A stretch of 64,000 nucleotides of DNA from Spironucleus salmonicida (GCF_000497125.1 NC_090603.1:992001-1056000), one strand, 5' to 3'. Positions 1 through 64,000 are shown, counted from the stretch's first letter. A program made the numbers and translations. The notes: generated by a model not told the origin, from the sequence alone.

Positions 1-1748
1 ATGAACTGGCCTCCCTAAAACTAGTGCAGGTCCGCCCCGGTGCTTATCAGGTAGAGATGGTTATCAGATTCGTAAAGTTAAAAGTTACCTTAATAAATTT
101 CATCAAAACTATTATATGTCATTATGTAAACTGCACCTACTGAGCAAGCAAATATTTAAGATTGAAATACAAATAATTTTATAATGTCATTTGCAAAAAA
201 TTGGTTAACTAATTCTCCAGTTTATATTGTTAACATATTTCTATTACCTGGTACACTTTCGACTTTTATGGTCTCTAGTTAAGCGAAAAGTTAATCAATT
301 GATCGCAATATATGAATTAAGTCTATTTTTATCTCTGGGACTTCCGTTAAAACTTCAAATGAAATTTTATATATTTTATCATTTATTTAAATGATATTTT
401 AGTACAAATATGTAAAATCATCTAAAATAAACCCAAAAATTCCATCGTTAAAAATTTCAATTGATTTTTAATAAAATACTACATTCATACTTTAAAATAT
501 AGTAAACCCTTTGATTTAATCTATTAAAAAATCGTTTCTTGTTGACTTATAGCATTATATTGCAAAAGCTGATGTTTAAATTTACTGTAGCATATCTACT
601 GATTCATCATACTGCAGTTGACTAAATGCATTAATTTTATTATTACTGAGAGTGAAGATGCTACCGTTTAATGTAAAAACTGTTTGGTGCTACATTTTTA
701 TTAATACATTTTGTTTTGTTAATTAAGACACAACAATATCTGATTTAATTAGTATATTTGGTTGACTTTGCAATACCAATGCAAAAATATTTTTATTGGT
801 TCCACCCACTATTAATGATTCCGTCATAATTTAACCACTAGTTAAAAAATTGTTTTGTATACTATCTTATAGCAAAACAAATTCAGCATTATTTTCTTAA
901 TCTTGTAATGAAAGAATTAAATCCGTTATATGCATCATACGAACTCCATTCTCAAATAATATTATAAGAAATTTATTAATAAGACAGCAATCTATGCAAT
1001 TGTCAGTATTATCAATTTATTAATTTTTATAGGTTATTTATAGAGAATAATCATAAATTTTTTGATCAGTAGTATCTATTATTAAGTCTCCAGATCCTTA
1101 AAGTTCTACTTTAATAAAAATAAGACTCCCGTTTACTAGTAATACAATAATAATATCTATGAAATATAATAATTTAACTATAACAGAATCAAATTATATA
1201 CTTTATGATTCAAGTTTTGACATCATATCGTGAATTAATATAGATGATTCTAATTACATAAATACTAGATTATTTTTAATCAAACACCCGAGAATATTTG
1301 GAATGTAAAATATAATTTCATTAATCGAAATATGATCTAAATCAATATTAATAAAATATCCATATTAGAAAAAGCTAAGGACAGAAGCAAGCCTATGATA
1401 TTATTCTTATTTTTAATAGTTCAAAATTAAATTATGTCCAATAGATACTAATTCTTCATTTACGTAAAAAATTTTAAAGGGTTATTTATATGAATAATAC
1501 TTTTAAACTTATACAAACTCTTCATTAATCATATAGATATATTTTTAAGTTAATACTGCTAAATATTAATCAGTGGAGTCTACTGATAAGATAGACGAGT
1601 CGAATATTTTTTATTAATTAAATTGTAATAAATTTTAATGAAGTAATACTGAAAATTTTATGCTATATATAAAAATTGTTTTATCTGAAACTAGTAAAAG
1701 TTTGTCTTTAAAAGTTGAAGTTGATGTGAAAAAAGGAATTATGTTCAT
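1..1748 (-). CDS. Hypothetical protein (3' end runs off the window), beta-rich
   Basis: Frame is open in code 6 from ATG at 1748 (MNIIPFFTSTSTFKDKLLLVSDK...) to the window edge (...NHLYLISTGADLHQFQGGQF). It is divergent from the helicase. No family motif recognised; the start could be about 150 nt further upstream. Confidence 0.65.
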
Positions 1749-1819
1749 CCGAAGAAATATTATCAAAATAATATATAATTAAATATTTTACTAGATTTGA
1801 ATTAGATGTTTATCTATAA

Positions 1820-4030
1820 ATGAACTTTGATTTTTCTTTGATATACAATACTCCAGACTCAAATATGCCAATTCTTTCAACATAATCATTAAATTTGCCA
1901 TACACAATGTCTACTAGTATTTTCAAAATAAAAGATCAGTATCCTGAATTTTTATTAAATGAATTTTAAACTCAAAATTATGATAAAATACTTAGTTACT
2001 CTGATTTTAACTATATTTTCAGATCGCCAACGGGATCAGGCAAAACTTATCTATAAGATTTAGCCATTTCTTGTTTTGCAAAAGAACAATATATTATTTT
2101 AGTTATTTTACCAAACAAGTCTTTATTAATTGATAGATATGAAAAACATTTAAAATATTTTCATAGCATAAAATCAGATATACTTAGCAGTGATAGTAAC
2201 TGCATTTAATCATCTTCTTAAGTTATTTACTGCAATATTGAAAAAGCAGTCGAATATCTAAAACGGGACTGCTTTAAACATATATAGCAGAAAATATAAC
2301 TTATTATTATTGATGAGATACATTATATTAAGACTACCAAAGATTACCTTTATTGGTATGTAATATAGTATTGTATCGATAAAAGTATCAGATTCTTAGG
2401 ATTTTCTGCAACGATAGAGTAAAACGTAGTTAATGAGAGATATGCTATATTTACAGAATATGGTATTAGAAAGAATATAAAATATTCTTTTTGTTAGTTT
2501 ACATAGAAGAACTTGCTATCATTGTCAAAAATTCATATAGGGATAGCATTTAAATAACTAAAAGATAATGTTAATTTTATTCTAGATACAATTTTATAAA
2601 AATATAAAGGATATCTTGAATATAAAAATGATTTCATTGTTGCTAATAAATAAATTTTAATATTTTGCCCTTCTTAGAAAATTGCAGAACATGTTTCACT
2701 ATTTTTCAGTTAAAAAATGTAATAAGTATAATCTACTAACTTTTAATCAGAAAGTTTATAATAAGTTGTTAGTTGTTAGGTGGGATTTCATCATGCATCG
2801 TTACCTGAATCTGATAAAGGTAAATTACTTCAATTATTTATTGATAAAAAAATATAAATTTTATCTTGTACTTCTACTCTAATAGTCGGTGTCAACATAA
2901 GCCCAGATTTAGTTGTAATTTATTCTTCAATATCTGTTAACGATAATCAATTTGTAAGACTTAATACTTCTTAAATAGAGCAAATGGCTGGGCGTTCTGG
3001 CAGATAGTTAGGGCTACCAAGTTATTGCTGTTTCATTGATGATATTTATTTAAATGATATTAAAGCTACAGTTTAGAATAATCTATTCTTTAAAAATAAA
3101 CTTGATGATTAATTAATACCATAAGATGAAAGTATTCGTATGCATATTGTTGATTTGTTTTCTAGTGTTTTAGGCTAATAATTATCTGTTAAATTTATTT
3201 AATAACGGATTAACGAAAGTGTATGGTTTATTTCTACTAATTATGATACTGAAAAAGTATATGATCAGTTTTAATAATTGTTGCAGTATTTTATACAAAA
3301 ATATGATTCAAACATCATCATATCATAAAATTTAGATTATCTGTTCTAATATCATATTAGTATTTAATTATATAACTCATTAACTAAATATCTTTATTAA
3401 AATATTAATTTCGAGTAAATTTCAATCTTATTACTTGATGAACTCAATTTTTTTAATAGTATTATTACTAAACAATAAATCAATAAAAATTCAAACCTTA
3501 GCGATATTTACAGTATATTTTAGTAGAATAGCCAAACTATATAGGTAGAATAGTCTAAAAATGTATTAAATAGACTTATTGGTTGTGCTTTATAAATTTA
3601 TAATTGTTATGAAGATATCATTAAATTAGTAAAAATTAAAGCATTTATATCTTCTGGCAATGAACAAAATAATGTTAAATTCAACATAAGTGGAAATTAG
3701 CTTTATTTAACCAACTATTAGCTATTAATCAATGCTTAATTTTATGCTATAATATTAGTAAATAATGGAAAGGTTATATATGGAATTATAGATATTAATA
3801 AGTTTTCTAATGTATCAGATGTGATATCAGTATAAAATAAATAATATGTTAAGATATAAGATATATCAAAAATATTTATTTAAAATCTTTAAAACTTACA
3901 TAACGAATTTAGTTATGAAACCTAAATTAATAATAAAGAAATATAACATGATTTTGGGATAGATGTTGAACCAGTATAGAAAAATATTTTTCTATAAGAA
4001 CTACAATAATTAATTTAAAAGTATTAATGA
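1820..4030 (+). CDS. Ski2-like DExH-box helicase, possibly MER3/HFM1-like
   Basis: Code-6 translation shows NEFQ (Q motif), SPTGSGKT (I), PNKSL (Ia), IIIDEIH (II), GFSAT (III), FCPS (IV), GFHHASL, STSTLIVGVN (V) and QMAGRSGR (VI). About 736 aa, ending in TGA at 4028-4030. Confidence 0.85.
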
Positions 4031-5107
4031 TCAAATATCTTCACTTTCGCTAAATTAATCAAAATCATTAAAAATCTATCCCTCTACTTTTCTATTTTCT
4101 AGAAATATTTCATACTTTAGCAAACCAATCATGCCACCGAAGCTTCTTAATTTTTCTGCAGGATCAGCATAATCTGGAACTTTTATTAGCACGTCTTAAA
4201 TTCCAGATAAAATTTTTAAATAACTATAATCTTATTCTATTACAGATTACATAACTAATACATTTTCTAACGCAGAGGGATACTATATAATAGTTTAGAT
4301 TACATCTTAAGAATATACAACATAACCTCCTTTAGTTAGTCTCAGTGTAAACTCATCTAAAATATCCATCGATGATTACCAAATTGAAGATTTCAGTATA
4401 TCAAGTTAAATTAATTCATTTACACAAGATCTAATTCTGAAATTTTTTGTAGGTTAATAAACAATATCGTAGTTATCAATGTTGTACTTTTATATTTGCT
4501 TTACTAAATCTACATAACCGCAAAATATTAAATTCTTTACTTTAACCTTATTTTATACAGTTTAAACAACCTCATCCATAAATTTATGTAAATATTTCTA
4601 AACTTTGTCACCGTTAAATCGATTTTTACATGGCATTATAATTTCCACTCTAGCAACATACTCTAAAATTTCACCGTACAAATGTATTCTAGCTATACCA
4701 GGAGATAATGCTACAATACATTATTATATTAAATCAGTAGGTTAGGTTAATAAATCTATATCCTCTTAAGACCAATTTTTTGATAGTGTAAATTTCATAT
4801 TTAAAAGAATTTTAATAGTATGTGAAGAATTAATAGGAATATCGGGATTAGATGTTAATACAACATTTCCAGAAACTATTATTTCGCTATCTGTTCTACT
4901 AAATTAAAGTTTTTATACTTTAATAACTATTTTAACTGTTTTTCTATCCATTTTTTACCCCATTAAAATTTTTCTTGAAGTTACACTACCGACTTTATTT
5001 CCTATGTTCAATAGTGTCGAAATTAATTACAAATCATTAACTGACTGAGGAACCATTTCTATATACCCTTAGTAAGAAGAATCAACTTTATTTTTTGTAA
5101 TAATCAT
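4031..5107 (-). CDS. PELO: Pelota/Dom34 ribosome rescue factor (eRF1 family)
   Basis: N-terminus MIITKNKVDSSYQGYIEMVPQSVNDLQLISTLLNIGNKVGSVTSRKI matches the Pelota Sm-like domain pattern. C-terminus AEKLRSFGGMIGLLKYEI matches the eRF1_3 signature. 358 aa. Confidence 0.85.
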
Positions 5108-5161
5108 GAAAGAAATGGAAATATTTAGTTATGATCTATATCTATGAATTAAATTAATTAA

Positions 5162-7123
5162 ATGGATCGACGGCAGTAACGTATTTAAAAAATTGTTGAT
5201 GCACTTATTTAAGAAAATATATCCTCTGGATAATCTTAGGATGATTTTGAGAATATTAATATCGTTTAGTCATCGGAATCTTCAGAAAAATCTAATTCTA
5301 GTATTTCACTCTAAGATGAAGAGAATTTCTATGAAGATTAAGATAAACTTATTGTAGTTTAAGAAAAAAAATCGTAATTGAAGCGAAATAGAAATTATGT
5401 TGATCCAGCCCTGATAAATAAACCAGTGGACATTACTGAAATTATTAAAAACCCTCAAATCTTATTATCATAAAAGTAAAAGTAAACATAAAATCAGTCC
5501 AACGTAACTTAAAGTTAAATAATGACTTAACATACGTAATAATAGTTGATTCATACTTGTAAAATATCGAATAATAAAGTTTTCTAAAATGCAGAACCTA
5601 CTATGTTATCAGCTTCTTATTCTTAACAAGAACATACTACCCAATCAGTAACAGATTAATAAACTACTAATTTAACACCATTCAAGCTGGATAATCAAGC
5701 CTGGACTTAACATCTCGCTGTTACACATGCCTGGAACACAATGGCTTATAAATAATCTACAATAAAAACCTAAGTATAAATATAAGAAAATTAACAAATA
5801 AATACAAATAATCAGTAGTAATCAGTTATCTCAATTTTTTCAGATTCGCGAAATCGAGCATTTTTGAGCTATCTTGAGGTCGTGTTGAACAGTGAACTTT
5901 TAGCTAGATTTGTAGTTGAGAATTATCAAAAGTAAACAAATTCTGATGACTTTTATCGTTTAAATCTTAGCAAGTAACTCCCCGATGAATTCGATTATCG
6001 ACGCGGAATGGAGGCTTTTTACCGCAATCAGGAAGTATCAAATGGAGTAAAATAAGCTGTTTTTGAGGGGAAAAGGTAAGAAAAAGATAATAATATCATA
6101 GTATAAAGAAGTGCAATAAATATGAATTTTGATTCTCAAAGTATATAAAATGATTGCGAAAAAAGCATAAATACAGGCATCAGCATGAACTAGGAATAGG
6201 GAGGGAATTAGACCTTCAGTGGAATTATTAATGTAAAGTTTGAGCCAGCAAAACGGGGATTTCTTAACAAATTTTATCAACTTGCAGGTACTCCACCAGT
6301 GCCAGTGCCAGGTGTATTGTCTGTTTAGCAATAAACCGATTTATAGCTTAAAGTTGTAAAGAATCAGAAAAAGTAAAATTTTGATGATACTGTCACTTTT
6401 ATTATTATTGATTAAACAGATCATGATTTATCACTTTTCTCATTTTAAGAGCTTATAAAAAAAATATCAGTATGCACTACTTTAAAAATTGTAAGAGGGC
6501 GTGGCCGAGCAGGACGTAAACTTTTTGATGTACTTGAAAAAGTGAAGGAAATCCGACCAGATTTACTGGAAGAGGACATTTTTATGCAATAAAAAATCAA
6601 GTACGAAAGCGGAGTCTCATACAAAGCTAGTCTTTAGGGTGTTTATTAGACTATTTAAGGTGTGTATGATGATAAATTGGTAGGTGATTTGGAAGTAGTC
6701 GATAACGCTGTGTAGGACTTTAGAATTCTCGATAAGGATATAATTGATTTTCAGTTTGCAAATGAGTGTGAAAATTGGTCACATAGATGGTTTCCATGGT
6801 CTGAAAAACCAATAAAAACTGGGTTTAAATATACAGACCCAGCAACAAACCAAGGATATAATACTGTACATGAGTTTAAAATTATAAGAGAATAACAGAT
6901 GGAAGATTAGTAAAAAAAATTATAAAAATTTTTGGTTAATAATGATGTAAATACGATATAACTGCTGATAAATGAAAATAAATTTAAAGAGGCAAATTAA
7001 TGCTATTAGAGATAATTATAAAATGTAACTCCATAATATTTATGTTTAAATTAAGTAACCGAAGAAAATTTAGATATAGTATAAAAAATCTTAGGGCCAT
7101 ATAGATATAAAGTTTTGGATTGA
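5162..7123 (+). CDS. Hypothetical protein (~653 aa)
   Basis: ATG at 5162 and TGA at 7121-7123 are in the same frame and the sampled segments are open. Q/S/N-rich N-terminal half; no family motif recognised. Confidence 0.7.
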
Positions 7124-7265
7124 TTAAAAGATTATTAGGTTTTACTTTAATATATATTATTTATTTTTATAGTTCATAATATTACCACATAATTTTTTTT
7201 AATATATAATAATAGTAAAAATTGTTTTAGATTTCCGCCATTTTGATTACCTTTCCACATTCAAA

Positions 7266-8021
7266 ATGACAACATGCCAGTCTCCATCTCTTACTAAGAT
7301 CAAAGCTTTATCTGAATCTATCAATATGTTATAAACATAATCTCGTATTGATGTAGAATAACATAACCGAGTTGTAGATACTCGTATTTCATCCATGGAA
7401 GAACGCGTTAAGAAAAATCAATAATCTGATAAATCTAAATTTATGCTTCTGAATGATCAACTCACCAAGCTCTAGCAGGCTTTCCATGCTGAAAAAGCGT
7501 CTCGTGAACTTTTGAACAAGAGAAAAACTAAAGAAATTGAACTTATAGAAACTGGTTTGAAAACTTCTTTTGAAAATGAAATGCATGTAAGATAAGAATT
7601 AGTATAGCGCTTAACTAAAATGGCTGATGAGAAATTAACTAGTGTTTCTGAATCTCTTAAGAAATTATCTAATGAACGTGAAGTTTAAGGTGATAATGTC
7701 AAAATTTTCATGAGAGAAAAGGTTACTGACGTTATTTAAACTATGGCTAAGGATAGAGAGGAAACTGATGCATAGTATAATTAACTTACCTCTGAACTTG
7801 ATCGTCAATGTTAGGAAATTAGAGAAATAATATACAAAGAATGCTAAGAAAGAGAAGAATAAGAAAGTCATTTCAAAGAAACATTTACCTAGGTTTGTAG
7901 CAAATTATAATAAAGATTAGTAACAGAGCGCGAAAAGAGAGAGTAGACCGAATAATAATTATTGGAATTATTAGAAGAAGTTTGCGTAAAGGTTGAAGAG
8001 AATGTCGGTAAGTAATTCTGA
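7266..8021 (+). CDS. SF-assemblin / beta-giardin family coiled-coil cytoskeletal protein
   Basis: 251-aa segmented coiled coil with repeated E..(R)E units and C-terminal EREKREQTEQQLLELLEEVCVKV, typical of the family. C-rich promoter directly upstream. Confidence 0.75.
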
Positions 8022-8325
8022 AATGAAATTTTATTGCTATTTTATGTTGAATCTTTTAATACTAATTAATTTCAGATAAAATTTAGTAATTATAGTATTT
8101 TATTAAAATTATTTTCTATATTTATTCTTTATATATAATTTAATATTAGGTTATTATATAGTAATATACTATATATTTATTATATACAGGTTTATTTAAA
8201 ATTAAACTTGTGGTAGATCATTTGGGATAATATTTATATTTACCCCTAAACTCAATATTTTCTCATAAACTGATTCTACCTTATATACGAATTATCAGAT
8301 ATATATAAATAAAAACTGATTCAAA

Positions 8326-9795
8326 ATGCGTACATATAAAGCTTACACAGTTTCTGCCCTACTTATTAACTTTGCCATGGGTACTGGTGTATTAAACCTA
8401 CCTAAAACAGTTGCTAACGCATCTATTTTAGTATCATTCGCCATCTTAACATTAGTTACTTTTCAAGCGTATTTACTGGCCAGATATACATTAGATTCTT
8501 TGGCACGAACATTTGCAATTCAACGTACAACTAGTGAATAATAACAGTAAATACCTCATCTTGGTAGTACGGAAAACATCATGATTTCCTATGAAAATAC
8601 TCATGGATTTATTGCTGAAAAGCCTGACTACCAGATTCCAAACAATTTTACTTTCTAGTTTTCAGAATTATGCCATATTTATTGGGGTAAAACTGGCTTT
8701 ATTATATACTAGGTAACTATTATATTTTTCCTCTTTGGAGCTATTTGGGGTTATGCATCCGTTGTTGCGCAATCAATCAGCTCTGTTGTACCATTTGGAG
8801 CTAATTGGGAGTGTGCTGACCCATGTGGAGATAGCTATTCTGAAATTTGCAATGTGGCGTATTATATATGGACATATGCGGCATTAGTATATTGCTGCAT
8901 AATGGTATTTTTTGATCTATCTAATTAAAATATTTTATAAGGAATATTTACTATTTTCCGATTAGTATCTGTTGGAGGAATTGCCTTAATAACTTTTATT
9001 AGCATATTTATTGGACCTTTTAACCCAGATGGTTCAAATGTAAGTAATGAGGTTAAATAGGTATACATTCAGGATACCCCAATATTTTAATTTAGTACAC
9101 AATCTTTTGGCTCAATATTCTCATCTTCAGCATATGCTATTATTTTACATTCATGCATTCCGAATGTAGTATAACCTACAATGATTGATTAACAAAAGTA
9201 CCTTAATCATTCTATTACAGGGGCTTTTTTGATAATGTACGTAATTATGGGTTTTGTATCATACCCAGGAGGATTATATTTTGGAAATTTAGGAAATTAA
9301 CTAATAACTCTAAATTTAATCAAGTGGGATGGTAAAAGCTGGAATGCAACATCATAACCAATTTGGGCAGCTATATTATCAAATATAATTCGTATTCTTC
9401 CGCCAATCTATGTCTTAGGGGCTATACCCATAAATGGAATAACCATGGCTGATAATGTGGTTGCAATGTTTCCAACATTAAAATCAAAGAAATATTTTAT
9501 CATATCTATAAAACTACTGTGTGTTATCCCTCCAATAATATTTGGAGGCTTTTTTAGATGCATAAGTGATATTATTAATATCACAGGTTTATTTGGATTT
9601 GTTGTTCTATTAGCACCAGCTTTTATCCTAATAAAAGCAAAGAAAAATACGAAGGAAGCCTTCGGACTGGTGGCAACACCATACTCGGGATTTTGCGATT
9701 AAGATTGGATAATTATACTGATCATGATGTTTAATATCATTGGGTTTGGCTTTGCTTTCTATACAGTCATCGTAAATTTTAAAGGGACATCATGA
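8326..9795 (+). CDS. Amino-acid/auxin permease (Aa_trans), TMEM104-like transporter
   Basis: INFAMGTGVLNLPK first-TM motif, ELCHILLG, AYAIILHSCIPNV and many hydrophobic segments. Joins track ORFs 8326 and 9445 in one frame. 489 aa. Confidence 0.85.
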
Positions 9796-11295
9796 GTTTT
9801 AATAATGTATATAATATAAAATATAAAATATAAACTCATTTTTTACTTTTCCTTTGCTCCCTGACTTGCCCTTTTCTACATCTTTATACACAAAAAGAAA
9901 TTTAATAATAAATAAAATTAATAACATAGTGCTAATACAGACACCTACACCTTCTGTTAGTGATAGAGAATAATAATAATTAGCGGTATCACCATTATTT
10001 CTAGATGTACTCAAAATAGTTATCAAGGCCATAATTAGCTTAAATACCGCAAGCATATAGTTTAAAGTGAAGAAACTCTCAAAGGAACTTAGAATAGAAA
10101 CTATTTCTGGGATAATAGATGTGCTTCCAGCTACACAGGATAAAAACAAATGCTTAACTTAAGTGCTGCTATATTCGGAATCTTTATCAGTCGAGAAGAT
10201 GAACTACACATGAAATTACACAAAACATATCAATATTATTGCATTAACAGCAACTGATACAATAACCACAGTTAGAATTAATTTGCAAACACGCTTGTAG
10301 TACCGTTGCTTATAGTGTAGAGCCGCAGCCGAAAAGAAGCAATAGCTCAGGGCAGTGGGAACGACTCTAAAAAACTATCCATAAAGTGAGAAGGAAAACA
10401 AGTCGTAAATAGCATCTTATCGTTATGAATCGTTTGTATATGTCTTAAAAATTTAAGCATGTGAAAGTAATACGGACATTGGAAGAACTATTAAATAACA
10501 CGTTCTAGGAAGTCCAAAACGAAGCATCTATATTAAGATAGAAACTTATTTTTTGTCACGAAACCCTTTAAATATCGCCATAAGATCCGAATTAAAATAA
10601 TTTCGTATAGTAACACCAAGCAACGACCGACCTTCATTGATACCAGTCATCCAAACACCCAAAGAGAATTCAGTAACAACAAATGCTACAACTGTGGGCC
10701 AATTATTAACTGGGACATCAGCAATGAAGTATAACATGGATTCTACAGCAACTCGAACAAGAGCACTGATACATAGATGACAAAATGTTATGAAGGTTCT
10801 TCCTTCTGCTGTAAATTTTATTATGTTAACATTACTTAAAACATTGAAAGCATATGAGCAGCCAACTTATACTACGATTGAATAATAATACGATTTTGCT
10901 ACCCCAAAAATAGTTTATGTGTACACAGCTATTAGAGAATTGACTATAAGAAACACAGGTAGAAGGAGGTAATATAGATAGAATAGAGAATGATAGTATG
11001 CCTTCATTTCTTCATAATTTTTGCTGGCAATGAAGTCGGCAGCATGTAACGCATAACTGAACATTAACTGATTTGGTAGAGTTTATCCTAAGATTAATTT
11101 TAAATTATATGTCACATTTATAGCGTAAATACAGTCCTATCCAAAGTTAATTTGTTAAAAGTAGAAAGAGACTAGATCTGCAACTGCCAATAGTAGCATT
11201 CCAAGAAACATTGGAAAACACTATTCTACTACAATCCATAAAATATTAGTACTAAGGATACGTACTGAATGCGCTGATAATTCAGATAGATCCAT
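9790..11295 (-). CDS. MATE family multidrug/toxin efflux transporter-like protein
   Basis: About 500 aa with many TM segments. N-terminus ILWIVVEQCFPMFLGMLLLAVADLVSFYFQQINFGQDCIYAINV has the MATE TM1-TM2 pattern. Joins track ORFs 10546 and 9799. The exact C-terminus is uncertain (see findings). Confidence 0.7.
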
Positions 11296-11409
11296 TTTAT
11301 CGAACAAGACTATATGTTATATTAATTTAAATAAAATATATAATTTGCTATTTATTTTTTATGTAATTTAATAGAATTGAACCAATAATAAAAAACACTA
11401 CGAATACAT

Positions 11410-11922
11410 TCATGCGAAGAAGCTCTTGAGCCAGTAGAGATCCGCCTGGAAAACAAACTTCCTCAGCCGCTAATATGCGAATTCCTGGCGCTTTATGAGA
11501 GTGAGGTTAGTGCGTAGGTGCACCTCGCTATCCACCAGGATGCTTTGAGCGAGAAACTGCGGCAGAGACGTCTGGATCTCGAACGAGGTCTCTTTGCACC
11601 CAGCCCATGTCTGGTCTGGGATTTTCACGGATCCTTCCGCAGTGACAAGCTGGATTCCGTCATAACCGTCAGAGAGCAGCAGTGAAGTGCTCTGGGAAAC
11701 GATACGCGGTGATTAAATCTAGGGAGCCGTAGTATCTAGGATCTCCAGCTGATGTGCAGCCCTGACCTGCTGGAGCAACGTGCGCGCACCTTCCGAGAAC
11801 AGAGCCAGCTGCGCAGTTTGATAAGCAATGCAGTACTCTAAGTCCCACGACTCAGATGTTCCGCTGCATAGGATATCCAGAATCTCCGCCGTGAGATCAC
11901 TGGCGATCGCGTTTGCTTCCAT
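11410..11922 (-). CDS. Hypothetical protein (170 aa), GC-rich
   Basis: Track ORF 11719-11922 extends through TAG/TAA to TGA at 11410-11412 (...FVFQADLYWLKSFFA*). It shares a 42-nt AT-rich divergent spacer with the next gene. Confidence 0.65.
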
Positions 11923-11964
11923 TCTTGAGAATATGTAGTAATATATAATAGTTTCCCTGGTTTA

Positions 11965-13935
11965 ATGGCACTATACGTCAGCTCGTCAGAACACGAGTAC
12001 AGGGCCCTGGGTGTTCCGCTAGCGCGATACAGTGCCGAGACTACTAAACTGGTCTAGCTCATGCGTTAGCCTCTGTCCAGAAGTTCGTGCGTGCAGATCG
12101 CCGATTTAGTGAGCGCACTCGGCGTAACCCTGATCTCGGCGCTCGATATTGACCCGGTATCCATGCAGATAATATCCAGTTACTGCATGTGCGCGTGCTT
12201 CCCGTGCCAAGTGGTGCACCAGGCCCTGGAGCGGTATGGGCATCGAGACTTCTCCTTGGTGATCGAGGAGCGTGCAGATATCTTCCTGTTCCACGTAGCC
12301 AACGGGGTTATAACTAAATCTACCAGCTTCGATAATACGCGTAGCGAGATTCGGACCCTTCTTAAAACCATCGCACATAGCGTAACGCGGTATGTCGTAG
12401 TGGAAGGAAGGGCTCCTGCAGTTCGGAAGTATCTGTAGGAGCATATCGAAGCTCTGAATGAAAAGTAGATTCTGGATCTCACGGCTGACTGGGCCATGGC
12501 ATCCCAGGTAGCTACGGAATGCGATAGAGTCAAGATATTGCTCAGCGGGCAGCCAGTTGACGCTAGATAGTTTATTGTGCTGGCAGGAGCTGACGTACGG
12601 ATACAGAAGGGTGCCTTCTCGGCAGTCATAAACTGCTAGCCCGGGGATATGATAATGCAGTCCGGTTGCACGTACTTCAACCACACGCGGAAGGCACCGC
12701 TGGAGTACATCGACACATATGATTCTTCATCGGTCCTAAACCTCCATACCCACCAATTCAGCATGCCTTTTGCATTCTAGGACGAGCAGCTGCACGCCTT
12801 TATCCACCGGGCGCTTGACATGTTTGTTCTGGTGCAAGGTATCCCGTTAGATCTAGCAGACAGCCTGCGGCGCTCAAGCTCGTGCATCGTGGAGGACATG
12901 ATCGTCTTTGAATCATGCCAGACTTACTCAGACGGCGTGTTCACCCTCTACGGTATCTACGACAATTCTCTTGTAGGAGTTGACTGCGTCGCCACGGTGG
13001 AGGGGAGCCTTTTCTAGTTTCTACGAGATTTTCGCATCCAGAACATGGAGGGCCTCCCCTTCCTGCACGTTCACAAAGCTGTGGCCTACGGCGGGTTCAC
13101 GCTGTTCGCCCGGCAGGCAACAGTAGAGACCTTGCAGGAATATTCCTGTCACAGCGAGCGGGCGCTGGTACTGCATGATCTGGTCCAGAAGCTAGCGTTG
13201 CTACGACAGTACGGCGTTACCTTTGCCAACCTGTCTGCTAGGAACGTCCTGGTCACACCTAGTGGCAGTATGCTATTTAACCAGTTCGCACTGGAGCCTG
13301 TCCCAGAGGACGTGACCGTACGCCAGCTAGGGAAAATTGCCCAGGTGATGCTCGAGTTCCATCCTAGGGGCTTCTCCCGCCACGAGATATTACCGCACGC
13401 AACTTACCTCCAGAAGCAGTTCCTTATGCAGGCAGACCTGCCCAGTATCCGGCTGGAGGATCTGCTCGCAAACCCCCTGTTCATGTCTGACGACTAAAAG
13501 GCCCAACTGATGGAGCAGTACCAGAGGTCCAAGGCTGGGTCCTGCCGCTACTTCGAGCGTCTCACTGTCGAGCTCGGCATCGACCCGGTAGGAATTGTGT
13601 GTGGTCTGAAGGAATTCACCCAGACTGGACGCAATGGGGCACATGGTATGGCCGGCGGTGGGGTAGACAACGCGACGCGGTTCGTACGGAACCAGCTTGC
13701 CCACTTCAGCGGCCGCCACGAATACACCTTCAGGCGGAAGCCCGTGCAGTTTTCGGCACCAGGAGAGCTGCTGCGCTTCCTGGAGACTCGAGTCGGAGGA
13801 ATATTCCAGGTCGTGTACGACTGCTACCTGCTAGAGCGCTACGGTATGGAGCTGTTCCGCAGGCACAGTGAGGGAAAGCAGTCAGATCTGGGCAAGCCTC
13901 TTCGCTCTGGTAATGAGGGCAACCGTCTGGTCTGA
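11965..13935 (+). CDS. IRE1/RNase L-family pseudokinase + KEN endoribonuclease domain protein with uncharacterised N-terminal domain
   Basis: A single 656-aa frame joins track ORFs 12091, 12820, 13045 and 13510. Kinase-like segments: GVFTLYGIYDNSLVGVD, ETLQEY, GVTFANLSARNVLV, LLANPLFMS. KEN segments: TRFVRNQLAHF and PGELLRFLETRVGGIFQVVY. Confidence 0.7.
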
Positions 13936-14100
13936 GTCGGTGCCATCGTGATCTGAAATCGGCTCCTGGGATGGGTCGAGCACCGGGACGCCGCGCACGA
14001 GCGGCTCGCGGGAGATCGCGTACTCCTACCTCGCTGGAAGCTTTGGAGTACGAATAGCAGTTAGGGCATCACTGCTAACTATCGGCTGGGAGTCGGCCAT
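13882..14100 (-). CDS. Putative small protein (72 aa)
   Basis: MADSQPIVSSDALTAIRTPKLPARQEYAISREPLVRGVPVLDPSQEPISDHDGTDSDQTVALITRAKRLAQI* fills an otherwise empty GC-rich gap and overlaps the 3' end of the KEN gene by 54 nt. Confidence 0.3.
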
Positions 14101-14168
14101 GATCGCGGAGACCCGCTGCGCGAATGCGTGTCCAGAGGCGTTCATTCGGATTTTGGAGCGGCCCCAGA

Positions 14169-14426
14169 ATGAGCAGGAAGGCCCCCGCATCAACCTACGC
14201 GAAGCCCAACTCGCACTTCGGTCGCTTCCTGCTGGACACCTATCGTACGTATGATCTGGATGCGGTGCGCGATGACTCCGACAGTGAGGTCGCACTAGCG
14301 ATGGCTATACCATTGGAGCGCCTTCACTAGCACGAGACCATAGTGCGGCGGCTTGGCCCCAGAGGAAAGGTTGTTCCGTGCTCACCCTTTGCCTGTATAC
14401 GCTGGCTGGATCGAGTGCTTGAGTGA
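14169..14426 (+). CDS. Putative small protein (85 aa)
   Basis: MSRKAPASTYAKPNSHFGRFLLDTYRTYDLDAVRDDSDSEVAL...RWLDRVLE*. It ends in the AGTGA stop context common to real genes here, 17 nt before the next ATG. Confidence 0.4.
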
Positions 14427-14443
14427 CGTCTTCTCCACTCCAA

Positions 14444-15538
14444 ATGCCAGAGGTCCTAGTGATGGAGATCGGCACCAAGGACCCGGCCACCTCAGATTTC
14501 GTATCGCGCCTGCTCTTTAACTTCCAGGTGATGGACGACAATAAGGCAGCTTAGCAGCGCAAGCTGGTTGGCCGGGTACAGCCGTTCGTGACCGAGGCCG
14601 AGTACGACTTCACGCGGCCATACTTTGAGAACCTCCTACTTATCCAGAGGAATGACGGCAAAGAGCCATAGGCGAACTCCCCTATGCTGTATCGGCGCTA
14701 CTCGGTCTAGACTGCACCGTTCGGCTGCCAGCACTACCTTCGCGCATGCGAGGTGGTCTGCCCCCAGTGTACCGCCCCGTATCCCTGCCGCTTCTGCCAC
14801 GACGAAGAGCAGGACCACGAGCTACCCTTCCGCGAGGTAGCCCGGGTGGTGTGCTGCAGCTGCCAGCTTGAGCAAGACCTGCACCAGGTCTGCGATGGAT
14901 GCGGATAGGTCTTTGGGGACTACTACTGCGAGAAATGCGCCCTCTTCGACAGCCTCGGCAACCAGGCCAAACCCATTTTCCACTCCGGCAGTCTCTGCAG
15001 AGTCGGGGTGGCCGCGTACTACCGGGACTGTACACTCTGCGGTCAGTGTATTCTCCGAGAGTGCTTTGATTCCCACGTATGCAAGCAAGAGGACACTTGC
15101 CCAGTCTGTCTGGGAACCCTCCGTGACTCCATCTACCTAAAATCTGACCTGCCATGCGGCCACCAGCTGCACCAGCACTGCCTCCAGGGGTGCTACGACG
15201 ACGGCAACTACTCCTGCCCGATCTGCAGAAAGAGCACTTTAACTGTAGAAACAAAATAAAAAATAAAAGAGAATTGGCTTAAGTTTATAAAAAAAATTAA
15301 AGTTCCATTATTTTTAAAGGGTTTATATAGTGAAATATCATGTAATGATTGCTAATAAATTTTTATTTGGCCAAAAGTTAATTATGGATACTGCTGTCCA
15401 AACTGTGACAGCCTGAATACGTTTGAAACATAGGCAACAACAAGGGATAATTTCATCAGTTATATTAAAGGAATAGAAGAACCGATAATTAATTATATGG
15501 ATTAATTTGAAGAAGCTTTTGAAAACGATGAGGGGTGA
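14444..15538 (+). CDS. RCHY1: RCHY1/Pirh2-like CHY + CTCHY + RING-H2 + zinc-ribbon E3 ubiquitin ligase
   Basis: CHY GCQHYLRACEVVCPQC...YPCRFCHDE, then FGDYYCEKC, RING CPVCL...LPCGHQLHQHC...YSCPICRKS, and C-terminal CNDC...CPNCDSLNT. 364 aa. Confidence 0.9.
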
Positions 15539-15633
15539 ACCTAAATTATTCGTTTAACTTTGATATTAATTGATTAATTACTGTAATATATATAATAATT
15601 TATATAATAAGGCAGTTTCTAATTTTAATTAAA

Positions 15634-16107
15634 ATGTTATAAAAATTTTAACAAAAAATTAACCAGTCTGATATGAATTGGGTAACCTAAAATATTGATA
15701 TGCTTAATTTACCATTTGAAGATGGTTTTACAGCGTTATAGCATGCAGTTCTCATGAATAATGTTGAAATATCATCACTCCTTATTCATCAAGCAGGTTA
15801 TTAAAGTCTGGAAGGGTTTTCAGCTCTAATGTTAGCAGCATCAAATGATAATACAACTATCATTCCTCTTCTTCTCTAAGCAGAGGCAGGTCTCGTTGAC
15901 TGTGAAGGGAAATCAGCACTTATTTATGCAGTTGAGAAATAAGCTTTAAATTCAATTTAAATTCTTATTAAATATGAGTCAAATTTGGTAGATCGTACTG
16001 GAAAATCTGCAATTTCATATACTACTAATGCCGATATACAAGATTTTTTGGCTTAATTTGAAATTTTGAGACCAACTCATGAATAGTTCCTGGAGGTTTT
16101 TGAATGA
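15634..16107 (+). CDS. Ankyrin-repeat protein (157 aa)
   Basis: Repeats DGFTALQHAV, EGFSALMLAA, EGKSALIYAV and TGKSAISY with LL..EAG linkers typical of diplomonad ankyrin proteins. Confidence 0.88.
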
Positions 16108-16291
16108 TATCAATTTAGAGTAACATATAGTGTATATTAAAAAATATTATACAGTAATTATGTATATATTATTTTAAATGTTAATTTGTCACTTATGGCT
16201 GAATCCAATACTTTCATTATGAAAACGAGAACTACATTATCTAATATTACTTATTTCATGTCAGTATAACCAATAATAACTCTAACAGACT

Positions 16292-17941
16292 TCACTTAAA
16301 ATTCAATCCCTTCCTCATCTTAACTACTTCATTCTCTTTATACATAAACCTGCAAACTGGGCATTTACAATTTCTCCCTGTTAAATCTTTCAAGCATCTA
16401 TCGCAAAAACAATGGCCACAAGGTAATATAATCCCTAAAGGTGTTGTTTTACAAATTTAACAAAAATTCTGCTTTTATAGAATGAAAATCTAACTCTAGT
16501 TAGAATGCTGAACGGTATTAATTTACGTCAAATCCTGGCGTTTTTATTAGATTTATGCATTAATTTCATTATATTATGTATTTTAAGTCAGTATTTCTTA
16601 ATTAACTTAATCTACTGCTTTTTATAATTTTGAAATGAGAGACTCCAATGATTTTGATACTAGTGAGTGTTGGGACTAAACTTATTATGAAATAAGCTCT
16701 TGATTATTACAGTTAAAAACTTTTTAAAGTCTTTATATTTCATCTAATGCTATTGCTAGTTTGTCGTCAAATTTTTGTAATAATGATGTATCGAAAGTCA
16801 ATGCAATTGGCTTCCCAGAAGGAATAAATTTTGGAGGCGGAATTGAAATCTTAGGAATAATAAATACTGATGTTTCTTCTAGAGCATCACACGCTATATT
16901 ATCATCAGATAGACCATTTTCTAGCTAGTGCAGTAAATTTTCGTATTGTGTAATTGATACTGAAACTGTATTATTGAAAAGATGCAGTTCTTCTTCGTTA
17001 ATTGTTTTAGTTGCTTTAAGTGGTACGTGAAAGTCTAGGCTCTATATTACATTAATATTATCTTGTAAAGCTGTTATTTAAGGAATTGTTGTTAATAAAT
17101 TTTTTTATGGTTCTTAAATATTAATTTATATATCCTAAACTTCTTAAATATTTTACGGAATATAAAAATTAATATTTTCTTCTTTTTCTGGTAGTTACAA
17201 ATCGTTCAAAGACTGAATTACTAATTTTAAATCTAATTATTTATTAGATTATATACTGATAATTTTTTCATTTAAGATTTTTATTTATCCTTACAATTCT
17301 CCGTTTGTAATAGTCAATTATTACAACTTTTCACGAGCTACTGATTATAAACATTACCCTTGTTTTAGTCTTCTGCTCCAATCATCTTTGAAAAGGCATA
17401 GAATATTGGATTATATTTCCAATATCTATTACTAATATACAAAATCAATATAACTCTGCTTCAACAATGCCTCCTATGAAATAAAGTAAGTAAATAACGA
17501 CTAAGATATTTACTTTTCATCAGTCAAACTTTATGATTCTGATTCTTCAAACTTCTCTTTAAATTGATTAAATTGACTAATAATATTGTTAATTTTATTT
17601 TTAAAATCTTAAAATGATGTATTATCAGTTGATTAAACTGTTGTAATAATTTTTATCCAAGAAAGGTCAAAATTATGTTCAATTGGCTATTTAATAGTAG
17701 TTGAGAGTAATTACGATTATAATAACATCAACGTTGTTATCCATCCTATATTTTCTAAATTATTCTCTAATTTATCATGTTACGAAAGATATTTATTCTC
17801 TTAGTCTGAAAGTAGATCATGTTGATTGTTTAGTTCATCTTTAAGCTCATTTATCTCTTTTTCATATTATTAAAATGATTTTTCATAACAAAATCTAGCC
17901 TAAAGATAATCAAATTCCGCTCTTTTGATTTCGGAACTCAT
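16292..17941 (-). CDS. Coiled-coil protein with C-terminal C3HC4 RING finger (BRE1-like architecture)
   Basis: C-terminal CQICKTTPLGIILPCGHCFCDRCLKDLTGRNCKCPVC preceded by long Q/E/K/L-rich helical regions. 549 aa. BRE1 orthology is inferred from architecture only. Confidence 0.75.
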
Positions 17942-18020
17942 TATTAAAGTGAAAATATATTTTTTACTTTTATATTATATGTAATATAATAGATCTTAAT
18001 TATTCTGTAAATAAATAATA

Positions 18021-18551
18021 TCACATATCAATCATCTCCCAAAGTTAATCTGTAGCACTTTACGAGTCACTATATTTAATTGGCTTAGCAATTTCTTCAC
18101 TAAGTACATATCCTACTTCTTAATCTTCCCAAAATACTCCTGTTATCTAATGAAATAACTAGCATGCTGCTTCAATTTTTTACTATTCTGACTATTTACT
18201 GGTCGTATTTTTATTAACTTCTTTAGTTAAGCTTTTTAACTGTTCTACTAGGGCATTTCGTTCCGTTAAAAGAGACTTTGCCTCTTTTTTCAAATCAGAA
18301 ACTTGGTTAACTAAATTTGATACTTCTGCATGCTTTTACGTAGGCTCCTATATATTAATTCCTTTTAATTCATTAATAGTTGCCACCTAATCTTTAATTT
18401 GTTATGTTTTTTTCTATTGTTCAAACGAAATTTTTGAATTCAGACCACGCTTCATTTCTAGAATTTAATGTACTACTTAAAGTTCCCCACCAGCTTGTAA
18501 ATCTGTAAGAGCAATTTATAGTGCAGCTGAAACTTCTTTGAATGAATTCAT
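18021..18551 (-). CDS. SPC24: Spc24-like kinetochore (Ndc80 complex) protein
   Basis: 176 aa. An N-terminal coiled coil is followed by LFHQITGVFWEDQEVGYVL...AKPIKY...SATDQLWEMI, matching the Spc24 RWD head pattern (LY..I..I.W...PI...SD.LW.L). Confidence 0.65.
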
Positions 18552-18704
18552 TTATTAATTTTTAAAAAGATTTATAAATAATTAATCTATATAACTAATA
18601 TAATTTAATTTACGAAAAAAACGTATAAAGCAGCTATTCATATTTTAATGATTAAAACCAATTTATAAGGATACTTATACTAATAATAAAGCTATAAATA
18701 ATGA

Positions 18705-19290
18705 TTATAATTTGGGTAATACTGTACTATGTATGGGCTGTAGTTTGGAAAATACTGCTGTCTGGACTGCCGGCTGATTTGCGATCTTGGGGATGAGAAT
18801 AAACCGATCTTTCATTCAAAGGATCAAAACCAGTGCGCAATTGGTATATAAGCTTAATCTATCTACTGTGATAAATGCAACTGGTGCTATCATATGAACT
18901 ACTTCGCAGACCACCAGTGCCGGAAAAGTTATGGAAATTGCTGTTGCTGTCTAGAGGACCTCGATAACAGTAACAAGCCAAAGATAGCGCTCAAGTGTTC
19001 CCACTGTATCCACTTACATTGCTAGTAGATGATACTGGAGGGGAATGACATCAAGTGCCCTGTCTGCAGGAAGTCAATGCTCTGTGAGGAGTAGATAGAT
19101 GATTACAAATACTAGTTCTAAAAACTGCAGGATATGTACTTCTTCTATTCTAACTAGGCAGTATATGGTTGTTATGATTGCGACGAACGGTTTGAGATAT
19201 TCGAGCACCCAGTTGGGGTGTTCTGCATGTATTGTTAGACCCCAAACTGTTATCTCGTGGAAAGGCTGCATGAAAGTTTTGTGGATTTAA
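18705..19290 (+). pseudogene. 5'-truncated RCHY1-like paralogue (CTCHY-RING-zinc ribbon remnant)
   Basis: FGKYCCLDC...KPIFHS...CDKCNWC...HQC, RING CCCCLEDL...LKCSHCIHLHC...KCPVCRKS, and CYDC...CMYCQTPNC. The CHY domain is missing, there is an in-frame TGA at 18702, one Cys is replaced by Tyr, and the frame runs on into AT-rich DNA. Boundaries are approximate. Confidence 0.6.
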
Positions 19291-20031
19291 AGATACTTAC
19301 AGTTGAAATATGCAGGGGTAGAATGTTATTCTATTTTCATAAGCTAGAATTCAAAAATCAAATCTAGGTATATTTCGATTATATCTTGGTTATTTTTAGT
19401 GCAAATATTTACCTAAAAATAATAGTAGATGGCTAAATCATTATTCATAGAGAAGAGATTTTATTAATAACTCACATGCAGCTTAAAATTTCTAAGAAGA
19501 TATTATTGTTATATAAATATTATTTTTATTTATAACGTTAATTTTTAATTTAATCTTTACTAATTATAGCATAAATATTAAATGATTAACATGATTTTAT
19601 ATTTTATTACGTTTCAATTTTGCAATATTTGAAATTTTCTAGTAATACATAATTGATTTATATTTTTAAGAAAATACTTTACTTTTAATGTTAGCTATTT
19701 TTTGTATGCTAACCTTATAATTTTATAAATACTAATAAGAAGTAGATTATATCAATACTCTATAAAGCAGAATGATGGAGTATATTTCTAAGATCATAAG
19801 AATTTTATCTTACTTTAATCTCTCTATAATATAAAGTTTTATAAAAAATATTATATATCAGGATATTTAATATCTATTTACTTCAAGTTATAATTTAAAT
19901 TATATATTAGTATTCAGATTAGAGTTAAATATAACCGTAGTAATAAAAATAATATTTTCATATTAGTCTAACCTTTTTATAAATTAAAATATAATAGATA
20001 TTATACAATATTTCATTTAATCTTTTCAAAA

Positions 20032-20574
20032 ATGAATTTCGATGAACTTCTAACATACCACTGCTAGTTACTTAAAGATATTCCAAAATCATCAAAAATT
20101 TCCGTATTGATAAATTTATATGAGTTATCACCAGTATTATCACCAACTAAATCACTTGGAATTGGAGTGTTTCATTCAGCAGTTGAAATAGGAGGCTATG
20201 AAATAGCTTATGGGGGCACACGATGTGAAGGGACTGGAATATTTTTTGCTAAGCCATTAACAGTACCACATCCTGCTAGATTTTTTAAGCAAATTAATAT
20301 GGGTCCCAGTAAGCTTAATTGCACATAAATAGCAGATTTTTTGATTAAAAATAAAGACATTTTTAGTGGTCTTTCGTATCATATTATTTAAAAAAATTGT
20401 AACCATTTTTCTGAGTTTCTATCTAAGAAATTAAGTGGTAAAAAGCTTCCTGAATACGTAAACAGAATAGCAAAAATTGGGAGTAAAATGGGATGTTTTG
20501 GAGGAATTGGAGAAATTTTAGGGTTTGAAGAGGGGATAGGTCCGGATATTGGAAGATCAAATGATGGAATCTGA
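20032..20574 (+). CDS. PPPDE/DeSI family deSUMOylase/deubiquitinase peptidase
   Basis: VLINLYEL, GIGVFHSAVEIGGYEIAYGG (catalytic His), YHIIQKNCNHFS (catalytic Cys) and LPEYVNRIA. 180 aa. Confidence 0.92.
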
Positions 20575-21452
20575 TAAGATTCATCACACTTACTATAATA
20601 TGTTTTATCTTTTTAGGCGTACTTACAAGAATCATCGTAAAGTTAGGCTTATTCAGTAAATATCTTATAATGCAAATTACATATTACGTTGTAGTTTAAA
20701 AATGCATACTACGTAGTATCTATTTTTAATTATTAACGTTGAAAAATTAAACCAATATTTAAAAGTAAGGTAAAACCAACACAACTTATTTAGTAATAAC
20801 AATCTTAACTGATCTGGTATATTTATATAACAGCCATTTACTTATATCTTGACATGAAATAACTTCATAGATTTTATAGTAATAATGCGTTATTAATTAA
20901 TACAAATACTAAACAAAAGTGTAAAATACTTCTTACATACCTGATATAGTTACTAACATGATACTATTACTATGATTTAGTATGATTTTGTTAGTCTTCT
21001 AATGATTTTTAATTAAGTTATGTTATATATTTGTGATATCATATTTAACATATAAAAATAGTATTAAATATCATTATGTAAATAACGTTTTAAAATATTT
21101 ATTACAAATCTTAACTAAACTCTAAAGTAATTTGCCTCTATTATTATCTGATTGAGATAATATTTTCATAATAAAATAGCAGTAAATTAATCTACACTTT
21201 TAAAAAATTATAATCTTCATGAATAAAAACGAAATAATATAAATATTTAAAACAAATTAGTTATATTGATTCAATTTTTTTAGCTCACAGTGTATTATTT
21301 TATCATCTATCAGCTATCATATCATTTATACTTTAGATAACAAGTATATAATGTTTGTATAAAAAGATCTATTGATAAAATCAAACTTATATTTATTAAC
21401 TATATAAAGATATAATAACTTTATATACACTTCACTATCCATTCCATTAGAA

Positions 21453-22385
21453 ATGCCTTGTGATCATGATTGTAAATGTGAACCTATAGAAGAAGATTAC
21501 TGCTAGGAACAATTTGAAGAATTTTCAGAAGAGACACCTGATGTTTATTCTTAGAAATAAATCATTGGTTTATCTATTGATTCTAATAACTCAAGATTTG
21601 GTGTCCCAGGGTAAGTAAACTTCCGTATCACAAATGTAGCATTAGCACTTACCAATGAATAGCAATGCAAGCATATCATAAGTGTTTCTTATGGAGAATT
21701 TAATGAAAAGTATGTCATTGCAAGATTATTACCGGGTGTAGTCGAAAGCTTAAGCATTGATATTTTAATACCTGCTTCTTTAGTAGAATAATAAATATCT
21801 TTAAGTGTAGAGGGTGGAGACTGTGGTGCAGTTGATGTTGTAGGTATCTTAGAATATGTGAAAAATGAGCCTACACATGAATAATAAAACGAGATTGTGA
21901 ATGATTTCATGGAATCATCTTCAGAGTCCGAATAACCAGTAATCAAAACACTTTAATAATAAAGAGATGAAATGCTTAAAGAGAAGCTATAAAAAGCTGC
22001 AGAAAAGGAAATTTAAAAGGCAAAAGAGATGAAAAATTAAATTCCTGAATTTAGAAACTTTAAATAATTGCAAATGCGTGATGACATTACTGGAAGAGGC
22101 AAAGAATGTAAAGTTGGAAACAAAGTTATGATGAAATATGAATTACGACTTACCAATGAGAAAGGTAAAGTTTTAGATTCTACAAAGGGAAACTAAAAAT
22201 TCAAGTTTACTGTTGGTAGAGGTGAAGTCATTAAAGGATGGGATTTAGGTATTCCAGGAATGAAAGAAGGTGGAAAACGTACTATAATTGTACCTCCCCA
22301 TTTAGGATATGGCGGTTAACAAACTGGTCCAATTCCTGCTAACTCTATTTTATATTTCTCAGTAGAACTTGTTTAAGTGATATGA
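21453..22385 (+). CDS. Nucleoplasmin-like domain + FKBP peptidyl-prolyl isomerase (FKBP39/Fpr3-type histone chaperone)
   Basis: N-terminal FRITNVALA...[18 protein letters not shown] (NPL-like), an acidic linker, and C-terminal [38 protein letters not shown]...[13 protein letters not shown]. 310 aa. Confidence 0.9.
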
Positions 22386-22732
22386 AATTTTATTAATTGA
22401 TTTATTTTTCACTTGTATAATATTATTAAAATAAACTACTATAATAACTGATTGAGAATTTTTATTATTGATTATTTATATACCACTAAAAACATTAACC
22501 ATTTTAGTTCTTTATCGAAGTTAGTTGGGTAAATATTATTATGCTGAAATTATCATTTAAAATACGATATAGGAGTTAGCATCAAAATATTGCAAGAGAA
22601 TAGTAAATTATTCTTAGACAGTAACGATTTACGATTAATTTATACTAAAAATAGAAAATATTATTACAACTATAAAATCAATAACCTACTAAATTAAAAT
22701 ATAAATGATTAAATCGAATAATAAAAATAAAT

Positions 22733-23419
22733 TCATTCCATTCTCTAAAGTAAAATAGCTTAAATAGGATAAAGATTCTTTGGCCATGTATCTGGTATTT
22801 CACTTTCCTTTATGATAAATCCTGCTTGTTTAACAATATCTTCAAAAAGATGGAAGTTTCTTAAAATATTTGCATCTGTTGAATCGAACATGAAACCTTA
22901 TGTGCATAAATTGTCTTTAATTACTATATATTTTGTCATTTTTGCAAAATTTTTGAACATTTATAGCAAATCTTGATCAGTTAGATGCCCTATTACCCAT
23001 TAGATCCAGATTAGATCATATGTTTAATCAATTAGAAACAATTATGCTTCTTAAATATATTTTTATCTAGTACATTTCTAAATGACTGAATATTATTAAT
23101 TGTTTTCGACTGTATCCACACTTATGAATATCTTACTTAAAACATGTTCTGTTACTCTGCCAATCCCAGCACCAACATCTAAACATAGGTTAGCTACTAT
23201 ATCATAATGTTAGAGAATATTTTTAAGATACTTTACACTCCATTGTGTCTCAGGTTCATGTACATATGATAATCCTCCTAACATTCCATCAATTGTAGGG
23301 GAAACGTTACATTGGTAGTGATTTTTTGAAATATTGTAATACTATTAGCTATTTTTCATTTTTTCAACAATTAATTCATAAGATACTTCTTGGTTAGATG
23401 GTATTTGAAGACCTTTCAT
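22733..23419 (-). CDS. NTM1: Alpha-N-terminal protein methyltransferase (NTM1/NTMT1/Tae1)
   Basis: PTIDGMLGG, CLDVGAGIGRVTEHVL, YDLIWIQWVIGHLTD and IVIKDN motifs. 228 aa. Confidence 0.93.
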
Positions 23420-23498
23420 CCATAATAATTAATTCTAATATTACATTTATTAGATAGTAAATATTATTCAATTATATATATATTTACTTTAAATCAGA

Positions 23499-26400
23499 AT
23501 GTCCTTCATTCAATTGAGTAAAGATACGCTTTTTTAATGCACATATATTTATAAATAGAAAGAGTATTTTTGTTTACTATAATTCTAAAATACTGATCTA
23601 ATAGTTTTTAAGGATAAATAGTCATCTATACTATTGATTAAAGATATTAAAATGCAATAGATTACTAAAACTGATTAAATATAATTATCATCATAACTTT
23701 CTATTCAATTCGAATCTTACACATAAAAACTATAATTTATATAATTACTACTTTTTGCTTAAAATTAGTATTAAATTACTAAATCATAAAAATCAATACA
23801 TTGTAAAGATTTGGTTACATCTGAATCACTTAAGCTAGGTTTTCTATTCAACATATTGCCATTTATTCAAATAAAAGAGGAATTATATTTTTTAAATTTA
23901 GCTAGCTAGATTCATATATTTATAAACCAAGATTAATAAATTGTAAAATTTGCAGATAACCTTTCTTATGGGATAAATATTATAAAATTTGAAACAATTG
24001 AACTTCTACTATCAGTTATTCAATAAATAACTGAGAATATGGCAAAAATAAATATTTAAGTAACAGTGGAGAATTTTAAGCTTAATCATCATATTTAAAA
24101 TACAAATATATTTGATTGTTTGATAATTAAATATTTGAAGAAGCATCCTACTGATACTTATTTCAATTAGTTTCAGTTTATTGGCTAAAAATCTTAGATT
24201 AAAATATAATGCACAGATAATTTTTTAATTTTATTTTAATTATCTTAAAGTATAGGCTTAATAAATATTAACAATATTATATAGGTGTATTATTTACAAT
24301 AAACATAATTTATTATATAGTTATAATAAGGTTAGCTTATATTTTTAGAGTCAACTAATGTATAAACTATTATTGATTATATATTATTTTACAAGGATTC
24401 ACATCATTTAAATCTTATATAATTTTATTCACTATAAGATAAATTTAATGTTAATTGTAAGCATTTAGATGTTCTAAACTTCCAGATATATTTTAAAAAA
24501 TATTTTGAAATACTAATTTATTTTAAGGCTAATAATATTGATTTCAGATTAACTAAATCTTTAGATAAATAGTTTGATATAACGTAAGATTTAACTGTTT
24601 CCAACCAAGCTTTATCAGAGTATGATTACTTTTTAGTTGATTGCATTTCATTATTATCAGCAAATTAAACATACTTTAATAATTTTATTAAACATCAAGA
24701 TATTTTAATTTAGTATTTATTAAAATTTAGTTGTAATAACAAATTCATGTCAGGATTTTATTTATTAAGATTATTGTACCATATTTTATATGGACGTAAT
24801 TGCAATTAAAAATCTATTGCTAATTATACGTTATTGTATGTACAAAACGAGTAGAGTCAATTATTGTAATTTTTTGATAGTATCCCATCATAAATTTAAA
24901 AATTTTATATATAATTTATTGAGTAAGCAAATTTTGATAACATTTTAATTTAAAGTAGTCTTTTCATCATTAATTCCGAATATATGGTAAGATACAAACA
25001 TAATTAACAATTAGATGAATTTTTAGGAACCTTATTTTAGATATTTAAAGATAAATATGTTATTTAAATTGAAAACTTAAATAAGCTATTAATCTTTCAA
25101 ATTTTGTCTATTAATTATTCATAGAAACATATTTTATCCTAACATTATAGGTTATATGATATTAGTTAATTTATTAAATTAATTACATATTATCTAGACT
25201 TAGACAATAATTCTGCAGGTTTTTAAATAATTACGCTTTACTTATCAACATTAATGGTGCATCTAGTATTCATATAAGATATTATAAATTATATTTTTCC
25301 TTTTCAAATTGCATTTAATATTTAAAATTTTGTTCAATTTTAACACGATATATCTTATTTTCCTAAGTTTTGCAAATTATATTTTGAAAATATTAATCAC
25401 GGCTGTATTTTTTGGAACGATAAAATACGTTAAAAAACAAAAGATTACTTACTACTTATTATTAATAATCAAACAACTCGTTCAAAGAGGCTTAAAACGC
25501 TAGTATAAATGCTCAAAAATAATATTATTGATAATGAATTTAATATTCCTTTCTAAGACCATAATATGTAAATTGGTGGTATGTTATTGTCATCTTCTAT
25601 GATTGATAACTAATTAATTTAGTAGTATGTTGACCATAATTTAATGCAAATTGATAATAGTTTCTTACAATAATTTAATAGTTATTATTTATCGGTGTAT
25701 TAGAATAATCCACTTTAAGAATTTGTACTAGATTAGCTTTTTGTAAAGTACTTAAATGAACCAGATATTATTAACAGATTGAGCATACTGTTTGCTTTTC
25801 TTATTATCTAGTTATAAAATTAATACAAATTTAGTTTATTTTAATCATTTACAAATACATTAATAAGTAATTGTTAACAAAACTTGTTTAATGATGTATT
25901 TATGTAATTGATAATTCTTAATTGTAGCAAATAATTAGGATAAGACTAGTTTTTTAACAATATTATAGACTCATCTTTATATGATATCATTATTAATTAT
26001 TTATTAGAATTTTTACTTAGTAATTAGCAAATTATTAATTAAAACATACCAATTATAGTTACAACAAGACATTTAATTCTTATATTCAGTAAAATACTTT
26101 ACTATTTTTCATTTTATGATATTTTTTTGTTTGATTAAACCAATAAAAGAATTGAAATGGGTTATATTATCTGTTATCTATTAATTATTTCATAATATGA
26201 TGATTCTTCAGAGTTAATCAATATTTATGTAGAAATATTCCATAGTTTTTATAAAGAAGATATTTTACAATGCCCTTAATTATTTATAGCTATTTTATTT
26301 TTAACTAACTCCAATAAATCTATAAATCTGTTAAAAGTAATGTAATCAAAAGTCCCATAAATTTTATCATTTTTACCTAAAGCAATTTATAATTTGTATA

Positions 26401-29348
26401 TTAATCTATAAACTTCAACCATATAGCTTATTTTAGAATAAGATTATTTCATTAGTACATTTTGCGCTTGGTCTTAGTTCTTTAAATAATAATTGAAAGA
26501 TTAAATTGATATTAATATTGCAGAAATTAAATCCCAATTAGAGTTAAACTCTTAGTATAGTGTATTATCATTATAGTAATTGTAGCAAATATGCTATGAT
26601 ATATCAATATAATTTTAGTTTCCTTTTGAGAATTCGTGTATTTATAGCTACGACTAATAGATATACTTCTAACAATATAATTAAAATTCTGACAGTAGTA
26701 TTTATGACTAATTATATTATTTTAACTTTCTATCAACAGAGTATGATTTGATAGCAATTATAAATAATTTAGCAGAGAGCCAGGCAACTTATTTAAGCGA
26801 TATAATTATTTTACTAAATTTACTGCATTCTAAATTAGAATTATATAATGAATTTATTTAATCTGACATTTTATTAATCTCAGCTATTTGTATTTTAAAA
26901 AATATTCAACTGGTTCAAAATACAATTGATAATTATTTTGATAATTAAATTCCATTTATCGACGGTATATTTTTATAATTTATCTCATTTTTAGATAGTA
27001 ATATTAAAATATTCAACATTAATACTTTTAAATAACAGTTAAAGGTTGATAATAACTAATAATATATTAGCCTTAAGTAACATATTTAGCTTGTTGTTTA
27101 AAATCTTAAATTCGTATTTATCAACTTAGATATATCTAACACGAGTACTAACGATTAATTTCAATTATCCACCCTTATTATTAATGAACTAACAAATTAC
27201 GAAATTCTTCGTGATGAAGTATAAGTTGACTTTTTATTGAATTTCTATTTCAAAAACTATTCAAAACTCGCAGTAGAAGATCATATTTAACTTTAGAAAT
27301 ATCTTACTAAAATTTTTAACTCTCAGAAACTTAAAAATATTTCTCCCATGATCCTTATTCTTTTACTAATTTTCTATTTTGATGCCCAAGAAATAGCAAT
27401 GAAGTTCATAAAATTAATAATAGGTGAATTTAGAATCATAGAGTAGATTACATTATAGTTGTCAATATTCGGACAATTTTTAATTAATTAAGATATCAGT
27501 AGTCTATAAAGGCTCTAGATGGTCGAAATTTTTACAGAAAAATTTACAGTCACTACAGATGATAAATAGCAGATATTAAAGTAGTTAAAAGATATTAGGG
27601 AAAATACTGATTTGAACAGTGTTAAAATTGGATTTGTAGGATGCCCTTATGACGTTGAATCATACTAAGTAACTAATATGATCAACATTGTGAAAACAGA
27701 ATTATAGATATCTAAATCATTCGATGGTAATTATAGCAAACAACTCCACGGGAAATCTAATTTGCGTGAAATAACAAGATCATTAATTGATTATATAATC
27801 CAAACTGAGTTTTATAGCAATGATAGCAGCAAAATAAGTAGTTGTTAAAAAATAGTAAGAAGCTTTATTCTCATTTATATTCATGCTTGTATATAAGATG
27901 AGGTTAACACTGATATTCATACGAATATTGTATTTAAGAACCATATTTTGACGTTAGCATAAGATTTTCATATCATATAAAATGTATTAGAGTATTAATA
28001 TAATTTTATTGTTTACTCTTTTATAGTTAAATTTGATTGGATGAGTATATCTAAATAAGATATTTTTAGCAGAGTCGTATAGAATACAGTGTAAATTATC
28101 TATGATGACTTATATAGTACCCTTTAATTATAGAAAATACTGATTCAATTGATTTGTCAGAATACCGCATATGATAACGTGGAAACAGGGTTAATTATTG
28201 TATTATTTTCGTTATTATAGTTTGATAGTAAGTATGAAAAATCTATTATAATTATATAAAATATACTTATACAGAGATATAATTATAGTACTTATTTATA
28301 AAAAATATTCCCGCTACCATTATTTGATTTACTAAAAATTTAGCCTACATTACTTATAACTACTCAGATTAATAATTCGTATATAATTTGGAATAATAAT
28401 TGTTATTAAGACTATAATTAAAATATTTGTCATTATTACTTTAATGGTCATTAAATTGGTAATTTTTACGATTTAACTGGTATTCATTTGTAATTGTTTT
28501 AAGACAAAGAACTAATTAATAATATTATTTTACAAAATTATATTTAAGATAGTAATAGTACTTCAATACAAATCAATGACTAAAAAAGTTTTTATAAACA
28601 ATTCTTATCTAACTTCTAATTTTTTTTAGAAACATAAAATATTATATAAATATTTAAATATCTAGAATTTTTATAAATTTCTCTTACTAATATTACTAAT
28701 ATCTCATATTTATTAATATAGGATGACTTTAATTTCTTTATTTACTCTCTTTTAACTGATACTTTCTTAATAGCAATAGTTATAAATAATGATACATATA
28801 AAGATAAATTTTAAGATCTTCTAAACGCTATAACGTATAATATTTCATAGTATAATCATATTATTAATAATGACTATGGGATCATGCTTCTAAAATAGTT
28901 ATTATTATTTATATATGACCCCAGTCTGACAATGCTGTCTCTTATCTAATGTTTTTATGATATTATATGTAATTTGGTCTTATTCACATCAACATTATTT
29001 AAAAATTATGATGTTCGTTTGTAAATAACAAGATTTGTAGTCTAAGATCAGGTTTATGGAATGGATATATTTTCATTTTATATTTGTAAAATTGATGGTA
29101 ACTAAATGTTAAAATAAGTATGTTATTATTGTATAAAATTATTATGCTCCCAGTCTAAAGAGGTAGAAGAAATAGTTTTATAATATTGTACAAATAAATA
29201 ATAGTTATTAGAAATATCAACATTGCCATTTATTTTTTAACAAGTACCGATTTCTATTGAGTAATCAACTACTTAATTTTAGAATGAATTCTTTATTGAT
29301 ATTGAAAAAAATAGCTGGCAAGATATCTTTAATAACATTATTGATTGA
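23499..29348 (+). CDS. Very large helical-repeat protein, divergent RME-8/DNAJC13-like (IWN repeats)
   Basis: ATG at 23499 and TGA at 29346 share a frame (~1,949 aa; sampled segments open). IWN-type repeats: HGCIFWNDKIRQ...NEFNIPFQDHNMQIGG, FLPKAIY...FCAWSQFFKQQL, and IFPLPLFDLL...NSYIIWNNN. Confidence 0.6.
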
Positions 29349-29350
29349 CT

Positions 29351-29608
29351 TCACTCACTAGTTTTATTTGTCTCATCTGTGTCACCCTCAATCAGTAGCT
29401 TTAGATTACTGTTTACATAGCACCATTTTTTTATTCGTTCAGCATTATATTATGATTTAAATGAAACTAACTCGAATACTTCTGGATGTAACAAACTGTA
29501 TTCATATAATGACTGAGCGAGTAGCTTTGGTTTTGAAATACTCCTTAAACTATAATAATATTTTAAAAATTCTCTCGCCTCATCTTAGACTATTAAAGGT
29601 AAACGCAT
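29351..29608 (-). CDS. Small hypothetical protein (85 aa)
   Basis: MRLPLIVQDEAREFLKYYYSLRSISKPKLLAQSLYEYSLLHPEVF...DETNKTSE*. AGTGA stop context; convergent with the previous gene, 2 nt apart. Confidence 0.55.
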
Positions 29609-30352
29609 TCTAACAAGGTTCGCAGTGATGCAATTTTTATTAATTTAAATTATATAAAAGCTGTATCTACATAAATCTTCTACTTTATGTGCATTTCAAT
29701 TCTATATTAATATGAATATAATGGCTATTTATACAGATTTTATCTAAAAATTAGAGAATATATATAATAAAATTATTATTGTTTTAACAGAATCTCTTTT
29801 AATTATATGGAATTTACTATTAAATTCATGGAAATAATTTAACACTGAAATCTTTACTATATTAATAATACTTTATATGTATGAATGTCTTTATTTATGT
29901 AAGAATTATTTAAAAAGTTAATTAGTAAATGAGTAATAATAAAATACAAAAATTAGCTTTATTAGATTTAATTTTTTACTATAAATGATAATTATGAAAT
30001 AAAGATAAGTCAGATTTATTTCGATTATTGTATCTAATTTAATGAATATATTGTTAAAGTAATGAATAAGGTATTATAATTTCCATTTATCATTTATTGG
30101 CTTAGACATTTCTCATGGATAATTTTATTTAAAAAATAGAAATATAGATAAAAACCTGATATGATTATATAAATATTCTATTATATAAATAATTATTAAT
30201 CATAAAATAAATAATTCAAAAGTTTAAATAGTTAAGACTGTATCAATATTTAGTTTATTTGATTATATATTAATAAACTTTATAGAAAATATCACTTTCT
30301 AAATAACTAAAGCTATATGACAAATATTTAGATATAGAAAATTATTGCAAAA

Positions 30353-30853
30353 ATGCTGATACGTACAAAATTTTAGAAGAAAACCCTTGTTTATTAATAA
30401 TAGGAAATTTCTTTCTCTATCATATAGTAAAACTATATAAGACCATAAACATCTCTTCCTAACTTGTTAGCATCTAACATATTTCCTAAAGGAATAATTA
30501 ATTTAACAAGTGAAACAAGAATATTAACATCAACTTAGACTCACAGAAGCCAACAAAACTAAAGTAAAGTATACAATGGTAGAAGGATTGGATATATACG
30601 GTAAATAATATAAAGCATTTTCAATAGTAAATATATAAAACTTCTTGAATGTAGACCTTCGACTAAATTATCGAAGTTAAATGGAAATTATAAAGTTGAT
30701 TTTATTAAATTCTACTAAGTTATCGATCATAATAAAAAAAGCAGTAATGGAATCCTTAGACTCGTACAACCAGTAAATTATATTTCGATTATTTAAAGAT
30801 TAGAGTCATAATTGTTCTGTAACAAATAATAATGTGAAAAAATAGATGGATGA
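30353..30853 (+). CDS. Hypothetical basic protein (~166 aa)
   Basis: Open code-6 frame from aaaATG at 30353 (alternative ATG at 30317) to TGA at 30851, convergent with the OSCA gene across 19 nt. No motif. Confidence 0.4.
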
Positions 30854-30872
30854 ATTTGAATAAATAAACTAT

Positions 30873-33206
30873 TCAGTCGATATCTAAAAAACATGCAGGA
30901 TGACAATAGCAAAGTGCAATTTAATTAGCATCATAACTACCTTTAACTACCACTGATTTACCAATAATGTCTTCGTTCATGATTTGGCTCTATAGTTCTT
31001 AGTATATATCCGAGTGAATATAGCTGACGGGTAACTATACGATATTTTAATCTGACTATTAACAAGCACCAGTTGCTAGCTATTAACTGCTTTCTTTGTA
31101 GCTAGAATTAAAAGAAATCTTTTTAAATATCAGATAGAATCCAACTAGTGCTAAAAAGACACTAGAGTATTTCAAAATAACATTTTTTGTAGTAAGACAA
31201 TAGGAAACTGTACAAAACAATAAATAAATACTGCTGAAATATATATCGTCCATAACCATTTTTATTATATCAATACCAGGGCTCATTTCGTTTGTAGGGA
31301 CCATTTTGCTCTTATATAATATTTGATATCGTTCACAGAACTAATTCATAAATTCTATTATAATTAAGACATTAAAAGAAATTGGCGCAATAACCATATA
31401 CATCATCGCTATTGTAAACATATGCAATTTTCCGGCGAGTGCAATGTAGTAGTCAAAATCATTTTTCTGGTACCACTTGGCTTTCTTTATACTAGGTAAT
31501 ACGAGACCTATAATGTACATTAAGAAATCACCAACACCTACAATGTTTCCTGGTCCCTCATTCAAGTATTTTGTAATCAAGAACGTTAAAAATGAAAAAA
31601 TTTGAAGTGGAATATTCTGACCTATATTGTTGATTATATCACTTATATTTGCGGTTGTTAGAAAAGATAGATCAAACTATCCAGTCTCCGGATTGAGTGC
31701 AGCTGGAAATGCAACTTATAAAATTCCGTTCAAAAGAATTAGAAAAATAAACAAAATTTTGTATTTTAAAGCAGTTAAATGTGTGTTAGAGACTGTATTT
31801 GCTGGTTTTACTGCAAAATCAATAATAATAGGCAAAAGTGATGCAAAAATTGTAGGAATTAGTCCGAAAACGTAAGTAATTAAGAAATTTGCTAATGCGT
31901 AGCAGTTTGGTTCATTGAAGCAAATGTCTGTTTAAATAAAATTGATAATTAAAAGACCATTATTATTTACAAATTGGATTGTCAGGGATTGAAGACCGAA
32001 AAAGATTAAAAACGATATCAAAATGGTAATAAAAGTTAAAATTGAGCTTAATTTGATTATAGAGATGCTTCTAGAGAGTTTTCTCCACTAAATATCTGCA
32101 TAATAAGGGGCTGGGATTATTTCAGGTTTTTTTCTATCAGCTGTAAGTAAAAGGCTAATTTTTTATGCCGCTGACACTTGTGAATCACAGATAATGAATG
32201 CGTTAAGACCCTTTCTATCATAGATTTGTTAGTAATAATTAGGTGGTGATTGTTATACATTGAAGTAAGTTTTAAGGTTTAATGTTTCGCCGATAGAAAA
32301 ATTTTAATTTGCTTTTTTAATAGATGGTAAAAATGGTACTAATTCGTTGTAAGTAAAATGCTTCTTAATTTAAAACTTTTAAATTTATTGTGATATACTC
32401 TATATTTTAAACAAATTATATTGTTAACGTAAGGTTAAATAATAATAATGCAATTTGTTGATAAATGGAATACTATATTTAATTGATGGCTTCTAAAGGC
32501 AGATATAATAAGCATGAAATTTTTATTATTTGAGAGTTAATTTCTTAATTTTTTTGATTAATTCTTAGGTATTTTCGTATAGTTTTTACTGTTTATTCTC
32601 GAGACAAGGGATAATTTGAGTTATATCCTCAAAATTTTCAAAGATAGTATTAAAAAGTTCTGATGGTATATTTCTAGCTAATACAGCATAATTACTAGGA
32701 ATAGCACGTTACATACATTTTTACCGAAAAGTTATATACACAATCATAAAGTTCTCGAAGAACCTAACCACCTCTTAACAAACTAGAAAAGCCACAAAAG
32801 GTACGGCAAGGTACGACCAAGAATGGTCACCAAGATTCGAAATAATTAAAGAAGAATATATTGTTAATTTTGACTATGTTTAGTTATTCCCAAAAAAATA
32901 CAGAAGCTGCAGCAATAAGCTATAACAAAATAGTCTCGTGATCAATCCGAAATATGCCTTTGAAAAGTAAATATAAATTGTAGCCAGATTTCCTTTCTTC
33001 GCAAATTAAGATAAAGGTTATTTTAAGACATCCATTGGCCATAAAAATATTTATTTCATGTTTTTAATTTAAGATGAAAATGGCCTAAAAACTTAAGGTG
33101 CAGATTATATTAGAAAAAATGATAATATTATATAGAAAATACCTGATCCCATATTAATTAGAAAAGAGAATGTAAGATTTTATTCTAGAAGTTAGTCTGC
33201 CGACAT
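30873..33206 (-). CDS. OSCA/TMEM63 (CSC1/RSN1) mechanosensitive cation channel family protein
   Basis: 777-aa frame. TM0 SFLINMGSGIFYIILSFF..QVFRP, YAVLARNIP, AFIICDSQVSAA, PAPYYADIQWRKL and FTIAMMYMVIAPI. Joins track ORFs 31083 and 31341. Confidence 0.82.
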
Positions 33207-33244
33207 TTTGTTTAAGTCAACAATATATAGATTATTATATACTA

Positions 33245-34975
33245 TCACATACATGTTTTTGTGTATAATACTCTAAGTAATTCGCCTTAGTCTCTAGTAC
33301 CCATACTGAGTCCTCTTATTTTATATAATCCTGGTTTTTTAAATACATAACCCTTTAATAGATACTATTTAGACTTTGTAGTACACCCAATACTCTCATC
33401 ACCACTTATTTAACTTACTTACAAAGTTAATTCTGTAACGCAATTACACTTTAAGGACTGTTATTCTTTTACAAGCATAAGATTTCGGCTTTATACTTGT
33501 AATATCTATTCATTATTGTTGGTGTAGTACTAGCTTTTAGTGATAGTTCCCACAAAACATGAGTATAAACCAGCATATTATATAGAGCCTCTTTAATTAT
33601 CGATAACACATATAGATTCGTCTATCTTCCCTAATACTAAACTATTGTCTTCAAATACCTCTACTATTAAAATTTCAATATGAGGAAACTGCTACTGAAG
33701 TTTTAATTCTTTTAAACTGCATTGGAAAGTAGGATTTTTAAATTATCCTAATTTATACTAGTCACCACATCTAACATTATTATCTTTAATAATAATATAA
33801 TTGTTCTAATCTAATAACTAGAAATATCCTGCCTCAGTCTACTAATCAAACCCTGTTTTCTAACACCCTGATAATAAAATTTTCTAGCCTTTCTTAAACT
33901 CAATTTATGAGTTATACGGCATAAAATACTGACCGTCAGACAAATAATTCTGATTAATAATAAAAAATACTCCAGTTACCGACTGTACCGGCTAATTTTC
34001 TTCGTATATTCTCCTTATTAAGGATGTCTACAGAAACTCCTAACTCTTGCTAACATGTAGTAGTATAAGCTCAGGGGTAAACGATAAAATTAAATCATAA
34101 ACTTATTCATTGTCAAAACGGGATAAATTTCGCACTAAAAACAATTGCACTAGTTAGATAAAGAAGGAAAAATTATCTAAAAACCCATGTTCTCGTGCAA
34201 TACGATAAAGTGTTTTGTATGAAATCACCAAACTATCAATTTAACTAACAACAGGAACAATAATTACCTAATAAAACACAGATGCTTCGTCACTACAATC
34301 AGCAAATAGTTAATTTCCGTCAAATTCGGAGTTTAGTACGTTTACAAAAACGATTGATTGCAAATTTTCAAAACTAAGCATTTAAAATAAATGAAGATAA
34401 TAATACTGAAGCTGTTAGTTATTACTATAATATTGATATAATTGCTTCTAAAGCTTATTAAAAAGAGTATCTTAGAGTAAATACTTGCCAAACTATGTAA
34501 TGTTTTTCGGTTTATAGTTTTCAGTGTGGAAACTGTACAAAGAAGACGGGAAAGGAATTTTAAAGTTTAGCTATTAAAGTAATATTAAAGTTTAGGGAAT
34601 TTAAAATGGTATTTAGTTATTTTAAAGCTGGTTTATAAGTGATTTGATGTATTATTACTAGTTTTAGTTTGTTAGGTAATATGTTTTATTGAAAATTGTT
34701 GTTATAATATGACTTGTGGATGTAGAAATATACTATCTTGGCTTTTCGACTAATTATATAGAATTTTAAAGAACTTACGGTTGCGGTTATGCTGATAATT
34801 GTGAAAGTTTTAACTTTGAGATATTCAAGTCATTTATTTAAGATTTTACTGTACTAGTATCTTAAGTTACAATATCTGCAGTCATAAATAAGCCCATGAA
34901 ATCGTCATTCTTCTAGTTATCTTAATCTAATTAGACATCCAAATCCGCTGTTTAGAACAAATCGTCCAAACTCAT
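33245..34975 (-). CDS. Hypothetical protein (~576 aa)
   Basis: ATG at 34975 (MSLDDLFQTADLDVQ...) and TGA at 33245 are in frame. Divergent from kinesin across a 55-nt AT-rich spacer. Confidence 0.65.
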
Positions 34976-35030
34976 TTTAAGTTTAACGTAATTATTATAC
35001 TATATTTATTAATAATACACAATTTGCTAA

Positions 35031-36911
35031 ATGTCCCATATAACTGTTGGAGTGCGAGTCCGCCCAATGATCAAAAGAGAGCTCGAAGGCGGCCAAAATA
35101 ACTGCCTCTAAGTTACAACGACGCAAGTAGTAGCTAGAGAGTCCCTGAACTCGTAATACGACGATCAGCTCCTTTTCCCCTCTTACAACTTCAATTTTGA
35201 CCAGGTTTATGGCCCAGAATCGACCCAGCAGCAGGTATGCGAAATCACAACGCCAACACTATCAGCATTCGTGCAGGGCGTCAACGGCTGCATTCTCACC
35301 TACGGCCAGACGGCCTCTGGGAAGTCTTTTACGATCCAGAACAACACTTCTGGAATTCTTCCACACGCGCTGGACTACATCTTCCAGAACGCCAAAGCGA
35401 CCGCAGAGGTGAAGATTTCGTACCTGCAAATTTACAACGAGCAGCTCCTGGACCTCCTGGACGAGTCGAGCAAAAAGCTCTCTATCCGCGAGTCCAAAGG
35501 CGAGATTTACGTCGAAAACCTCTCGATTTTCAGCGCAAAATCGACCACAGAGGCGCTCGAACTCATCGCCCTGGGGAACGAAATCCGCAAAACGTCAGAA
35601 ACTGCAATGAACATCCAGTCCAGCAGAAGCCACGCCGTTTTTACCGTGTACTTGAACGACGCTGAGCACTTTTCGAAGCTCTTAATCCTCGATTTGGCGG
35701 GCTCAGAGCGCGCGCATTCGAGCCAGAAAGACGTCCTGCGCGAGACGAAGCACATAAACAGCTCGCTGGCTGTCCTGTCGAACGTGCTGAACGCGCTTTT
35801 GCTGAAGGATAAAAATCCGAAACAGTTCGTCCCCTACCGGGACTCAAAGCTCACGCGTTTGCTCTCTGACTCGCTGGGAAAAAATTGCAGATCTGTCATC
35901 CTCACGACCATTTCACCTGGAAATCAGAGCTTTTCAGAGACGATTAATAGTCTGCGCTTCGCAGATCGTGCAAAAGCGATTAAGCAAAATGGGCAGGTTA
36001 ATCAGATTGAGAGCGACGAAAAGAAGATTTAACGGTACAAAAATGAGATTCAAAATTTGATGAAATTGATATAAGAGACTAAGGCTGGGGTAAGTATGCA
36101 GGAAGATGAAAGTGTGCATTAAAATGTAAAAATAAGTAAATAATATGTTCTAATGGATGAAAATGATAATATTATTAACTTATAAAATGAATAGCAAAAT
36201 GAGTAATTATAAGACCTCAGAAATATCTCCTTGAAATAGAAAGATATAATGATAACTTTGACGTAGAAACTGTAAGAAAGTGAGGATGAGTATTAAGAAA
36301 CAATCTTATAAATCGACTAGATATAAGACAGGGTTGAAAATTATGTTTAGTAAATTGCTAAGAAAAAGTAGTTTTTAGAATCTAAAGATATTATGAATTG
36401 TGACAAAATTAATGAAAAGTTTATTAAAGAGCATGGTATGTAAAAGTTTATGAATTAATAGGATGAGATTTTTAATTATAATAACTAATTATTAAATAAT
36501 TATTTTACAACAGAAATAAGCGATTATGAGGAAAGTATGACAGTAGAATAAAAGTATGAAGAATTATAACATATAAAAACAGAATTTAGCAGCAAAATAC
36601 TTTCTGCATAGAAGACACTTAATAATATTTAATAGCATTCTATCTAACAATAGTATAAACTTGAAAAATTATCTGATCAGATAATTTCAGATTTAAAGTT
36701 AAGTAAAACAGATAAATTTAGCGCACAGAAGTTAGTAGAATGCCAACAAGAGCGTAGGCTTATGCTTAAGATTTTTAATGAAAAAGTTTTAAACAAATTA
36801 ACAGATATTACACCAAATGAAGCAGTTTGTTTGTAAAATTATTTATTAAAGGTCTGTGATGCAATAGAAACTGGACAGCTATTTTAGAGTCTTAACTCAC
36901 TATTTAAATGA
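35031..36911 (+). CDS. Kinesin (N-terminal motor domain + coiled-coil tail)
   Basis: VGVRVRP, YGQTASGKS (P-loop), NIQSSRSHAVF (switch I), DLAGSER (switch II) and VPYRDSKLTRLL. 626 aa. Confidence 0.96.
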
Positions 36912-36920
36912 AGTTTTTGA

Positions 36921-37475
36921 TCACTTGTAGTATGGCCAATATGCCTATTTAAGTTCTTCCGCTTCTTCCTCATCAATTATCTCTAGTATCATTGGAAAGT
37001 TTTCCTTTTCAGGAACCTTAGGGGCCGCCCGTTCCCAGAGTGCTTTTCTAAGCTATCTTCTTCCTAGGCTCATAAGACCCTCTCTAAGATGGTGCCAGCC
37101 CATATATAGGTACTTAGATTCGGCATCGTCTATAACTTAATTGATAGACTAAGGGTCACAGCATATGATGATTTTCTAGCGAACAATTTTCCATTTATGG
37201 TCTGGCATTGCATCGTAATTATTAGTCTAGGGTAAGCAAAGCTCAGTTAAGCCAAAATCAGCAGCTGTTGGGACAGTGAATTATTGAGTAACATAAGATG
37301 GTAGAGAATCCTACAACTGGGTTAAAGATTAAATTCGACAAACATTAGCTTATAGTAGAAACTCTCTTTCCTTTATGTATTCTAGCGATAGAGTTTTCTG
37401 ATCTGGAGATATTACTTCTGCAGAATTTTTAAATACAGTAAAGGTATCCAAAATATTAGTTGGAATCTAAGGCAT
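36921..37475 (-). CDS. Hypothetical protein (184 aa)
   Basis: Open code-6 frame MPQIPTNILDTF...QAYWPYYK*, with a C-rich upstream element and an AGTGA stop. Confidence 0.7.
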
Positions 37476-37532
37476 TTTGTGAAATGGTGATTTATTTACT
37501 TAAATATTATTGATATTATATAATATTATGAA

Positions 37533-38135
37533 TCAAATCAAAATGCTCCCTAGTAGTAAAAAGAGACAAAAAACAAGAGCATACTAAATTAAGCTAAATT
37601 TAGTAATGAATATGTCATCATTGTCAAGTGTTTTTTTAGAAACACTATTTGTATTATTCCATTAATCAAATATTTTACCCTATAGTATTATTAAAAATAC
37701 TATTGTTATTGCACATGAAATTCTTAGAGTAGTTTTTCTTTGAGTTTTTTGCTCATCAATTAATGCAATAAAAAAACTTACAATGTAGCTAAGGATAAAG
37801 AATATCCCTGCAGCAGTTCTATGCGGACACGAAGATGCGGCGAGGTCTATTTTTACGATACACTGGTAAATAAAGGCTGTACACATTATGGCCGTAGTTA
37901 TTATAGTAAGACACTATAAATACGAGCTAGATGACGTGGTTTGGAGGGCAAACTGGGATATCCCGAGAAATAGCAAGCAGGCAGAGATTGTTCCCCCGAT
38001 TGAATATATTGGGTAACCCATGTTAGCACCAGCCTCCGAAATTGACGGAAGATACGCAGCATTATCGAATACGATTGCCACGACCAGGGTGGACACGATA
38101 GTTATCGCGAAGGACGCCAGCGCGAACTTAATCAT
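37533..38135 (-). CDS. Frag1/DRAM/Sfk1 (TMEM150-like) membrane protein, full-length copy
   Basis: TM1 followed by YLPSISEAG...YPIYSIG, about six hydrophobic segments and HRTAAGIFF. Joins track ORFs 37914 and 37680. 200 aa. Confidence 0.75.
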
Positions 38136-40813
38136 TTTAGGGCAAAAAAGGATAAATACATATTATGTTATATCAAAAATGTAAATTAAAAAAATGTTAG
38201 TTTAGTTGATAGCCGCTTGAACTTACGCGGATATTTAATATTATTAATATTTAGATTATCTATTATCTGGTGTAATACACACTTATAATTATAGTCGGTT
38301 TATATATAACATAATTTTTACACGTGTTAGATTATTAATTAAAATCATAGATATTGAATTGGTATCATAGTAATAATAATGGAAGCGAAAAATCATAACA
38401 GAAAGTATGAAACTGTATTATTGCATATATTTATAATTACATAGTTTATTGATAAAATTTTAGAGATACAGTTTTAGATATAGCTAAATTAAGCAACTAT
38501 ATTTTGTATTAGAAACTCTTACCATAAAAAAATCTAACGTTTTATAATTAATTAGTTAATTTTATTTTTGTTAAATATAAATTGATTTTTATGTCTTTTA
38601 TTGTGAATAGAATAGTAGCATATCTTCTGTATGTTCCAAGAATTATTAATTATTTTCCAAGCATATGCGGAAATAAACTGCAATAGAATCCCTACTACCA
38701 AGTTTTTGTTTTGATACGTATGCGTTAACCTATTTTCTTTTGTATTTTAGATGGAATGATTACTTGTATTAAAATTAGAAATATGTTTATTATTACTGTA
38801 TGATCACTAATTAAACTTTTGAAAGTGAGTAGTTTAGGCACTTTTATTTCGTTATAAACCATTATAAGTAAATTTAAGATTTATAATCCAGTGCCAATTA
38901 CCAGATATTTTTATAGTTTTAATAAAAATGTTCTTGTTTCAATATCTAAATTAAAACTGGTAGTAACATTAAATATCAAAACATATTTAAACTAAATGAG
39001 GAATATTTAAGTTAATGGGAAAAATTAAAAAATTGTGTTTAATATTACAAATTTTCTTTAAATATTTTAACGAGTAAATAAAGGAATTTAAGGTAAATAG
39101 AAGTTTTATAATTACTGTAATTACGATCCTTCACTAATTGCACGAAAAAACAACCATTATAGTGATTATTTCTATGTATAGTGTATATTAAACTTAAATT
39201 AATATGTTTAGACTAAAATACTATTTATAAATATTTTCGTAATATGAAGAGTATAATCAAATTATAGTCGAATGGATTGATGGAAGATGTATTTTTATTT
39301 ATCATCATTAACTTTTATATTAAATTACAGCATTTACCATAAAAATTATATTATTGTATAATTGCAATTAACTTTTTGCGATATAATATATAGATATAAA
39401 ATTTTAAAAGTAGCATAACATAATGTATTTTGATAAGGTGGTATAAAGGAATTCATACCAAACTGAAGACTAGATTGAGTTAACTAGTTTCTTATATGTA
39501 TGTATAATTTCATCATTTAACACAACTGAATTTTCAATACTAATAAACTAGTCATGTTTATTTTAAACTATTATTATATATTATACTTTTGTTTAAAATT
39601 AAATATAAAATGAAATTTTATCACTGTTTAAAATTGTATCTTTAGAAAATAATTATAATTATCTCTTCATTTCATAGTTTATTTTTCTATTCTGTAATAT
39701 TGTATTAGTAAGAGATCTTAATTAATTTTAAATTTATGTCCGCCTAAAATAGAGATAGTTTTTGAACATTAATTTAAATGTAATTATCTGCTCATATTTC
39801 GATGATACTGAAATTAACAAATATTCTAGAGAAAATATAATCACACTATATATCTAAATACTTGATTTAATTGACTATAGTATGTAAATGCTAGTTTATA
39901 AAATTTATTGAGTATACTTACATGCAATATTTATTAGGATCTATACTCATTATTTAAAAAATTATATATACTATAGAATTTTATAATAAATTAAATGCAC
40001 CATCAATTAATACATAAAGTTTTGCTAAAGATGATATTATTTTAGATTAAATGCTTATTTCCATTAAATTTAAAGAAATCTACAAAGTTTATTTTATCAA
40101 TTTATAGTAAAAGTATTATAGACATGTATTCTATTTCAGTTCGTATGTTTCAGATTTATTATAATGTAATATTTTTAATTAGAAATCAACAAAAAAATAA
40201 TATGTAGCCGATTATTATAAAGTTGTAGTCTAAACCAACGATTTACCAATTATGCTTTTAATATATTAATAGATGATTTACTGTTGAGTATAAAGGTTCT
40301 ATATTATTTATCCCTATTTTATTGTTATATTACTTGATAATATTTTACATTTTAAAGATGTATTATAGTAGAATACTATTATTTTTTACTTTTGAGTGCT
40401 AACCAGATTTAAATTACTATTTGTAAGATATCAGAGTTTCTATGAATATTGTATCTGATTATTATCTCAAAATTTATGAACCACTTGAAAAACGAAGCAA
40501 GAACCATTAAAGATAAATTTAAAACTAGATGCATGATAATACAGAATAAAATATATACAATACTGGTTCTTCATTGTATAGTCTAATATAATGTTGTATA
40601 TTTTTTATTATGTATATACAATTGTTTTTAGGTTCAGTTATTGATTAATTTAATAAACTATTAAAATAAATATATTGATTATAAATTCTTTGACGTAAGT
40701 ATAGCAGAATATGATTTGATATTTGTTAAGTGATAAACCACAATATAGTAGCAAGATATACAGTATATAATAATGTGTGTATACAATAAATCAAATCTAT
40801 ACTTTTCATAAAA

Positions 40814-43800
40814 ATGGAGCTATCTGAATCACTCTTTAACCACTATAGTTAAAAGCAGGCTCACCATATCCTTGAGGCTAAGTTGGGCTTAGTTAAGGGA
40901 GACCTTTCTTAGAATAAAGATCTTATTCACGAGTACATCAATCTCAAACTTTTGACACTTGGTTAGAAGCCAATAATTTCAGGCGAATCTGTTATTATGA
41001 CTCCTGGAGGATCAAAATAGCGAATTGAAGTTTCTGTTGCATAAATTGCATAGGATCTTATCCAACAGCTAAAAGCCTCCCCTGAGAGAATGGCCCCTGT
41101 TGATGAACGAATCACCAGCTTCCTCACTAAGGAATTCCCAAAGGCTTCTCTTAAGCTACCTGCAGGTGGAGAGACGTTCTCAATTGATCGTGCTGGAGTT
41201 GCTTTTGAACTTTCGACACCTCATGATTCCTAATATTATTCTGCTGATGGTAATCTTAATATCAGAATCCCCTAAGGCCTTCTTTCCAACCCAAAGTCGG
41301 ACAAGCGTTCCACTGTTGGAACGTTCCACGTAGGAGAATCATCCACATCTATCCCCTTTGACAAACTTGCTGTTCCCAAACACACTGTAGAGTTTATGCT
41401 TAAAAGTGCTCTTAACCCTCCTAAAAAGTCTCTTGAACTACCATTCACCGCTTCTCTACCAGAGTCAGATCGTACTCATTGCTGGACGTCTGTTTATTGT
41501 TGTCCACCAGTCATTCCAGGTATTGGATCTTAGTCTAAGGCATATACCCAGAAACACATGGACGTTAGATATTTTGCTCCTGCCGCCTTTGTTGCTAATT
41601 TAGGTTTTGTGGAATAGATCTTTTCTAACAGAGGAAATCCTACTGTAAATGACTTATTAACTACCTAGCCAGAATTGCACTCAGGTGTTTCTGCTATTAT
41701 TATTCTTGCTCCCCATCTTGTTAGTACAAAGAAAAAAGAATGTGGCTTACCTCATTTCGATTAGGCCACTGAACGCTAGAAACGCGATGGAATGTGCTGG
41801 AAGGATGAAAATGAGCTTTACAATGGTGGAAAGCCGTTCAAGCTTACATATAGAAGCCAGACTGATGGTGTAGTTGTATCTATCCTTGCTGATACCTATT
41901 TTGGATATAGTAAGAAAGAAATAAAGACTATGATCAGTTTTGCTTGTAATATTAGAGGTTTCAGCCAAGAAGAGCATGCCGGCGGCTGTTATACGTGCCC
42001 TGCTTATAGCTGGGGTAGAAGCTTTAGAAGCTCTGACTCAAGAGTAGGCTTGTATAATAATGCACAACATGTCGAAAGTGTGAGCGATTTCACTGCCAAG
42101 AAAACAAAAGAGTAATCTGAGCGCACACTGACACACACTTTTGCTGAGATGAAGGAGCTTCTTGGTGGAAAGGCTACTTATGATCAATAGAAAGGATATT
42201 TGATTGATAAGAGTTTTAAAAATGTTATTTATCTCCCAGAATATGTTAATATCGAACTTTCTGATAGAAATGTTACATATAAGCATCCTGATACCAATGA
42301 GACATTAACTATGAAGATCAGTTCAGAGACTGTATATGTTTTACCAAATGGTTATTAAATGCAGCTTTAACGTCACCCAGTCACAAAGTAGTGGATGATT
42401 GTTGGTACACTACCCACCACCAAATTTTTATACAAACCTTCATCTGTTTCAGGATCAGGAAAATCAGAGTTAAGTAAATCTATAATGGATGCAGTCACAT
42501 CGGGTCCATTCTTTTGCAAGAATTTCAAAGATATGATGGATGGTGCAGAAAAAGTCCTTACTGGTAACTTCAACTAACGTTTCCGCCCAGAATTCTAAGA
42601 CTAGTATAAATCTAAGAGTGGAATGTCTAGGCATATATTAGCAGCGGAACGTACTATAGGTTCAGTTATATAGTTACTTACCATATAGGAAAAGTACACC
42701 GAAGATTACAATAAATGGCTTTCATCATTTGACTAAGATATAATAGCATTTATTTTCGTACTCAAGTCAATGTATAGACCTTCATGGGGAGATTATGAAG
42801 ATTCTAAATCTTGGAGAGCACACTTCTCTATTGATGTTGTTAATGGTTCTGAAGGATATGCTCTTAAATGTTAGGGGGTTGAAATTTAATCTAACTATCT
42901 TCGTGTAGGTATGGAGAATGGTAACTGGCGTAAATTTAGACTCAGATAAGATTTCTTCCCAGGTGTACGTTTCCAAAATAATGATGATATTGCGGTATCT
43001 CTTACTATTCCAGGAGAATAGCTAAACAATCTCACACATTCTGGCTAGTTTTGTACTGATCGTTCATACAAGCTTACCTCTAACTGCGAGTATAGGTATT
43101 TCTAAAGACCAGACGATGCAGTGCACCCAGGTGTTGATAAAAAGTGTGAAAATGATCTTTCCGAAACCTAAGGAAGAACATTCATCAGTAATTTTGAGCC
43201 AATTCCTAGAGAATAGGTTTAAGAGATTGCACAGGATGTTATGACTCTTGAAAAGTATTCTACCAGCATGCAAAACTTTATCAAGGACTTCTCGTCATCT
43301 GAGAAGTTTGGAGAATTTGATAATTGCGTTATTTCTAGCGAGTTTAGAATTACTGACCCTGCTAAAGGTACGAGAACAGCTAATGTTAGATATTTATAAA
43401 CCAGAGACGAACTTTTATACAGAGACGTTCAACTTGATAAGTATATGATAGAAATTCGTAATAGACTCGCCAGAAATATTCCATTTTCTGCACCTGTGCC
43501 TCTACCTGTTGATGTTTACGTTCCTGGAAGAAGACTTAATACCGTTGATCCTAAAAACTCAAAGATACGCCCACTCTCAGTATATAACCCAGTTCATTAT
43601 CAACCAATCCCACTTCTCATTTTAGATGTTATGACGTCAATGTCTGGTAAGTCTCCATCAACTACTGGCTCTGGCTCACTTGAGGGAGCCCTTACTAAAG
43701 GTCCTTTCAATAATCTTCTTCCTGCACTTGACATAAATTATTTTGCTCTTTCTCTTATGTTATCTACTGATCCAGTTCTCAGTACTGCTGCTGGAAATAT

Positions 43801-44461
43801 CGGTAGAAAATTAAAGATTGATCATGATATTACATTAATCATCCCTGATATTGTTTCTAGAATGACTAGTAGTGAATTAAATATTGATAACCTGATAGCT
43901 GGAGGTTTCCTTGAGAAGGTTAAAGATTTTGAACACAAGGGTCAAAAGGTACCTGCTTCAATTCTCGGTTATAGAATAACCCAATCTTTCGTAAGAACTT
44001 ATTTCTCCCGTATATTTGATCATGTTGGCGGCATTTTCACTGAAGAACACTTAAGACCTGAACTTCAATCTATTGATGAGTTTGCTGACGGTGTCATGTT
44101 TATCTGGGAAAATATTTGTGGATAAGTCTCCGACTATTATAAAGATGGTTCATTCGAACAACTTATTCCTCCTCTCCAAACTCTTCTCTAAATTGTTTAG
44201 AACGGCGGAACATATAACAATTTGACTGTAGATTCTCCAGAGTTCCTTGCTGAATTCAAGAGAGCTAATGTTATTAATTCACCATGGTATAAATAAAGAC
44301 TTATTTAAGCCCAGAGAAATGAAATTTAACTTCTTTAAGACAAGATTTCTAAAGTTGGCGGTGCTGATCTCAAAGAGAGACTCGAATATGTAAGAAGCGA
44401 GAAATATCTTTAAGATATTAATGGAAGCCTTGGTGTCCACGTTTTTAACGAGGAAGAGTGA
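40814..44461 (+). CDS. Pyrophosphate-dependent phosphoenolpyruvate carboxykinase (PPi-PEPCK), copy 1
   Basis: 1,215 aa. NPKSDKRSTVGTFHV, GMCWKDENELYNGG, ADTYFGYSKKEIKT, EEHAGG, KPSSVSGSGKSE, NCEYRYFQRPDDA and GKSPSTTGSGSLEGALTKGPFN are motifs of the Entamoeba/Propionibacterium-type PPi-PEPCK family. Confidence 0.88.
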
Positions 44462-44687
44462 TGACTTCTAATTTTTATATTTTAGTTACGTATTTTAAGA
44501 ATTTTTGAACATCTATTTTCACACCCCTTATATTAATTTATATTATAAAATATAGGACGAAACAAAGATGCATTAGACTGGACCGATGATAATACACTAT
44601 TTTGGGAATCGAAGTGACACATGATTATAAATATTTTAAATAGAGGCAACACTATTTAATATTATATTTAATCGACTATTGAGAAGA

Positions 44688-45137
44688 ATGACATGTGAAT
44701 TCTTTGCCACAATTGGTTGCTGCAAATATGATAATGCATGTTCACGACATCACATAGCATAAGAATCTTCAAATTTAGTGGTGATTCCTAATTTATGCCC
44801 ACTGACAAAGAGTATAGAATTGAACGAATAGTTACTTTTACAGTCTGTCAAAGAGATAGTAAGATTTGCTAGTGAAAACTCCCATATTGTAGATTTTACT
44901 GTCGCTGTGAATAATAACCATTTATATGGTACTGTATATTTACTATTTGAATCAATTATTGCAGCAAATGCATTTGTACTTAGTCTTCCCAAAGCATTTT
45001 CAGGAAAAGATATTGTGGCTAGATTTCTTCCACACAAAGTACTAAAACCTATATTCTGCAATGTAAGAAACTGTGATGGATACTTTTGTCAGAAGGTGCA
45101 TGAGAAGTTTTTTAGTCGAAAAGATATATTGGATTGA
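44688..45137 (+). CDS. U2AF1: U2AF small subunit (U2AF35)-like splicing factor, copy 1
   Basis: 149 aa. ZnF1 CEFFATIGCCKYDNACSRHH (C-x8-C-x5-C-x3-H), UHM with NNNHLYGTVYLLF and FSGKDIVARFLP, and a shortened ZnF2 CNVRNCDGYFCQKVH. No RS tail. Confidence 0.78.
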
Positions 45138-45215
45138 AGGTATAATGATAGTATTACAAAATAGTTATTAGGAATTATTTAGTGTATACATTATAGATTT
45201 ATAGCTAATTTAATC

Positions 45216-45671
45216 TCATAAATTTAAATTACATAGGCTGATTAGTTCAATATAATTCAATAGTGACGAATTTCTAATTTAATCGAATGAATATATAGTA
45301 TATGTAATGATAAATTCTTATTATAAAGTAGGCAATAACATTATAGTATCGGCTCTATGCGGACACGAAGATGCGGCGAGGTCTATTTTTACGATACACT
45401 GGTAAATAAAGGCTGTACACATTATGGCCGTAGTTATTATAGTAAGACACTATAAATACGAGCTAGATGACGTGGTTTGGAGGGCAAACTGGGATATCCC
45501 GAGAAATAGCAAGCAGGCAGAGATTGTTCCCCCGATTGAATATATTGGGTAACCCATGTTAGCACCAGCCTCCGAAATTGACGGAAGATACGCAGCATTA
45601 TCGAATACGATTGCCACGACCAGGGTGGACACGATAGTTATCGCGAAGGACGCCAGCGCGAACTTAATCAT
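45216..45671 (-). pseudogene. 3'-truncated chimeric DRAM/TMEM150-like copy 2
   Basis: Identical to the full gene for the first ~106 codons, then reads into unrelated sequence (ADTIMLLPTLQQEF...) to TGA at 45216. Confidence 0.7.
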
Positions 45672-48349
45672 TTTAGGGCAAAAAAGGATAAATACATATT
45701 ATGTTATATCAAAAATGTAAATTAAAAAAATGTTAGTTTAGTTGATAGCCGCTTGAACTTACGCGGATATTTAATATTATTAATATTTAGATTATCTATT
45801 ATCTGGTGTAATACACACTTATAATTATAGTCGGTTTATATATAACATAATTTTTACACGTGTTAGATTATTAATTAAAATCATAGATATTGAATTGGTA
45901 TCATAGTAATAATAATGGAAGCGAAAAATCATAACAGAAAGTATGAAACTGTATTATTGCATATATTTATAATTACATAGTTTATTGATAAAATTTTAGA
46001 GATACAGTTTTAGATATAGCTAAATTAAGCAACTATATTTTGTATTAGAAACTCTTACCATAAAAAAATCTAACGTTTTATAATTAATTAGTTAATTTTA
46101 TTTTTGTTAAATATAAATTGATTTTTATGTCTTTTATTGTGAATAGAATAGTAGCATATCTTCTGTATGTTCCAAGAATTATTAATTATTTTCCAAGCAT
46201 ATGCGGAAATAAACTGCAATAGAATCCCTACTACCAAGTTTTTGTTTTGATACGTATGCGTTAACCTATTTTCTTTTGTATTTTAGATGGAATGATTACT
46301 TGTATTAAAATTAGAAATATGTTTATTATTACTGTATGATCACTAATTAAACTTTTGAAAGTGAGTAGTTTAGGCACTTTTATTTCGTTATAAACCATTA
46401 TAAGTAAATTTAAGATTTATAATCCAGTGCCAATTACCAGATATTTTTATAGTTTTAATAAAAATGTTCTTGTTTCAATATCTAAATTAAAACTGGTAGT
46501 AACATTAAATATCAAAACATATTTAAACTAAATGAGGAATATTTAAGTTAATGGGAAAAATTAAAAAATTGTGTTTAATATTACAAATTTTCTTTAAATA
46601 TTTTAACGAGTAAATAAAGGAATTTAAGGTAAATAGAAGTTTTATAATTACTGTAATTACGATCCTTCACTAATTGCACGAAAAAACAACCATTATAGTG
46701 ATTATTTCTATGTATAGTGTATATTAAACTTAAATTAATATGTTTAGACTAAAATACTATTTATAAATATTTTCGTAATATGAAGAGTATAATCAAATTA
46801 TAGTCGAATGGATTGATGGAAGATGTATTTTTATTTATCATCATTAACTTTTATATTAAATTACAGCATTTACCATAAAAATTATATTATTGTATAATTG
46901 CAATTAACTTTTTGCGATATAATATATAGATATAAAATTTTAAAAGTAGCATAACATAATGTATTTTGATAAGGTGGTATAAAGGAATTCATACCAAACT
47001 GAAGACTAGATTGAGTTAACTAGTTTCTTATATGTATGTATAATTTCATCATTTAACACAACTGAATTTTCAATACTAATAAACTAGTCATGTTTATTTT
47101 AAACTATTATTATATATTATACTTTTGTTTAAAATTAAATATAAAATGAAATTTTATCACTGTTTAAAATTGTATCTTTAGAAAATAATTATAATTATCT
47201 CTTCATTTCATAGTTTATTTTTCTATTCTGTAATATTGTATTAGTAAGAGATCTTAATTAATTTTAAATTTATGTCCGCCTAAAATAGAGATAGTTTTTG
47301 AACATTAATTTAAATGTAATTATCTGCTCATATTTCGATGATACTGAAATTAACAAATATTCTAGAGAAAATATAATCACACTATATATCTAAATACTTG
47401 ATTTAATTGACTATAGTATGTAAATGCTAGTTTATAAAATTTATTGAGTATACTTACATGCAATATTTATTAGGATCTATACTCATTATTTAAAAAATTA
47501 TATATACTATAGAATTTTATAATAAATTAAATGCACCATCAATTAATACATAAAGTTTTGCTAAAGATGATATTATTTTAGATTAAATGCTTATTTCCAT
47601 TAAATTTAAAGAAATCTACAAAGTTTATTTTATCAATTTATAGTAAAAGTATTATAGACATGTATTCTATTTCAGTTCGTATGTTTCAGATTTATTATAA
47701 TGTAATATTTTTAATTAGAAATCAACAAAAAAATAATATGTAGCCGATTATTATAAAGTTGTAGTCTAAACCAACGATTTACCAATTATGCTTTTAATAT
47801 ATTAATAGATGATTTACTGTTGAGTATAAAGGTTCTATATTATTTATCCCTATTTTATTGTTATATTACTTGATAATATTTTACATTTTAAAGATGTATT
47901 ATAGTAGAATACTATTATTTTTTACTTTTGAGTGCTAACCAGATTTAAATTACTATTTGTAAGATATCAGAGTTTCTATGAATATTGTATCTGATTATTA
48001 TCTCAAAATTTATGAACCACTTGAAAAACGAAGCAAGAACCATTAAAGATAAATTTAAAACTAGATGCATGATAATACAGAATAAAATATATACAATACT
48101 GGTTCTTCATTGTATAGTCTAATATAATGTTGTATATTTTTTATTATGTATATACAATTGTTTTTAGGTTCAGTTATTGATTAATTTAATAAACTATTAA
48201 AATAAATATATTGATTATAAATTCTTTGACGTAAGTATAGCAGAATATGATTTGATATTTGTTAAGTGATAAACCACAATATAGTAGCAAGATATACAGT
48301 ATATAATAATGTGTGTATACAATAAATCAAATCTATACTTTTCATAAAA

Positions 48350-51300
48350 ATGGAGCTATCTGAATCACTCTTTAACCACTATAGTTAAAAGCAGGCTCAC
48401 CATATCCTTGAGGCTAAGTTGGGCTTAGTTAAGGGAGACCTTTCTTAGAATAAAGATCTTATTCACGAGTACATCAATCTCAAACTTTTGACACTTGGTT
48501 AGAAGCCAATAATTTCAGGCGAATCTGTTATTATGACTCCTGGAGGATCAAAATAGCGAATTGAAGTTTCTGTTGCATAAATTGCATAGGATCTTATCCA
48601 ACAGCTAAAAGCCTCCCCTGAGAGAATGGCCCCTGTTGATGAACGAATCACCAGCTTCCTCACTAAGGAATTCCCAAAGGCTTCTCTTAAGCTACCTGCA
48701 GGTGGAGAGACGTTCTCAATTGATCGTGCTGGAGTTGCTTTTGAACTTTCGACACCTCATGATTCCTAATATTATTCTGCTGATGGTAATCTTAATATCA
48801 GAATCCCCTAAGGCCTTCTTTCCAACCCAAAGTCGGACAAGCGTTCCACTGTTGGAACGTTCCACGTAGGAGAATCATCCACATCTATCCCCTTTGACAA
48901 ACTTGCTGTTCCCAAACACACTGTAGAGTTTATGCTTAAAAGTGCTCTTAACCCTCCTAAAAAGTCTCTTGAACTACCATTCACCGCTTCTCTACCAGAG
49001 TCAGATCGTACTCATTGCTGGACGTCTGTTTATTGTTGTCCACCAGTCATTCCAGGTATTGGATCTTAGTCTAAGGCATATACCCAGAAACACATGGACG
49101 TTAGATATTTTGCTCCTGCCGCCTTTGTTGCTAATTTAGGTTTTGTGGAATAGATCTTTTCTAACAGAGGAAATCCTACTGTAAATGACTTATTAACTAC
49201 CTAGCCAGAATTGCACTCAGGTGTTTCTGCTATTATTATTCTTGCTCCCCATCTTGTTAGTACAAAGAAAAAAGAATGTGGCTTACCTCATTTCGATTAG
49301 GCCACTGAACGCTAGAAACGCGATGGAATGTGCTGGAAGGATGAAAATGAGCTTTACAATGGTGGAAAGCCGTTCAAGCTTACATATAGAAGCCAGACTG
49401 ATGGTGTAGTTGTATCTATCCTTGCTGATACCTATTTTGGATATAGTAAGAAAGAAATAAAGACTATGATCAGTTTTGCTTGTAATATTAGAGGTTTCAG
49501 CCAAGAAGAGCATGCCGGCGGCTGTTATACGTGCCCTGCTTATAGCTGGGGTAGAAGCTTTAGAAGCTCTGACTCAAGAGTAGGCTTGTATAATAATGCA
49601 CAACATGTCGAAAGTGTGAGCGATTTCACTGCCAAGAAAACAAAAGAGTAATCTGAGCGCACACTGACACACACTTTTGCTGAGATGAAGGAGCTTCTTG
49701 GTGGAAAGGCTACTTATGATCAATAGAAAGGATATTTGATTGATAAGAGTTTTAAAAATGTTATTTATCTCCCAGAATATGTTAATATCGAACTTTCTGA
49801 TAGAAATGTTACATATAAGCATCCTGATACCAATGAGACATTAACTATGAAGATCAGTTCAGAGACTGTATATGTTTTACCAAATGGTTATTAAATGCAG
49901 CTTTAACGTCACCCAGTCACAAAGTAGTGGATGATTGTTGGTACACTACCCACCACCAAATTTTTATACAAACCTTCATCTGTTTCAGGATCAGGAAAAT
50001 CAGAGTTAAGTAAATCTATAATGGATGCAGTCACATCGGGTCCATTCTTTTGCAAGAATTTCAAAGATATGATGGATGGTGCAGAAAAAGTCCTTACTGG
50101 TAACTTCAACTAACGTTTCCGCCCAGAATTCTAAGACTAGTATAAATCTAAGAGTGGAATGTCTAGGCATATATTAGCAGCGGAACGTACTATAGGTTCA
50201 GTTATATAGTTACTTACCATATAGGAAAAGTACACCGAAGATTACAATAAATGGCTTTCATCATTTGACTAAGATATAATAGCATTTATTTTCGTACTCA
50301 AGTCAATGTATAGACCTTCATGGGGAGATTATGAAGATTCTAAATCTTGGAGAGCACACTTCTCTATTGATGTTGTTAATGGTTCTGAAGGATATGCTCT
50401 TAAATGTTAGGGGGTTGAAATTTAATCTAACTATCTTCGTGTAGGTATGGAGAATGGTAACTGGCGTAAATTTAGACTCAGATAAGATTTCTTCCCAGGT
50501 GTACGTTTCCAAAATAATGATGATATTGCGGTATCTCTTACTATTCCAGGAGAATAGCTAAACAATCTCACACATTCTGGCTAGTTTTGTACTGATCGTT
50601 CATACAAGCTTACCTCTAACTGCGAGTATAGGTATTTCTAAAGACCAGACGATGCAGTGCACCCAGGTGTTGATAAAAAGTGTGAAAATGATCTTTCCGA
50701 AACCTAAGGAAGAACATTCATCAGTAATTTTGAGCCAATTCCTAGAGAATAGGTTTAAGAGATTGCACAGGATGTTATGACTCTTGAAAAGTATTCTACC
50801 AGCATGCAAAACTTTATCAAGGACTTCTCGTCATCTGAGAAGTTTGGAGAATTTGATAATTGCGTTATTTCTAGCGAGTTTAGAATTACTGACCCTGCTA
50901 AAGGTACGAGAACAGCTAATGTTAGATATTTATAAACCAGAGACGAACTTTTATACAGAGACGTTCAACTTGATAAGTATATGATAGAAATTCGTAATAG
51001 ACTCGCCAGAAATATTCCATTTTCTGCACCTGTGCCTCTACCTGTTGATGTTTACGTTCCTGGAAGAAGACTTAATACCGTTGATCCTAAAAACTCAAAG
51101 ATACGCCCACTCTCAGTATATAACCCAGTTCATTATCAACCAATCCCACTTCTCATTTTAGATGTTATGACGTCAATGTCTGGTAAGTCTCCATCAACTA
51201 CTGGCTCTGGCTCACTTGAGGGAGCCCTTACTAAAGGTCCTTTCAATAATCTTCTTCCTGCACTTGACATAAATTATTTTGCTCTTTCTCTTATGTTATC

Positions 51301-51997
51301 TACTGATCCAGTTCTCAGTACTGCTGCTGGAAATATCGGTAGAAAATTAAAGATTGATCATGATATTACATTAATCATCCCTGATATTGTTTCTAGAATG
51401 ACTAGTAGTGAATTAAATATTGATAACCTGATAGCTGGAGGTTTCCTTGAGAAGGTTAAAGATTTTGAACACAAGGGTCAAAAGGTACCTGCTTCAATTC
51501 TCGGTTATAGAATAACCCAATCTTTCGTAAGAACTTATTTCTCCCGTATATTTGATCATGTTGGCGGCATTTTCACTGAAGAACACTTAAGACCTGAACT
51601 TCAATCTATTGATGAGTTTGCTGACGGTGTCATGTTTATCTGGGAAAATATTTGTGGATAAGTCTCCGACTATTATAAAGATGGTTCATTCGAACAACTT
51701 ATTCCTCCTCTCCAAACTCTTCTCTAAATTGTTTAGAACGGCGGAACATATAACAATTTGACTGTAGATTCTCCAGAGTTCCTTGCTGAATTCAAGAGAG
51801 CTAATGTTATTAATTCACCATGGTATAAATAAAGACTTATTTAAGCCCAGAGAAATGAAATTTAACTTCTTTAAGACAAGATTTCTAAAGTTGGCGGTGC
51901 TGATCTCAAAGAGAGACTCGAATATGTAAGAAGCGAGAAATATCTTTAAGATATTAATGGAAGCCTTGGTGTCCACGTTTTTAACGAGGAAGAGTGA
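48350..51997 (+). CDS. PPi-dependent PEPCK, copy 2
   Basis: +7536 copy of 40814-44461; the track peptides are identical. Confidence 0.88.
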
Positions 51998-52223
51998 TGA
52001 CTTCTAATTTTTATATTTTAGTTACGTATTTTAAGAATTTTTGAACATCTATTTTCACACCCCTTATATTAATTTATATTATAAAATATAGGACGAAACA
52101 AAGATGCATTAGACTGGACCGATGATAATACACTATTTTGGGAATCGAAGTGACACATGATTATAAATATTTTAAATAGAGGCAACACTATTTAATATTA
52201 TATTTAATCGACTATTGAGAAGA

Positions 52224-52673
52224 ATGACATGTGAATTCTTTGCCACAATTGGTTGCTGCAAATATGATAATGCATGTTCACGACATCACATAGCATAAGA
52301 ATCTTCAAATTTAGTGGTGATTCCTAATTTATGCCCACTGACAAAGAGTATAGAATTGAACGAATAGTTACTTTTACAGTCTGTCAAAGAGATAGTAAGA
52401 TTTGCTAGTGAAAACTCCCATATTGTAGATTTTACTGTCGCTGTGAATAATAACCATTTATATGGTACTGTATATTTACTATTTGAATCAATTATTGCAG
52501 CAAATGCATTTGTACTTAGTCTTCCCAAAGCATTTTCAGGAAAAGATATTGTGGCTAGATTTCTTCCACACAAAGTACTAAAACCTATATTCTGCAATGT
52601 AAGAAACTGTGATGGATACTTTTGTCAGAAGGTGCATGAGAAGTTTTTTAGTCGAAAAGATATATTGGATTGA
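52224..52673 (+). CDS. U2AF1: U2AF35-like splicing factor, copy 2
   Basis: +7536 copy of 44688-45137. Confidence 0.78.
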
Positions 52674-52751
52674 AGGTATAATGATAGTATTACAAAATAG
52701 TTATTAGGAATTATTTAGTGTATACATTATAGATTTATAGCTAATTTAATC

Positions 52752-53207
52752 TCATAAATTTAAATTACATAGGCTGATTAGTTCAATATAATTCAATAGT
52801 GACGAATTTCTAATTTAATCGAATGAATATATAGTATATGTAATGATAAATTCTTATTATAAAGTAGGCAATAACATTATAGTATCGGCTCTATGCGGAC
52901 ACGAAGATGCGGCGAGGTCTATTTTTACGATACACTGGTAAATAAAGGCTGTACACATTATGGCCGTAGTTATTATAGTAAGACACTATAAATACGAGCT
53001 AGATGACGTGGTTTGGAGGGCAAACTGGGATATCCCGAGAAATAGCAAGCAGGCAGAGATTGTTCCCCCGATTGAATATATTGGGTAACCCATGTTAGCA
53101 CCAGCCTCCGAAATTGACGGAAGATACGCAGCATTATCGAATACGATTGCCACGACCAGGGTGGACACGATGGTTATCGCGAAGGACGCCAGCGCGAACT
53201 TAATCAT
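52752..53207 (-). pseudogene. 3'-truncated chimeric DRAM/TMEM150-like copy 3
   Basis: Same chimeric ORF as copy 2, with one synonymous difference at 53172 (g instead of a) and a different upstream region. Confidence 0.7.
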
Positions 53208-53556
53208 TTTAAGTTAATATTTTAACTGCAACAAAATATAATTGTTATTATATTTAGGTTTCAATATATTTATTTCATTTTTAAGATATATTAATTCAAT
53301 ATTAGTAGAATCTAAAAAATATCAGAAATTACAAATCATTGCATGAACATATATTCTTTACTTACTTAAATATAATTATTATCTATTTTATATCCGATAA
53401 CCTTATTCATTTACTAAACACCCAATCTGATAATATTTTGCAAGTACGCTTTAAACTATTATCTTTTCTATATAATTACAAGAATCTAATAAATATTATA
53501 CCATTAGTATGATAAATTAATCCACCTTCCATCGCTCAATCTACAATACACTCCAT

Positions 53557-54795
53557 ATGACTTGCTCTTCAATTCCAGGATGTGCTCTTTGCAATCCTTA
53601 AAATCCTCTACTCTGCACCAAATGTGATAATTTCCTTCTTCCAAATGCAGAAAATTCTTTTTGCGAATGCACAAAAGGTTCTTCAAAAGCATGCAGTTTT
53701 GGATAGAATTGTGCTAAGATAGAAAGAATTTGCATTGATTTTAATATATGCTATGGTATTTTAGGGTGCAAAATATGCGATTTTACAAACTTTTCAAAAT
53801 GTGGAGAGTGTGTTACTGGTTTTTTTGTTAGTGAAACTGGAGAAAAATGTATAAGTTTGGAAGGGTGCAAAGAGGTAGAAAATTGCATTAAATGCGATGA
53901 ATCTAACATTAAAAAATGCAGTAAATGTAGAAATTAGTTGTAAGTTATAGAAAATAAATGCAGCTGCTTTGGTCAAAATTGCTTAGATTAAGAAATTTGT
54001 TCATTTTCATTAAAAAAATGTTTACCAGTTAAGTATTGTCTAGATAAGGTATAATAGTGTACGTAATGTGATTTAGCCGATAGTTATAATTGTGCAAAAT
54101 GTTCAGAGTCTTTCTACTTAAATAATTAATTTTGCTTACCATTGACTCCTTGTTAACATATTTCAAACTGTATTGCATGTGATCCTATCTCCACAAATTT
54201 ATGCAATAAATGTTCCAATGGTTTAACAATTTCTCCATTAAAAGCAACATGTGAATGCGAACGGAGCACTGGAACTCCATGCTAGTTAGGTTTCTCTTGT
54301 GTTAAGCATTTACATTCATGTCAGATATAAAACTCTTGCTAAATTTGGCCTTTTGGAGTAGCTAATTGTAAAGTTTGTAGTTAAGCAGAACCTAGAATTT
54401 GTCATTAATGTGAAGATAGTTATTAACTAAGCTTAGACTAGTTAAAGTGTTATAAGCAAGGTGAATGTTTTAGTATTTCTGGATGTGTAGAATGTGTATG
54501 GTATGAGGGAGATAGGTGTGCAAAGTGCTAGAAAGGGTTTTTAGTTGGTGAGATGGGAAGAACATGTTTGTGTGGAGGAAAGAAATGCACAGGAAGTGGA
54601 AAATTTAGGACTAACTAGGGCTGTAGTTTTGGAGTTTGCTACTATGAAGTTTTACTTTGGTAAATTTTGTTTGGAGTTAGTATTGTATTGCTTTCAGGGT
54701 TACTATGTATTTTGCTGTGGCGGTACTTATACAATAAAATAAATCATGAAAAAGAAGGATAGAGGTTAATTGGAGTATAGTTGTAAGAATAATGA
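53557..54795 (+). CDS. Cysteine-rich membrane protein (CxxC-repeat, VSP/CRMP-like surface protein)
   Basis: Repeated GC..C....C..C units (GCALC...CTKC, GCKIC...CGEC, NCIKC...CSKC, GCVEC...CAKC), a C-terminal TM ILFGVSIVLLSGLLCILLW and a short tail. About 412 aa; alternative ATG at 53509. Confidence 0.88.
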
Positions 54796-54904
54796 GGAAA
54801 TTACACCATATAAATGATAATGAGAAATATTAATTCTGAAGTTTTACATATTATTATTACCTAGTATAATTATTATATATTATTATATTAAAAAGTTTAT
54901 TAGA

Positions 54905-56251
54905 ATGATAAGAAATATTATATTAAACGCATTCTGCTTTCTGCGATCATTATTATATACACAATTGAAATATACACCTTATTAGTCAGCATAAACACAT
55001 TTAAAAGCAGCATAACGTTAACTTTATAATAGGCTGACAAAACTTTAGCTAGAATAATGTCCACTTATCGCATTTGATTTTGGCACAATACTTATTAAGT
55101 TGGTAATTTTTATCCCTTAAAATATTACTTTTTCTATAAATAAATAATTCACAAAATTTGTTTAGAATAATCTAGGATACTAATCTTCCTCAATATAAGG
55201 GAGCTTCATTTTTCTATAATTTGCATCGAAAGATTTTGATAATTTTCTACACTTCCTAAATTTTCATAATTTCCCCCTCTAAAATGATAAAGTTATGCGA
55301 TGCACTGGGGAATAAGCTGTTTATTTCGCACAAAAAGTAATTTTAAAAACAAAGTTTGAGTAATTTTAAAACTATTCTATTCATGACTGTTTGCGTAACG
55401 GATTGAAATTTAATTGCTCTTTAAAGCTTTCAGAGTAATTTTATCATAGTATTTTACCAGATTAGGCAATCTTGGAAAATTAACGATAAACCTAATGGAT
55501 TTCTGCTTAAAATTAAGATTAACGAGTAAGTTTCTTGCAGCAAATAACATTTCCAGCACTGTGTGTGGATATCGGAAGTTAATTCACAGTATATAAATTA
55601 TCGCTAGAAAGTTATGAGATAATTGCTCAATACCCACTTGGAGGTGGTGCATTTCTAGGCATTTCATAGCTCTTATATCCGAATACTACTTACGAAAATT
55701 TTTAAGAACAAATTAGTCAGGCAATCCCAAATAATGTAGACCTAACCGTCGGGGATATTTATGGGGGTAATTATGTTTCAACAAATTTAAATTCAAACTT
55801 GCTTGCAGCTTGTTTCGGAAAGTAAATAGATACTTTTTCTACTGAGAACAATTCTGATTCTTAAGATTAACTTATTCAGGAAATTAAGTGCTCAGTTGAT
55901 TACCAAGCCTCATTGCTTCGCATGATATCTATAAATATTGGGCATATTTCTGCTAAACATGCTGTTATAGAAGCTTGTAAGAGCACATTTTTTGTAGGTG
56001 GATTTTTAGATCAAAAACTTGCTATGCAGAATTTGGCATGGGCATTTAATGTGTATAGTGGAAATAATGCAATTTTTGTTTAGCATGGAGCAGTTTTATG
56101 TTGCTTAGGAGCTTTATTTGGTAATTAATAAGAATATGTTATTGATGACAGTGATGACGTTGTTAAAATGGTAAATATTATTAGTTAATAAACTGAAATG
56201 AAAGTAGAGATTATTAATTATGAATTAGAGAGTCTATAGGAGAGTGATTGA
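54905..56251 (+). CDS. Type II pantothenate kinase-like protein (Fumble family), degenerate active site
   Basis: IAFDFGTILIKLV, CVDIGS, LGGGAFLG, NVDLTVGDIYGG, AACFGK, SLLRMISINIGHI and FFVGGF. 448 aa. Confidence 0.85.
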
Positions 56252-56410
56252 AACATATACTTAAAACATCTATACTAATGATTTAATCAAAAAATTGTAT
56301 TTAACTCGGAAAGTGGTTCGTTTTCTTTATATTATTTAGAAATAAATGAAGCTAATAATTATATCAAATATACATATAAACAATACACCATAATAATGAT
56401 AACAGTAATG

Positions 56411-56611
56411 TCACTTTGCTGCTTAAACTTTGGCGATTGCAGAGGTGCAAATCTTTTTAAATTCTGCCATGGTAAGTCCATCTTTAGCTTCTGCTACAAT
56501 TTCTTCATAAACTTCTTATGGTACCTTATCCTTATACATCTTTTCAGCGAAAGCTTTAAGCTCTGTTGACGTTATAACACTCTATATCTTTTTAGTAATA
56601 CCACTACCCAT
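56411..56611 (-). CDS. Small protein (66 aa) with degenerate EF-hand-like pair and N-terminal Gly2
   Basis: MGSGITKKIQSVITSTELKAFAEKMYKDKVPQEVYEEIVAEAKDGLTMAEFKKICTSAIAKVQAAK*. AGTGA stop and an upstream CCC element. Confidence 0.65.
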
Positions 56612-57365
56612 TTTAAGTAAAGGGATTTTAAAATATACGTATGTAAGAGAATTATAGTCAGGTTGTAAGAAACGTAAGGTTTTTTTCTATACTTACATTA
56701 AATAAATACCAATGTATTTTATTCAAGATTTTGGAATGATTGTTGAGTTTTGTAGATAGATGGTGATTTTAATTTATGTATCTCTTTAATTAAAATAACA
56801 ATATACTTAGAATTTTTGAATGCAAATATACAGTAACTTGAGATAATATGCATGATAATAGTATTAAAAATGTAATATATTTATTTTATACTCAGTGAGT
56901 TTCTTAATTCACTATAGTACTATGCTTACATTAGTTAATAAATCATTTAATTATAATTATTCCATATACAAGAAGATGTATTAAATACAAGTTAAAAAAA
57001 TAATAAGGCTAAACAAAACTAAGTATAATCTAGTTATTTGAAGGAATTAAGTAAAACTAAAAAACAAAATGGAAATAAATTATTTATGACATTATATTAA
57101 ATGAGATAACAATAATAAAACCTACAACAAGTAAATTTATAAAGTTGGTATAATAAGGATTCAAATAATAATATTAGTTATCTTGTTATATTTTCATTGT
57201 TTAATTGATGATTATGATATTTAGGGGCATATATCATACTCTGATGAAGTCACAATAATGACGATAAATTATAGATTGTAAAATTGTAAAACAAAGCGCA
57301 TATATAAATTCAGTCCTAAAATTTAATTAATATCATATCAATATAATGACTCCACCCTTTACAAA

Positions 57366-57863
57366 ATGACGTTTATTACTAATATTAAATACCATCAATC
57401 TCGAACACAATAAAACGCATTGGAGTTAATTCATGTTTAAGCTTTATTTCCTGCTTTTCTTCCTAAGGCCCCTTATATTACACCTCCCCAACCTAACTTT
57501 CGTAGCTAATAAAGAATAAAATTTACATAAATCAGAGAACGAATTTCACGCCCAGTTATGTCATCTCATTCTTCAACTCCATCAAAATTTTTAATAGGAA
57601 AATTAGATTTAAATACATATTAAACAGGAAGTGATAAAGTTTAAAAGCAGACGTAAAGACAGTAAAATTATAATGATTTTGACGGACCAGCTTTATTAAA
57701 GATTCTATCTGGAGGAGTTAAAAATGAAAATAACGAATAGATGAAATAATATGTTGCAGGGAGTAAATAATAGGTAATGAACTCTTATGGAGCTTGGCGC
57801 AGGGCAACTAACAATGCAAAATTTGATTATATTGAGAATACTTTCAAAATACTTAATGAGTGA
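57366..57863 (+). CDS. Hypothetical protein (165 aa)
   Basis: Open code-6 frame with a C-rich promoter (tccaccctttacaaaATG) and an AGTGA stop. Confidence 0.65.
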
Positions 57864-57877
57864 ATAAATTAACATGC

Positions 57878-59275
57878 TCATATCTGCAAAATAGAACAGA
57901 TTACATCAACCATATCATGAGCGAGAACATTAGAAATATGTGCTCTGAAATCTCCAAATTCGCTGAATAATTAAATAAATTCCATACCATTCACAGTACT
58001 GTAGAAGCTGGCTACCAAAAATTCGATAGTATCAGATTGTACATCTTCTTGGGATAATGCATAGCAAACACCTTGTTTGATGTCTAAAACGGAGTAGTGG
58101 GCAAGTAGAAGATAGTTTTGGTTCTATCTATTGAAATTTTGCTTGATAAATTAGGGTAAAGCCATGTAATATTGATTCTCAAATTAATCACAAACAAGAG
58201 TGTATGTTTCTGTTGAAATTCTTGATAATAAATCAAAAAATACAGATGCTGTTTAATCGTTAAATCCGTAAATCTCTTGGATGAGCTTGTCTACTTCTTA
58301 GTCATCATCATTTTCACAATGAATCCATTAACGAATTAAATACTAGAAAGGTTGATTTTAAATTGCTTATTCAATTTATAGACGAAGATCCTCGTTAAAT
58401 AAAGTTTCATAACATTTCTCTACATATGGTTAATTTTCATCTGTCATTAGAATAATTGATACAAGAAGAAGTTAAGCATTATTTGTGAGTGACTACTAAA
58501 TATTTTATGCGAATAAAGTGTCGGTATCATAAAACATTTTACTAAAAAGCTTGTGGAATTTAGGAAATGCAATTTTTAATTCTAATGCCACAGAAGTTTT
58601 AAGTACAGTTTCATACTCGTCTTTAACTATATTTTTTGTTTCTTAACTTTAATTAATAAAGAATTCGATTACTTATTCGGTATTTTTGGTGTCTATGTAT
58701 TTTTTAAATTCAGTAGTATATTTGGAAAGCCTAGCCATTCTTGTTGATGCTGAATCTGCTCTGGTTAAAGGTTCAGTGAATTCTTACTCTTATTCTTTTT
58801 AAGTACCTTCAACACCTAAAATACTGCTAAAATGACTAGCATCAATTTTACTTTAAATTATTAATTATTCAATTCTTTGAATTCTAGATCTCATATCCAT
58901 ATTCTTCGATTCTAGTTCCTGAATTTTTGAAGAAACGACAGCAGACTATGATTTTTAAAGAGCTCTGTTAACACTATTAGCTATAGTTTCAACACGTTAT
59001 TCTACATTATTAAGATTAAGCTTCTAAACCTCATGGTTATCTTCTTATTTTGAAAGATTTTTCTTAGTTTATGTAAATATTTGTACCAAAGATAATTGAA
59101 ATTCATTGAATTCTTGTTTTATTTATTCAACCTCCTCTTTGCTATTGTTTGACGTGGGGGCTTATTCTACATACATCATATCTTAACTTTACATATCAAA
59201 CATTTGGGGCTATGCCAATTAATCTTAGTTAAAATTCATAGGGTTGAAAGAGTCCATAGCTGGAAACTAGTTCAT
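57878..59275 (-). CDS. Hypothetical coiled-coil/helical protein (465 aa)
   Basis: ATG at 59275 (MNQFPAMDSFNPMNF...) is in frame with TGA at 57878; N-terminal coiled coil. Confidence 0.7.
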
Positions 59276-59840
59276 TAAATTTTTGATAGATTGAGATTTT
59301 AGATATTAATTAGTATATAATAATAGACTAGCTGTTAGTTATTAATGTTATAGAATAACTATGTTACAAATTTATAAAAAAAGATTAGTGTGCATAAATA
59401 TAGTATATACTTATATGGGAATAAATAAGTTGAGTCGGGTAGTTCTTTAAAATTAGTATTACGAATTTACTTTATTTTAAGAAAAAATAATATGATTATT
59501 TATTTTTTCATTAAAATACATTAGATAGTTAATAGTATTTATAAAATAAAATATTAATTACATATTATTCAAGGCTGTCTCTTACTAATAGCACATTTGG
59601 TTATACAATAATTATTGCAATGAAAATCTTACACTTGATCTTTATGCATTATACAATAATTATATTTAATAATAAATAGAACCTAATGTTACATTTTAAT
59701 TATTTTATTTATATACAATATATTAAATCATCATTCATAATCATCTTATTAGCATAATAAATTATGTAAATTTATCATTAATCAGTTTTATAAATTCTTA
59801 CTAATTATATTTATTAATATTATTTTATAACTTGATATAT

Positions 59841-59863
59841 ACCTTTCCACCATCCCTTCCAAT
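59841..59863 (+). promoter_or_regulatory. C-rich pyrimidine core-promoter element immediately upstream of ATG (representative example)
   Basis: acctttccaccatcccttccaatATG. Similar tracts precede ATGs at 7266, 21453, 53557 and 57366, and on the minus strand at 5107, 37475 and 56611. Confidence 0.55.
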
Positions 59864-61210
59864 ATGCCTAATATAGACTTATCCAATATAACTTCGATAT
59901 AACCTACTCATCTACGTCTCCTATAGTCAATAGAACAAGCTATGAAGAATCATGACTTTGCACCACTAACGCTGATAAATTAAATTTCAAACATTTAAAA
60001 TATCCATAATACACTTTCTGATCTTTGTAAATGCGGCCTGATTGCACATGTGGGTGGAACTGCTGACGGTTATTAGCTTACATTTTTAGGATTTGATTAC
60101 CTTGCTATATCAGTCCTCAGAAACCGTAAAATTATCGATTTACCTCTTCGAAAAATTGGTGTAGGAAAAGAAGCAGAAGTTTGGATTTGTAGTGATTTCG
60201 AAAATCGAAAAGTGGCATTAAAGCTTCATAAATTAGGTCTTAATTCATTTAAAAACGCAAGAACATTAAGAAATTATAGCGATAAGAATATATAATGGTG
60301 GAAGATGAGCCAGCTGGCCGCAGTTCGCGAATTTGGCTTTGGTAAAGCACTGTTTTAGCGTGGAATGGACGTAGTGTAGATGTTGGATTAGTGTCGCCAT
60401 TGCGTTGTAATGGAGTTATGTTCAGGAGTATAAATGAGTCGTTTACGTGGCTTGAATGTTGACCAAGCGCGTTATTTGGGAGCGAGAGTTTATAAAATGA
60501 TGATTTAAATGATGGGGTTTAGTGTTATTCACGGCGATTGCAATGAATATAACGTTATAGTAGAGGTTGAAGGCGAAGATTTTGAATTTGAAGAAATAGA
60601 ATGCGAAGAAGGGTTGGAAAACTATTAAAGCGATTCAATAGCTAATAAAATTGCCCATTAACATAATGCATAGTTAGATAGTCAATAATTTTAATCTGAC
60701 TTACAAAATTAAAGTACATTACCGATTGATTCATACGAAGATATAATTTAGTCATATGAAAATACTAAAATTAATATTTTCAAATCTATAAAATTAATCG
60801 ATTTTCCATAACTTATTCAACTTACGGATGATGATGCAGAGTACCAATTCAACAGAGATGTTGAGTCATTTGAAGGCTTTTTGAACAGACGCTTTAAGAC
60901 GGAACTATCGTTCCCACGTTTTGCAGACATTTAAAAATGTGAAATTATAAATTCATTTTAAACAAGTGAAAAGTTTGCCAGACTGGTAAAAATGCAGATC
61001 TTAGATGAAGAGGTTAAAAATGAGGTGGAAGAAAGTTAAAATTAAATTGCGGGAAGCAAAATGCTTTTAAAAGTGCGGAAAGTTGATTTGAAAACTGCTG
61101 CAAAATAACAAATGTAACGTGTTAATTAAAAGCGAAATCAGTCCAAAAGAATGGAGAAAGGTCAGAACAAGTCAAATAGAGATAGATATGGCGGGGATGG
61201 CGAGTATTGA
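59864..61210 (+). CDS. RIO2: RIO2 atypical serine/threonine kinase (40S maturation)
   Basis: Winged-helix LRLLQSIEQAMKNHDFAP and GYQLTFLGFDYLA, then IGVGKEAEV, LKLHKLG, AAVREF, RHCVVME, IHGDCNEYNV, LIDFPQ and FNRDV. 448 aa. Confidence 0.95.
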
Positions 61211-61770
61211 GTAATTTAGAATTTTAATTTGTTTATACTCAATATTTTTATTATCATATTTCTATTTTTTTAAATGCATACTATAGAAGAACCTAAGATA
61301 TTTTTATTGTTTTATTTATGACAGCAAGTTAGGAAAGATCTAAATATATATTTATTCTTATTGTACTAGAAGATTAATGAATATCAAATTAGTAAATAAT
61401 AAAAATATATACTTTTATATTATTATATAAAATTGCTAGAAGAGTATTAAGCTTTTAATAACAAATGCGATTATGTGTGCATTATAAAATATATTGTAAA
61501 TAAGTATATTAATGATATTAAATATAGGTCAACTTTAGATACTAAAATAGAGTATATAATATATTATCAGAAATTAATTAAATTTAAATAATTAGTAGCT
61601 TTATATTCAAACAATAAAATAGAATATGCTATTAATAAATGGACTATTTATATTAATAGTACTAATTAATATTATTATAGTAGTTGTAATTACTAATCGA
61701 ATCTAATTATTACATCATGATCGATATATTATAGTGTATTCGTAATATGAGTTTATAGAATAAATATTCC

Positions 61771-63306
61771 TCACTTCCAGCTACTATACTCTGTGTGGAA
61801 ATACTCATGGCATTTGGCTCCCAAATCTGCATAAACAGCGTCTAAAGCTTTGTTATCAAAACTACTAGTAAACTACAACTTACTATCACCTTCATTTAGT
61901 CCAGTAGCCCTAGTAGGAATTTCCATTTTCTTCATGTTTTTCGGTTATCCACCTCCGCCCTGACATCCATGCAAACAGGTCATCATCTCAATTGAATCAC
62001 ATTCCAATTCATTTGCAATAACCATTTCGGCAGCTCTACGAAGTGCAGTACCACCTGTGGCAACGGCGAACTTGAACAATTCGCCTTATAATACTGCATC
62101 ATACTACAAAATAGAGTGCTTGGTTTTCTCGTCAAAGAATATTGTTTTAGGTACTATTTCACTAAAAACAATCTGGCTGTTCGTCTTAGCAGCTACATAA
62201 CGTACCACTGACTCAGTGACTCCTGCAGTTTTACCGTAAATATAAGATGAACCCGAAACTTGCGTGTAAGGGGCATCTATATTTGCTGTTTCGTCATTTT
62301 ACAGATCCTCTTCCTTTTCATTCGAAAACTAGATATCTCGCGCTATCAAAAATTCGTAAATTTCGCGAGAGGTAATGCTAATATCACAGTCCGGCACACC
62401 ATCTGTTGTAAGCTCTTTGCGTGCGGCCTCATCTTTTTTGGCAGTGCATGGCATCATGCCGACAACACAAAGATCCTTTGCCTTCTTCCCAATCTGCGCT
62501 GCAAACTGCTTTTTAATTAGAGCACACATACTACCGTGGGGAGATTTTGCAGTCGATAGTCTGCTCAGAAGCTGTGGGTATTTTCGCTCACAGAGGTTCA
62601 CCCATGCCGGACAACATGATGTGAATATAGGCCCCTTCTTTTCTTATTTTGCTTTTAGTACTTCTGCAGCATCTTCTCTAGTTGTTATGTCAGCTCCATA
62701 TAGGTTATCAAAAACATACTTGAAGCCAACATCTTTTAGAGTTTTTACGAGTTAACGTTCGCAAGTTGCACCAACGCCCATCCCGAATGCTTCGGCAAGT
62801 CCCACTCGGGTTGCCGGAGCTAAAACAGCGATTAGGATTTTATTTGATTTCATGGCCTATTCCACTTCTGAAATCTAGTTTCTTGGCTGAAGAGCGTTTG
62901 TGGGACATGCAGAAACGCAGTTACCACACCCTACACAGTCGGTAGTATCTAAACGAACGCGGTGTGATTCGTCATTCAATTCACGATTAAGTGTGTATGT
63001 TTGAATATAAGGAGGTATTTTGACCGGACCTTTCGTAATTACGTGAAAACCTTACCACTCATCACATGCGCGAGCGCAGTTGTGACATCCTATGCATTTA
63101 GAATAATCTAATTAAATGGAATATGTCTGATCAATAGGTTTATTCGTAATATCTATTGTAGAAACTGGAATTCTAGTTTTTGTGTGTAAAGCGAATATTT
63201 CTTAAGCAGGTACGCTTGATACTTTAACTGTTTTAAGTTCAGCCTACTGTTAGCCCTCTTCTTTTTCGATTGTTTCCACTGGTGCAATTTCAGACCCGCA
63301 ACCCAT
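61771..63306 (-). CDS. hydA: [FeFe]-hydrogenase (2x[4Fe-4S] ferredoxin domain + H-cluster domain)
   Basis: CIGCHNCARAC and CVGCGNCVSACP; H-cluster L1 FTSCCPAWV, L2 MPCTAKKDE and L3 EMMTCLHGCQGGGGQP. 511 aa starting MGCGSE. Confidence 0.95.
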
Positions 63307-64000
63307 TTTAGAAATTGATGAACTTTAAACTTGATATAACTATTACTAGGCAAAAATTTAGTTTTACAGTAAAAACTGCTAAGTTAATAGATTGCTGCAA
63401 ATAATAAATTTATATATGAATTTTCATATTGTTATACAATACAAATTTAATGTAGGTTTTCAATTTGTATCTTATATTACTATCAATACAAAAGAATTAT
63501 AATTTACGATTAAACAATAATGAAATTTGATAATAATTTATTGTATTAGATAATAACAAGACTGGTTATATTTAGTTTTATTTATTAGTTAACAATATAT
63601 TATTTATATTATTATATTATTGAAACAATATCTTATTTTTATTCCTTTAATTATATTATAATAAGATTATACTTCTAAAATTTTTATAAAGTATAAATAT
63701 TAAACAACAAGACGAATTAATATAATAATATTTATTTTTTCAAGATCAATATTTTTAACCATTAAATGTAATATAATTTTACTTATTTTTATTTTATTAA
63801 TATAATATGCAAAAAGTATAATAAATTTAATATTACTCTCTTAATTATCTTTATTTATAATATAATCTTTATATATTATATTATCTGAAATATCTTTAAT
63901 ATATAAATATTTTATTATTCTACAAAGTACTAATATATAATTTTAAATAGTAAAATTTGATTAAATTCAAATTTATAGTAATAAATGATCTTATTTTATG

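Follow-up and report, generated by a model that had tools for sequence, protein, structure and literature searches.

P0001, the protein encoded by the plus strand of positions 11,965 to 13,935 of the 64-kb window (the whole stretch of Spironucleus salmonicida DNA analyzed here), is a multi-copy hypothetical protein, and by sequence comparison its N-terminal domain is not demonstrably an Hsp70 or actin-like ATPase. The reading to which we lean, with some reserve, is that the N-terminus is an orphan, lineage-specific regulatory domain of a soluble RNase L/IRE1-like nuclease and is unrelated to the actin/Hsp70-type (ASKHA) superfamily. The chain would have three parts, namely a ~290-residue orphan N-terminal domain, a kinase-like domain that has lost its catalytic capacity, and, last, a KEN/HEPN ribonuclease module with an RN-x3-H motif, and in homology searches such a candidate RNase L/IRE1-like protein is so far seen only in hexamitid diplomonads. 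The features of the locus and of the protein are as follows, with coordinates in the window.

11409..15589, no strand assigned: GC-rich duplicated unit of ~4.1 kb with three genes, defined by GC profile, contig ends, and near-identical copies
11410-11922, minus strand: divergent 170-aa ORF, GC-rich, with no Pfam family (ORF and Pfam search)
11965..13935, plus strand: complete, intron-less coding sequence of the 656-aa hypothetical protein P0001 (table 6 translation)
11965..12849, plus strand: orphan N-terminal region, residues 1-295, with no homologue detected by phmmer and 0 Pfam families
12223..12312, plus strand: first segment, residues 87-116 (ALERYGH...HVANGVI), suggested to correspond to connect-1 and phosphate-2
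12388..12513, plus strand: second segment, residues 142-183 (RYVVVEGRAP...), suggested to correspond to the adenosine motif and connect-2
12850..13479, plus strand: kinase-like region, residues ~296-505, with degenerate motifs (homology to Hexamita proteins; motifs by eye)
13480..13839, plus strand: KEN/HEPN-like putative RNase module, residues ~506-625 (RN-x3-H; weak profile matches on a homologue)
13687-13704, plus strand: R575-N576-x3-H580 motif, invariant in three clusters
14444-15538, plus strand: gene with CHY zinc finger, RING, and zinc ribbon, Pirh2/RCHY1-like E3 ligase by domain content (domain search)

Translation with the diplomonad code (table 6) reads eight TAG codons and one TAA codon of the P0001 frame as glutamine and ends at a TGA stop at 13933-13935, whereas table 11 places nine stops, all in the same frame, within 11965-13935 on the plus strand. 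S. salmonicida is a diplomonad that uses TAG and TAA for glutamine, and the choice of this code is justified because P0001 is identical or near-identical to annotated proteins of the species, including UniRef entry V6LLR2 (100% identity, rounded). The start is fixed at 11965, since an in-frame TGA at 11926-11928 blocks any upstream extension of the ORF and a 42-bp AT-rich spacer separates the gene from the divergent ORF. The 90% cluster of P0001 holds three full-length copies (P0001, P0002, and P0008), one to three residues apart, together with three fragments; there is no paralogue elsewhere within the window.

Relatives of P0001 outside its own cluster are confined to the C-terminal half. 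A phmmer search of 1.84 billion representatives yielded just two further clusters, both matching residues 295-625 and neither matching residues 1-295; these are P0003, a 733-aa protein of Hexamita inflata (E 5e-19), and P0004, a 318-aa fragment (E 1.7e-13). Pairwise BLASTP of this half against Hexamita gives an E value of 2e-26, and word-based homologue searches returned only P0001's own cluster. P0001, P0003, and P0004 all have R575, N576, and H580, which belong to a longer invariant block consisting of FxRNxxAHF, then GEL, then FQVVYD; R-N-x3-H is the catalytic motif of HEPN/KEN-type nucleases. The P0004 fragment matches the Pfam family Ribonuc_2-5A (PF06479) with an E value of 0.0031 and 18.1 bits, below the curated cut-off of 23.3, and matches two Cas13a HEPN models (E 0.0014 and 0.002) in the same region as RN-x3-H. 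PF06479 is matched by two of the three family members at E<=10, P0001 being the one with no match.

Residues ~296-505 are probably a pseudokinase. By eye the kinase motifs are degenerate, with FANLSARN in place of HRDxxxxN and NQF in place of DFG, and P0001 has no Pfam Pkinase match at E<=10. The AlphaFold2 model of P0001 from the single sequence (mean pLDDT 35, pTM 0.25) gave the ULK4 pseudokinase, RNase L, and WNK1 as top Foldseek rows (E 0.04-0.1, TM scores of ~0.07) and IRE1 chains among rows 30 to 44, with E values of at least 0.04 throughout. Profile searches of PDB sequences with P0001, A2, A3 (the alignment of P0003 and P0004), and P0004 showed no ASKHA protein, kinase, IRE1, or RNase L at E<=10, and an NCBIfam search returned noise only. 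We consider it likely that the C-terminal half combines a pseudokinase with a KEN module, the KEN and kinase identities being weak.

The P0001 gene lies in a region of unusual composition with sharp bounds, GC content being 51 to 62% between ~11400 and 15200 versus 23 to 39% in the flanks. GC3 is 0.67 in the gene versus 0.24 to 0.30 in its neighbors, and its glutamine codons are shifted to CAG and TAG. Contigs of public sequencing runs end at 11409-11456 (three of four runs) and at 15533-15589 (four of four), and we conclude from these ends and from the near-identical protein copies that 11409-15589 is a duplicated unit of ~4.1 kb. This GC island is a known kind of feature in the S. salmonicida genome, since the part of PMC9509377 that deals with duplicated regions gives them as 19.2% of the assembly with a mean GC content of 44.7% versus 30.7% elsewhere. 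The CHY/RING gene is directly downstream of the P0001 gene in the same unit, and the right GC edge falls inside it, with GC3 of 0.77 up to 15199 and 0.29 beyond. The divergent 170-aa ORF was considered as a split-off first lobe of the N-terminal domain and set aside, since comparison with the Hexamita homologue showed no similarity (best E 2.8).

The rest of the window contains a perfect tandem duplication (38000-45500 and 45536-53036; 7,501 nt, 100% identity, at an offset of 7,536 nt). A 1215-aa ORF without a Pfam family is present in both copies, at 40814-44461 and at 48350-51997. A 1949-aa ORF at 23499-29348 (plus strand), also with no Pfam family, is very AT-rich and has 168 TAA/TAG glutamine codons. 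Two further genes are ordinary neighbors, coding for a kinesin motor protein (34896-36911, plus strand; E 1e-88) and for an RSN1_7TM calcium-dependent channel family protein (30873-33254, minus strand).

The preliminary description had tentatively likened 11965-12720, which corresponds to residues 1-252 of P0001, to a degenerate Hsp70/actin-like ATPase fold, on the strength of two segments echoing motifs of the Hsp70 nucleotide-binding domain (NBD). Both quoted strings do occur in the table 6 translation, ALERYGHRDFSLVIEERADIFLFHVANGVI at residues 87-116 and RYVVVEGRAPAVRKYLQEH...LTADWAMASQVA at residues 142-183, and the reading of the second segment depends on the diplomonad code because Q158 and Q168 are TAG codons. 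Their likeness to the Hsp70 NBD, however, is at chance level by Pfam, hhalign, and Smith-Waterman shuffles. When the two segments were aligned with seven Escherichia coli ASKHA proteins (MreB, EutJ, DnaK, HscA, HscC, YegD, and FtsA), each of the 14 scores was attained by between 42 and 440 of 500 shuffles. The best DnaK alignment of the second segment is at 345-372, the very place that had been named for it, with a score of 24 where shuffles average 25.8; that of the first is at 325-339, away from the phosphate-2 site, which is DLGGGTFD at 194. Whole P0001 matches 0 Pfam families at E<=10, and the Hexamita homologue P0003, tested against the ASKHA families, matches 0 at E<=1. Residues 1-295 compared by hhalign with alignments of the same seven proteins give probabilities of <=0.3% (E 0.2 to 0.9), and none of the top alignments is in the proposed register.

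The spacing and the loops of the proposed register also depart from those of DnaK, in which the landmark motifs are at 6, 174, 194, 341, and 366, against ~87, 103, 148, and 173 in P0001. On this register P0001 would be short of ~100 residues from phosphate 2 to the adenosine motif and of ~90 in the first lobe, and the module has ~185 residues, less than half of the 385 in the DnaK NBD used here. Glycine-rich loops hold the nucleotide in the ASKHA superfamily, and in DnaK these are GIDLGTT at 6, DLGGGTFD at 194, and GGQTRMP at 341; P0001 has IEERADIF at the proposed phosphate-2 position and VEGRAP at the proposed adenosine position. Residues 1-295 contain 11 glycines with zero adjacent pairs and no DxG, DxGGGT, or GG loops, and the nucleotide-holding loops of the superfamily are therefore absent. 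Other registers were drawn by eye, with phosphate-2 and adenosine motifs placeable at several incompatible positions in both P0001 and P0003, and these were given no weight; because several mutually exclusive registers can be drawn, such matches mean little.

P0001 is probably soluble and cytosolic. It has no signal-peptide-like start, and its sole hydrophobic window above 1.6, at residues 42-60, includes an Asp and is not mirrored in P0003, whose maximum is 1.25. No hydrophobic segment occurs from residue 100 to residue 300, that is, between the N-terminal and kinase-like parts, from which we place the whole chain on one side of the membrane, with the N-terminal domain and the nuclease in the same compartment. 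In IRE1, an endoplasmic reticulum stress sensor with kinase and RNase domains, the luminal sensor and the nuclease are in separate compartments. The suggestion that the N-terminal domain of P0001 occupies the position of the BiP-regulated luminal domain of IRE1 is thus contradicted, there being neither a signal peptide nor an intervening membrane span.

It has to be asked whether the N-terminal domain might nevertheless be a shrunken, nucleotide-blind module of the actin/Hsp70 type, fused to the pseudokinase-nuclease and serving as a protein- or ligand-binding sensor, a reading that we regard as doubtful. Its main support comes from Hexamita, where one sub-threshold structural hint suggests that the family's N-terminus may have an Hsp70/actin-like fold. 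In the ESM Atlas model of P0003 (pTM 0.23, pLDDT 0.37), 8 of the 10 neighbor rows of residues 1-400 belong to PilM, MreB, Hsp70-domain, or MamK clusters, with 176 to 216 residues aligned within 2-339 (~2-340), TM scores of 0.39 to 0.50 by row, and scores of 266 to 420, although all are below the tool's bar. As a control, residues 401-733 of the same model were queried; the ten rows were unrelated folds, 0 of 10 of them ASKHA (TM 0.12 to 0.28, scores 195 to 217), and the agreement among the N-terminal rows is therefore not a default output of the Atlas model. The control shows too that the model misses the C-terminal fold that the sequence suggests. In P0001, the second segment aligns at the DnaK adenosine/connect-2 site as noted above, residues 95-185 can be drawn by eye as one beta-beta-beta-alpha-beta-alpha-beta-alpha unit, and helices 81-91, 126-138, 151-162, and 166-182 of the poor AlphaFold2 model fit that layout. 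AlphaFold2 run on A3 for the Hexamita homologue gave a pLDDT of 32, and with pLDDT values of 35 and 32 neither AlphaFold2 model is fit for judging the fold; Foldseek on these two low-confidence models returned zero ASKHA rows, and helical-repeat noise only for the second. The hint from P0003 is also not safely transferable to P0001, because the two N-termini have no detectable similarity (Smith-Waterman score 39, z 0.88, reached by 46 of 300 shuffles; hhalign probability 0.07%). The best colinear alignments, by MAFFT and hhalign, pair residues 3-279 of P0001 with 114-382 of P0003, on which P0001 would lack an entire lobe, namely the first 110 residues, and its first segment would fall in a different structural element. 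Besides this dissimilarity, the sub-bar Atlas rows and the poor model behind them, the lack of HMM and hhalign signal, the missing glycine loops, and the exclusive registers that can be drawn by eye weigh against an ASKHA module. The fuller proposal, a previously unrecognized stress or immune nuclease of hexamitids whose single soluble chain joins a nucleotide-blind actin/Hsp70-type domain to a pseudokinase and then to a KEN/HEPN RNase, seems to us unlikely; if true, the actin-like part of the S. salmonicida protein would be shrunken or a single lobe, and the whole would be a new sensor-nuclease architecture.

At the other extreme, the N-terminal region could be an extension with little structure, drifting fast in a gene copy carried by a repeat, with no sensor function of its own and perhaps in a decaying gene. 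Residues 1-295 have no homologues in the phmmer search, most of their ten-residue blocks are at a confidence of 23 to 38 in the AlphaFold2 model of P0001, and the gene, of which there are several near-identical or fragmentary copies, belongs to a duplicated unit rich in GC, all of which such drift would accommodate. We nevertheless think this reading very improbable, because the 656 codons of P0001 are open at 55% GC without a TGA, where ~9 would be expected by chance (base-composition estimate), and because three full-length copies differ by only one to three residues. The N-terminal region of P0001 has a globular-type hydrophobic pattern (GRAVY 0.12), and replacements in Hexamita are mostly conservative. 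The three Hexamita copies differ pairwise at 19, 4, and 18 positions, and of the 19 that separate P0003 from P0006, 16 are in residues 1-405, most of them conservative exchanges such as I/V, E/D, K/R, and T/A. On this sequence evidence the Hexamita N-terminal region looks like a folded domain, which evolves at several times the rate of the C-terminal half and yet looks constrained.

The reading of P0001 as a soluble nuclease with an orphan regulatory N-terminus suggests how the protein would work. RNase L and IRE1 become active RNases through ligand-driven dimerization of their kinase-KEN halves, and the mechanism proposed for P0001 follows them by analogy; its pseudokinase and KEN identity, nuclease activity, dimerization, and sensor role are all inferred. 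The N-terminal domain would be the regulatory or sensor part, as in RNase L, and would bind a ligand or partner; binding would bring about dimerization of the pseudokinase-nuclease halves, and dimerization in turn would assemble an RNA-cleaving site around R575, N576, and H580. The fold of the N-terminal domain is the key to function, since this domain would decide what the nuclease responds to. An Hsp70-type domain, if there were one, would join a chaperone-like sensor to a nuclease, for which the present evidence is insufficient; motif echoes at chance level do not warrant an Hsp70 label, and the structural hint in P0003 is the one worth following. If the reading of the C-terminal half is true, a divergent pseudokinase-KEN nuclease is present in diplomonads, a lineage in which the kinome survey PMC3218828 reported the IRE class as not found.

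Searches of article texts found no paper that connects Spironucleus or Hexamita with IRE1, KEN, or HEPN. P0001 can be set beside systems described in other organisms. The likeness to ASKHA proteins (Hsp70 NBD, MreB, PilM, FtsA, and MamK) consists of the sub-threshold structural neighbors of P0003 and a beta/alpha pattern drawn by eye, whereas P0001 itself has no HMM, hhalign, or local-alignment signal, no glycine loops, and ~185 residues in place of 385. With IRE1 it would share the placement of a kinase-like domain directly before a KEN-type nuclease motif, and IRE1 chains are among its insignificant Foldseek rows; unlike IRE1, P0001 has no signal peptide, luminal domain, or transmembrane helix before the kinase, and its kinase motifs are degenerate. 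IRE-class kinases were not found in excavates, Giardia included, according to a kinome survey (PMC3218828).

Comparison with RNase L reveals both differences and a shared plan. Ankyrin repeats at the N-terminus of RNase L bind 2-5A, whereas P0001 has no ankyrin repeats (no ankyrin family at E<=10) and has an orphan domain at its N-terminus. It reaches no Pfam threshold, the profile searches of PDB sequences miss RNase L, and the taxon is diplomonads, while PMC10400998 traces the origin of the OAS-RNase L pathway to a time preceding the jawed-vertebrate common ancestor. The Giardia proteins that are matched to RNase L in PMC6312909 are ankyrin-plus-kinase proteins and apparently not relatives of P0001. 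P0001 nevertheless resembles RNase L in that R-N-x3-H is followed by a conserved hydrophobic block, in the weak PF06479 match of its homologue P0004, and in the presence of RNase L chains among the top Foldseek rows (E 0.04-0.1 on a model with a pLDDT of 35). The putative arrangement is also that of RNase L, a soluble single chain in the order sensor, pseudokinase, and C-terminal KEN/HEPN nuclease.
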